This document shows positions 1 to 64,000 of a stretch of 64,000 nt of DNA, one piece after another; positions within the stretch are counted from its first letter, which is position 1, and each line of letters begins with the position of its first letter. Source of the DNA: Schmidtea polychroa (lineage: Eukaryota). Position numbers and translations under genes: made by a program. The stretch lies in contig CM097885.1 in assembly GCA_044892525.1 (NCBI GenBank), forward strand, positions 226,424,001 through 226,488,000. Reading direction: 5' to 3'. The notes beneath the pieces were generated by a model. The model made no database searches, was not told the origin of the DNA, and was given only the letters and a program-made list of their open reading frames with translations.

Positions 1-71
1 GTAAAGAAACTTGAAAATTCGTAAATTTAACTAATAACTCACTACAAAGATTGAATGGAAAAGCAGAGTAG

Positions 72-430
72 TTGGCAAACATCCAAGAAGGACTGATCTT
101 AAAACCAAGACCAGTAGATGATGAATTGTGTATAACGATGAGAATTGCTACACCAAAGGTGGAATTAACTACTCAAAGAGTATATCAGATTCAGAATTTA
201 CGTTTGGATAATGCCAAATTTAACATCAAATGGCAAGAATTAAAGATAAAAATTGAAACGGTTGAAGATGCGATAAAAGAGGCGGTCGAGAATGAATTAA
301 ATGTTGTGTGTGCAGAGCAATGAGATAAAAATAATGATGGTACCTTGAAGACATCTATGTTATTGCCAAGATTGTGCATTGAAACTGAAGCCATTGTAAT
401 GTATGTGATGCAAACGTGAGAGAAAGAGTA
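72..430 (+). pseudogene. Degenerate IAP/MYLIP-type RING-finger ORF in the element 1 leader
   Basis: Across a frameshift the region reads KCCVCRAM / EIKIMMVP*RHLCYCQDCALKLKPL*CM*CKRE, a C3HC4 RING with stops. It sits at the same position as the intact RING ORF of element 2 (18596-19081). Confidence 0.65.
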
Positions 431-843
431 GTAGTGTACATCCCTAAGGGAGATGTAGAAAAATTAAAGATGATGAAATGAATTGCTGTTGAGTGTGAGT
501 TAGTAAAAAGTTAGTAAAACTAATTCCATAATAGCAACCGAAAGGTATAAAACATACGTTGAACATAGACATATGAAATACACAAAAGCCGTTAAATAAA
601 TAGACAAGCAACACACAAATTAAATTGGCGAAAGCCGTGAATTAAATACAGGACTGGCTGGGATCGCATCAAGTGTGAGCTGATCTATAAGATCAGTACG
701 ATTACCATTTTTTTTCCTGTTTTGTTTTATTATTTTTGACATAGAGAGACAGGACCATAAGGGGATGAGAAGCATATCGTCCCTACGATGCTTACCCGGA
801 TGGGGAAATCCTGATCACCTTGATGAGAAGAGTATAATTGGGC

Positions 844-912
844 CCATCGCAAATGTTGGGGAGTTTCTGTCGAGTGACTGATCACCACTTGTGGGAAATG
901 AACCAACGCGAT
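844..912 (+). other. Conserved leader stem-loop with palindromic loop (DIS/packaging-like), element 1
   Basis: Aligns with 19428-19499. Identical loop ACTGATCAC (877-885) closed by stem GAGTG/CACTT; outer stems ATCGC/GCGAT and GTTGG/CCAAC. Confidence 0.6.
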
Positions 913-1203
913 TATTATATTTTTTTTGAATTTGGGAGACTAGGACAAACTAGAAGGGTAAATAAAAAGGAAAAGATAAAAATAAAAATTGAAAATGTGC
1001 ACCAAAAGATTAAAATTTTAATTATCCGAGAGCAGCTGCGGATTTGAAGAAACCGTTTTTGGACTTCAAATCGGATGAGGAGTACTCATTGATATGAATT
1101 TTTCCCTAGCGAGTGATGAGGCACCCGAGTACAGCGGCTAACCACCGGACTGTAGTGTCCAGGAGATTATCAGCCAAGGGACTGATGATGCTGGATCACC
1201 CAA

Positions 1204-2174
1204 TACAAAAACCCGGATACCCACACCGAGTATTGGGCGCATTTTTTGATTGGCTAGCGGGACTTGATACAAAAACCCGGAAGGGTAGCGAGCGAGAGAG
1301 ACCCAGTTACCTACACCGAGTATTAAGGAGCCCATTGAAACGGTTGTGAGATGCGGGTCAACCGGTAAAGGACTCGTACTCAACAGGCAACCAAGATTGG
1401 ACCAGTTGTGAGGCGGGAGACCGAGAGTCAACTGCATATCCAATTTCCTTTTATCTTCACTAGTCGGGAGATCTGGTTCATCACTTTTGAGAATCAAGAT
1501 CGAGGCGATTAGGCATTTCCGTGTTTTTTAAATCCTGATAGATAGGATGTTTTTTTCTTCGTGATTATTGCTAGCAGGGGTCGGTACAAAACCCGGATGT
1601 CCACACCGAGTACCGATAGGCCCAGTGAAACGGCGATGAGATTAGGGTTACCGGTATTAGACTCTTTTCAATAGGCGGCCAAGAATTGAGCCAGTTGTGA
1701 GGCCTCAGCAGATTAGGAATTTGAGTAGGAGGAGCCTTGCATTTTTAATTGGTCCGAAAGTCAACTGTCAACTCAATTTAATCGCGGTAGGGACGATAGT
1801 AGGTGTAAAAACCGAAAGCGTCGAGGGGTTGAAGAAACCTCATTTAGGGCATTTGAAACCGGTCAGGGACCGAAGACGGCGAATATGGCGTAATGGTGTA
1901 AAAGCCCAGACGTCGAGGAGTCGTAAAAGACTTCAGATTATGATTAAACCGGCCGGAAGCCGATGCCGACGTAGAGGTCTAACAAACCAAAGCGTTGATG
2001 GGTAATAATGGATAATATGGCGTAATGGTGTAAAAGCCCAGGCGTCGAGGAGTCGTAAAAGACTTCATGGGATTAAAATGAGTTGATTAAACCGGCCAGA
2101 GAGCCGATGGTAATTGAGTGAAATGATTTAAATGAAATAAGAGAGTTGATTAAACCGGCCAGGGAGCCGATGGT
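1204..2174. repeat. Imperfect direct repeats in the element 1 leader
   Basis: ACAAAA(A)CCCGGA...ACACCGAGTA units near 1204, 1268 and 1586. A ~54-bp near-identical pair at 1882-1935 and 2014-2067. Repeated TTGATTAAACCGGCCAG.GAGCCGATGGTAA. Confidence 0.8.
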
Positions 2175-3028
2175 AAATAAATGTAGACGCAGAGATCGCG
2201 CGAACCAAAGCATCGATGATTAACTATAAACAAACGATTAAGATGAAATTGATTAAATTGAATAGATTAAGTGCGACAAAGATGTAATGAGTAAAGGAAA
2301 ATTATGATAGAGCGCCGGCGCAAGAGAAACTGAAACCAAATTTTTGAATGGGGAAAAGCGAATGAGGAGACATTAATTAAGTTACTGATGAGCTTTATAT
2401 GTATATGACTAATGATATATATTTTCAATTATATAATTGATGTTGTGATTATATGATAGATAATTGATACGACGATATAGATAATTCATACGAGTTATAG
2501 ATAATTAAAAATGGACTTAAATTCAAAGGGGGTGAGTAACAAAAAGTAAAAGCGTACCATGAATTAGAAAAGGAACAACGAGAGAAATAATGAGTAAAGA
2601 GTAGTATAAAATAAGGGAAATAAGGAAATAAATGAAGGGTAGGATAAAATGAATAAAATATTATGATATGTACTAGGAGTGTTAATTATTTTAGAATAAA
2701 GCAAACCATTCAGAAGGAAATCAATAGAAGCCAAGAATTCAAGAGTAATAAAGAGAAATCAAAAATTCAAAAGAAACCAAGCAAAGAATCAAGAGAATCA
2801 AACGAGGATAGAAGAAAGGTAAACAAAGTCAAATTAAATACCAAGAGGAAAATTAAAGCGTTGGCCAACGAAACACAGTGAAATTCAAAAGAGATAATTA
2901 AAGCAAGAAAAATTGATAATAAAGCCAATCGAACGAGATCGCAGAGCAAAGGAGGCTCTAGTTTATTAGGAAACGCAGGGAGACAAAGAGCCAAGAGAAA
3001 CAGAAGAATCAATAAGAAACCAGCGTCA

Positions 3029-6000
3029 GTGAAAACATTATTTGAATCAGACAGCTTAACCAACGAAAGTGAAAACAGCGACGATATTAAAAGAAACGAA
3101 TTATATCCGGTAACTGATATCAAACCAACAGACAAAGAAGATAGTAGTTCAGGCATAACAAGTTTGTGTCGAGATATAATGTTAGACGGAAACCAAGTGA
3201 ACAACCCGAATGGGTCAGAGTCGACATACACACCAGAGATAAACCATGTCAACGTCAATGTTGGAGAATTTAGAGAAAGATTTCGAGGAGAACCATTCGA
3301 TGGGAATATTAATGAACTAGAAACGTTTATAAAAGAATTCGAGGTATATATTACGATATGTCACTGGCCAGACATAGTCGTACGAGAGCGAATACCATTA
3401 TATTTAAGAGGAAGTGCACAAGATGTATATTTAGAGGCAAAGTGTGATGCAACAAAACTAAAAACATGGAAATCAATAAAGAATTTTTTAATAAAAACAT
3501 TCGGTAGCAAAAGGGAAGTAAATCGCAAAATGTTGGATTTTCTGCATCGAAAGCAGAAATACAATGAGTCAAACGCACTATATGCATGTGAATTAAGACG
3601 ACTAGCAAAAGAAGCATTCGATTCAAATCAAACAGTTCCGGAAGACAAGATAATAGCCGTATTCGTAGAGGGTATGAAAAGAAAGGACATACGAGCAACA
3701 GTGGGTTGCCGAGCACCAGACACGCTCGAGGAAGCATTAAAAATCGCTAATAAATGTGAAAACTACTTGACTCCAGTACAAGTAGCAGCAATGGCAGCAG
3801 TACCAATAGCTACAACACCAACAACGACAACCGAAATTAATCCAACCAACAATGAAATTCTAGGAATGAATCAATTTATCTCAGAATCGCAACAGTTGTT
3901 CAAGGCGCCAAAAACGACAAATCCAGATAACAGAGGTAATATTCAATTTTACACTAATAATTTCAGGAGCAACGAGAACAATAATCGGAAGTGTAACATA
4001 TGTCAACGACTAGGACATTGGAGCAACGAGTGTTATAAGACAAGGATGTGCCAAAATTGCGGTAAAATGGGTCACACAGAAAATATATGCCGAGGACCAA
4101 TGATGTCGATGAGAGGAGGAAGGACTAGAACCTGCTACAGTTGCAACCAACTTGGACATGTGGCGAGAGAATGCGCGATGAAGACAAAACATAATCAACC
4201 AAGAGCAAACGATCCAAGTCAAAATATACAAATCAACATCATGCAGAAAATTGAACAGTTGAAAAAGATGATCCAACGGATACCAGAGGATATCCGGAAA
4301 CGACCAACAAGAAAACAACAAGACCAGCAACGAATCGAAGGGCAGAGACCACTAAACGAAAAAGCCAGAGAAATTCAAAAAAGATGGAAAAAGCGAGAAA
4401 CCAACACCGGAAGAATAAATATGATGAGATTAATGAACAAAGGGGAACCGCACACTGCGGAGCAGTGTGTTAACAAGGAAGGGAGCGATATGACCGTAAT
4501 CAACGAGACAAAAGTGATAAAAGAAAATGGGTCACATCAATTGACGGAGCAATTGACAGAACTGAGTAGCGAGGATAAAATAAAAATAATACAAGGGTTC
4601 ACCAAAGAAGAAAAAGAAAAGAGACGAAGAAGAGATGAAACAGGGCACGAACCAAAAAGCAACGAGATTGTTACAAAGAATCGAATTCAGAGGGTATTAT
4701 TACAAAAAATTGAAAATAGAATTAGAAGAGAAGAACCAAATTTAACGGATGAGCAAGTAAAAGAAAAAGTAAAAGACAACTGGTTCAGGAAAAATGAGTG
4801 GTTCGAAAAGAAAGAACCAAGTAATAGAGCCAATATAAACATGCTGAGACAAATACAGAAGGATCAGACGGACCAGGAAGACGAGACAAGTGCGGTGAGT
4901 AGCCTGAGAAGTGAATTATTTCAATCAAGTGATGAAAATAATGAACAAGGAACACCTCAAAATAACGAAGAGGGTGAGAGCGACGATATGGAATCACCGA
5001 TAGAAAATGACGATGAGGAAATATTTGAGGAAATTTCCGACACGGTATCGGAAAGAGAACGAAATGAGAGCTATATCAACGAACCAACATACAGAAAATG
5101 TATAAAACTGATAACTCAAGCATACCAGTGGGAAGGAGGTATATTAACGGCAACATGGAAAGATTTGGCGACGAAATATAAAGGAAAATTGAAAGAAGTT
5201 GATCCAGATCAATACCAAGTAAGTATTCAACACCCTGAAACTCAGATGCAGATTATTGAATTAAAAGTGACAAATATCGATGAACTGTATAATTGGGCAC
5301 AGGAAAAGATGGGAACAAGTCATAAGAATAAACAACTATACGATAATGGTTACAAAGTTAAAATGAGCATACATCTAGTAGATATGATGAGATGGCCAAA
5401 CGAAGTTAATATCTTAATCTTAAAGAAAAACAGAGACAGCGAATCAGTAACGGAAATACTGAGGAAAATCCAACAGATATTCAACAATGAAGTGGAACCA
5501 GAAATAGAAAAGATTGAACAAAAGATAATGAAGGAAAATCAAATAATCGTAGTAAAACAAGCAATCGATCAAGCGAAGAAATATATTAACAGATTTAGGG
5601 AAAGATGGCCGCAGCTAATGAAACAGTTTGTCAAAGACGTACGGGATACTGAGATTATGGGATTTGAATATAAACGAGCAACGGAGTTGATATCAAAATA
5701 TGGTGAATACGAGAGAATCAGATGTGAACAAGAATTACCATGGCCATCCAACAGAAAAGTGACAATAGTAAGAGAATCACTGAAGAATAGTCATTTAAAT
5801 AAACACGAAGAAATGATCAAAACATCACATGTCGAAGACGACATTTTTGGAAAAGGCCGGAGTGGAAAAAATGACAAAGACCATAACGACAAAAATGAGG
5901 AAGATGACGGGAACCATGAAAGGAACAACATAAATGGGAACTCAGGCGAACGAGATAATGAAGAAGACAAGGAGTCAGAAGATGACGACGAAGGCTTGAA

Positions 6001-7600
6001 GGAGACTGAGGAAAACTCAGACCAAAGTGAAGACAACCAACATAATGAAACAGAGAACGACAAACGAATGTCCCCACTGCATAACACAGTAATGCGGAAG
6101 AATCTAAACCAGTCACTCCTACTACAAAGTATCCTAATAATACTAACGTCAATTTGCCTAACAGAAACGAAAAATACGCGAATTACGAGAGGAAATCTGA
6201 AAGAAGGCGAACTATTCATGATAAAAGTCAGCGGCAACAACGGAAACGCGGTCGGGATATGCATCCAATTGATGGAAGGAACCGGAGTAAGTTGTGATTT
6301 TAGAACGATAACAAAAGGGAGGATTTTCAATAGTCAAAATGGAGAACCTGAATTATGCGGAGACTACAACATTTGCGAAGACATAACATCAAAAAAAAAA
6401 GAATTGGAAAGAGCTAACGAAACCGGAGTACATGTCGCAATTAAAGCTACAATGGAAGGTATCGAAATAATAGATAAAGGAAATTTGCCAACAACGCAAA
6501 TATGTTTTAGAGACGACGAAGACATATGTATAACGGTGGACATGAAACGAGATCGCGAATTTTTTTGGACAAACGTAAAACCAAACACCAACATGGTGGT
6601 ATGCGCAGGTACCCAGGCAATAGTGGTATGTAAAGCAGTTAAAACCGCGCAAATAAAAAGCAGGCCAAAAATTATGGCTAGTAAACGATATCAACCAAGG
6701 ATCAAACCGGCAATTAAGAAACCCCAGAAACAATCCTGTACGGGAATGATAAGAGGACAGCACCAAACCAAGAAAAACACAACAGTAATATGGATCAAAG
6801 ATGAGAGACGAGAAGTACTAGTAAATGTCGAATTCAACAAGAAAAGAGAAGAAGTAATCACGGTCAGAAACCAAGGTGAAGAACCAATAGTAAGAGTATG
6901 TGTACTAAACAGGACAGGAATAGTCGACTGCATAGAAACACTACTTGACAAAGGTGCAGAAGTTAAAATGACAATAGGAGAAAGTAAGGGACGATACCAC
7001 ATATGCGTTCTTAAAAACGGAAGCGAGTTAAGTTCATGCCAAGCAATAACCCGACAACGACCACGGATGATAAACATACCATTGACAACCAAAAAACCAA
7101 AAGAAGTGGAAAAGCCAAAAGGAAACGAACATCTAACGGCAGAAGAAACGAAACAGTTATACCAGATGCTCAAGAAAAATAAAACACAAGAGGCAACTAC
7201 AACAGAAACTAAAATGATGATAACGACAGGAAAATTCAACAACGAGACACTGATAACCGTTAAAATGATGTGGATCGCTAGCGCAATAATGAGTGCAGTG
7301 ATAACATCAATAATAATCCAATGGATAAGAACCTCCAAAATATGTAAACAAAAACCTAAAGGCAGAAAAAGATGGCCACAAGTGGAGAATTCCGAATATG
7401 GTATTCCAACAGAAAACCCGAATCCAGAAGAATACGAAGCGATTGAAGATCCAAGGTCAAGCGGACTATGGACGCAAGAATTACTCAGAATACAAACACT
7501 AGACGATTGGGTAAACGAATTTGACATATACCGGCTAACGGATGAAAGATATGGGGGGATGCGCACATTGCATTCAGGTCCCCTGGCAACAATGGTATAA
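3029..7600 (+). CDS. gag: Gag (capsid + 3 CCHC) fused in frame to a ubiquitin-like segment and a C-terminal type I membrane protein; no pol (1523 aa from GTG, first ATG 3179)
   Basis: Capsid motif FRGEPFDGN...HRKQKYNESNALYACELRRLA. Knuckles CNICQRLGHWSNEC, CQNCGKMGHTENIC and CYSCNQLGHVAREC (3992-4174). Hydrophobic signal-like LLLQSILIILTSICLT (~6116). TM MMWIASAIMSAVITSIIIQWI (~7265-7327). Confidence 0.9.
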   Translation: MKTLFESDSLTNESENSDDIKRNELYPVTDIKPTDKEDSSSGITSLCRDIMLDGNQVNNPNGSESTYTPEINHVNVNVGEFRERFRGEPFDGNINELETFIKEFEVYITICHWPDIVVRERIPLYLRGSAQDVYLEAKCDATKLKTWKSIKNFLIKTFGSKREVNRKMLDFLHRKQKYNESNALYACELRRLAKEAFDSNQTVPEDKIIAVFVEGMKRKDIRATVGCRAPDTLEEALKIANKCENYLTPVQVAAMAAVPIATTPTTTTEINPTNNEILGMNQFISESQQLFKAPKTTNPDNRGNIQFYTNNFRSNENNNRKCNICQRLGHWSNECYKTRMCQNCGKMGHTENICRGPMMSMRGGRTRTCYSCNQLGHVARECAMKTKHNQPRANDPSQNIQINIMQKIEQLKKMIQRIPEDIRKRPTRKQQDQQRIEGQRPLNEKAREIQKRWKKRETNTGRINMMRLMNKGEPHTAEQCVNKEGSDMTVINETKVIKENGSHQLTEQLTELSSEDKIKIIQGFTKEEKEKRRRRDETGHEPKSNEIVTKNRIQRVLLQKIENRIRREEPNLTDEQVKEKVKDNWFRKNEWFEKKEPSNRANINMLRQIQKDQTDQEDETSAVSSLRSELFQSSDENNEQGTPQNNEEGESDDMESPIENDDEEIFEEISDTVSERERNESYINEPTYRKCIKLITQAYQWEGGILTATWKDLATKYKGKLKEVDPDQYQVSIQHPETQMQIIELKVTNIDELYNWAQEKMGTSHKNKQLYDNGYKVKMSIHLVDMMRWPNEVNILILKKNRDSESVTEILRKIQQIFNNEVEPEIEKIEQKIMKENQIIVVKQAIDQAKKYINRFRERWPQLMKQFVKDVRDTEIMGFEYKRATELISKYGEYERIRCEQELPWPSNRKVTIVRESLKNSHLNKHEEMIKTSHVEDDIFGKGRSGKNDKDHNDKNEEDDGNHERNNINGNSGERDNEEDKESEDDDEGLKETEENSDQSEDNQHNETENDKRMSPLHNTVMRKNLNQSLLLQSILIILTSICLTETKNTRITRGNLKEGELFMIKVSGNNGNAVGICIQLMEGTGVSCDFRTITKGRIFNSQNGEPELCGDYNICEDITSKKKELERANETGVHVAIKATMEGIEIIDKGNLPTTQICFRDDEDICITVDMKRDREFFWTNVKPNTNMVVCAGTQAIVVCKAVKTAQIKSRPKIMASKRYQPRIKPAIKKPQKQSCTGMIRGQHQTKKNTTVIWIKDERREVLVNVEFNKKREEVITVRNQGEEPIVRVCVLNRTGIVDCIETLLDKGAEVKMTIGESKGRYHICVLKNGSELSSCQAITRQRPRMINIPLTTKKPKEVEKPKGNEHLTAEETKQLYQMLKKNKTQEATTTETKMMITTGKFNNETLITVKMMWIASAIMSAVITSIIIQWIRTSKICKQKPKGRKRWPQVENSEYGIPTENPNPEEYEAIEDPRSSGLWTQELLRIQTLDDWVNEFDIYRLTDERYGGMRTLHSGPLATMV

Positions 7601-7959
7601 GAAAGGTATGAGTCGATGTAAATAGTGTGTATATAAACGTGAGGGTAAAAGTAGTTTAGTAGATTAGTAATATGTTCAAAAAAAAAAAAGGTACAAAAAA
7701 AATGGGTAGGATAACTACGTATTATGAATGAATCAGAGAAACGAGGATCAAGTATATCAAACGAGGATACCACATGTTGTTGAATTGGGAAATCAACCAC
7801 TAGTAAACATTAATCAGACATAAATAGTAGAAATTGATACAAGTACAACGATAAACCAACCAAGTTAGTCAGCAGGATCAATGTGAAGAACACAATGTGA
7901 ATTAATGACAAATGACAAATCATACCCAAGAATATCGGTTACGTAATTAGAATGCGTTA

Positions 7960-8190
7960 ATGGAGAGCATCAATAGAAACTCGATATATATAACAAGAAT
8001 AAAAGAGCAACAACAAATAATCGCACAATTAGAATACAATAACAAACAGTTGATAAGCCAAATAAAATGGGAGGCAGGAGAAATCAGGAGATTACACGAA
8101 AACGTTCAGCATGATGATATCACGAGTTTAGTTGAGTGGATAACCGGCCTACCAGGAACTGGGGAACCGGACTCAACGAGAGAGGCATAA
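7960..8190 (+). CDS. Small coiled-coil accessory ORF, homologue of 35347-35706
   Basis: MESINRNSIYITRIKEQQQII...EWITG...EPDSTREA aligns with IESMNRGFSYLKIIEDQRLKI...EWLMN...EADSSEP, at the same position after the main ORF. Confidence 0.6.
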   Translation: MESINRNSIYITRIKEQQQIIAQLEYNNKQLISQIKWEAGEIRRLHENVQHDDITSLVEWITGLPGTGEPDSTREA

Positions 8191-8270
8191 AAGAAGGGAA
8201 AAGTCGCCCTGTAAACAAACAAAATTATAGCCAAAGTAGAAGCTCCGAGATTAAACGCTATCGTGGCAGA

Positions 8271-9000
8271 ATGCCGAGAGAAAGTGGAGAGAAGTGGAGG
8301 AACAAAACTTTTAACTATGAGCTGATAAGAAAATATTAGGTCAAGTCAGATGAATTCGAGGAGAGACTATTGTGTGCGGACCAAGATTATTAATAAGAGC
8401 ACGTCAAACCCTATAAGGATGTAGATTATGCCATGGAGGTACTACACGACTTGTAACAAGAAAAGCAGAAGTTAAAGAGAGAACCACAGCAAGAATCAGC
8501 CACATCCCAGATGACAATAATAATAAAAATCTTAGCAGAAATGAAACAGCGAATAATGATGTCTGTCAACGAATGTCCGAGCAATTATGAAGCAAAGACG
8601 CTCGAAGAAATATAGGAAAGGGTAAATAACGCAGTCAAAGAAAAGCCGATTACTCAAGATGAAATAATAAAAACATTGAGAGAAATATAGATGGAAATAA
8701 TAAAAACTATGAACAAAATCCCGATGAACCATGAGACAATGACCAAAACTTTAGAAGGAATAAAGAGGAGAATATCAACTACCTTCAACGAAGACTTCGC
8801 ATACTAAAATGTCCTAATAAAGATGTTCACGGAAATCTGGAAAGGAGTAATGACGACAGTAAACAATACCCTACACACTGAATCAAATAACCTCGAAGAG
8901 GAACTCAACTCGACTGATACAATCCAACTAATGAAAACAGTGAGCATGTGACGAGAGATAAAGAAAGAAGTGGCAATCAAAACAAGGTCAACAGAGAAAA
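8271..9000 (+). pseudogene. Decayed helical accessory ORF of element 1
   Basis: One reading frame stays protein-like (E/K/I/M-rich) for ~240 codons with 8 in-frame stops and no frameshift, ending at an A-tract. Confidence 0.4.
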
Positions 9001-9031
<31 letters not shown>

Positions 9032-9324
9032 TTTGAATGTAAAGAAAACCCCGAATCCATAACAGTACTGATCCTGTTAGCAGCGAATCTCATGATAAAT
9101 AACAATACTGAACTTGATAGCCTTTAAACCTACTCAAATCCATAGAAGTACAAAAACTCAAGTTGAAAGAACAATTCCGAAGCATTCGCATTCTAATAGA
9201 AGAACCAATACCCAGAGACCAAATCTATCAAATCTATCAAATCTATCTTCTAAAATCTTCAAATCTAGAGCCGTCATCGAGATGAGATCCCAAACAACCG
9301 AGTGTTTAAATCCTGATATAAACC

Positions 9325-9500
9325 GACAATGATCCTGATATAATCTGACAACGATCTTGAGTTGATTGAAAATGTTCTTATTATGTGTTGACAATGATCC
9401 TGATTCGATTGACAATGATCCTGATTCGATTGACAATGATCTGAAAATGATCTAAATTTGATTTAACAATGATCCTGACATGATTCGACAATGATATGAT
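9325..9500. repeat. 21-bp tandem repeat TGACAATGATCCTGATTCGAT with degenerate flanking copies
   Basis: Exact copies at 9389-9409 and 9410-9430, a partial copy at 9431-9444, and ACAATGATCCTGA cores near 9327 and 9466. Confidence 0.8.
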
Positions 9501-10529
9501 TTGACTATTATTGTGATTTGATGCCAATATTATATATTACTTTGATATTATTTGAGCATAACAATTTGATTAAATTTTGTGTGGACCGACCGTGGTCTTC
9601 TTTCTCTTCATCTTTAAACCAATCTGTAGCATGTAGCGTATCAGTAGAAACTTTTTATGTATGTGGGTATTGAGGTCACGACCCTGTAGCTCGTGGACCC
9701 AATTACATGTAGGCACTTGTAATACAGTGCAACCAATTCTGTCTAATTATATCTTGAACTGTTGATTAAATTGCGGGTCGCAATTTTATGGGCCCCCGAG
9801 TGTTTTATGTTGGGCTAGAACTGATTTCTAGACCCAAAGTTGGGAATGGGACGAAATGTGTCAGTACACAACACGCATACCCAGCATTAAGTTTACTTAA
9901 ATAAAAATATATAAAACACCAAGTAAACAATGATAATAGAGAGATAATATACCCAAAAATAAAACATCTGAATTAAAAATAAAATAAAACACGAGCAAGA
10001 AGTATTACACGAAAACTTACTCAAATATAACCGAAAGACATAAAACAACAAAAAACAAATTCGAATAAAGGCGATTAGTAAAAATTAAAAAAGAAAATTA
10101 AAGAAAATCTTCATAAAATCTTACGTAAAGAAAATTATATCGATATTTTGAATAAAAATCCAGAACAATTCATAAAAATGGCGAAATCCATCATGACGGC
10201 CAAACGACCCAAAAAAATTTATAAAAAATAAATATTTTAGTTTAAAAAATAAATATTTTAGAAAAGAAATCATAAAAAACAATTTAAAAATAAGAAATAG
10301 ATTAAATTTAGCATGGACTGTTCTGGAAATGCTGAAATCTATCATGGAGGCAAATTTAAAAAAAAAATAATTCGAAAATAAAATTTCAAAAATAAAAACA
10401 AAAATTCTTACTGAAAAATCGCCATCAAAATCGAGAAAAATTAAAAATCGAATGTTCGAGAATTAAAATAATCTGAATTTGTTTTATTGCATCAATGCAC
10501 GCATGTATACTTACACGTCAAACAGAGGC

Positions 10530-10537
10530 TATATAAA
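10530..10537 (+). promoter_or_regulatory. TATA-like box in the element 1-family LTR
   Basis: TATATAAA here and TATAAATA at 59622-59629 occupy the aligned position, both followed ~20 nt later by TTTC(A)GTCAC. Confidence 0.35.
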
Positions 10538-11439
10538 CTAACACATTTCGTCACTTTTGAAGCAAGGAAAAAAATGAAAATGAATATTTTTACTCTTATG
10601 CCAAATTTTTGGTTTTGATTTTTCTGAGATTGTAGGTAAGGACGATTTCATTGTGAATTATAAATTATTATTATTGAAAGCTGGTTTTCATTATTTCTTT
10701 TTAACTATAGAAATGTAGGTTTGAGTGAGATCGTCGGTTATCATTGATTTTGAAGCGAGATCCCAGCCAACCCTGCACCTATGCACTTTATCATCGATGA
10801 TTAAACAGCCCACAATGATTGCAGGCCACTGCCTGGCACGCACTTATCAATATTATTTGTTTTTTTTTGTTCAGGTCATTCGGAGGTCGCACCACTTCAT
10901 GGTTCTGCCATGGAGTTAAGTCGATGAAATCCTCCGTCTGACTCTACCTATTTATTATGGGTCAGCCGTAAAGGGTTGACTTACCACACAACAGTAAGGT
11001 TTGTCGTAGTGGTCACAGTGGGGCCGCGAAAGCAAACACTCTTCCCGACTTTCAATGCATGAATAATTTACATAGTTAAAATCTACATCCAAAATCATCA
11101 CAATACAATACACTAAGGTTAATAAACAGAGTAGATCTCAGACCTAAATTAATCACAACTCTGCAATTCACAATTAATGTAGACGGTTAAATATCATCAA
11201 GAACCAAGTCTACCTATACGTTTGTCGAATCTAGATTTATAAATGTCTTAAATAAATTTTCTAGTAATAGTGTAAAGTAAAGATTTTTTAAAAATGATTG
11301 ATTTAGTAGTGATAGTATTCATAAAGGTGTTCGACATGCGCATCAGCAAGACTTGGATTTTAAATTGAATAGACTCTAAACTAACTATAAAAATTCAAAT
11401 CGTAAACCCATAACAGTATAAATTATCCTCTCAATTTCA

Positions 11440-12850
11440 TAAAAATGTGAATTATACTTATAGATTTAATTTCTTCAAAATATAAATTATGATTAGTTAT
11501 AAAGGTATAAATTATAAATTTAATTTCTTGAAATTATAAATTACAAATTTGTATTGACGATAAAAATTATAAATTATAACTCTAAGTTAATTATAAAAGT
11601 ATAAATTATAATCTTAACTTCATAAAAATATAAATTATAAAATTATATTAGCTTTGGAAATATAAACTATAAATTGAACTTCACCAAATATAAATTATAA
11701 ACTTAAAAGTATAAATTATAAAATTATATGGGCTCTAAAATATAAACTATAAATTTACCTTCATAAAAATATAAATTATAAAATTATATTAGCTTTAAAA
11801 TATAAACTATAAATTTAACTTAACTTCATAAAATATAAATTATAAACTTAAAAGTATAAATTATAAAATTATATTAGCTTTAGAAATATAAACTATAAAT
11901 TTAACTTTATAAAAATATAAATTATAAAATTATATTAGCTTTAAAATATAAACTATAAATTTAACTTAACTTCATAAAATATAAATTATAAACTCAAAAG
12001 TATAAATTATAAAATTATATTAGCTTTAAAAACATAAACTATAAATTTAATTTCATAAAAATATAAATTATAAACTTATATTAGCTGAAAGACTATAAAT
12101 TATAATCTTAATTTGGTCATAAAAGTATAAAATATAAACTACGTTAGCGATAAAAATATAATCTATAATAAGTTGTAAATATTTTATAAATACCCCCCCC
12201 CCAAGTTACGTAATGGTCGAAACAAATGTCCAGATTCATAATCTAACTTATGTACGTATATTTGAAACTTATAAAGTATAATTTACATTTTTTCATAAGT
12301 ACCCCCCTCAAACTATACATTTGTCGAGGACAATATATATAGTAATAAATTAACTTATATATGTACAGTTATCCACCTTAATAATTCCTCGGGTCACCTA
12401 ACCATTAATTGTTGTCAAAATACATTAATACCTTACCTTTGCGATATAAATTTAGAAAATTTCGATAAATGACCCCCCTTAATTCATATAACCATTAACC
12501 ACTACCTGATACACTAATTTAGACTATTTAATATATATACTTAACTTAGATTACCTTTAAAATTATAGTTGAAAAATTTTCATCAAAGACCCCCATAAAC
12601 CATATAGTCATCCACTACCACCTAAATATACTAAATTAGCTTATTTTAATACATATTTAACTTATATTATATTTAAAAATGTAAATTGTAAATTTTTATG
12701 AATGACCCCCCTCAAAATCATATAGTCATCAACTACCACCTAAATATACTAAATTAGCTTATCTTAATATATATTTAACTTATATTATATTTAAAACTAT
12801 AAATTGTACATTTTCATAAATGACCCCTCCCCCCATAGGTATCTTACAAA
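11440..12850. repeat. AT-rich minisatellite array
   Basis: Many degenerate copies of ATAAATTATAAAATTATATTAGCTTT...ATAAACTATAAATTTAACTT (11500-12170). Then ~120-bp units marked by ATGACCCCCC and CATATAGTCATC.ACTACCACCTAAATATACTAAATTAGC (12470-12830). Confidence 0.85.
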
Positions 12851-12864
12851 AATATAAATTTACA

Positions 12865-12898
12865 TTTATTATTATTATTATCGTTATTAGTATTGTTG

Positions 12899-12936
<38 letters not shown>

Positions 12937-13502
12937 GTTATTATTACTATTATCATTATTATTATTATAATATTATTAAAATAATTATCTTTATTTCATA
13001 AAAATAAAATTATAAAACAAATTATTGATTTTGGGATTCCCCTATCTCTAAATTTAGTTTCAATGGCCCTATCTTCCAATAAAATTACGGAAAATCACTA
13101 AAATCTATTTTTAGTAACAGCCCCCCCCCCCTGAAAACGACATCAATATTATTAATTTAAATTATATCCATATATGTATATATGTGTGGGTGTATATATA
13201 TATGTGTGTGTGTGTGTGTATATATATGTATATATATATATATGTGGATGTGTGTATGTATATATAGATTTATAAAATAACCTTATAAAAATATAACCAC
13301 CGATCCCCCTAAAGACCCAAAATTGTATAATAACAAGAATTAAGGTTATTGCTAGTCGTCCTATAATCCTAAAATTTTTTATAATTTTGCATGTGTTATT
13401 ATTATTACCCTAGTGCTATTATTATTACTACGATTATTATTATCATTATTATTATTATTACTATTATTATTATTACTGCTATCAATGTTATTATGATTAT
13501 TA
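12865..13502. repeat. (ATT)n and (TA/TG)n microsatellites
   Basis: (ATT)n at ~12865-12985 and ~13400-13500; (TA)/(TG) at ~13170-13270. Confidence 0.9.
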
Positions 13503-14272
13503 TAAATAGAATAAAAAGCATAAGAGTGAATGAATAAGAGAAAAAAAATTAACTAAACAAAATAGGAACTTTTATTGTGCAAATTGTTCGTTTTGAGAGC
13601 CGATAAAATTCCAATAATGAATGGAAATTCACCTTTTCCTGAAAAGTTTACTAAGTAATTTATACCCGTGTGCTCCGACTAGTATTTCTATTTTGGGTTT
13701 GAAATCGATTTCAGTTGTAAACTTTCCGTTCGAATATTTAAAAATAAGCCTCTCCACAATCTACTAAAATAGCCACAGCGAGTGAACAGAACCTAAAAAA
13801 GGGAACAATTCCTGCTAACTTGTACCTGAAAAATTAGTGAAAATAGATGTAACAATATAAATTACCAAACTGAATGAGGATAAGTGTGGATTGTGCCACT
13901 GCTGACTGCCGCAACTGAGGAAGAAGCAAGCATTTCGAAAACAAAGTTCGATGCTAGTGCTTCTTTCTCAGCGAGGTCGCATACAGTGGCAATTGCATAC
14001 ATAATTACTTGAAAATTTAATTCCTGAATAAATATAAAAATTTAAATTCACCGCTTTGAGGTGATAAGTAAATGACTATCACGTCATCATTTAAAACAAA
14101 TATTTAATAATATAACTTAATTTATTAATTTAAGTTAAAGATTTATTACTTTAATTTATTAATAAATTTTAATTTTGCACTAACTTAATTTATTAATTTG
14201 GGTTAAAGATTTATTACTTTAATTTATTATAAAATTTTAATTTTTCCGATGGAATATTAGTTTTAGGCTAAA

Positions 14273-14276
14273 TTAA
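14273..14276. other. 4-bp target-site duplication TTAA of element 2 (partner 44424-44427)
   Basis: ttaa|TGTTG at the left end and CAACA|ttaa at the right end; the 5-bp extension does not match. Confidence 0.85.
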
Positions 14277-14664
14277 TGTTGGGCTGAGTCGAAGGGTAGT
14301 TGGGAAATTAGGGCAAACTTAACTAAAATAAAATAAAAAATAAAAACAAATAAATTGACAAATAAAATAGAATAAAACATAAGAAAAACAATAATTAGAA
14401 AATAGGAATTAAAACAAAAAATATAAAGATGAGAAAAAATTAAAATAGGACAATAGAATGGCGGAAAACAACGTAAAATATAGTAAATAATAAGAAAATT
14501 AAGGAAAATAAATAAAAACATAATTTTAATAAAGAAAGTAAGAAGAAATAACTAAAAAAACAAGGAAAATAAATTAAATTAATAAAATTAAGCGGTACTC
14601 AATTCTAATTGGTCCGCGCAAACAAAAAATTAATATATAAGCAGGCATTAAAAACATAACAATT

Positions 14665-14741
14665 ACTGTTAATCAAACCACCTCAATAGGTAAGTGAAAT
14701 TTAAACAATACCACTGTTAATCAAACCACCTCAATAGGTAA
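14665..14741. repeat. 29-bp direct repeat ACTGTTAATCAAACCACCTCAATAGGTAA in the LTR (enhancer-like duplication; also in the 3' LTR)
   Basis: Copies at 14665-14693 and 14713-14741. Confidence 0.85.
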
Positions 14742-17112
14742 ATCTATTCTACGACAGAACAGAACTCCAGCAACTAACGCACGATAACTCACGAGGACAA
14801 TTCCAAGATTCAAGAGATTTTTACAGAACTAGACGATATTCGAGCATTAACTGATTCGACATAGTACCCTTTTCGACTCAGCCCATACTTGTATCAATCA
14901 TTCGGTAAGGATTTTTGATTGCTTATTTTGAATTTTTAAGTAATGCGTATAGTTTAATAATATTTTTAATTTAAAAAAAATGGTTTTTCTTTTCGTTTGA
15001 TTTTCGAATGCTTTACTTAAATTAATAATTTGCTTAATAATAAATGATTTGCTCGTTAAGAATTATTGATCTTTTATGAATTAATTTGTATGAATTATTG
15101 GAGACTATTCAATTTTGCGAGAAACGTGGCGTTGAGATACTCTATGTCATGGTGTGAGGTGCCTTCGGAAGCTCCACCGGTGGACATAGGGTATTTCAAT
15201 CACGCAGCTAGATTGGGCCGAAATGTGAGGGCTTCTTCACGGGTCCAATTGCTGAAGGTGCGACTAAAATCTATAGGTAGATGGTGGCAGAAAATTGATA
15301 GTCATGTAGTGATTGAAAACAAAGATATGTAAGAAAGGAATCGGGGAATTTTGATGTATTCGCGCAGTGATTGAGGGTGTCACACTATCGTTTTCGAATG
15401 TCGTGTTTGCTAAGAAAAATTTTTTCTCCATCATCAATGTAAGTTGTGCGTCAAAAAGTGTTCAAACCTTAGTGAGGCTATCTGTGACATATCTTCGATG
15501 CTCACACTTTTCACTCAGAATCTGTTCCGACCAATTGTTAGCCTAAAACCCTTTGAACTATTATTCCGTTCACCTAAAAGTTCTCTTAAAGACATAGTTG
15601 CAAGGAAGCTCAAAGTAGATTGCTTCAGATAATTATTGGAATTATTCCAAATGACTGTTTACGGATAAATTGTAGAACTACGTAAAATAATTTATTACAG
15701 ATAATTGTTAGAACTTCATAAAACGAGTTTGTTCCAAATAAAATTTTGAATTACATAAAATAATTTACTTCAATTAAATTTTTTTGAATTATATAAAAAT
15801 ATTTACATACAATTAATTATCATAATTACATAAACTATTGGCATCAAATAATTTAACAACAAAAAATGCAACCAATTCGAACCAAGAAAATATATTTCTT
15901 CAAGTTAGCCGATAATCTTGTTAAATACGAAATTCCAGTATTACATGAGGTTGGCAATCCAGCAGAGATAGGAAAAAAATCCTCCAGCACTTAGAGAGTA
16001 GATTGGTAAACTAGGCTTGAGTAATTAAAGACGAAAAATCCACCCTTGGAGCAAGCTATATCCAACATTTGCAATACAGATAATTATAATTTTTCCAATA
16101 ATCCGGTGAGAATTAGTAAATCATCACCATATGCCGTAGAATTGTGAGCGAATACGCGGTGGATAAAATTCTGAGAGAATGCCATCATGCAAACATTCAA
16201 CGCCTGCATTTGTAGTATAATTAAGTGTGTGAAAGCGCACCTTGCATGCGTCACCAGTTGCAGACTTACCTAATAGCCAAGTACAGTAGGCAAAGTCACA
16301 CACGCATCTACTCATGTAAAATTAGATCGAACATGCCAATTAAACTACCGACAGCTATCAGATTTCACCGCTCCGGATTAAGAGTCAATCACTGGGCTGA
16401 CATTACCTTATCTACCCAGCAGGTATGGTCGACTACTAGCTCACACTGATACCGTGCTCAGTTGTTATAAAGACACTAATTTTTAATGATAAACTCGATC
16501 ATAATTATGATTATTCTCTCTTTATTATCTTAGCATGAATGGCACCGAAATTATTTCATTTTTTGACATAGTTATCATTAATATTAATATCGAATATTGT
16601 TAAATAAATATTATGTAAACCAGGTAAAACATATGTGAGTAATTAAAGAGAATGAATAAACAATTAAAAATTTAAATAACCTTCCGTTTATCCTGTAGGA
16701 ACTAATCAACAGGCATTATGGACCCCTTTTCCATAGATAGTCACTCGACCCCAGTATATGATACACTCATTAAAAGCACTCGTACGGGGGGAGAAGTCGA
16801 CAATTTAAATCGATTCTCGGTAAACGTGAAATAATGACTCCAAGCGGATTAAATAAATAATCATTTTCATCGACCTAGAATTTCTCTCACAAATAGTAAT
16901 ATCTTCCTTTTCCTTGTGCGAAATCTGGTTTGATCGATTTATCTCCTTATAATTAAAGCCCCGAAAGGGTACGAGAATCCATCGCGTAGTAGAACTTGTC
17001 TTGACTGGTAAACCCATATTTTTGTCTATGATCAGTACAGTATGAATGTAGTCAGATGGTGACACTCCCGCTGATTTAATTATTTTCATTTTCTTTTTCA
17101 CAGTCGCTCAAA

Positions 17113-17706
17113 ATGTTGCCAAATTCCAAGCCCGTTCTTCGACCTTGTTTTTCTTGCTCCGAGAGTCGGGCGCAGAGGAGCCTAATAAAAGAGCAGTCGG
17201 AGGCGCTGCACAAATTATACGTCCAGGCAGCAACTACAAGGAAGATCGCGAAGATCCCAATAAATGAAGCCAGTAACCTTTTCCCAGCACATCATGATAT
17301 CTCTGGCGGGTCTTCTTCTCCAGTCGGAAAGTCCTGCCATGGGTGCGTGGAGACCGAGCTCTCACCTAAAGAACCAGAAATCATCTTTACCGGAACCAGT
17401 AAAGTGCTACCTGCGATAGCATCCACCTCAGCAGCACCCTCGACCAACCAAACAGCATCGAAGCCAAAGCGTCGGCAATTATCGAGAGCAGAACGAAAGA
17501 AAAAACAGCGGGAACGCATAACCGCCAAACAGAACCAGAAATCGTCGGATCATCCAATCAAAGTCATCAACCCTCCTGCAGCAATCGATTTAGCATCAGT
17601 GATCTCAGGGCGAATCATCTCCGCCGCTGGTGTTACCTGGGAGGAAAACGCCTCTGAGTTTTTCGATTTGGAAGATCTATTGGCAGACTCGGAGTGGGAG
17701 AAATGA
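17113..17706 (+). CDS. LTR-encoded ORF, 5' LTR copy (197 aa, lacking 52 aa in frame)
   Basis: Identical to 43110-43859 except for a 156-bp in-frame deletion. Preceded by the acceptor-like TTTTCTTTTTCACAG (AG 17102-17103) and followed by AATAAA at 17841. Confidence 0.6.
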   Translation: MLPNSKPVLRPCFSCSESRAQRSLIKEQSEALHKLYVQAATTRKIAKIPINEASNLFPAHHDISGGSSSPVGKSCHGCVETELSPKEPEIIFTGTSKVLPAIASTSAAPSTNQTASKPKRRQLSRAERKKKQRERITAKQNQKSSDHPIKVINPPAAIDLASVISGRIISAAGVTWEENASEFFDLEDLLADSEWEK

Positions 17707-18277
17707 GAACTTCCCCGTAAAAAGTCTTCGTTCTTTGAATTGACCTGAACATTATCTGATAACATTTTACCTTGTCTCTTTTCCCGTTGTCGTGGACTTT
17801 ATTGTATAGGTGTTAGATATATTTGTGTGATAATCTTAATAATAAACCATTTTTGTCTGCATACGTTTTTTCTTGTGCCCATCTTAAGACAGTTGAGTTG
17901 AAATTGGTAAATGGTATTGAGAGTCATAAAATCATGAGGAGCATTAGTCAGTTGGTAAACTCAGCTAGAAATATTGCGATGGGGCGACAGAATGAGTAGA
18001 CGTAAGTCCTTCTATCGGCAGTCAGGGTTGGGAAGTCGAGGCCTCAGTAAGGAGTAGTCCGAAGGAGCTGGCTCACCTGCTTACTGGCGTCTCGCCGGCA
18101 TAGCACAGTTCCAACGTGAAGCAATTCACGGGTGCTATGTTGGAGTGTAAGTTATGTACGGGTCCCGCTCGGCGATGACCAAATAAATGAGGGGCGAAAT
18201 CGAGGTGGCATTCATCCTCTAGACTAAAGTTACACTAGAAAGGGGTCATCCGAGTAGTGTACCCGCAACATAATTTT

Positions 18278-18295
18278 TGGGGGCTCAGCCGGGAT
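18278..18295 (+). promoter_or_regulatory. Primer-binding site, tRNA-Pro type
   Basis: TGGGGGCTCAGCCGGGAT lies 7 nt after the 5' LTR and matches the MLV tRNA-Pro PBS TGGGGGCTCGTCCGGGAT at 16/18. Confidence 0.8.
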
Positions 18296-18595
18296 TTAGA
18301 GTGAAATTTCCATTGACTAGTGTAAACTGGATAAGGATGTTATTGAGTGAATTTCTGTCGAATAGAGTGAACTCACCGGGGATCAGTGATTTCAATGGGT
18401 TAGCGAGTGCAAATTGACTAATGCTTATCGAATCTTATTATAAATCACGAATAGAAAATAATAAAATTAAAAATATAAATAAAGCAAATTTAATGATGGA
18501 GAAATAAGATAAAAGCAAAATAATGATAACGAGTTAGAAAAGAGAATGTTTGACGAAACGAAGTCATATATTACTGAAACATTTTTTTTATAGAC

Positions 18596-19081
18596 ATGAC
18601 GGAATTCGTAGACCAGATACAACAACTAATCAACTTCATAAACATCGAGAATGACTCCCTTAAAACGCTGACACAAAAAAGAGAAAGAATTAACATCATA
18701 CTACTTCAAGCAATCGGGCAAACACCAGTCGTCCCCAACCACATGTTATTAGCCACAGGACTAAGTCACCCAGAGGGGAAGGTAAACCCGGAAACCGTGT
18801 ATCAATGGTATCAAGAGAGATTGAACCACCCAGCATTAAATCTTGATTATCAACGTATAAAAGATCCACTAAATACCATGTCAGATACAATCGAGCGGAA
18901 AATACAAGAAAAACTGACTCTACTACGAACTTGTCGTGCTTGTAAACTTCGTCCTATTCGCGTACTGTTTTTGCCGTGTGGACACCTCAGTCACTGCGAA
19001 GAATGTGTGAACGATTTAAAACGATGTACGATATGTAGGCATGAAATAAAAGAAACTCATATGGTTTATTATGGTGAATAA
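18596..19081 (+). CDS. IAP/MYLIP-type C3HC4 RING protein without BIR (161 aa), putative E3 ligase
   Basis: C-terminal CRACKLRPIRVLFLPCGHLSHCEECVNDLKRCTICRHEI. An acceptor-like TTTTTTTATAG ends 2 nt before the ATG. Confidence 0.85.
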   Translation: MTEFVDQIQQLINFINIENDSLKTLTQKRERINIILLQAIGQTPVVPNHMLLATGLSHPEGKVNPETVYQWYQERLNHPALNLDYQRIKDPLNTMSDTIERKIQEKLTLLRTCRACKLRPIRVLFLPCGHLSHCEECVNDLKRCTICRHEIKETHMVYYGE

Positions 19082-19427
19082 AACTGTTATAGATACAATG
19101 ACATCTATGAACATCAAATTGATACTGACAATTGAATGAGAATGAATGTAATTGTTGTGTGAAATTTTATTAACGTTTTAAATTGTATTTCTATGACGAA
19201 TAAATTTTTGTTGTGAACTGAGTAATTTATGGCTTTTAATTTTATTTTTTTTTATAACTTTGGTTTGGAATCAAACGAAAAGAAAACCGAAATAACGTGG
19301 AATTAGTCCCAATATAGGCTGTAAGGGTATAAACCGAGCCACCTTAGGGCGGTACGTTCTATCATACGATAAAACCAATTGGGAGGGGATAACCGATCAA
19401 CCTAAGTGAGGAGCGTAGGGCGGGGTA

Positions 19428-19499
19428 CCATCGCAAATGATGAGAAGTTTCTGCGGTATGACTGATCACCATGCCAATGTAGAAATGGATCATCGCGAT
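19428..19499 (+). other. Conserved leader stem-loop with palindromic loop (DIS/packaging-like), element 2
   Basis: Loop ACTGATCAC (19461-19469) closed by GGTATG/CATGCC; outer stems TTTCTGC/GTAGAAA, GATGA/TCATC and ATCGC/GCGAT. Confidence 0.6.
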
Positions 19500-19690
19500 C
19501 GTCGTGCGTTTTGAGCAAGGGGGGAAAGGGGACACACTCCCGAGCGGTAAAGATTAAGTCGACAAATTAAAAATAGACAGAGAAAATGGTAATCTTGAGT
19601 AAAAGAAGAAAGAGAGAAGTAGAAGCATGCAGAGTAAAGAATGTTAAAGCCGAGCTGTAAAATAATCCAGCCGGTCAAGGAAACGAAAAC

Positions 19691-20017
19691 TGAGCTGTTG
19701 TATAGTGCCAGCCAGTCGTAAGATCGAGTTGTCGAATAGTCCAACCGATCAGAAGGAGGAAGATTGAGCTGTTGAATAGTGCCAGCCAGTCGTAAGATCG
19801 AGTTGTCGAATAGTCCAACCGATCAGAAGGAGGAAGATTGAGCTGTTGAATAGTGCCAGCCAGTCGTAAGATCGAGTTGTCGAATAGTCCAACCGATCAG
19901 AAGGAGGAAGATTGAGCTGTTGAATAGTGCCAGCCAGTCGTAAGATCGAGTTGTCGAATAGTCCAACCGATCAGAAGGAAGAAGATTGAGCTGTTGAATA
20001 GTGCCAGCCAGTCGTAA
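19691..20017. repeat. 74-bp tandem repeat, 4.4 copies, in the element 2 leader
   Basis: TGAGCTGTTG starts at 19691, 19765, 19839, 19913 and 19987; the units are nearly identical. Confidence 0.95.
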
Positions 20018-21382
20018 AGGCCTAGAAAAGCGAGAGATAGCAGTTAAGCTACAATGAGCTAATATCTGAATTAATAGAGAAAGGGAATATCAAAGCTAGC
20101 TAGAAACAAATTGAATGTAATTACGGAAATTTGAGTTTAGAGAGAAAATAAACGAGCTCGTGGAAAAGATAATAAGATTATAATGAAAAAGGAAAGGGAA
20201 GAAGGAAACGAATTAAAGAGATAATGGAAAATAAAGAATAGGCGAAACGATGATAATGAGTAAAGAGGAAAGTAACCAACTAATTAAAGGGATCCCAGTG
20301 AGGTAGAGAAACTCTACGGAATATTTTTTTGGTTAAACCGGGAAAATGCATTTTATTGGTTCCAGAGTAGAACCGAGCGTAATAATAGTAAATATGAAAA
20401 GTAAAATAGCGACAACAGCGCAAAAGGAATAGGAAAACGAAGGGGGGTAATAAGCAGAGACCGACAACGACCTATTTTTACTATAATTGATAACGAATAG
20501 ATAATTATTACGACTTGATAGATAATTGTTACTACCCCATATAGATAATTTAAAATCGACGAAAAATTCGGGCTGATGGGAGATTATAACCCGCGGAAGT
20601 AATTGCATAAAAAAAATAGGGGAAGCATAAACAGAACCTAAAAGGTGTCTGTGTTCGAACGTTGTTGAAAGAATGATGAAGTCGTGTAAGCAAATGCAAC
20701 ACGAGATCATTTTTTCATTTTAGATATCAAACCAATCCAGTCAACCAAGACAATCCAGAACCTGCACAAAAGGAATTCGAAGAAATCGACAATCGACCAA
20801 GAATAAATTCATTCAGAACCCGCACCGAGAGACACAGCAACCGGAAGACTCCAGAACGGAAGAAGATACAGATAGCGATATCTCCAACTTCGAACGAATC
20901 ATCGATATATTCAACCTTATAATATTAGCAGCCATCTGTCAAGGACTAGTGAATCTCCTCAGAATCACAGTAGCAGATCCATACAGAATATTTATCGAAG
21001 GAAACACAATCAGAACCGAACTCGTCCAATTCAATAGCCGCTAATTACCAAGAAGCGTAAGAAAGGAATCACGGATAAACCCAATCTTAGATCTTCAAGT
21101 AAGCCAGGAGACGTATTATTTTCAGGAGACGAATTACAACAACTCAAAAGAGGACGATCTATTAAACAGCAAAGAGGAATATCGCAAGGATCAAGAAGAA
21201 CCAATCAAGTACCTATATTTGACCAAGAAAATCTCGGATACACCCCTAGTCGATCTCGAAGCAGAGAAAGTCTGTCCGACATCACTAATAGTTTAGCAAC
21301 GTCAACCGAGGAATTATCAGCCCAAAGTTTAGTCACATCGTTAGACAATTTAAAAGAAACAGACGAATCTAGAACACCAATC

Positions 21383-24300
21383 ATGACGAATGTCGTAAAA
21401 ACCGACGAGTATAAAGAGAAGTTCAGAGGAGAACCGTTCAACGGAAATGCAAACAAGCTAGCACCGTTCATAACTAATTTTGAAGTTTATATCACTGTGT
21501 GTGGATGGACACCCGAAGCAATTAGTAAAAGGATGCCGTTGTTTTTGTGCGATAGCGCATTAGAAGTATATTTAGAAGCTAAAGAGAGAGATACGAAATT
21601 AGAAAAGTGGGAAGATATCAAAACATTCCTGAAGAAAACCTTCGGAGCCAGTAAGCCAGTCAACCAGGCGTTGGGCGAACTAGCAAATAGGAAACAAAGA
21701 GTAAACGAATCGATAACATTATACGCCAGTGAATTGCGGAGATTAGCGAAGAAAGCAATGAATGGAAAATTACCCGAAGAAAATCTGATCGGTTATTTCA
21801 TAGAGGGATTACGCCGAGAAGAAGTAAGAGCCTCAGTAGGTTGTCAAATGTGCAAAACATTAGAGGAAGCCATAGATTGGGCTACAAGATGCGAGCTCCA
21901 CCTTCCAGCTCAAATGAATATTATGCAAGAGGAGGGAAGGATAGCGACAGCAATAGCGAAAGCGGATAACGGAGATAACAACAATCAAGAACTGAAAATG
22001 AATCAATTTATACCAGGAGCGCACCAAATTTTCAAACCACCACAAGGACGATCAAATGGGAATAATGGTAATCGTAACAACCTAAATAATGAGAACAATT
22101 TCAATAATCGACGAAATATGAACGATAACAAGCAGTGCCGAACATGCGGTAAACCAGGACACTGGGACAGAGATTGCTATAGAAATTCAAATTGTAATCG
22201 TTGCGGACGGCGTGGACATACCGAAAATGTATGCCAATTAAGAGGTTGTTTTAACTGTGGTCAGCCAGGTCACATCTCCAGAGATTGCCGAGAAAGGGGC
22301 CAACAACAACGACCACCACCGCGAAATAATAATTATATGGCGAATCCGCAAAGACAAAACAACCCTAGCGAAGGAAAACAAATGAACGTTATGCAGGAAA
22401 TCTCGCAGATGAAACAGATGATGCAACAAATGATGAGACCGAGACCGGAATCAGCACCACAACAAACCCAGAATATACGTATGATGAGGAGTACCGAAAA
22501 TCTCAACAATTATGAAGTGCATCAACATGTACAAGAATGGCAAAGACTACAGGCCGAGGAAGAGAGGATAAAACAAGAACGCAACCAACAACGACAAGAA
22601 CAACCATTGCGAATTAATATGATGAAGTTAGTAAAAGACATGAAAAGCCAGTATTGCTACAATTACGGGAAAAACCCAAGGGTAGTACCCATGACTGAAC
22701 CAGAAAAGGTAACAGAAACAACAACGGAAATGAAAACAGAGAATTCAACCACGATTTTAAAAGGAAACCAGAGAATTCAGAAAATATTCTGGAAAAAGAT
22801 AAAAGATAAAATCGAAAAAGAACATAATAAAGCGAAAGCCGAGACAGAAGATGAAAATAACAAGAGCAAGGAACAAACCAGTCAATTAAACCACCAAATG
22901 CTACAAGAATTAGAATCAGAAGAAACAACGATATTCGAAAGAAAGAAACTAAAGAGAGTACCAAGGATGAGAAATTTGCAAATCAATATGATGAAAAGGA
23001 CAAAAGATGTAGCATCGTCAGACGAAGAAGAAGATTATGTAAGTAGTTTGGGGGGAGAAATACTACAGCTAAACGAAATAAGCGAACCTCCAAAAGGGGA
23101 AATCAAAGAGGAAGAAAGCGAAAGCGAGATAACAAGTGGAAGTGAAGACGAGGATATCGAAATAAAGTTGAGAAAAGCAAGGGAGGAAGCGATAAAACAG
23201 GTAGCCGAAATACTCCCGGCGGTAGTGAGAAACCAAGAGTTCATCGACGTAATATCATTCAGGCGATTCGTGCAAAAAGTGATGAAATTGGAAAGAAACG
23301 AGAAAGATTTAATACCAAACGAGGAAAAATCAATTATAAAAAAGTATATGGAAAAAATGAAGCAGGCAGATACCACGCGGTATGTAATAAAAATCGGAAC
23401 GAGTAGAGGACTTGAAAGAATGTGGATAAAAAATACAGTCACCGACGAACTTTTCGATTGGATACGAGAACATTTGGGAGATTCGAGAAAGAAAGAATAT
23501 CTGTATCAATACCAAGGAGAACAGATCAAACCAGACATGCACTTAGTAGATGCACTAATATGGCCAGGAGAAACGCAAATACTGAAGTTGCATAAAGAAA
23601 AACAACCAGCCAACCTTTACGATTGGGCTAAAGACGCCAAGGCAGAATATGATTTTAATATCAAATTGAAATTAGAACAAATAAAACAATGTACTCTGAG
23701 ACGAAACCTGGATAAGCTGATCAAAAAAATTCAAGAACAAGTAGAAGACAACTGGGATTTACTCATCACCAGACGAGCCCCAGCCATGTACGAACTAATG
23801 ACCCAATTGCGAGATACAGAAATGCTCCGGATGAGTGATTGGAGAACCATAAATTTGATCCACAAATATGGAAGGTTAAAAGAAACCCAGCCACAGAGGT
23901 TGGAAATAACCATATGGTTACCGAACGAGGAAAAACGACGAATAAAAATGAGCAATCAGAGTACAGTGGATGACTTGGTATCAAAAATAAACCAAGAGAT
24001 AACAGAAAAGGTACGTAGCGAAAGTATTGATGGTATGGTGGATGATGTAGTCATGATGTACGATAAAATAATATTACGAGCGGAGGACGACACCTCGTTA
24101 AGCGAAATGGGTATGTGGGACAATCATCAGATAATCAGGATAGTACCAATGGATGAATTTCGAACAAGAGATGTAACCTATCAAAAAGAAATACGAGACC
24201 GGATGAAAACGTTATATCAAAAATCTACGGAAATAATTAAAATCCACCAACAATGGTTAAAAGAAAAAGAACTACAAGGAAAAATCACGAAACTAAGCAC

Positions 24301-26428
24301 CAGATCCTGCAGACGAACCCCATGGGAAAGAGTGTGGAATGCAGAAAATAAGGAATGGGAAATCCGGAAAGGGATCTTCGTAGAAACAGACATTGGTGAG
24401 ACAGAAAGTGAATCGGAGGAAGAAGAAGAGGAACCTCCAGAATATGAAGAGGAAGCAAGGGTACAGACATCAGATGACGAAGGCGAGACGGATGTCACAT
24501 CAGAAAGCGAAAATGAAGCGAGACATATTCATGCAATGAGGAAAAAGGAACGTGAATATGCTGATATGGACGGCGAGGAAGCAATAGAAGCAAGAGAGCG
24601 AGAAGAGAAAGAAAGATATAAACAATTAGGCGATATTTTAGCAATGGGAGCGAAAAATCAAAAACGCCAGGTAGTAGCGTTGGCTAATATCATCTTAAAA
24701 ACATCAGAGAACATCCACAATCTGAGGGGAATGGCAAAGGCAATAGAGGAATACCGGCAATATAATGAATGGTATCCAGAACAGCTAGAACAAATTATTC
24801 GAAAATGGAGAAATCAGGAATGGGCACAAGACACTCAGGAGAGGTATCACATCCGAATCAAGTATCCGGACAAGAGCATCGAGGAACTAGAGGTGCATCC
24901 AACAACAAAGATTAGAGAATTAAAAAAGAAATTAGCATATGAAACTCCATTCCATCTGCAACTATTCGGAAAATCACTAGACGATAATGCAGACGTCGGA
25001 ATAACACCCATGAGATTGGAAGAGACAAATGTGTTAACAATGGCAGAAACGTTGGGAAAGCCGTTAAAAAGGAAAAGTAAAATTACTAAACTAACAAAAG
25101 GCAGTTTGAGTACTCCAAGTCCGAACAAAGCACCAAGTAAATCTAATGAAACTGAAGAAGTTGAAGAGATAATCCTGGAAGATAGTGACGATGAACCAGG
25201 AGAAAGATCACCGCTATTAGTGAGATGGCCGACAGGAGCCGAAATGTGGACTAATAACCAGCCATCAACGAGTTATCAACAACCAACGAAACTGAACATC
25301 AAAGAAATCATCGACAATACTACGGAAACCGAAACGGATGAACAATTCCAGAAGCAAAGAGAACCAACGAAAGTAACACCAGAAGGTCAAACCGATAAAA
25401 TAATAGACGAATGGAATGAGTGGCTAAGAAATAACGATAGCTCATTACCCAGAACGGACAACGAAAGAAATCCGAATTACGAAAATACCAGAGAAGCCGG
25501 AACGATGATGGAAAAACGGGCAAAAGGAAGACCTAAGAAACAAGGAGAAAAGTCTGAGTTCAAAACCAAAGAACAATTAAAGCAAGAACAAGGGCAAGTT
25601 CGATTAGAAAAATTGGATAAAATAGTATGGGATCTAAAGGAAGCCCAACCAACGACCGAAAGAGGAGAAAAATGGATACGAGAATTGATCAAAGATATGT
25701 TAATAATAACAAACCCACAACTTAGACGTTCGTGGCAACGGAAAGTAGCCAGCACGGAAGCTAGACAATTATGGCACACCATTTCGGGGATAATCCCAAA
25801 GTTAATCAAAGAGAAAACGAAAACCACCAAAACGGATTGGGACGAAACAAAGAGAGTGATTGAGCAGCTCACGACAAATGCAAATGATGACGAACATCAT
25901 CTAGTGGTAATCACTTATTTGATGTATAATTTGATGGGACTAGCTGCGAGGAAAATACCAAATAAACAGTTTGCAAATCATGTGGAAATGACCGTTTCAA
26001 TCATAGAGAATACTATTGAACCACATATTATTCGTGCCGGAGGATGGAAAAGACTTATACAAGCGCCACGAAAAAATGAGCAAGAAAGGTCGATGCAAGT
26101 TAGATTGAAGAAGTTGTTGAATGAACTAGAATGGGAACTACCCATGAAAGACCCAGCAAGCCGAAAAGCATCGATAAATTCGTTAATGATGACTATGATG
26201 ATATGGATGTTGTGCACAAGTGGAGCAACAGGTTTTACCATCTACGATTGTGATAATATGATCACCCAACAAATTAGACATAGTAAGAACAAAAGTTACT
26301 TACCATGTATATCAAGAATCAGATTTCATCAGAACGCAAGCAAGGGAATGCGTGGTATCAAAAAAGGTACTCGCATATTACTGTGGACAATATTCGTATT
26401 CGACTCTTATACTACCTGGTCTGGATAA
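21383..26428 (+). CDS. gag: Gag polyprotein: capsid, 3 CCHC, 3 ubiquitin-like folds, Bcl-2-like domain, signal peptide and start of the envelope glycoprotein
   Basis: Capsid motif FRGEPFNGN...ANRKQRVNESITLYASELRRLA. CCHC knuckles at 22136-22288. Ubl-like segments at 23378-23597, 23897-24148 and 24842-25042. BH2-like IEPHIIRAGGWKRLI. Signal peptide ending GATG|FTIYDC. The frame is open from 21038. Confidence 0.93.
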   Translation: MTNVVKTDEYKEKFRGEPFNGNANKLAPFITNFEVYITVCGWTPEAISKRMPLFLCDSALEVYLEAKERDTKLEKWEDIKTFLKKTFGASKPVNQALGELANRKQRVNESITLYASELRRLAKKAMNGKLPEENLIGYFIEGLRREEVRASVGCQMCKTLEEAIDWATRCELHLPAQMNIMQEEGRIATAIAKADNGDNNNQELKMNQFIPGAHQIFKPPQGRSNGNNGNRNNLNNENNFNNRRNMNDNKQCRTCGKPGHWDRDCYRNSNCNRCGRRGHTENVCQLRGCFNCGQPGHISRDCRERGQQQRPPPRNNNYMANPQRQNNPSEGKQMNVMQEISQMKQMMQQMMRPRPESAPQQTQNIRMMRSTENLNNYEVHQHVQEWQRLQAEEERIKQERNQQRQEQPLRINMMKLVKDMKSQYCYNYGKNPRVVPMTEPEKVTETTTEMKTENSTTILKGNQRIQKIFWKKIKDKIEKEHNKAKAETEDENNKSKEQTSQLNHQMLQELESEETTIFERKKLKRVPRMRNLQINMMKRTKDVASSDEEEDYVSSLGGEILQLNEISEPPKGEIKEEESESEITSGSEDEDIEIKLRKAREEAIKQVAEILPAVVRNQEFIDVISFRRFVQKVMKLERNEKDLIPNEEKSIIKKYMEKMKQADTTRYVIKIGTSRGLERMWIKNTVTDELFDWIREHLGDSRKKEYLYQYQGEQIKPDMHLVDALIWPGETQILKLHKEKQPANLYDWAKDAKAEYDFNIKLKLEQIKQCTLRRNLDKLIKKIQEQVEDNWDLLITRRAPAMYELMTQLRDTEMLRMSDWRTINLIHKYGRLKETQPQRLEITIWLPNEEKRRIKMSNQSTVDDLVSKINQEITEKVRSESIDGMVDDVVMMYDKIILRAEDDTSLSEMGMWDNHQIIRIVPMDEFRTRDVTYQKEIRDRMKTLYQKSTEIIKIHQQWLKEKELQGKITKLSTRSCRRTPWERVWNAENKEWEIRKGIFVETDIGETESESEEEEEEPPEYEEEARVQTSDDEGETDVTSESENEARHIHAMRKKEREYADMDGEEAIEAREREEKERYKQLGDILAMGAKNQKRQVVALANIILKTSENIHNLRGMAKAIEEYRQYNEWYPEQLEQIIRKWRNQEWAQDTQERYHIRIKYPDKSIEELEVHPTTKIRELKKKLAYETPFHLQLFGKSLDDNADVGITPMRLEETNVLTMAETLGKPLKRKSKITKLTKGSLSTPSPNKAPSKSNETEEVEEIILEDSDDEPGERSPLLVRWPTGAEMWTNNQPSTSYQQPTKLNIKEIIDNTTETETDEQFQKQREPTKVTPEGQTDKIIDEWNEWLRNNDSSLPRTDNERNPNYENTREAGTMMEKRAKGRPKKQGEKSEFKTKEQLKQEQGQVRLEKLDKIVWDLKEAQPTTERGEKWIRELIKDMLIITNPQLRRSWQRKVASTEARQLWHTISGIIPKLIKEKTKTTKTDWDETKRVIEQLTTNANDDEHHLVVITYLMYNLMGLAARKIPNKQFANHVEMTVSIIENTIEPHIIRAGGWKRLIQAPRKNEQERSMQVRLKKLLNELEWELPMKDPASRKASINSLMMTMMIWMLCTSGATGFTIYDCDNMITQQIRHSKNKSYLPCISRIRFHQNASKGMRGIKKGTRILLWTIFVFDSYTTWSG

Positions 26429-28030
26429 AGAAATCGTATCAATACAACGAGAGGACTGTAAAGAGCTATTTAGAACCGGAGCGCTAAAAATGCATAACGG
26501 AGTGACGATTCACGGACAAACTGGAATGATTAAAACCGAAAGCGTTTATGTATCCGGAAAAGTAAAATCATCAGATGGGTCATGTAACGGAGGTACGTAT
26601 ACGATCCGAGGCGAGGTAATATCGGGAGTAGTAGTGATCGAGTCTTACACGGTCGAATTAAAAGAATACGAAGCGCAATTTGACGCAAATAATTACCAAA
26701 TGAAGACCAACCCAGCGTGTAGAGCTACAGAAAACGTATGTAGGACAGGAGTATCAACTATAATCTATGAAGCTAATACCCAAAAATGCCGACTCCAACT
26801 GTTAAAAAGTGCTTTGTTCAATGAAGTAAAAGGAGAAATATATGAGAACGAGAACGACGAGGATGGAAACGACAGAGTGAGAATGCGAAATGGAAAACCA
26901 ATGCCACCATCTCCCAGAGAAAAGAGACTTTCAACGCAGAAGACACCAACAGCATTAATCACGGACGATCCAGATCTAGGTATGAGATTTATCAAAGAGA
27001 AAGAAACCACCAAATGTGACAGTATAGTATATAAAACCAATTACGCAGGTATCTATATGTCGAGACAAATAATCGATAGAGCAGTGGGAAAGATAGCAAC
27101 GGAGGACGTAAAACTATACTTATATGCAAATAATAAAATGGATTTTCTATTTCATCGCGGACAAACGACCTTGCAAAAAGTATATTACGATCTGATACAA
27201 AACGATTGTTCATTGAATAAAGAAATATTGAAAACAAAGCTAGCTATTGCGATAACACACCCAGATAACACGATGCCATCACTCCCATTACCAGACGGAC
27301 ATTTTGGTAGAATGGTAGGAGAAGTGATGTACACATACCAGTGTACCAAGACGTATGCACGAATGCCAGAAAAATCCATACTACCCGAAAAGAGATGTGC
27401 AAACGAATTAGAAATCCGTTATAAGGGACAAAATCGATTCGTCCAACCAGTCACGAGAATTATGAATCCAGTGGGTTTCTACCCAAATCTCTTTAACTGT
27501 TCTAATGCATACGGACCTTTATACGAAAGACCCGATGGGAAATGGATGATGCTACCGGGAAAAACCATATCCGAGGAACCCAAGAAATTTGGATTAATAG
27601 AACTCGCCACAGAGCTGGATTTCAAACCTATAGACGTGTCAAACGGTGGTATGTATTCCCCAGAAGATCTAGAAACAGCACGACTTAACGTACTCTTCCC
27701 AGCCATACGAGAATCCATTTTGTCAAATATGGTTACAATAACGGGGGGAACAAATTATCAATCAGGCCCGAATTACGAGCTGCTACTATCGCCAGACCAT
27801 TTTCAACAAGCCACATCAAACATGATGAAAGCAATGTGGGGAAGATTCTTAGTTTTTGGACAAATGATGGCCGGAATACTGGGGATCATACTCATAATTC
27901 AGATAGTCAGGGTAATACTAACACAAATGTTAGCTTGTTTTGATATATACAAGCGAGAAAAGAAAGTAAATTGGAAAATGATAGTAGGCTTTTTACCATT
28001 TTTAGCTAAAACCATGGTATTACATGGTCA
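26168..28030 (+). other. env: Chuvirus-G/herpes gB-like class III fusion glycoprotein (split by a frame change near 26260)
   Basis: Signal peptide + YDC; C-V-x6-YYCG; DGSCNGG; NNKMDFL; C.L.KEIL; GEVMYTYQC; RCANEL...FVQPVTRI...C...GPLY; NGGMY; TM FLVFGQMMAGILGIILIIQIVRVIL. Confidence 0.75.
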
Positions 28031-31000
28031 CTCAAAAGACATCCATCGGATAAAGCGATTGATTAAAATCTTAACAAAGATTAAAGGAACAAACGAGGAA
28101 GTAGGTAGACGATTCCGAAAAACCATGTACGATGAAGCAACAAGAAGACAATTGAAAAAGAACAAGCCAAAATTCTTGGACCGATTTAGAAGCCAATCAT
28201 CTAACAGCGATAGTGACGACGATGATAACGGGAACGATAAATGTTTATATCCAAACAGAAACCCAAACGAAAAACCAATGGAAACGGCACCATATTGGGA
28301 AAAGGAAAAGACAAATACCTGGATCGCCAATGGAAGCTATATACCGCCAGATGTCGTGGGACCACAGGCAGCTTTGACCATGACACAAAACATGTATCCG
28401 CAATTACCGAGTCAACCCGGTATGCATTATATGCCAACACGACGTACCAAAAGTGTAGATCAAGCAGATGACGTAAGAACAATAGCAGCGATGAGCTTAC
28501 CTGGAGGTCCAGCAGTAACAGTCATGATTCAAATCAATGGTAAAGAAACCAATGCTATGATAGACACAGGAGCTAATGTATCAGCGATAGCGATTAATCA
28601 AATCCCCAGTAAGCACTGGAAAGATATCGAATCAACAACAATTCACATCATAGCATGTAGTAAAGAAACAGTGGACGTGGTCGGAAGATGGTGGACTACA
28701 TTGAGATACCAGGATAACGAAATCGAAACGTATTTGGCAGTAATACCAAACCTTAGCGTACCATGCATAATCGGAACGGACCTGATGCCGGAATTATTAA
28801 AAGAAGTGGTGATCGATTTAACAACCATGTGTTTAAAAGACAAAACAGGCAGAATATGCAAAATGAATGCCATAATCAGATGTCCAGAGAAAATTGTGGT
28901 ACCAGCAAAATCACAGATGATTTGTCAGATAAAAGTGGATACGGGTATGGAAGGAGAAGTTATCTTTGAACCAAGCAAGTCATTTGAAAAGCGACGAGAG
29001 TTACCACTCGCAAGGGAAATAATCACAATAAACCAAGAAGGAGTGATACCGCTCAACATCACGAATTTCGAAGAGGAAGACAAAATCATTTATGAGAACG
29101 AAAAATTGGGAAGATTGACCCCAATGATGGACATAGAATTACCGAAAGTGACCAACGAGATGATCAAAGATGATGAATTATGGACAATAGATAGTATGTT
29201 GTTGACGAATGATGAAAAGAAAAAATTGCACCGATTGTTGGTAGAATATAAAGATATATTCGCCATCTCAGATTTAGACTTGGGTACATGCGATGTTACC
29301 CTACATGCAATACCCCTCATAGATGAAACTCCAATTGCATTAAGACCATACAAGCTAGCAGAAATGCAAAAAGAAATAGCCGAAGCAGAAGTACAAAAGA
29401 TGCTAGACGCAAAAGTAATCGAACCGAGTTGCTCACCCTGGCAATTCCCAGTGGTCATGGTAAAAAAGAAAGATGGCACCCAACGATTCTGTATCGATTA
29501 TCGGAAGTTAAACGCAGTAACCAAGAGAGATACCTATCCATTGCCGGACATCAATGAAATGTTATTGATGTTGCAAGGGGCAGCATATTTTACTTCTTTA
29601 GATCTAAAAAGTGGATACTGGCAGATTAAAGTCAAAGATGAGGACAAAGAGAAAACAGCTTTCACGCTGGGACGAGATCTATATCAGTTCAGAAAAATGC
29701 CATTCGGACTGACCAACGCACCAGCATCATTTCAAAGGTGTATGAACTTCGTCACGCATGGAATCAAACAATGTATGGTATATATTGATGATTTGCTAAT
29801 CTATTCAGCGACATTCGAACAACATCTGGAGGATATCCGAAATGTATTTATTAGATTAAGACAATGGAAACTCAAGCTCAAACCTTCGAAATGCGATTGG
29901 GCAAAGGAAAAAGTCACGTTTTTAGGACACATAGTGTCAGCTAAAGGAAAGGAGCCAGACCCAAGAAACATTGAGAAAATAAAAACATGTCCAGCACCGA
30001 AAACTGTCACCCAAGTTCAGGAATTTCTAGGATTATGCGGATACTATCGCAAATTTATCAAAAATTATGCAGGAATTGCAAAACCAATCCAGGAATTAGT
30101 AAAGAAGGACATTTCGTTCATTTGGGGGAAGGAACAACAAGAGGCGTTCGAAACGCTGAGAGATAAACTAATCGAAGCACCTATCCTCGTACACCCAGAT
30201 TTTAAGAAGCCATTTCTATTGGCAACGGATGCAAGCGGGTACGCGGCAGGCGCGATTCTGGGACAATTAGACGATGAAGGAAAAGAGAGAGTAATCGGGT
30301 ATTACAGTCGAACATTCAAAAAGCACGAAAAGAACTATTCGGTAACAGAACGAGAAGCATTGGCTATAATACAAGCTATCAAACACTTCCGATATTTACT
30401 ATGGGGACATGAGATATGCATAACCACAGATCATCAACCATTAGTGTGGTTAGGGCAACATAAAGAAGCGTCCAGTAGACTGATGAGATGGGCCATGCAA
30501 TTGCAAGAATACTCCCCATTTATAAAATTCAAAGCAGGAAGAGCAAATGCCAACGCCGACTGTATGTCAAGATTTATTTTTCCAGATTTGGTGGATTCAG
30601 AAATGCAACGCATATGCTTAATAGTAGCGGAAGATTTGGATTTCTGTCAATTGCGAAAAGACCAACAAGGGGACGCGGAATTAAAACAAATTATCGATTA
30701 TGTAAAAACCGGAAAGACGGATGCATATGCGAAAGACCCAAAATTAAAAGAACATATGGATAAACACCGACACCGATATATTATAGAAAAAGATTGGTTG
30801 CTGATAATGGATGGAGAGAAGAGGTTAATGTGTATACCGGAAAACCGACGAAAAGAGTTACTAACGCAATATCACGATGGGAGATTGGGAGGACATATGT
30901 CATCGAAAAAGACGTTAGCAAGAATGAAACAGAAATATTTTTGGCCTACGTTAACTGAAGATGTAACCGAATGGGTAAAAAATTGTCTAACTTGTGCAAC

Positions 31001-34000
31001 CAGGAAGAATACTGGATCGAAATGGAAAGCACCTTTAACGCCAATGCCAGTACCAATAGAACCAATGACAATGATATCAATGGATGTAGTCGGTCCATTG
31101 CCAGAATCGGATAAAGGAAACGTTTATATTCTAGTGATTACAGACTTTCTCACGAAATTTCCAGAAGCATTCGCGATGCCAGACCAAAAAGCTAAAACAA
31201 TCGCAAAAATTTTGGTAGAAGAGATATGTTGCCGATATGGAACACCAAAACAAATATTAACCGATCAGGGAACTAATTTTATGAGTGAGATAATGAGCGA
31301 AGTAACAAATTACTTCAAAATAGCAAAACTAAGAACATCTCCATATCACCCTCAAACCAATGGGATGACGGAAAGATTTAATGGAACGCTTATACAAATG
31401 TTATCAAACTACGTCGACCGTCACCAACGAGATTGGGACGAATATATAAACCTATGTCTTATGGCATACAGAATGTCGATTCACGCATCAACAAAAATGA
31501 GCCCATTCAAATTAATGTACGGAAGAGAATGTAATATGCCAATGGACCTGGAATACCAACCACCGATATCGCAGTATATGGAGATCGACGATTATGTTAC
31601 GAAATTCAAGGAAAGGATGCAAGAAATTTGGGAAACTGCGGGATTAAATATCAAGTTCTACCAGGAAAGTTATAAAGATTTACACGATCGAAAGAAAAAC
31701 GTGAAGCAACATACGTTTCAAACAGGTGATTGGGTAATGATAGAAACCCCGGAATTAATTCCAGGAACCACAAGAAAATTACAACGGAACGGAAAAGGGC
31801 CATATGAGATCCTATTTGTAGGCGAAACCAACGTTAGAGTGAAGTTGATAAATAATCCATTCACCAGGCCAATATACGTAAACGTGGCACGATGTAAATC
31901 AATTCCAAAAACCGCCACCAGTCAACCGGAAGGTCGAACATTAACCACACGTTCGCAAACATACAGAATGAACATGATGCAACAACTCGCAGAACCTATC
32001 CCTGGACGATCGGGCATACAACCATCGGAAGCGGAAAAAATCGTACGAGAGGTAAAGATAAAATTACCCGGATGGGCAAAAGATCGATTAGATTTCGAAA
32101 TATTAGGAGGATTATTGACGATGATCGAAAACTATGCAAATAGAGAAAGGACACACCCGTTATTGCGAGTAGTTAAAAGTCAATGGCCAATATTATTTAC
32201 AATAACGGATCATTATGGAGACACACCATTACACAAACTCATGAAAGTAGGTAACAACGAGCAAATACTAGAAACAATAGAAGCATTTCACGACTGCAAG
32301 CGATCAACAGAACAAGAAAACAACCAAGGTTACACACCATTAATGATAGCAGCAAACAGAGGCAAAACCAAAGACATTATAACCGCATTACTTGATACGG
32401 GATCAAAAATAACTACACAAGACCACGAGCGGAAAAATGCACTACATCATGCTATCGAAGGGAAAAGTACCGAGGCGTTCACGTCATTGATGGAACTACT
32501 ATCATATGAGGACAATCGAGAAGTCGGAAACATGTATGAGGGATTGTTAACAGCGATCAAAGAAAAACTGACGACAATTACCGGAATATTAATTACATGG
32601 AGAAATCCAATTCAAAACGATTATATGATCAACGTAAACGAAGCGTTCACGAAAGGAGAGAACACGCTGATGAGAGAAGCTATGAAAGGACATCATTTAT
32701 TCGAAATTCCGAATCAATTACTAGAACGAGGGATAAAATTCACAAATCATAAAGATGAACAGTTAGCAAAAAAGCGAATCGACACATTCGAAAAATCAAT
32801 ATTCCAATTTACTAGCCAAGTACGAAATAAATATTGGGAAACGGTAAGTGTGTTATATATGATGGACACAATGAATAACATCCGCGAGAATTACCTGGAT
32901 ATTATCCAAATACTTACAGCAGAGGAACGAATCAATAATCCAAACGGAAAGAAAACGAAAATAAGGTATGAGAAACCGAGGGAATCAAAGTCAACAACGA
33001 ACCAAACGGTCACAAACCACGTCATTGAAACAAAATCAATGAGTATAGATCAAGAGGCAATAATACGCAAAGCAAAAGAAGTGTTCTTTGAGGAAATGCT
33101 AGAGCTGCCAGACGAAATAATATTGTCCAAAATAATAAAAGCCGTACACACATACGCAAGAGATCAAACCACGGGTTTAGATATCGGGAAAATCAAAACC
33201 TTCTTGCCTCGAGCATTTACGATGGTAACAAAGGATTCCCGAACACCTCTACAACAAGCAATATTAGCTGCAAAAGAGAATAGAGCAATAACGATCATGA
33301 GAATCCTTGGGGAGATGGGCGAGGAAACCAACACGAAAAATGAACAAGGTGAAACCGCCATGATGTATGCAGCTATAACGAAAATACACCCAAAAACACT
33401 CCACATCCTACATCAATCAGGATCGAAACTAGACGAAAGGTCCAATGAAGGAAATTCCACCTTGGACTGGGCAACCATACAACTAAACTTAGAAATGATC
33501 AGATTTATTTGCAAAAATGCGACAAAAGAAGAAGTTGAAAATATGTGCAAAAACACATCTCAGTTTCAATGGAATACGGTACGGAAAAATCTAGAAGCAA
33601 TGAAATTATTATTAACCTGGAGAGTACCACAAAATAATAAATATGCGATAAATGTAAACGAATTCTACGAAAACGGAGAAAATGCGATGGTAAAGAATAC
33701 CCTAACTAAGGGGGGGACGCCTAAAATTATTTTAATAGTATTAAATAGAGAAGACCTAAAATTCACGCAAAATCAGAACGAGCAACAACGAATTGGGAAA
33801 CATCGTCGTATGCAATTGAGAGAGTTAGTTAAAGAATGGAATAGAAAGAGACATGCTGCAACGGGTAGAAAAGAGTTTGAATTCGAAGCAAAATTAGCAA
33901 GAAACAGAGTGCTAACAGCATATCGCAGATTATTGAACGATATAAATGTCGAGGACGACATTTTAAATGACAGCGGGGGAGATAAACACGATGACAATGA

Positions 34001-35186
34001 TGGAAAAGGCCGGAAAGAGGATAAAGGGAAAAGAGAACCGGAAGAGGATAAACCGGAAAACAAGGATTCGGATACGAAAAGAGAGGGAAACAGGCCGGGA
34101 ACCAAGACCAAAGAGGAGGAAAAATCGAATAATGGAAAACAGAGGGTATGCCTACCTTTCACTAACAAAGAAATAGAGACAAATATGATATTAATGATAA
34201 TTATGCTTACCATGATAGAGTTAGTAACAGCTCAGGGAGGGACGAGAACGATAAAAGAAACCAAAGAAGCGGAGAATCAAGATAGCAAAGAGGATGAACT
34301 AAAGCAAGAAAAGAAAAAGCAAGCACAAGAGCAGCAGTGGGATTTAAAGGAAGAATGGGACTTAAAGGAAAGGTGCATACTAGGAAGATGCATGTCTAGA
34401 GCGTATCAGAAACTAGTACTGATAAATGAGGACACAGAACCAATAACAGAAGTAAGAATACAAGAAGCATACCGAAATCGAGACGGGAAGAGAATAACGA
34501 ACGTCAAAGGAAAAGAGGTACACCTAGGAAAAGGTGGTGAGGTAGTAATAACGCAGCTCCAACCTAGAAAAGAGCACAAAGTCTGTATTTCAAGATTAGG
34601 ACCAGGTGAGAGATGCCATCAATATGTGACACAGCAGCAGCCGCCGAAAGAATACACGGTTTGTATCTGGAGGAATGAATCAAAAAGAGAATGCCGACGA
34701 TACCCGGGGAAAAGAGGAAAGAAAAGAAAAAACCACGACGAAAAGGACGAAGGGGGAAAGCACAAGAAAACCGGCGAGGAAGCTCAGGACAACTATGTTT
34801 CGGAGGAAGAAATGGAAAAAATACAAAAGATGGCAAAGGAGGGTATGAACGAGGAAATAGCAAGAATACGAGAGATGATGGAAGGAAATGGCAAAAAAGG
34901 AAACGAGAAAAGTACAGAAGCGATATCAACATTAACAAACAAGGAAAAACCAGAGAGTATAAGCGTGAAGCAGATGATGTGGATCAGTGGGATAATAATA
35001 ACAGGGGCATTCCTAATCATAACGGGGGGAACAATAAAAATAATTAAAGATAAACGACATCGCGGAGAACTAGAGATGACCCAAATCAGAAATTTCCAAC
35101 ATCGAGTGAAACGACCAAGTGATATCAAACAAGAACAGTGGGTGGAGGCCTGGAACGCTCAGCGCCCTCCAAACTCACGTATATAG
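26352..35186 (+). CDS. pol: Env-Pol polyprotein: class III fusion glycoprotein body, TM, aspartic protease, RT, RNase H, integrase, 2 ankyrin modules, second type I membrane protein
   Basis: The frame is open from 26262. PR AMIDTGANVS (DTG 28563). RT YIDD (29781). RNase H LATDASG...EREALA...TDHQPL. Integrase H-H-C-C zinc site, DVVGPL, TDQG, ERFNGTL and GPYEI. Ankyrin GDTPLH/GYTPLM/KNALHHA and SRTPLQ/GETAMM/GNSTLD. Confidence 0.95.
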   Translation: MVSKKVLAYYCGQYSYSTLILPGLDKEIVSIQREDCKELFRTGALKMHNGVTIHGQTGMIKTESVYVSGKVKSSDGSCNGGTYTIRGEVISGVVVIESYTVELKEYEAQFDANNYQMKTNPACRATENVCRTGVSTIIYEANTQKCRLQLLKSALFNEVKGEIYENENDEDGNDRVRMRNGKPMPPSPREKRLSTQKTPTALITDDPDLGMRFIKEKETTKCDSIVYKTNYAGIYMSRQIIDRAVGKIATEDVKLYLYANNKMDFLFHRGQTTLQKVYYDLIQNDCSLNKEILKTKLAIAITHPDNTMPSLPLPDGHFGRMVGEVMYTYQCTKTYARMPEKSILPEKRCANELEIRYKGQNRFVQPVTRIMNPVGFYPNLFNCSNAYGPLYERPDGKWMMLPGKTISEEPKKFGLIELATELDFKPIDVSNGGMYSPEDLETARLNVLFPAIRESILSNMVTITGGTNYQSGPNYELLLSPDHFQQATSNMMKAMWGRFLVFGQMMAGILGIILIIQIVRVILTQMLACFDIYKREKKVNWKMIVGFLPFLAKTMVLHGHSKDIHRIKRLIKILTKIKGTNEEVGRRFRKTMYDEATRRQLKKNKPKFLDRFRSQSSNSDSDDDDNGNDKCLYPNRNPNEKPMETAPYWEKEKTNTWIANGSYIPPDVVGPQAALTMTQNMYPQLPSQPGMHYMPTRRTKSVDQADDVRTIAAMSLPGGPAVTVMIQINGKETNAMIDTGANVSAIAINQIPSKHWKDIESTTIHIIACSKETVDVVGRWWTTLRYQDNEIETYLAVIPNLSVPCIIGTDLMPELLKEVVIDLTTMCLKDKTGRICKMNAIIRCPEKIVVPAKSQMICQIKVDTGMEGEVIFEPSKSFEKRRELPLAREIITINQEGVIPLNITNFEEEDKIIYENEKLGRLTPMMDIELPKVTNEMIKDDELWTIDSMLLTNDEKKKLHRLLVEYKDIFAISDLDLGTCDVTLHAIPLIDETPIALRPYKLAEMQKEIAEAEVQKMLDAKVIEPSCSPWQFPVVMVKKKDGTQRFCIDYRKLNAVTKRDTYPLPDINEMLLMLQGAAYFTSLDLKSGYWQIKVKDEDKEKTAFTLGRDLYQFRKMPFGLTNAPASFQRCMNFVTHGIKQCMVYIDDLLIYSATFEQHLEDIRNVFIRLRQWKLKLKPSKCDWAKEKVTFLGHIVSAKGKEPDPRNIEKIKTCPAPKTVTQVQEFLGLCGYYRKFIKNYAGIAKPIQELVKKDISFIWGKEQQEAFETLRDKLIEAPILVHPDFKKPFLLATDASGYAAGAILGQLDDEGKERVIGYYSRTFKKHEKNYSVTEREALAIIQAIKHFRYLLWGHEICITTDHQPLVWLGQHKEASSRLMRWAMQLQEYSPFIKFKAGRANANADCMSRFIFPDLVDSEMQRICLIVAEDLDFCQLRKDQQGDAELKQIIDYVKTGKTDAYAKDPKLKEHMDKHRHRYIIEKDWLLIMDGEKRLMCIPENRRKELLTQYHDGRLGGHMSSKKTLARMKQKYFWPTLTEDVTEWVKNCLTCATRKNTGSKWKAPLTPMPVPIEPMTMISMDVVGPLPESDKGNVYILVITDFLTKFPEAFAMPDQKAKTIAKILVEEICCRYGTPKQILTDQGTNFMSEIMSEVTNYFKIAKLRTSPYHPQTNGMTERFNGTLIQMLSNYVDRHQRDWDEYINLCLMAYRMSIHASTKMSPFKLMYGRECNMPMDLEYQPPISQYMEIDDYVTKFKERMQEIWETAGLNIKFYQESYKDLHDRKKNVKQHTFQTGDWVMIETPELIPGTTRKLQRNGKGPYEILFVGETNVRVKLINNPFTRPIYVNVARCKSIPKTATSQPEGRTLTTRSQTYRMNMMQQLAEPIPGRSGIQPSEAEKIVREVKIKLPGWAKDRLDFEILGGLLTMIENYANRERTHPLLRVVKSQWPILFTITDHYGDTPLHKLMKVGNNEQILETIEAFHDCKRSTEQENNQGYTPLMIAANRGKTKDIITALLDTGSKITTQDHERKNALHHAIEGKSTEAFTSLMELLSYEDNREVGNMYEGLLTAIKEKLTTITGILITWRNPIQNDYMINVNEAFTKGENTLMREAMKGHHLFEIPNQLLERGIKFTNHKDEQLAKKRIDTFEKSIFQFTSQVRNKYWETVSVLYMMDTMNNIRENYLDIIQILTAEERINNPNGKKTKIRYEKPRESKSTTNQTVTNHVIETKSMSIDQEAIIRKAKEVFFEEMLELPDEIILSKIIKAVHTYARDQTTGLDIGKIKTFLPRAFTMVTKDSRTPLQQAILAAKENRAITIMRILGEMGEETNTKNEQGETAMMYAAITKIHPKTLHILHQSGSKLDERSNEGNSTLDWATIQLNLEMIRFICKNATKEEVENMCKNTSQFQWNTVRKNLEAMKLLLTWRVPQNNKYAINVNEFYENGENAMVKNTLTKGGTPKIILIVLNREDLKFTQNQNEQQRIGKHRRMQLRELVKEWNRKRHAATGRKEFEFEAKLARNRVLTAYRRLLNDINVEDDILNDSGGDKHDDNDGKGRKEDKGKREPEEDKPENKDSDTKREGNRPGTKTKEEEKSNNGKQRVCLPFTNKEIETNMILMIIMLTMIELVTAQGGTRTIKETKEAENQDSKEDELKQEKKKQAQEQQWDLKEEWDLKERCILGRCMSRAYQKLVLINEDTEPITEVRIQEAYRNRDGKRITNVKGKEVHLGKGGEVVITQLQPRKEHKVCISRLGPGERCHQYVTQQQPPKEYTVCIWRNESKRECRRYPGKRGKKRKNHDEKDEGGKHKKTGEEAQDNYVSEEEMEKIQKMAKEGMNEEIARIREMMEGNGKKGNEKSTEAISTLTNKEKPESISVKQMMWISGIIITGAFLIITGGTIKIIKDKRHRGELEMTQIRNFQHRVKRPSDIKQEQWVEAWNAQRPPNSRI

Positions 35187-35346
35187 AAAGGAATATGACT
35201 GTATATAATTGTAAAAAGTAAGTATATCTTATGTATATAACAGTACTATATCTTTATATAAGCGCGGTATCAATATTATACAATAACGGGAATCATAAAA
35301 TGACATTAAATTTAAATAAGAGTTGAAAAGTGTATATAAATTAAGA

Positions 35347-35706
35347 ATGGATCAAGGAAATAACGAAATGAACCACAATACAGTAACTGAAGAATTATGG
35401 AAGCAACAATGTGCCGTATTAGCACAATTAGTGTCCAATTTGCAAGAACAAGGATTGACGATGCACAGAAACCTAATCGAGAGTATGAATAGAGGATTTA
35501 GTTATTTGAAAATAATTGAAGACCAGAGGTTGAAAATCGAACAAATGCAAAGAGAGATAGAGAGGATAACCCAATATAGCCGTAGACAGGAAATCGAGCT
35601 AGACAGAATGATGGAGGAAGCAGAACAGACAGAAATAGAAGACTGGTCGGAATGGCTAATGAATAGAGAGGAGAGCGGACACGAAGCCGACTCTTCCGAA
35701 CCCTAA
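35347..35706 (+). CDS. Small coiled-coil accessory protein
   Basis: ATG at 35347 within the track ORF 35323-35706; heptad-like Q/E/R-rich; homologue in element 1. Confidence 0.65.
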   Translation: MDQGNNEMNHNTVTEELWKQQCAVLAQLVSNLQEQGLTMHRNLIESMNRGFSYLKIIEDQRLKIEQMQREIERITQYSRRQEIELDRMMEEAEQTEIEDWSEWLMNREESGHEADSSEP

Positions 35707-35791
35707 ACCAAACCTAGCTTAAAATGTAAATAATTGTAAATAAAATATCGAACCTGTATCGATAAGAACTATTTGTACATATAATTATAGA

Positions 35792-37180
35792 ATGGATAAA
35801 CGACAAAGAGAAGAGTTCAGAGAGATTGTCGAGCAAGTCCGAAAATCTACAACGATCAGAATACACAAACATGTTATGTGCGGAATATGTGAAAAGTTGT
35901 TAAAGGAACCTCACCAAACGCAATGTGGATGCAGAGTATGTAAAGAATGTATCAGTGAAGCAATAAAGAATAGACCACAGAGGTGCCCGGTGTGTAAAGA
36001 GACACTAATATCGAGTTTAGAAGACACTAACGAGGATAAAGCCGCAGTGAAAGACATGTTAAACACCAATCTGGGATGTAAAAATGCCCCATGCGAATGG
36101 AAAGGAGTAATATGGAAGGTAGTACAACATATGGGAGAATGTATGTACAGAATTGGCCAGTGTGAAAGGTGCCATAAAACCATTCGAGCAAGCGAAGAAA
36201 AAGAGCATCAAAGGCAGTGTGAAGAGAGATTAGAAAGATGTGAACACTGTGGAGAAATAGATACGTGGAAAAATCTCACCCTCAAACATCACAATGTCCA
36301 AGAGGAGAGAGTATGTGCAGAGTTCAGTGGGGAATGCCCAAACGGATGTAACCAAGGGGAAATAATGAAGGTGGCACAGCATCTAAGGGAATGCGAAAAG
36401 AAAAGAATGACATGTGTACTAGGTAGATGGGGTTGTCAGAAACTACTACACCGAGGTGAGTTACCACATCATTTAGTAGAAAATGCTTCAACCCACGCAG
36501 AAATGTGGTCGACTGCGTTACAAGAAAGCGAAGAGAAAGTAAAACAAATGGAGATAGAGATAACATCGTTGAAAGTGTTAGTCAAAGAACTACTAGAAGA
36601 AAGGGAAGCGTTAGAAGAAGCCCGAGCAAACATAAAGATGCAAATAAACCGAATAGAAATCAGTAATAATCAGGCCAAGGAGCTACATCAGAAAATACGG
36701 GAAATAAATCTAAATGAGATAACCCCAACAGCACCCTACATATGGAAAATAACGGGAGTAAAAGAAAGAATACGAAAAGCAAAAACCGGAGAAGAGACAA
36801 GAATAACAAGTCCTGCATTCCATTCTTGGAAAAATGGGTACAAAATGAAAATGAAGATATATCCCAACGGGGACGGAACCGGAGTAGATACGCACTTTTC
36901 GATTTTCTTTCTGTTATGTAAAGGGGAATACGACGAAATAATAGAGTGGCCGTTCCAGGCAAAAATCGATATTGCACTAATGAATGACCGAAGCATCCAC
37001 GAACAAAGCTTCAAGACAACTGGAAACCAAATGTGTTACCAGAGACCTACGGCAGAAGAAGGATCAGCAACAGGAGCACCTACGTTCATCCTACAACAAA
37101 AAGTAGAAGATATGGCAAGAAATGACACGGTGTATATCAAGATGACCGTGAGGAAAGAGGAGAAGGGTAGAACGGAGTAA
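35792..37180 (+). CDS. TRAF: Full-length intronless TRAF-family protein (RING - TRAF zinc fingers - coiled coil - MATH)
   Basis: RING CGICEKLLKEPHQTQCGCRVCKEC...CPVC; tandem TRAF-type zinc fingers; MATH motifs YIWKI, SPAF, GYKM, YPNGDG, HFSIF, KGEYD, EWPF, YQRP. Confidence 0.93.
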   Translation: MDKRQREEFREIVEQVRKSTTIRIHKHVMCGICEKLLKEPHQTQCGCRVCKECISEAIKNRPQRCPVCKETLISSLEDTNEDKAAVKDMLNTNLGCKNAPCEWKGVIWKVVQHMGECMYRIGQCERCHKTIRASEEKEHQRQCEERLERCEHCGEIDTWKNLTLKHHNVQEERVCAEFSGECPNGCNQGEIMKVAQHLRECEKKRMTCVLGRWGCQKLLHRGELPHHLVENASTHAEMWSTALQESEEKVKQMEIEITSLKVLVKELLEEREALEEARANIKMQINRIEISNNQAKELHQKIREINLNEITPTAPYIWKITGVKERIRKAKTGEETRITSPAFHSWKNGYKMKMKIYPNGDGTGVDTHFSIFFLLCKGEYDEIIEWPFQAKIDIALMNDRSIHEQSFKTTGNQMCYQRPTAEEGSATGAPTFILQQKVEDMARNDTVYIKMTVRKEEKGRTE

Positions 37181-37373
37181 CCAATCGAATAATGTTGTAT
37201 ATAATAATCTGTATATATCGGTGTATATAACCAATAAAATATTATATAATAATAGTATGAAAACCCTAAATACGAAAACCCAAAAATGATGCGAAAATTT
37301 CCAAAGAAACAGTAGATAATGAATAAATTCCTTTTTCATAATAAAAAGATTAATCGATGTCTATGATTTAGAG

Positions 37374-38429
37374 ATGACACAAGAGAAAATAACCGAAACT
37401 GCGATAGCCCCAACCAATGTCAACAAGACACAAATTCCCCGAGAACATAACAAAAAATGGAACAAAGTAATGTTCCAACTAACTAATCTCACCCGAAATC
37501 ACATCGAAGAAACTAGAGAGGATGAGAATAGTCAATACCAATGGTTAATACACAACTTAAGAGCGGAAGCAGAAGCATGCAAAAGAGCATCAAAATGGGC
37601 GTCACTAGAAAATACCCGCCAAGAAGCGCACAGCCACTACTTAAAGCAGCTAGTGCAGGAAGCGAGAAAGAGACTTACCGATGAAAACACCAAGCGCGAA
37701 GCGGAAAAGCAAATAGAAGGAAGGAAAATGATGCACTTAGTGGCAGAAGCGAGAAAATGGAAAAGACAAAGCAATGAAATAAAAAAAGAGATGAAAGAAT
37801 TGCCCATGAGACTCGGATATGAGAGCGAACAGGGTAAATGGGAGGAAAATTTAATAATAAAGGAAGAACTGAAACGGTTGAAAAAGGTCGCCGCCCGAAG
37901 CCAAACATGGCAGATGAAGGCTATGGAGTTTGAACGACATTTGGCAATAAAATGCGACATAAGAGAGCACGAGAATGCCGCAATGGAAGAGATGATAACC
38001 CAGCAAGCAGGACGGGTTGTAGAATTAGTAAATCAGGTCGAAGAGATGAAAAGAGACCTTAATGGATTACAAGGATCGTTAGAACAAAGAAACATGGTCC
38101 TGGCGAAAAAAAACAGAAAATTAGAAAACGAGAGGAAAATGTATACCGAAAATATCAAAAACTTGGAAATAGAAATTGAAAGATGGAAGGGCGACGAGAA
38201 AATCAAGGCCTTAGATAGACAAGTAGAGGCGAAAGACGAAGAGACAAGGTATCTCACTTATCTGCTCGACGAAGAGCTGAATATCACTCGAGCTCTAAGA
38301 GACGAAGTTAATGAATTGAGAGCTCAAATCCCCCAATATTACCTACCCTATGACCCTATTGCGATACAGTTGCATCCAGCGGTCGATAGTGATGAAGGTT
38401 ATGTGGGACAGGAGGAAACCTTCGTATAA
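37374..38429 (+). CDS. Orphan long coiled-coil protein (351 aa)
   Basis: Intact ORF with E/K/R/L heptad character and the element's A-rich codon usage; AATAAA at 38435. Confidence 0.75.
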   Translation: MTQEKITETAIAPTNVNKTQIPREHNKKWNKVMFQLTNLTRNHIEETREDENSQYQWLIHNLRAEAEACKRASKWASLENTRQEAHSHYLKQLVQEARKRLTDENTKREAEKQIEGRKMMHLVAEARKWKRQSNEIKKEMKELPMRLGYESEQGKWEENLIIKEELKRLKKVAARSQTWQMKAMEFERHLAIKCDIREHENAAMEEMITQQAGRVVELVNQVEEMKRDLNGLQGSLEQRNMVLAKKNRKLENERKMYTENIKNLEIEIERWKGDEKIKALDRQVEAKDEETRYLTYLLDEELNITRALRDEVNELRAQIPQYYLPYDPIAIQLHPAVDSDEGYVGQEETFV

Positions 38430-38577
38430 GGGTGAATAAAAAGATAAAAACAAAAATCGGGACGTATATCCCAAACAAAAAAAAAAAAAAAACAAAACAA
38501 AAAAAAAAAAAAAAAAATTTAAAGTATGATAAAAGTATTCAAGGGACTGTAACCCGAACTATTAAAATTTTATATAA

Positions 38578-39339
38578 ATGTATATGTATAAGTCACACTA
38601 TAGCGCACCATTAACTGTACATATTACAGATATGAAAATCGAGGAAATAATAGAAATTACGAGCGACGTAGAAGAGGGAGAGATTGAGGCAGAAACAACA
38701 GAAACACAAACGTTAAAGGCCAAGTTACGGGAAGAGAAGTACGAAAACGAGAGACTAGTAAACAAATATATAGAAGACCGAAAAATGATTAAAATACTAA
38801 AGAAGGAGTGCGAAGCGTTAGGAGAAATAAAGAGAGAAGCTGAAGAGAAGAATGAATGGTTGCAAGAACAAAGAACACGAGGAAGAAACTGGGAAAAGAT
38901 TGCAGAGGAACTATGGCAAGAGAGGGCAAGCTTCAAGGCAGAAGAAGTAATCCAGGATTATTGGAAAACAGAGGCGAAAGAACACCAAATAACTATAAAT
39001 AAATTAAATCGACAATTGGAGGAAAAACAACGAGAAAGTGAGGAAATGAAAAAATGGATTCGCAAGTATCAAGAGATCGAGAGAAAACAACAACAACAAC
39101 AACAACGAAACCTTTCGCAGGAAAACGAACAAGATTTCCTACAAATCGAACTAAAAAGGAATCTCGACAAAAAACGGGAAGAAATTAAGAGACTGAAAAA
39201 GGAGATAAGGCACATGAAAAGGGAGGCCCGTGAAAAGAACAGACAGTTGGAAATGCTGCCCGAGTTAAGACACAGAGTCATTAAAGCGGAATCCACCCTG
39301 ATGAGAATCGCCGAAAATAACCCAAACCAGAATCATTAA
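38578..39339 (+). CDS. Orphan coiled-coil protein (likely start ATG 38632)
   Basis: E/K/Q/R-rich helical ORF; an acceptor-like TTACAG ends at 38629, just before ATG 38632. Confidence 0.7.
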   Translation: MYMYKSHYSAPLTVHITDMKIEEIIEITSDVEEGEIEAETTETQTLKAKLREEKYENERLVNKYIEDRKMIKILKKECEALGEIKREAEEKNEWLQEQRTRGRNWEKIAEELWQERASFKAEEVIQDYWKTEAKEHQITINKLNRQLEEKQRESEEMKKWIRKYQEIERKQQQQQQRNLSQENEQDFLQIELKRNLDKKREEIKRLKKEIRHMKREAREKNRQLEMLPELRHRVIKAESTLMRIAENNPNQNH

Positions 39340-39380
39340 ATTAAGGGTCACTAAAACCAATTGTAAATAAACCATAATGA

Positions 39381-39950
39381 ATGTATAATAGTATCATGCG
39401 AGGCGAGATGATGATAACAATGACGGTATTGATGATTCTGACGGAGAACAAACAAGTAAACGCCCAACCGAAAATCGTGCGAGATTACCGAAATCAAAAT
39501 CAAGAACCTAAACGAGAATCCGGCCAATGCACATACCCTATGACAGTAAAAATCCATATCATCCAAACCCTTCAATCAACCCGTTCACACATCAACAACA
39601 TCCAAACAATGTGTAAAAAGAATCCCATTTGTAAAATGATAAACAAACAAATCCTCGAACAAATCCAACAATTCGACCAGTTAGAACAACAAATGCAACA
39701 AGAGAATTTTGAAAATCTTGTAGAAAAGCCAAAAACACCTCCCGAAATCAATGACACCCATTATCTCATATATGTGGTGATCGCAGAAACCCTCCTCCTA
39801 TGTCTACCAATACTCATGAAGATTTACGAAGTTAGAAATAAATGTAGAATCTCGACACCAATAAGAGTAACCTCGAACAGAAATCCTCAAGAAGTGCCGC
39901 TGACAAATCTTAACCCAACCCCATTCCGACCTCGAATCCCGAGTAACTAA
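39381..39950 (+). CDS. Small predicted type I membrane protein
   Basis: N-terminal hydrophobic MMITMTVLMILT, helical ectodomain with 3 Cys, TM YLIYVVIAETLLLCLPILM, Pro-rich tail. Confidence 0.6.
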   Translation: MYNSIMRGEMMITMTVLMILTENKQVNAQPKIVRDYRNQNQEPKRESGQCTYPMTVKIHIIQTLQSTRSHINNIQTMCKKNPICKMINKQILEQIQQFDQLEQQMQQENFENLVEKPKTPPEINDTHYLIYVVIAETLLLCLPILMKIYEVRNKCRISTPIRVTSNRNPQEVPLTNLNPTPFRPRIPSN

Positions 39951-40273
39951 CCAATCCAGCCGAATTCTAACAATCAGACCTATCTCAACATCAATACCCG
40001 AACCAACCAACAACCGCCAGCAGAAGCATCAAATGGTTAGCAGTTCATAAACTCTAACTCAAACATTGGTGTTATCATATGCAGAAACTTTTATTGTATA
40101 TACAAACTATCACCTTAAGTGATACTTGCTTGGTCTTGATTTGACCTATATCTTAGAATAAAATTGTTTTTGTTATTGTATTATAATTGTTTCGATATAT
40201 CCTTTTTATGAATGCATGAAGTAAGATAACTATGCAATTGCGGGACGCAATTTTGATGGGTCCCCGAGTGATT

Positions 40274-43200
40274 TGTTGGGCTGAGTCGAAGGGTAGTTGG
40301 GAAATTAGGGCAAACTTAACTAAAATAAAATAAAAAATAAAAACAAATAAATTGACAAATAAAATAGAATAAAACATAAGAAAAACAATAATTAGAAAAT
40401 AGGAATTAAAACAAAAAATATAAAGATGAGAAAAAATTAAAATAGGACAATAGAATGGCGGAAAACAACGTAAAATATAGTAAATAATAAGAAAATTAAG
40501 GAAAATAAATAAAAACATAATTTTAATAAAGAAAGTAAGAAGAAATAACTAAAAAAACAAGGAAAATAAATTAAATTAATAAAATTAAGCGGTACTCAAT
40601 TCTAATTGGTCCGCGCAAACAAAAAATTAATATATAAGCAGGCATTAAAAACATAACAATTACTGTTAATCAAACCACCTCAATAGGTAAGTGAAATTTA
40701 AACAATACCACTGTTAATCAAACCACCTCAATAGGTAAATCTATTCTACGACAGAACAGAACTCCAGCAACTAACGCACGATAACTCACGAGGACAATTC
40801 CAAGATTCAAGAGATTTTTACAGAACTAGACGATATTCGAGCATTAACTGATTCGACATAGTACCCTTTTCGACTCAGCCCATACTTGTATCAATCATTC
40901 GGTAAGGATTTTTGATTGCTTATTTTGAATTTTTAAGTAATGCGTATAGTTTAATAATATTTTTAATTTAAAAAAAATGGTTTTTCTTTTCGTTTGATTT
41001 TCGAATGCTTTACTTAAATTAATAATTTGCTTAATAATAAATGATTTGCTCGTTAAGAATTATTGATCTTTTATGAATTAATTTGTATGAATTATTGGAG
41101 ACTATTCAATTTTGCGAGAAACGTGGCGTTGAGATACTCTATGTCATGGTGTGAGGTGCCTTCGGAAGCTCCACCGGTGGACATAGGGTATTTCAATCAC
41201 GCAGCTAGATTGGGCCGAAATGTGAGGGCTTCTTCACGGGTCCAATTGCTGAAGGTGCGACTAAAATCTATAGGTAGATGGTGGCAGAAAATTGATAGTC
41301 ATGTAGTGATTGAAAACAAAGATATGTAAGAAAGGAATCGGGGAATTTTGATGTTTTCGCGCAGTGATTGAGGGTGTCACACTATCGTTTTCGAATGTCG
41401 TGTTTGCTAAGAAAAATTTTTTCTCCATCATCAATGTAAGTTGTGCGTCAAAAAGTGTTCAAACCTTAGTGAGGCTATCTGTGACATATCTTCGATGCTC
41501 ACACTTTTCACTCAGAATCTGTTCCGACCAATTGTTAGCCTAAAACCCTTTGAACTATTATTCCGTTCACCTAAAAGTTCTCTTAAAGACATAGTTGCAA
41601 GGAAGCTCAAAGTAGATTGCTTCAGATAATTATTGGAATTATTCCAAATGACTGTTTACGGATAAATTGTAGAACTACGTAAAATAATTTATTACAGATA
41701 ATTGTTAGAACTTCATAAAACGAGTTTGTTCCAAATAAAATTTTGAATTACATAAAATAATTTACTTCAATTAAATTTTTTTGAATTATATAAAAATATT
41801 TACATACAATTAATTATCATAATTACATAAACTATTGGCATCAAATAATTTAACAACAAAAAATGCAACCAATTCGAACCAAGAAAATATATTTCTTCAA
41901 GTTAGCCGATAATCTTGTTAAATACGAAATTCCAGTATTACATGAGGTTGGCAATCCAGCAGAGATAGGAAAAAAATCCTCCAGCACTTAGAGAGTAGAT
42001 TGGTAAACTAGGCTTGAGTAATTAAAGACGAAAAATCCACCCTTGGAGCAAGCTATATCCAACATTTGCAATACAGATAATTATAATTTTTCCAATAATC
42101 CGGTGAGAATTAGTAAATCATCACCATATGCCGTAGAATTGTGAGCGAATACGCGGTGGATAAAATTCTGAGAGAATGCCATCATGCAAACATTCAACGC
42201 CTGCATTTGTAGTATAATTAAGTGTGTGAAAGCGCACCTTGCATGCGTCACCAGTTGCAGACTTACCTAATAGCCAAGTACAGTAGGCAAAGTCACACAC
42301 GCATCTACTCATGTAAAATTAGATCGAACATGCCAATTAAACTACCGACAGCTATCAGATTTCACCGCTCCGGATTAAGAGTCAATCACTGGGCTGACAT
42401 TACCTTATCTACCCAGCAGGTATGGTCGACTACTAGCTCACACTGATACCGTGCTCAGTTGTTATAAAGACACTAATTTTTAATGATAAACTCGATCATA
42501 ATTATGATTATTCTCTCTTTATTATCTTAGCATGAATGGCACCGAAATTATTTCATTTTTTGACATAGTTATCATTAATATTAATATCGAATATTGTTAA
42601 ATAAATATTATGTAAACCAGGTAAAACATATGTGAGTAATTAAAGAGAATGAATAAACAATTAAAAATTTAAATAACCTTCCGTTTATCCTGTAGGAACT
42701 AATCAACAGGCATTATGGACCCCTTTTCCATAGATAGTCACTCGACCCCAGTATATGATACACTCATTAAAAGCACTCGTACGGGGGGAGAAGTCGACAA
42801 TTTAAATCGATTCTCGGTAAACGTGAAATAATGACTCCAAGCGGATTAAATAAATAATCATTTTCATCGACCTAGAATTTCTCTCACAAATAGTAATATC
42901 TTCCTTTTCCTTGTGCGAAATCTGGTTTGATCGATTTATCTCCTTATAATTAAAGCCCCGAAAGGGTACGAGAATCCATCGCGTAGTAGAACTTGTCTTG
43001 ACTGGTAAACCCATATTTTTGTCTATGATCAGTACAGTATGAATGTAGTCAGATGGTGACACTCCCGCTGATTTAATTATTTTCATTTTCTTTTTCACAG
43101 TCGCTCAAAATGTTGCCAAATTCCAAGCCCGTTCTTCGACCTTGTTTTTCTTGCTCCGACAAGAATTCAATTATCAAAGAGCTCCAGGCCCAAATCGAAA

Positions 43201-44423
43201 AGCACAAAAGAAGGATAGATGAGTTAGAGGGGACATGGTTTAGTCCCACCCAGATGAAGGAGGCTCAGAAGAAGCTGCACCGAAGCGAGCACTGTAGAGA
43301 CGCGTTGATTTCCGAGAGTCGGGCGCAGAGGAGCCTAATAAAAGAGCAGTCGGAGGCGCTGCACAAATTATACGTCCAGGCAGCAACTACAAGGAAGATC
43401 GCGAAGATCCCAATAAATGAAGCCAGTAACCTTTTCCCAGCACATCATGATATCTCTGGCGGGTCTTCTTCTCCAGTCGGAAAGTCCTGCCATGGGTGCG
43501 TGGAGACCGAGCTCTCACCTAAAGAACCAGAAATCATCTTTACCGGAACCAGTAAAGTGCTACCTGCGATAGCATCCACCTCAGCAGCACCCTCGACCAA
43601 CCAAACAGCATCGAAGCCAAAGCGTCGGCAATTATCGAGAGCAGAACGAAAGAAAAAACAGCGGGAACGCATAACCGCCAAACAGAACCAGAAATCGTCG
43701 GATCATCCAATCAAAGTCATCAACCCTCCTGCAGCAATCGATTTAGCATCAGTGATCTCAGGGCGAATCATCTCCGCCGCTGGTGTTACCTGGGAGGAAA
43801 ACGCCTCTGAGTTTTTCGATTTGGAAGATCTATTGGCAGACTCGGAGTGGGAGAAATGAGAACTTCCCCGTAAAAAGTCTTCGTTCTTTGAATTGACCTG
43901 AACATTATCTGATAACATTTTACCTTGTCTCTTTTCCCGTTGTCGTGGACTTTATTGTATAGGTGTTAGATATATTTGTGTGATAATCTTAATAATAAAC
44001 CATTTTTGTCTGCATACGTTTTTTCTTGTGCCCATCTTAAGACAGTTGAGTTGAAATTGGTAAATGGTATTGAGAGTCATAAAATCATGAGGAGCATTAG
44101 TCAGTTGGTAAACTCAGCTAGAAATATTGCGATGGGGCGACGGAATGAGTAGACGTAAGTCCTTCTATCGGCAGTCAGGGTTGGGAAGTCGAGGCCTCAG
44201 TAAGGAGTAGTCCGAAGGAGCTGGCTCACCTGCTTACTGGCGTCTCGCCGGCATAGCACAGTTCCAACGTGAAGCAATTCACGGGTGCTATGTTGGAGTG
44301 TAAGTTATGTACGGGTCCCGCTCGGCGATGACCAAATAAATGAGGGGCGAAATCGAGGTGGCATTCATCCTCTAGACTAAAGTTACACTAGAAAGGGGTC
44401 ATCCGAGTAGTGTACCCGCAACA
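40274..44423 (+). repeat. Element 2 3' LTR (4150 bp)
   Basis: TGTTG...CAACA; copy of 14277-18270 plus 156 bp (43160-43315). Confidence 0.97.
43110..43859 (+). CDS. LTR-encoded protein, full-length copy (249 aa), putative regulator
   Basis: CxxC, coiled coil, second CxxC, basic KPKRRQLSRAERKKKQRER, acidic-hydrophobic end EFFDLEDLLADSEWEK. Acceptor AG at 43099-43100; AATAAA at 43994. Confidence 0.65.
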   Translation: MLPNSKPVLRPCFSCSDKNSIIKELQAQIEKHKRRIDELEGTWFSPTQMKEAQKKLHRSEHCRDALISESRAQRSLIKEQSEALHKLYVQAATTRKIAKIPINEASNLFPAHHDISGGSSSPVGKSCHGCVETELSPKEPEIIFTGTSKVLPAIASTSAAPSTNQTASKPKRRQLSRAERKKKQRERITAKQNQKSSDHPIKVINPPAAIDLASVISGRIISAAGVTWEENASEFFDLEDLLADSEWEK

Positions 44424-44427
44424 TTAA

Positions 44428-44992
44428 TATAAGATTAAAATTTAGACTAGTTGCAAATTTTCGTGGAATGGTGTGATAAGGCGGTCTGGGTAGCTTGTCG
44501 GGATAGGTTGACAGAGTGGACCAGACGCGATGAGCATATAAACCATAATTAAGTAGGGCAATGGACAACTTTAGGTAACGAATCTCATTTAGATGTCAGA
44601 CGCAAGGAGATCCAACGAAGACGGAAAAGTTGACCCATCTTCAGGGAAGGTAGGACAGATTGACCCATGAATAATGATGATTTATACGAATGGTGGGGTG
44701 GGCTGACACCGTGGAAGAATACAAGACACGTTAACAGGTTATCGGGAGCACTATCCGACGACAGGGACCATGTAAAGCGGACATAAACCTTCTAACGGTA
44801 GTCCGTGAACCCAAAGGAGTGTTCGACAATTACAGTGCAAGTAGTGCGCTCACTTTTTGCGAGCACTCACCCTCTTGATACAGTACCAACGTTGATCGCT
44901 CAACGGGTATCAAGCGGTAAACAATGTTGTATCTTGGGTTACGCTGGTAACAGCACTAAAGAGCAAAATATTTGATCATCAGTAACCCACCA
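44428..44992 (+). repeat. Element 1 3' LTR, right (U5-like) part
   Basis: Colinear with ~62540-62745 (GCTCAC...GCGAG.A.TCACCC...CTCAA...TTGGGTT...ACCCACCA) and shares the CCTTCTA.CGG.AGTC motif. Confidence 0.55.
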
Positions 44993-45119
44993 GTCATTAT
45001 TTAATACATTTTTTTTACTGGTTTATTTTTATAATATAAAATTTCACAACATCAATAAACCAATCTTTTTGCGCACCAATTCACTAATTCCCAAGATTTG
45101 AGTTTGTTCTCTCAAACAA

Positions 45120-45440
45120 GTTTGAATCAAGATTCAAAGTCAAATCAAAATATAAAAATTTTAAAATCCCTTGAATCATGAAATATAAAAATTTAAAATT
45201 CCTCAAAACATTAAATCAAAGGTTTTCTTGGGTGGGTACCCAACTATTTAAAAAATATATTTTATAAAATTATTAAATTCATCAAGTCCATAAAATATAA
45301 AATTATTAAATTCTTCAAAACATTTAATCAAAGGTTTTCTTGGGTACCACCCAACCAATTTTATAAAATATTTTTTATAAAAATTATCAAGTCCATAATA
45401 TATAAAATTATAAAAATCAATAAATCAAAAAATCAAAAAA
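45120..45440. repeat. AT-rich imperfect duplication
   Basis: TCAAAACATT.AATCAAAGGTTTTCTTGGGT and TCAAGTCCATAA each occur twice ~110 bp apart. Confidence 0.7.
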
Positions 45441-46131
45441 TTTTATTTTTATAAGTAGTGGGTATAATGGGAATCCTGGGTTACTAGATTACTAGGGGAA
45501 AAAATTAACCGTTAAAATTGTTTGTAAAACTCTCTTTATATCTCATTCTTACATTCTACCAAAATTAAAATTTCGATATGCCTGCTCAAAGCTATGAAAT
45601 AATAAAAATTTTCAAAGAAGTTAATTATAGTACCTTCGATCGATCTGAAAGTTTGAAAGCATGCATTGCTCTTCGAAATCTTTCTTCCAAATTTCAGCTC
45701 GATACGATCACGGGAAGTGGGTTAATTTTCCTTCGCAAGATTTGCCTTGCTCATACAAACATTTAAATATACATATAAAGTGAAGTTAATATAGAGAGCT
45801 TAAAAAGAGCATGAATCGTCATTAAATTGAACTAAATAAAGAAAATAAGTAATAAAATTAAATTAAACATTAAATTAACGAAATCGGTCATGGCAATTCT
45901 AAAAAAACTAATTATTATTTAAAATTAAAATTAATTTTACTCCTTTAAATTTTAAAATATTTTATTAATAAATTTTTGACACCTCATAAAATAATTGTAC
46001 AGAGCAACAAAAAATTAAAATTATTAAAATTAAAAATGTTTTATTTAGTTTACAACTATTTTAATTAACTTACCATATTAAAAATAGTTGTTTAAATAAT
46101 ATTAATAATTTTTCAATTTTTCGTTGTATAA

Positions 46132-49100
46132 ATGAAATCTTTAGTGAAGCCAGGAACAGAAGATAAGACTGTGTATGATTTTCAAATCGCTTTCAAATAA
46201 AGTAAATTTATGAATATTTTAGATGCGCTATAGAATTTGGAATAAATTCAATAGAAGATGTAGTTCAACAAAGTCATGTTAAAGTTACAAATCATGACAT
46301 TTACGACAATTTTGCAAAACCTGCAGAAAATGGTTTAATGGATCCAAAAATGGTAAATAGATATCAGTTTAAGTAATTTTATTTTAAATTAATAGGGAAC
46401 ATGTAGTTCTTCTAAATGTGTTACTTGTGACCGCGAACAAAAGTATTGTATGGGACATTTTGGCTATATAGATCTTTCAAATTACCTATTTCCATTTGGA
46501 TTTTTAAAGGATATTGTCAAAATACTAAAATGCATTTGTAAAGTAAATTTATTATAATTTTTTTTTAAATTAAAGTTTTCAAGACATGTGGACACATATT
46601 ACTTAATGAACGAGATATTATGAGTCATGAAAAGGAACTTCGAAAACCTAATTTAACTTATATTCAAAAGAAAAGTATACGAACCGTAATTATAAAAAAA
46701 TCATCAAAAATCCGCATATGTCGCTTTTGCAATGATTCAAATGGTAGTTTTATATTTTTATTAAAAAAAGAGAATTAAATATTGCATAAATTAAAATATT
46801 TGATAGTTACTAGTAATCAAATAATTATCTAATTAGGTCCTGTTAAGAAACTGAAATCTCTTTCAATGATTTGTCATAAAAAATATGCTTTAAAAGAACA
46901 GCAAAAGAAATTTTCTGAGCAAATCGAAAATTATTCTCAAGAAGTTCGAAATCTCTTAAATTCTGGCATTGTATGATTTTTCAATTGTCATTTGCATCGT
47001 TTACAAATAGATTTCAGACTCTAATGAGACCTTATGACGTGTTTAAATTGTTTCAAGCAATTCCAGTCAAACATTACAAGTTTTTAGGAATGTCTCACAA
47101 AAATAACCTCAAAGTTTCCAATTTGATATTCAAGCACATTCCAGTGCCGCCAATTTGTATTAGACCGTCGGTTCAAACCTCTTCTGAGAATACCAGGTTT
47201 GATTGATTGATTATTAGCCATTATTAACAATTCACTTCACAGTCGAGAGGACGACATCACAATTTTACTGCGAATGCAAATCGGTGACAACAAACTACAC
47301 GATATGCACAGCGAGTACGCGAGAATGATCAAACCCGATGCCACATGCATCCGATCAGCGAAAGATAAAAAAGTCATCCGTGGCATGATTCAAAGATTAG
47401 CCGGTAAGAAAGGCCGATTCCGAGGGAATATTATGGGGAAACGAACGAATTTTACCAGCCGAACTGTCATTTCTCCTGACCCCTCTTTGAAAATCAATGA
47501 GGTGAGAATATTGATTTGTTGAATATTTCTTAATGCCATTTCACCAATTATTATTTAATGCCATCTAACAATTTAGACCTATTATTTACCATTAATGGTG
47601 TACAATGATTATGAAGCGCGGCATTGCGTTTTATCCCCTACGTAACCAATTGAATATTAATACTCTACACCGCATGGATAAATGGCTACCCAACCTTTGA
47701 GAACTTTCATTTAATCTGTTTTATATATCACGTCAACCAATAAATCAATGTATCATATGTGATACATAAATCAACCGGAAAATCTATGTATCACATATGA
47801 TACATTCTTCCCATGCTGTAATTTTATGCTAATGCTACTAAATACATTCTATAAATTGCGCATTTCATCATATATTCAATAGCTAAACCCTCTATCGATT
47901 GATTAACTGCGTAAAAGTTTATGATACACGATTTGATGAATTGTATTACTCGATACTTGCCTGTTACATGTATCACATATGATACGTACTAGCCCAAATC
48001 AAAAGGTTTATGCATCATTTAATATTATGAACGTTTTTATTGATTACATAATTCATTATCGAAGTACACTTGAAACATTTTAAAATTATTGCTATTTACT
48101 TCAATTTACTTGATTAGCAAATAATTATTATAATCCATGCTTTTTTGATATTCAGTATGTTGACAACATCATCGTTACTCTTTCATTTTTTTCAATTGTT
48201 TAACAATAATGAACTTTGAATTTTTCAATCAACATCAAACTTTCCTGTTGCGCCATTAAACTTCACATTTAAATCCACTTTAACTTATATAAAGCGTTTG
48301 AATCTTCTTCCTATTTGTCATTTGAGAAGTGTTAATTGAAATCACGACGTGATTTAAAGACAGTTAAATAAAGATATTATTCTGAAAAATAAATTGTAAA
48401 GATTCATAAAATCAGTATTTAAACATAAAATTCTGCCAATCAAAATGCGGCTACTGAAATTCATTTCATTCCCAACATCGGGCTCATTGTATAAGTAGCT
48501 GTCACCATTCCTTTCTCTAATGTAATAATTATTTTCAATGGGGAACTTTCTGTGCAGCATAATAATAGAAAAATACCGAATATTAACTCCTTAACTCAAA
48601 CAAATCATTTGCAGATAAATCATTACATACTATAAAATGTTGTCAACATCAGATAAGAAATGAAACTTGTGCAATGAAAAATTATTAAAATATAAACCGG
48701 TAATCTCTGTATCAGCTTTTAAAGTAAATTTTTCTTTTTCCTATTAAATGTTGTGCAAGGTGATTTTCTAATTTAAAGAAACCCTAAACTGGTGAAATAA
48801 TAAAGATCAAGTCAACGAAATGAATCCTTTTAATTGTCACATAATACTATATTTACATTCCTTCCTAGTACATCCCTAGAAATCAATAAAAATTAAAAAA
48901 AAATGATTGGTCAACTTTTAATAATATTGATTTTTATTTTAAAATGCATTTTTTGAAAATCCTTTCATTTTATTTCACTGAATTCACATTGACTCTTTCT
49001 AGATTAGTATCCCAGAATATTGTGCAATGAAGCTTACTTTCACAGAAAAGGCCACATCCTATAATATTGCACATTTAAAAAAATTAATCCTTAACGGTGC

Positions 49101-52100
49101 TAGAAAGTATCCTGGTGCAGTAGCATATGCGGCATGTATTGTTGACAATGAGCCACAACAGCCAATGAGTCAATTAAAATTGATGATGAATACCGAAGTA
49201 ATGTGGACTAAACTGGATAACGAGAAATGGAGATTAGATGCGGCTAGAAAGTTAAAAATTGGTGACTTTGTCCAACGACATATTGACAGTAGTGATGTTG
49301 TGCTTTTCAATCGTCAACCTTCATTGCACAGATTGAGTTTCCAGGCATTTAATATCGTTGTTAAAAAAGAAAAAACCTTCAGTTTTAATCCCTGTTGTTG
49401 TAATCCTTTCAACGCCGATTTCGATGGTGACGAAATGAATGTACATTTCCCACAAACCTATGAAGCAAAAGCAGAAGCAATCGAATTGATCTCATCTATA
49501 AAAAATACTACAAGTCCTAATAGTGGTGAACCTCTTACTGCACCGCTGCAAGACATTCTTACCGCTGCATATCTCCTAACCTCTAAGGATACATTTTATA
49601 ATGAGCAGGAATTCCGCAATTTGATTTTGCCTATCGTAAAAGGCTGTCCATCCAATAAAATCGTTATGATTCCTCGTCCTATGATCATGAAGCCAGTGAA
49701 ATTATATTCTGGGAAACAACTAATGTCACTAGTTATCAATCCATATGGAACATTATCTCCAGATTCAAAAAGAGTAATTCCAGATTGCAGAATAAACCTA
49801 GTGGTTGAGACTAGTTCAAACCCGATTGATTACCTAAACCCAAATGATACATTGGTTGTAATTCACAATAGTAAATTACTAATGGGACAGTTACCGAAGA
49901 AATTGCTAGGAAGCGGTAGTAAATTATCCATATTCTTTCGAATTCTCAAAGATGTCAGTGATCGGGCAAGTTGTGAAAGTATGGAAAGACTTTGTCAAAT
50001 AGCTCTAGCAGATTTGAAATCCAGAGGTTTCAGTTTAGGAATTACCGATGTTTCACCCAGTGCTGAGCTTAGAGCCAAACAAAAAGAACTCGTTGAACAG
50101 AATTTTGCAATCTGTGAAGAATTTATAAGCTATTATGAAAATGGTTCCCTGATTTGTGATCCTGGTTGCAGCATTGAGGAGACATTGGAATCAAAAATCA
50201 GCTCACAATTGTCAAAGATTCGTGATGAAGGAGGAAAGGAGTGTAAAACAACTCTACACAAAAGAAATGCTCCATTAATAATGGCTATTTGCGGTTCAAA
50301 AGGTTCTTACATCAATATTTCACAAATGGTGTTCTGTGTCGGTCAACAGATTATTGAAGGGAAAAGAGTATCGAACATTAGCGGAACCAATAGGACATTG
50401 ATGTATTATCCAACTAATAGCCGAAGTCCAATGTCAAAGGGATTTGTTTCAAATAGTTTTTATTCCGGATTGAATCCAATTGAATTTCTATTCCATGCAA
50501 TGAGTGGCCGAGAAGGTTTAATAGATACGGCAGTGAAAACCGCCGAAACCGGATATATGCAAAGAAGATTAATCAAATTTCTTGAAGATTTGGCAGTTCG
50601 ATATGACAACACTGTTCGAGATTTCACTGGAAATCTTGTTCAATTTAAATACGGAACTGATGGATTTGATCCATCCAAATTGGAGACAACTTATTGTCCT
50701 TGTGATTTTATAAAGGAGCTCTATCATGCATTGCAAGATTACACATATAATGAACCGCCACTTGGTGAAGAAATCCAATTTATTTTGAAAGAATTTCTAG
50801 ATTCGTATGAAAGAAAATTTGATAATTTAGATGAAAACCTCGTTAAAACTTTATCGGATTATTATAAATCAACTGAAGGGATTGTATTCGGTATCACAAG
50901 ATCTCAAATGAAATTATTTATCGACAATTGCTATAAAAAGTATTTTAAAGCCGTCATTGAACCGGGAACTGCAATAGGTGTTATTTGTGGGCAAAGTGTC
51001 GGTGAACCAGCTACTCAAATGACACTGAAAACCTTTCATTTTGCTGGAGTTGCCAGCATGAATATCACTAGAGGTGTACCGAGAATGCAGGAAATTATGA
51101 ATGCAGTTGCAAACATTAAAACACCAATTATTACCGTTTACTTGACCGATGATGATAGCGAATCGTTCGCAAAAATGATGCAATTGAAAATACAGCCAGT
51201 ATTTCTCAAGCACGTTATTATTGAATCTCAACTAGTGGCCTGTTCGACCGGGATGTTCTTTTACTTGCATTTAGACAATGTAAAATTGAGTCAGCTCTGT
51301 ATACTTTCAGAAGATGTAGAGAAAGCGTTGAGATCTGTTAAAATGGAAAATAACCAATTCAAAGTGGTTTATAAGGAAACTGGACGAATGTATATTGAAG
51401 TTTTTTCAGAAAGAAAAATCAACGCCCAAAAAGTTCTAAAAGTTGTTGGAAAAGTGCAAATAATGGGCGTAAAGAATGTAAGGAGAACTGTTATTCAAAG
51501 AAATGAGCAACAAAAGCACAATATCTATGTTGAAGGTGGTAAATTATTAGATCTATTCAAAATCAAAGGAGTTGATGGAATTAACACACATAGTAATCAT
51601 ATTCTCGAGATCTATGAAGTATTGGGCATTGATGCTGCGAAAGATATGATTATTAACGAGCTAAATGCTGTGATGGGAGCTCACAATCTGACTCCAGATA
51701 TTCGACATGTGATGTTATTAGCGGACATTATGTGCTATACGGTAATTTTTATTTCTCAATATTATTGCTTACTTATGCAACATTTTTATATACTTCATGC
51801 ATTGACTATTCTTAATCTACTTAACCTTTTGGTATTTTATGTTATATGGAACTTTATAAATAAATATGTATAATTATTATCAATAAATTCTGCCATATAA
51901 TAATCTAGAAATAATCACATCCACCCCTCATTAAAACACGGAAGAATGGTCTTATACATTTGTTAGTCTTAGCATAATCTATCTTCCATGTTAAGCGGTG
52001 GATGAGGGTATTATTTATTTGTCCGTATTCTTGATTCAAATATTAATGATTAATAATTATTTGTATTATTGATTTACTTATTAATTTATCAGTTATTATA

Positions 52101-52802
52101 ATAATTATTGATTAATAATTAATTTGATAATAGATTCAATTATTAATTTATCTCTATTTTTGATTCAGTTATTATTATTGATTATTAATTAATTTGAATA
52201 ATAGATTATTTTAATTTGAATGATAGATTATTTTATTAATATTATTAATTTATCTGTATTTTTGATTCTATTATTATTATTGATTATTAATTTATTTGTT
52301 TTATAGATTCAATTATTAATATTATTAATTTATCTGTATTTTTATTAAATTATTATTGATTATTAATTTATTTGTATTAATTTGACGCATAATTTACTAA
52401 TAATCCAATAAAAATTTCGCAAATAATTGAATTATTATCTATTAGGGTCAAATATGCGGTTTTCAGAGAAGTGGAATAAGCAAATCAAAGAATAGTGTTC
52501 TCTGCCTGGCTTCAGTATGTGTTCATAAACGTAAATAGATTAATTTTATAATATTTCACAGTTTGAGAAAACCCTTGATCATTTGATTGAGGCCGCATAC
52601 CACAATCAGAAAGACAAACTTCATGGTAAAAGTCAATTATTTAAATAAGCAAAATAAACATTTATTATGTTTAGGCATAAGTGATAGCATTACATTTGGA
52701 AAAACTATTCCAATTGGTACTGGAATATCTACTATCATTTGCAATGATAATAATGGTGAGAAACCCCTTCAAAGTCGTCAGACGTTATCCGATGTAATAT
52801 GA
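46132..52802 (+). CDS. POLR3A: DNA-directed RNA polymerase III largest subunit (RPC1), 11 exons
   Basis: Exons 46132-46172, 46223-46352, 46396-46542, 46584-46743, 46837-46970, 47018-47196, 47243-47501, 49003-51741, 52446-52514, 52562-52625 and 52675-52802 join in frame with GT-AG introns. Motifs [25 protein letters not shown] (49411-49440), [10 protein letters not shown] and SVLCLASFEKT. No CTD heptads, so Pol III rather than Pol II. Confidence 0.93.
52020..52440. repeat. AT-rich low-complexity repeat in a POLR3A intron
   Basis: Recurrent TTATTATTGATTATTAATTTAT and TATCTGTATTTTT units. Confidence 0.75.
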
Positions 52803-54350
52803 AACTTTTTACAAATAAAATATACTTTGTTATTCTTTTTGATTTTATCTTTGTATGCAAAGGTGACGAATCTTTTAGGCTTGTATGTTATGAGTTTGTT
52901 TTATTTTTTAAAAGAAAATGCCCAAAGCCGCCGAGTTAATAATGAAGGACCGTGTCTGTGTAACTCTATTTCAGGCCTTTAACCTGACTACCAAGGACTT
53001 GTTAACTAATCCATATATGTAAACCATGAACTATTCATATTTTCTATTTTTATTTGGTTTCAAAATAAAGGTTCAACTTTTAGCCGGATCTAAATGATCT
53101 GACATGTAGACAATTCTGTTTTAATCATAGTTGGCTTATTTAATGGTATGTAATAATAAAAAGGCAATATAGACCACGGGAAATAAATTTGCCAGATGTG
53201 TCTGTCATTCCTAGGTCATATTTTTCATATATACCTCTTCGGAAATTATTATTAATAATAATAAATGCTGAGTAGCTCTAATCGTATTCTTCTTAAAAAT
53301 TAGTGCATTTGTAATATTAAAAACAAATATTTAAGACGCTGGGGAATGTTTATCTACTTTTTTGGTTATAACATTGGTAATGATAATACTGATGCACCAT
53401 TTTACTAATGATAATTTGGTGAATAATAGAATAGAGATAGGAAAAGTGTTCTGCAAGAAAAACGTTTTTAATAATAAATTTATTGAGGATACCTAAACAA
53501 TTATTAAAGTGAACAAAATTAGTTGGAAAAAGGTATAAAATAAACGGAATTCTAAGAATCAGGAGCAAAGGATAGATATGAAAAAATGAAAAAGAAATGA
53601 CAAAGAATCGATAAAATCAAACAATGTCGTCATTAAGTAACAAGTATAAATTGTAAAGAGAAAACAAAAACTACCAATTGGAAAATGGAATTGCCTTTTC
53701 TCGAAAGCTTAGCCGAGATTACGAATAGACCATCCGGATAGTCGAAGAAAAAAAGAAATACAATAAAATTATACAGCCTTACAGTGGTTTGAGATGGCAG
53801 GAACGAAAGGAAATGTTGGAGATGATTTAGGAAAAATAAAACGAAGACAATACTGGATTAAAACTAAATTCCTGAAAATAATAACTTATATAAAGGAGAG
53901 ACATAAATGGAGTAAACAGAAGAAAAATAGCAAAATATATGGAGAAAACTGAAGAAGTAAAGTAACAGTAAATTCAGAATTTATCATAATTTCAAGGAGT
54001 GACAATTAGAGACAAGGTATCACGGACATTAAAGAAAGTGGAACAGTATTTTCACGTAGTCTGGCCAGCAAGGAAGCATGATCCTAATTTTTGGGTGAGC
54101 TATGACAATAATTCTGTGACAAATGACAATGATGATATCAAATCCTATTTAACCACTCTACGAAGCTAAAACAAAGAATTAAAATTTGTACTTTTTCGGT
54201 CTAAGTGTGAAAAAAACTTTTATTCGAATAATAAATTGTTATTCAATAATCAATTTTTGAACAAATAAAAATTGCAAATGTCATAAATTTTATTTTACTG
54301 AATTCAAATTATTTGTGCAAATTCAAATTTGCTACTAGTTACCACCTGCA

Positions 54351-57300
54351 ATGGAAAACAGGTCCAAGTTTCTTATAGTCGGTCGTCTACCACAATTAAT
54401 CAGGCAAAAAGATATGGATTTTTTTTTAGATTCCCTCAACAGGGGCCCCCTTGATTATAAAAACACCGGTTGGAATTAATAATTATAGAAATATTATTTT
54501 ATAAAATTATAATATCAGACGTGGTAATTGCACCTGGTAAATGTTATGTGGGAATCTTTAGACAAAAGCTGCCAAGGAAAATTGAAATTGCAGCCCCAGC
54601 ATGTAATAATTTCACTGAAGGTAACCCCGATGATGAACACAGGTAAAACTTTCATTATTTCTATATGCAAGTCAATTAAAAATTTTATTTTAATTTTTAA
54701 AAATTTTTGAATTAATGATTTACATTTGTTATTAATATAAAATAATATATAATTAAATTAAACTGAGCTGTACTTTAACATGCGAGTTTCCGTGAATAGA
54801 CAATTCACCAAAAATATTTATTTTATCCTGAAAGCTATAACTACAGATGTAGGCGTGCAAACAAAATCTTTTTTGAAGCCACATTGAAATTTGAACATTT
54901 TGAATGAATGAAATACGTAACGAAATGATTTGAACAAGTTAACATAAATATAATGTTCATGCTTGTATAAAAAGTAAAATACAATTTAAAACTAGTCTTC
55001 CTATTATTTTAATATAGGAAATATTATATTAAAATTAAATTTATTTTATTGTTTTTTCGAGCCTTTTCATAGGCAAATTGGCAGTTTTATATGCGAATGA
55101 GGATTGCTGACTGTCTAGTCCGATTCATTTTAAAATTTTAACTGTAAATGTGTATTGTCATATTAGCCTCAAGTGCTAATTTTTTAAAACAAAATTTTCA
55201 CTTCTGAAATAACACTGTTTATATTGTTTATTTATGTTTGTACGTAGGATGACCACCTCTTCGGTTTCATTCTTAGATCTCCGTTTTTTCAACATATCTC
55301 CTATCTCTGGTCGGGTCAAGTTATTTCCGGTTTTTTTATTAGTTCGTTAATAAAAAATATTTTAAAAAAGAAATTTGAAATTATACATTGATTTAGGTCC
55401 TTTGGATATTTAACGAGAATAGTTTTTGTCTATTTTTTGCATGAAATCAGGACTAAAAATATGCGTTTAAATTTAATAAATAATTTTTTTATTTTAATAA
55501 ATTCTTTATCCAATTATAATATTGAATAAAATGAGAAAAATATTAGTGAAAATACGTTTTTTTTCAAATTCTCCGGGTTTCTATGAAAGACTCGGTGTAA
55601 TTGTAAAATTAAGATGGTCACCCTATTTGTACAATATGTTGGGTTACTAGTAAATTGTCGGTAGATATTTCGGACTCCTCATGCTCTTTATAACAAATGA
55701 TAACCCGACACTATAAAATTTATTTTTTAAATATATATTCACAAATCTTCGATTCACAACTATTTAGAATCCTCACTTTCTTTTATACAGTAATGGTAGG
55801 CAATCCTATCGGCAACCTCTAATTATTGACTTCATTTTTCTTTATTGAGTCCTTTTTCCATACAAATTTACAAATTAGATTGATTAGTCTATATTAATTA
55901 ATTAATTAGTTTATATTTCCTAAATAACACGGTCTAGGACCCATAATCTATTTGAAATTATTATATTGTTAATTGACTTTTCATTTGTTACCAGCTTATA
56001 CCTGTCTCCCCAACAAAATATCGACTTAATCTATTAAAGAATATTGTACACAATGTAATTATTTTAATTTTTGTTAAATTATGAATAATTTTTGTTCTTC
56101 ACATAGTTCTTTGAGTTATTTTGGTTCATTTTTTACCACCGCAACAAATTGAAATGAAAGAAAAATTTGAAGTTTGTTGGTGAAACATTTTTACAATAAG
56201 CGACACATCTGTATGATTTAAAACCACATGTATTAGAACAGTGGTTCTCAATTAATATAAAAGCGCGGAACACCATTCACATGATTTTCTTTACGCGGAA
56301 CACTGACAAAAATATACCAATCACAAATTACTATAAATCTGTCGTAAACGTAAACAATGACTTCTTATAAGCAAAGAAAATACCAAGCGCAACAATAACA
56401 AGCAACAAAAACACTTTTATATTTGTATGTTTATATATCTGTGTAACGGCTTTCTTTTTGAATCATCTTATAAAAAAATTAATTGAGGTTTTTGATGATA
56501 TGTATCTTAAATGCAAATTTAAAGATAAAATGTCATTTTTTTCGCGGAACACGGGTTGAGAACCATTGTATTAGAAAATAATTTTCCCGAAAGTACAACT
56601 TTTTAATGTGACTGAAAAAAATCCGTACTTGTTACAAAGCTACAAAAATGAAGAGAATTGGAGTGTTTATTGCCGATTCTCCAAGGGGATCCTTTGCAGT
56701 TTACGAATCATTAAACCATTAAATTTATCAAATAATAATTATAACATTTTCAGAACTCCGTTTATTAGATTACTCATTCAATAAATTCATAACATCCTGC
56801 TAAGAAGGACATTGAAAGCAACAGAATCTGTGAATGTTTATTTGGTCTATGCAAACTTGTGGGATAATTGTCCATAAATATTTTATTAAGTGAAGACTGT
56901 GTCAGTGCATTTTTACTAGCAGGTGCTCGAATATATAAAGACAAATAATTACTGCAAGCAAATTGGAAGAGATTTCAATAGGTGAAATCGACACTAGGAC
57001 AAGAATTTTCATACAGCGGGAAAACCTTCTAGAGGACCTTTAAATGCATACTTCGACTATCATATACAAGTAAAGAATGTATATTCTTAAGACGGATGCA
57101 AATATTTCAAATAGAGATTGTAAATGCTTTACTAAAATGTTTTGATAATCCTTTCAAAAATAATTTCAATTATTGAATTCTATTATTTTTACTTTTTGTA
57201 ATAAAATTAGCATAGATACTCTCGCTTGGGACTGTGGATGGGTAATAATTAATTCAAAAGACCACCGAATAGAAAATGAGGATATTACGACTAAACGAGT

Positions 57301-58261
57301 TGAATATGCTTTGAAGAAAGAATTCAAGATAATCTTTTGTTTGCAAGCACTACCTAAAATTCCTTTAAAAGGAGAGGAATTAGACCCCTATACCAAAACA
57401 TTGAAATCTATCTTTAGTAAGCTTTCATTTAATAATTTCCTCAAATTTAAAAATGTTAAAAACTTACATAATCCCTGTGCTACCAAATTGGTGTAAGCAT
57501 AATTAATTGCTGTAGTAACCTTGGATTACTAGCTGAATAAAATTAAGTTTTGAAGTGATAATTCAATTTTTAATGGACGAAAACGTATCATGGATGATAT
57601 GAGTTTCTCATACGCTTAGTTTGTAAGATAATAAATGTACTTATATATTTGATTAGAACATCAGAAAAATTGTGATATTTGATGTGGCCTAACGAAGAAT
57701 TGGTCAGATTCCGGAATCTGGTCATAAAATTGCTGGATTCAATACCGGATGGGATTGAATTTCTTACTTGACACCGATGGAAGTCAAATAAGCTCCAAAA
57801 TAGTCTGCTATTAGAAATTGCATTGAATATCACTTAAAAACTTAATTTTTTCAGTTTCTCAGAAGAAAATCAAAATTACTATTTTTTAATACTCTGCTCA
57901 AATATAAATTATATTTTTGATTCAATAGGTAATGTTAAAGATTGGTCTAAGCTAGCACTTGCTTTTGAATGTTCAGTGAAAACAATTGAAGTTTCTAATA
58001 TTGGTAAAATAGTGAAATGTCTCAGAAAGTTTTTGAAGACCTGTATTTCCAAAGCAGCTTTTAAGCAGTGCAGAATTCTTTATGGAGGTAACAAGGCATT
58101 TTTCATTTTTTAAATATCAAAATATAATAAACATAGGCAACATCAATCACAAGCAATGCTTTGAAGCGTCAGCATTTCAAGATATAAACGGATACTTGAT
58201 CCCGGATTGTCTTCACAATGAAGACTTTATCAAAATCATAAATATTATTAGAGATTCATAA
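54351..58261 (+). CDS. Triosephosphate isomerase-like protein, probably catalytically inactive (243 aa, 5 exons)
   Basis: Exons 54351-54468, 54519-54642, 57211-57416, 57929-58087 and 58137-58261 total 732 nt with matching phases (1,2,1,1). TPI-like segments RSKFLIVG, DVVIAP..YVGIFRQKL, GWVII, VEYALKKEFKIIFCL, NVKDWSKLALAFE and RILYGG. Confidence 0.85.
56239..56568. mobile_element. hAT-family MITE (330 bp) in intron 2 of the TPI-like gene
   Basis: TIRs CAGTGGTTCTCAA / TTGAGAACCATTG; perfect 8-bp TSD TATTAGAA (56231-56238, 56569-56576). Confidence 0.92.
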
Positions 58262-59990
58262 GATACATTCAAATATATCAACTGACTTTCATCTCGTTTT
58301 GAAATTTTATAAGATTTTTTTTGACCAAATCTCACTTGCAAACAGCTCTTTCAAGCTCATTTTTCTCTATGGTTTTTCAAATCCAATTATCACAAAAATA
58401 TTTCCAAAAGTTTTGAGTAAAATAAAATTAGTGGTCTTTTAAGTCTTTTGTGTTAGGTTTTAAAAATTCTTTGGTTTTAACAGTATGCGTGGTGTGCCCA
58501 TAAATTACCAGGGCTAAATAAGAAGGCGAAATACGAGAAGTTTCATATTACAATATAGGAACACTAATTATGTATTGGCACTATTTTTTAACACAAGATC
58601 CTTCATGAGCCACAGACTTCAACAAATTCCAGGAAAGAATTTTTGTAGAAAATCAGTGGCTGCTCATTCAAGAAATCCACATTCTCACGAATATCAACAG
58701 CATTTTAAAACCTTTTGATTTTCAAATGTCTCTTCATGTAACTAAATCGATAAAAATAGGATGAGTTCTTCACCACAACACGCGCCATTGTATGAATAGA
58801 CATGCTTTCAGTTGTGCGAGGTTTCTTTTTATCCAATGATTTTGTAAAATTGCTGATATATCTTAGGGGAAGATCTGTCAGAATCTGGTGGTGACAGGAC
58901 TGTTGGGCTAGAACAGATTTCTAGACCCACAAATCTAGATTCGTGACAAAATGTGTCGGTACACAGCATGTACTCCCAGCATTAAGTTTATTTAAAATTA
59001 AAACAGATAAAACATCAATTAAACAATAATAATAAAAAAATAACACCCAAAAATGTAAAACATCTAAATAAAAATAAAATAAAACCTAGCAAGAAGTATT
59101 GCACAAAATCGTACTCAAATATAACTGAAAAATATAAAAACAACTATAAACGAATCCGAATAAAGGCGATTTGTAAAAATTAGAGAGAAAATTAAAGATA
59201 ATTCCATAAAAATCTAAAATAAAGAAATATTTTATCTAAATTTCGAATAAAAATCCAGAACAATCCATACAAATGGTGTAATCGATCATGGTCGTCAAAC
59301 GACCTAATAAAAGTTATAAAAAATAAATATTTTAGTTTAACTATAAAAGTTTTAAGAAATATTTGCAGAAAACAATTTAAAAATTAAGAATTAGATTAAA
59401 TTTAGCATGGAATGTTCTGGAAATGCCCAAATCCATCATGAAGGCAAATTTAGTAAAAAATAATTCCAAATAAAATTTTAAAAATAAAAATAAAAATTAT
59501 TACGAAAAAATCGCCATGAAAATTGATAAAAAATGAAAATAGAAAGTTCTAGAATAAAAATAATTCGGATTTGTTTTACTGAACTAATGCATGCACACAA
59601 ACTCGCACACCAAAAACCAGGTATAAATACCGACGCATTTCAGTCACAAAACACCTTTATGCCAATTTTTTTTAATTTTAGATTCATTGTACCTGAAATA
59701 GTCTATCGTGTAAAAAATGTTACAATGTGTATACTAACATGTATTATTATTGTTGACCTTTAATTGATAATCATATTGTGTTTCTATTTCGTTTTTTTTC
59801 TATATAGGGTGACTAGGGGCGTCGTGCAGATTGATATCACACGAACCGAGCCAGTCTTACAACCCTGGAGACTTTATTTTCCAATTCCCAAATCTGGATA
59901 GACGATCCAGTTGAAGCACATAGCCAATATATTTTTGGGAAGAGAAGATAACGCATTTTTTTCTAACGCGCATAAATATCTTCCTTCAGA

Positions 59991-60152
59991 TAAATTCCAT
60001 AGAATTAAAGTTCCGTCCCATGATCTAGACAATGCAAATCGACCATCATTTGACATAACAACATCACTTTCAAAGTCATCCCAAATAATCATAGATTTGT
60101 CCCTTGATGCAGAAATAAGACTGTTTGGATAGATGTTGGTTGCAATCTTTGA
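59991..60152 (-). pseudogene. RACK1: RACK1-like WD40 fragment
   Basis: [23 protein letters not shown] + [28 protein letters not shown] match RACK1 WD1/WD2 ([52 protein letters not shown]), with the linker missing. Confidence 0.75.
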
Positions 60153-60825
60153 TTAAGCAGCCATAATCATAGGACTATTGATTTTCAGTGTTTCTGGTTT
60201 CCACGTAATAAACGCCAAAGTACCCTGATAGTCATATAATGCATAGAAACCTTCTTTAGCATATGTGTCGATCATGTGTAATCTGAATCTTTCATAATGA
60301 GTACCTAATTCCCCAGTTTCTAATTGAATAATTCTATCCTTCTGTTTGTTGAGTCCAAAGATTACATATTGAAATTTGTATTGTAATTTAATGCAATTAA
60401 GATATTCTTCCACTTAAGGATCACATTTAACGCCTGAAGCCACTTTCATAAGGAACTTTATCTAAAACCTAAATCCGTTTAAACCAAAAAACTTCTAGAA
60501 AATTCTAATCTACAAAAGCCACAAATCAATTTTCATATTATTACAATAAATATGAAACGTACTAATTCTTCGCGTCTGTATGCGCACACCAATATGACAG
60601 CAGTTTAACAATAACAAGCAAACAGATGCGACAAAAAAGACAACAAACTACCCACACACTGCCAGCCAGAGGTAGAAGTCACCCCCCCTCTGACTGGTCG
60701 AAACATATATGATTGGCCAAGATAGTGATTTGAAAATTAAGAACCGTGAGTTAACTCGAGAAGAGTTTCGGATGCAAATTCATTCAGAAAAGATGCATAT
60801 TGGAACACTTCCAATCAAGAAATTT

Positions 60826-61200
60826 CTTCCTTTCAACACAACTTACTTGTGCGAATCGGCATTTTCGATCAATGCATATATTAAAAATAAGTACAGAAAC
60901 AAGTTTTCTGGATCAGGAGATTTAAGAATAAAACTAAGTAACATAACTCTTGATGTACGGAAACTTGCTGAAGATTTTTCGAAGCAGTATCATTCAACGC
61001 ATTAATAAATTTATTAAGCTTCATTCTTGCCGATTTTTGTTTTTTAATTTTTTAACTAAATGAGGTCAAAATTTTAATAATTTAGGTTTAAAAATATTTA
61101 TATACAATTTTCATCTTTTTAGAAGAAAAATCTAATGGGGTACCCTCAAACCTTGTATGCCAGCAAGGGTACGTTAGCCAAAAAAGTTTGAGAATCACTG
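60826..61200 (+). mobile_element. 3' end of a Buster/Charlie-type hAT transposon (transposase C-terminus + right TIR)
   Basis: LPFNTTYLCESAFS...KNKYRNK...DLRIKLSNI dimerisation motif; TTTGAGAATCACTG terminus at 61187-61200; no left TIR seen. Confidence 0.8.
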
Positions 61201-63009
61201 CTATAAATAATCATTTTAATAAATTTATACTTTAATATTAACAATTGATACCGAATACCTTATCCCTATATATACTTTATAATATCTATAAATATTCATT
61301 TAAAAAAAATTATGGCTGGGGCACCTCTGGCCGACGACTTGGCACCCTGGGGTGCTAAGACACCCATTTGAGATCCTCTGTTTTAGACCACTATCGTAAT
61401 TGTATAACTTATAAGCTGGAAATATAGCTCTTGAGAGCAGCGTTCATGACTTCATCTTTAACTCTCGTTGATGGCTATTTCGTCCCTTATGAGAATACAC
61501 TCGCCATTGAATTTCCATAAATAAGTACGGCATGCAAATAATGAATTACAAGAGGTAGGAGTGATAGCGCCGGCTTAGATGTACGGACGAGATGGCATGA
61601 ATTGGTAATCCATGATTATATTTTAAGACGTAAGGAGATCGAGGCGCAGAACATCAAATTGAAGGTACAAAACTGGATAGCCATCCGAATCCGAGCCTGG
61701 AACTAAGGATACCGGATGGAACACCCACCACGTTCATATAAACACGAGCGGGACTCAGTATTAAGATCAGGCCGATGACACTCTTGAAGCGGGAGCCAGT
61801 ACTGAACTCAGGCTAATCGACCCGCTCCCATGCAGTGCAAGATATCCAGGTGGCCATTACCAAACTGAGAAGAGTGGAGGGGGAATTCATCAAAGCCTCA
61901 CCCCAAACACGGATCGGGAATACCAGTCATTTGACGATGGGGACTGGACAAAAGACCTAGGCCCTGGAACTACGGAGTAAGCCCACACAAAAGCCGTAGG
62001 CCACGTGAATCCGGACACGGTCAATGCTCTTAGGAACATTCTTTTGCTTATTTCATGTATGCTAGATAGTTAAAATAAATCGGTCAATGACGAGCTTCTT
62101 GTTTTAATATTGATTTGGTTTATTCCAAAATTTCTGTTGATTACAACTATAAAATAAATTTTAAGGTTTGGATTTTTGGTTTGTTATCGATTGGGGATTA
62201 TCACCCAGCCCCTGAATATAATATAAGGCAAGTTTATTATGATTGCGTGCAGTGAACTCGACACTGTGAAGGAGATTGTCCGAAATAGAAGACATTAGAG
62301 ATGAGGTATAGCCAATGTCAGGAGTAGGTAGGGTAGAAACACAACGGAGTATTATATGATAATAAGTTTACCTGTAGTTCAATCTCGGTTCCAATTTAAT
62401 TAGATCGATGAAAGAATTTCAGCGGATTAATACCGAATCACTCTATAGCATGAAAGATAAGCTCCAGGAAATTAGGTTTTCCAAGGTTCATGTCAGTAAA
62501 GTATAAAGTAAGGGGACTTAACTGAAGTCGGGTACAGGAGTTCTATCGGCAGTCTGCTAAACCGTTGGAATGCTCCACGATTATAGTGTACAAAGGTACG
62601 CTCACATCTGGCGAGTATTCACCCTTACAACACACTACCAATGTTTATCACTCAAAGTTGTCGGATGGTCAAACAAGTCTTTAAATTTTGGGTTGCATCG
62701 GATACGACACGAACGGGTAAAACGTGGATTACCTGTGACCCACCAATGAGAAGATGTGGAAAAATATTATCATTGGGAAGATGCACAATATAGTAATATT
62801 ATATTGTATTACGAAGAGAAGACGAAAGAAAGCCGCAGAAGGAGGATTCCCAAACAGAGATGATCAATCAAAAATCATTAATCTAATGGGTTATACCACT
62901 ATATAAGGTAAGTTGAAATAACAAACTACTGGCAATTTGCCTCAGGTAGGGACGAAGAAATCGAGAATAGGATATAGGAAATCTATTAATTATTTGTGAG
63001 TATGACAAA

Positions 63010-63525
63010 CGAAGGAATACTGACATAAATTCCCATGACATGCTATTTTTCGTAATGTTTTCGTTCACCAATTCAAAAATATCCTTTTTAGAAGTCATCT
63101 GATTTAAATCATTATAAAAAAGTATTCTTAAATTATTTTTCAATCCTTTACAATCTGTAAAATAGCGAGCAGTTGTACCTCATTGCTTATATCTGTGCCC
63201 TCGTCAATTTGAAGAGGCCAAATTTTTCACAATCTTTCTGTGCCATCCGGAAATTTATTTTTGAGCTGCTTATAAATGTATGTTAAAATATCTCCGACTC
63301 TCCGCTGTATTGTTTGGTGAGGGGCAGTTGAGGTTTTTCAGATATCGTTGTAAATGCCTTCAATTTCTTAGTTTGACTCACAACATTCTCTTTTTCATTC
63401 TTACAAAATAAATGTTTGGCTTCTCTTTTAACTGGGGATGTTTTCGTTGGAGATGTCGATCAGGTTGTTTGGAACAATAGATTCATTAGCAAGAGCAACA
63501 AAGCATGGCAAATACATTGGAATTA
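63010..63525 (-). pseudogene. Degenerate Buster/Charlie-type hAT transposase
   Basis: Frameshifted pieces VALANESIVP, SPNNT..SRR, LQIDEGTDISNEVQLL and TSKKDIFELVNENITKNSMSWE. Confidence 0.75.
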
Positions 63526-64000
63526 AATCATCCTTTATAAATATAGCATAAAGCAATACTTGATGCAATCATCGTCATATTTATGCTTTTTTGCTGCCTT
63601 CTTTATTTGCTTGAATTAAAAATCTTTTCATTGTTAAACTTAAAAATTGATTAGGAGAGTTAATAACCTGAATACAAGAAATCAAGCTACTAAATAAACA
63701 GTCAAAACTCTTACAAAAGTTCACAAGAAAAATTTATTTATAAACAAAGATAAATTTGCACTGAAATTACTTATCCACTCATTTAAATTTCTATTTTATA
63801 AAAAAATCTTAACGGCACACTGATTGGACAACACTGAGCTAAAGGATGATTTATAGAGTTTTAAATTTATTGTCAATATTCAATAAATATGTTGAGATAT
63901 AAAGATTTTCGCTGTGTTAATTTAATCTTTTTCATATTTGCGCCACTATGTTATTTTTCCAAGTGAATTACATTTAAAGTATTTTTTCGCTTTATCTTAA

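Follow-up and report, generated by a model that had tools for sequence, protein, structure and literature searches.

Why should a retroelement carry a complete TRAF gene, from where was the gene acquired, and what might it do there? These questions are raised by a 64,000-nucleotide stretch of the Schmidtea polychroa genome (hereafter, the window), in which an intronless ORF with the apparent domain order of a TRAF resides between two LTRs. Published work is cited by PMC number.

A TRAF ORF within a 30-kb LTR element

The ORF occupies positions 35792-37180 of the plus strand as one open frame of 462 amino acids, and encodes a whole RING/five-zinc-finger/coiled-coil/MATH TRAF. Its host element spans 14277-44423 (30,147 bp) and is a gypsy-order LTR element with PR-RT-RH-IN. 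The features of the gene and of the element are given below, where "family B" denotes a second element family described in the next section.

35792..37180, plus strand: complete TRAF ORF, 462 aa (Pfam, solved-structure matches, AlphaFold2, Foldseek)
35879..35995, plus strand: C4C4-type RING, with ligands C30, C33, C45, C47, C50, C53, C65, and C68 (Pfam, alignment)
36077..36496, plus strand: five TRAF-type zinc fingers, aa 96-235, whose ligands align with those of host and fish TRAFs
36497..36715, plus strand: TRAF-N coiled coil, predicted helix 232-308 (AlphaFold2 model)
36737..37150, plus strand: MATH/TRAF-C domain (Pfam, solved-structure matches, alignment)
37028-37036, plus strand: Q413-M414-C415 in place of the serine finger (alignment)
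14277..18270, plus strand: 5' LTR, 3,994 bp, TG..CA
18278..18296, plus strand: primer-binding site, identical in family B, which we take to be tRNA-Pro-like
18596..19081, plus strand: accessory ORF with IAP-type RING (PF13920); family B orthologue
21383..26428, plus strand: gag-extended half of the polyprotein, with gag, CCHC knuckles, and weak ubiquitin-like and Bcl-2-like matches
26490..35186, plus strand: Env (Monjiviricetes-type fusion)-PR-RT-RNase H-IN-ankyrin half
35347..35706, plus strand: small accessory ORF that immediately precedes TRAF in both families
35707..35791, plus strand: spacer before TRAF, with three TGTAnATA copies, AATAAA, and an AT-rich tract with TAG one base before the ATG (candidate 3' end signal and candidate splice acceptor)
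37374..38429, plus strand: accessory ORF, coiled-coil-like; family B orthologue; purifying selection
38632..39339, plus strand: accessory ORF, coiled-coil-like; family B orthologue; purifying selection
39396..39950, plus strand: accessory ORF with signal-like and transmembrane-like stretches
40274..44423, plus strand: 3' LTR, 4,150 bp, followed by the TTAA target duplication

Pfam recognizes both ends of the protein. The MATH family PF22486 matches aa 316-453 with an E value of 3e-26, and PF21355 is also above its cut-off; the RING family PF00097 matches aa 30-68 and is barely over the cut-off. Among solved structures, the C-terminal part matches TRAF3, TRAF1, and TRAF2, and the RING-zinc-finger part matches TRAF6, TRAF5, and TRAF2. 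All eight RING cysteines and the five zinc fingers are found in the element TRAF in a 35-row alignment. An AlphaFold2 model (mean pLDDT 91, pTM 0.48) has a 77-residue helix (232-308, high pLDDT) followed by a MATH sandwich. Foldseek ranks TRAF domains first among matches to this model, with TRAF3, TRAF1, and TRAF2 at E values of about 1e-18.

Judged from sequence and model together, the ORF has the domains that define the TRAF family, namely a C-terminal MATH domain, a TRAF-N coiled coil, and an N-terminal RING with zinc fingers. These results, together with the LTR bounds, confirm the original prediction of a complete TRAF inside the element. A word-index homologue search with the TRAF gave one match among 3,551 candidates, and none of the 119 pattern matches in a metagenome scan was confirmed.

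The A-rich, element-type codon usage noted originally is also borne out. Base frequencies at four-fold sites are A 0.53 and T 0.10 in TRAF, versus 0.53 and 0.11 in pol. Synonymous-codon log-odds are +0.17 bits per codon towards the element for TRAF, and -0.02 to -0.20 for six of six host genes. A segment of the host RNA polymerase largest subunit (Rpb1 domains 2-5), found at 49027-51873 of the window, served as a host codon control.

The gene order of the element is IAP-type RING ORF, gag, env, PR-RT-RH-IN, ankyrins, and five accessory ORFs, of which TRAF is the second. On these sequence features, the element is classed as a planarian Burro type. No more than two mismatches and a single 156-bp indel separate its LTRs (TG..CA), which marks the insertion as very young. 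A frame change near 26340-26490 interrupts the polyprotein of the window copy; many other copies have a 4,732-aa open frame. The env match (PF24664), of a mononegavirus-like fusion type, precedes the protease. The gag half has no MATH domain at the polyprotein site where family B carries one. Its ubiquitin-like (E = 0.006) and Bcl-2-like (E = 0.025) matches both fall short of the cut-off, and PDB and Atlas searches with these segments gave no match. The small ORF at 35347..35706 matches no Pfam family; its Atlas matches, at 0.9 with low recognition, were not used.

Each LTR also contains an ORF (17113-17706 and 43110-43859) that lacks a Pfam match. The 156-bp indel is in frame, giving 197 versus 249 aa.

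The insertion, flanked by its TTAA duplication, interrupts the 3' LTR of a family-B-like element that has lost internal sequence; the empty TTAA site is visible in the 5' LTR (L154) of that element. In this deleted element (window positions 1-14276 and 44424 onward), the gag half and the pol tail are fused in a 1,473-aa ORF at 3179-7600, and a broken remnant of TRAF is left at 8310-8473.

The spacers between ORFs have recurrent signals. An AG is found 0-4 nt before the ATG in all 13 accessory ORFs of window positions 35187-40100 and of family B (L147-L148), and YAG in 11 of these 13, against spacer backgrounds of 0.23 and 0.08, respectively; the 13 include orthologous pairs and are not independent. 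Every one of the 11 inter-ORF spacers has TGTAnATA, with 19 sites listed versus a shuffle mean of 1.2; of the 20 plus-strand sites in the window, 12 fall in 35187-40100. This motif resembles a Pumilio element or a 3' end signal. Together, these sequence patterns suggest an operon-like accessory layout with one mRNA per ORF. AATAAA was also considered as a spacer signal, and was rejected because it is not enriched (13 sites versus 11.5 in shuffles). Four sequence runs proved to be contigs of uncertain type, one with genomic flank; they have no splice joint at the TRAF start and are neutral for expression.

Copies, selection, and a second family

To sample the family, 60 of the best 150 RT matches (two rows in every five) were taken and the downstream 10 kb of each was read. 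In this sample, which was picked on near-identical RT and so favours young copies, TRAF is intact in 57 copies, partial in two, and absent from one truncated copy. The same 60 copies have an intact RT-RNase H in 56 cases and an intact integrase in 51. Of 1,969 candidates from a genome-wide protein search, 92 were scored. Each of these is 95-100% identical and 91 lack a stop, although the match list is biased towards intact genes. Thus, the TRAF of the window is not a one-off, and the absence from other copies that was to refute the original prediction is not observed.

The dN/dS of TRAF copies compared with the window copy is 0.04-0.26, which is not the neutral decay that the original prediction had named as a refuting outcome. 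Comparisons with a sister subfamily, which keeps TRAF at 73% DNA identity, give 0.04-0.08 with dS above 2. When eight pairs were analyzed by domain, values were 0.06-0.31 for RING and, where unsaturated, 0.07-0.12 for MATH. The single high value, 0.57 for the coiled coil, comes from one pair with only three synonymous changes. Within the main subfamily (43 rows, with L087 and the sister subfamily excluded), pN/pS for TRAF is 0.16 in shared variants versus 0.29 in singletons; the corresponding values for RT are 0.01 and 0.08. TRAF is a selected accessory gene, with purifying selection on all of its domains.

In the copies L061-L120, identity to the window copy jumps between genes; for example, L061 is 98% identical in TRAF and 77% in the ankyrin region. 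These abrupt changes suggest recombination between subfamilies.

A search with P0005, the closest outside homologue of the TRAF (35%), uncovered a second multi-copy whole TRAF, which defines family B. An intact full-length element of this family is located as follows.

G000:C1:218081806-218115995 (L145-L148): intact full-length family B element, 34 kb

Its genes are, in order, a RING ORF, a 4,688-aa polyprotein with a stand-alone MATH domain, a small ORF, the whole TRAF, a BIR-RING IAP, two coiled-coil-like ORFs, and a membrane-like ORF. The family B TRAF (474 aa) is located at the syntenic site and is 29% identical to the window TRAF; the RT and integrase of the two families are 92% and 81% identical, respectively. 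The BIR-RING IAP directly 3' of TRAF is missing from the window family. Family B therefore has two MATH domains, of which the polyprotein MATH is more host-like in the serine-finger loop. Of 1,908 candidate family B TRAF copies, 90 were scored, and all 90 lack a stop. Whole host signalling genes are rarely kept long-term by retroelements, and here one has been kept across two families with so little identity between their TRAFs.

Origin of the element TRAF

The named close homologues of the element TRAF are triclad TRAFs. In a mixture-model tree of 24 rows, the TRAFs of both element families and P0005 form one clade (100/99), although the composition of element rows differs and a common A-rich bias could draw these rows together. 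This clade is nested in a larger planarian one (100/100), with the TRAFs of fish and other animals outside it, a result that answers the originally proposed phylogeny against host TRAFs. The 24 rows were taken from a 48-row set, for which eight partial or motif-less proteins had been dropped, and a quick tree of all 48 agrees. The AU test rejects (p-AU 0.004) a topology that places the window family within the TRAF2-like clade of the host. In a 44-row tree of MATH domains only, the two families are not joined and the polyprotein MATH is not placed. An element context for P0005 and P0020 is suggested by the position of these proteins in the tree.

A single ancient capture from a planarian host TRAF is likely on this evidence. 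The fact that TRAF occupies the same position in both families provides independent support for one capture.

The original prediction proposed that a captured mRNA gave rise to the gene. The host derivation holds, as the gene falls in the planarian TRAF clade, but the lack of introns is no proof of an mRNA intermediate because the closest host TRAFs also run from RING to MATH in a single frame. Six such host genes (L149-L153 and L035) have host codons, and no element genes were matched within 10-kb stretches around them. The cysteine in place of the usual histidine in the RING (QCGCRVC), which had also been singled out, is present in the element. It is a trait of the host clade and does not point to viral adaptation; the C-G-C RING is found in all six of the host single-frame TRAFs examined and in TRAF-2, -4, and -5 of Dendrocoelum lacteum. 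Among 152 proteins, this position is His in 67, Cys in 21, and another residue in 15, with no motif match in 49. Because host planarian TRAFs share both traits, neither the cysteine nor the lack of introns reveals the capture route. Template switching onto host RNA is the default route for an LTR element.

Among the 150 matches listed for a MATH search of the genome, most reside in element-length frames. A cluster of many similar host MATH frames of about 180-205 aa is located at about 114.7-121.5 Mb of G000:C2 (L031-L057). This cluster is a host TRAF expansion distinct from the element copies.

Possible functions and known systems

All eight RING ligands, together with I32, P66, and K69, show no variation among the intact copies that span these positions. 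RING positions of the I32, P66, and K69 type generally form the E2 surface. The family B RING lacks equivalents of I32 and of the basic residue at 69. In the MATH domain, Y357, D361, and F372 are invariant among intact copies, position 355 is K or R, and A429 stands where TRAF2 has C469.

In TRAF2, the serine finger (S453-S455) contacts the Gln at the centre of Px(Q/E)E tails (PMC6125299). The receptor-binding class also has a polar pocket (R393, Y395) and a hydrophobic pocket. In the element TRAF, Q413, M414, and C415 align to the SSS of TRAF3, and none of the 57 copies has a serine there. These positions also differ among subfamilies (M, I, L, or V at 414; C or A at 415). By alignment, the element TRAF thus seems to fall outside the TRAF1/2/3/5 receptor-binding class as defined by its serine finger. 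The simplest reading of the RING and MATH residues is that the protein may be a ligase or adaptor with changed partner choice. Of the two roles originally proposed, an E3 ligase fits the invariant RING, whereas a classical receptor decoy is doubtful, given the loss of the serine finger.

We favour an explanation, with a probability of about 0.5, in which the Burro TRAF was captured once and functions as a ubiquitin-ligase adaptor that tilts host TRAF signalling towards survival of the element-bearing cell. The TRAF would obtain its own mRNA through use of the AG that immediately precedes its ATG as a splicing or trans-splicing acceptor. By analogy with TRAF2, which docks cIAP, the coiled coil and MATH domain would trimerize and either mix with host TRAFs or dock an IAP. 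The RING would then ubiquitinate partners that the altered groove selects in place of classical PxQxT receptor tails. The outcome would be reduced apoptosis or reduced innate signalling in the cells that support element replication. Partners in this outcome could include the IAP-type RING protein and Bcl-2-like segment of the element and, in family B, also the BIR-RING IAP.

We infer the direction of this effect from the IAP-type neighbours and from two published observations: knock-down of host planarian TRAF is lethal and raises cleaved caspase-3 (PMC7586133), and the Burro1 IAP shields stem cells from apoptosis, as reported second-hand (PMC13465017). Against survival, the family B RING is less canonical, and a characterized viral TRAF, ORF111L, is pro-apoptotic (PMC3352826). 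A TRAF-IAP pair cannot be general because the window family lacks the BIR-IAP. TRAF2/3/5-type RINGs are often poor stand-alone ligases, so conserved zinc ligands are no proof of activity.

A wider version of the survival explanation, which we consider unlikely, holds that the once-captured, rewired TRAF and the IAP/RING proteins of the element form an operon-like survival cassette with separate expression that rebuilds a TRAF-cIAP-like ubiquitin complex. Its hundreds of intact mobile copies might then explain part of the planarian TRAF expansion and of stem-cell stress resistance.

The absence of the serine finger, the variation at 413-415 among subfamilies, and the invariant RING would also fit a role in which the altered MATH groove grips a restriction or silencing factor of the host, or a protein of the element, and the RING sends it for degradation; cell survival would then be beside the point. 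PIWI controls Burro1 (PMC8532177), and planarian TRAFs are TBK1-induced immune genes (PMC13563047), both of which are in keeping with such counter-defence. However, the whole MATH domain is under purifying selection, with no domain-wide excess of change, and the neighbouring genes are of apoptosis type. We regard this counter-defence role as unlikely.

The retained coiled coil and modelled MATH fold, along with Y357, D361, F372, and the basic residue at 355, could serve a pure decoy that disables the TRAF trimers of the host or occupies receptor tails and needs no ligase activity. A decoy would require neither a RING nor five zinc fingers, but the ligands of both hardly vary among copies and are common to families with 29% identical TRAFs. 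Moreover, the finger that would grip PxQxT tails (PMC6125299) has been lost, which makes this role quite improbable.

It is similarly doubtful that the gene is kept mainly for host gain, such as stress survival or regeneration, instead of for element replication. The Burro1 IAP is a second-hand precedent (PMC13465017), and hundreds of intact copies amount to a large gene dose. Nevertheless, the lower pN/pS of variants shared between mobile copies than of singletons fits filtering during element replication, and the decayed family-B-like copy in the window let its TRAF break. Host benefit is also compatible with, and not exclusive of, the survival-adaptor explanation. Finally, no observation favours a recently captured neutral passenger, which is refuted for practical purposes by dN/dS values far below 1 over saturated synonymous distances, by the family B orthologue, and by the element-type codons.

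An LMP1-like element membrane protein with a TRAF-binding tail was also considered, and is rejected for now because no conserved motif is found in 14 aligned copies of the last ORF (39396..39950) or in eight polyprotein tails. As for assays of the survival adaptor, the NF-kB reporter proposed originally would be a poor read-out because no clear immune NF-kB homologues could be identified in a planarian (PMC13563047).

The element is closely similar to Burro/GYPSM1 (PMC6431247), which has a length of about 30 kb, 4-kb LTRs, a very long ORF, env between gag and protease, PR-RT-RH-IN, ankyrins, and accessory ORFs. The Burro/GYPSM1 ORF of 4,700-5,100 aa with in-frame env is matched by the 4,732-aa frames of the window family. 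The published domain list includes MATH_TRAF_C, BIR, ankyrin, and BCL2-like domains, and in Dugesia tigrina Burro, MATH_TRAF_C resides in a separate upstream accessory ORF (PMC6431247). Therefore, the original statement that no retroelement is known to carry a whole TRAF was too strong. Unlike the available text on Burro/GYPSM1, which describes MATH_TRAF_C only, in ORF1 or an upstream ORF, the elements studied here carry a whole TRAF downstream of pol. The published Burro1 list is a better fit to family B than to the window family; the MATH in ORF1 and the BIR-IAP are absent from the window family, and family B has both in addition to the whole TRAF.

The TRAF MATH domain in Burro (PMC6431247) and a virus-encoded TRAF (PMC3352826) are thus already known. 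A whole RING-to-MATH TRAF in Burro is not described in the main text of the literature searched; Jurka 2007, Grohme 2018, and Lee 2026 lie outside this scope and may have one. As far as this literature extends, four points are new: the anatomy of the whole gene, the selection on it, a receptor-binding serine finger that is lost although the RING stays invariant, and the apparent operon-like accessory layout.

Host planarian short TRAFs also resemble the element TRAF. These include the six single-frame genes noted above, Dendrocoelum lacteum TRAF-2/-4/-5, Dugesia japonica TRAF2-like A, and Smed-TRAF-2A/B (PMC7586133). Most are 442-469 aa in length, with the C-G-C RING, the same zinc-finger spacing, and 26-31% identity. 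Unlike the element TRAF, they have host-type codons, and those of the TRAF2-like clade still have the first of the finger serines. Planarian "TRAF" transcript counts and RNAi (PMC6109357, PMC7586133) may take in element-borne copies.

Among viral structures, the top named Foldseek matches are megalocytivirus TRAFs. A megalocytivirus TRAF, ISKNV ORF111L, is virus-encoded and has a RING, a coiled coil, and a MATH domain (PMC3352826). It differs in its length (296 aa), its origin in a DNA virus of fish, and its clustering with fish TRAFs, and it binds TRADD and drives apoptosis through caspase-8 (PMC3352826).

With the Burro TRAF, the suggestion that Burro interferes with apoptosis and ubiquitination in its host (PMC6431247) can be tested directly. 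The B-IAP of Burro1 is also a host-derived apoptosis/ubiquitin gene carried by Burro, although a different gene from TRAF (PMC13465017). The TRAF adds a second gene to the story of the Burro1 IAP, one that is present also in a family that lacks the IAP.
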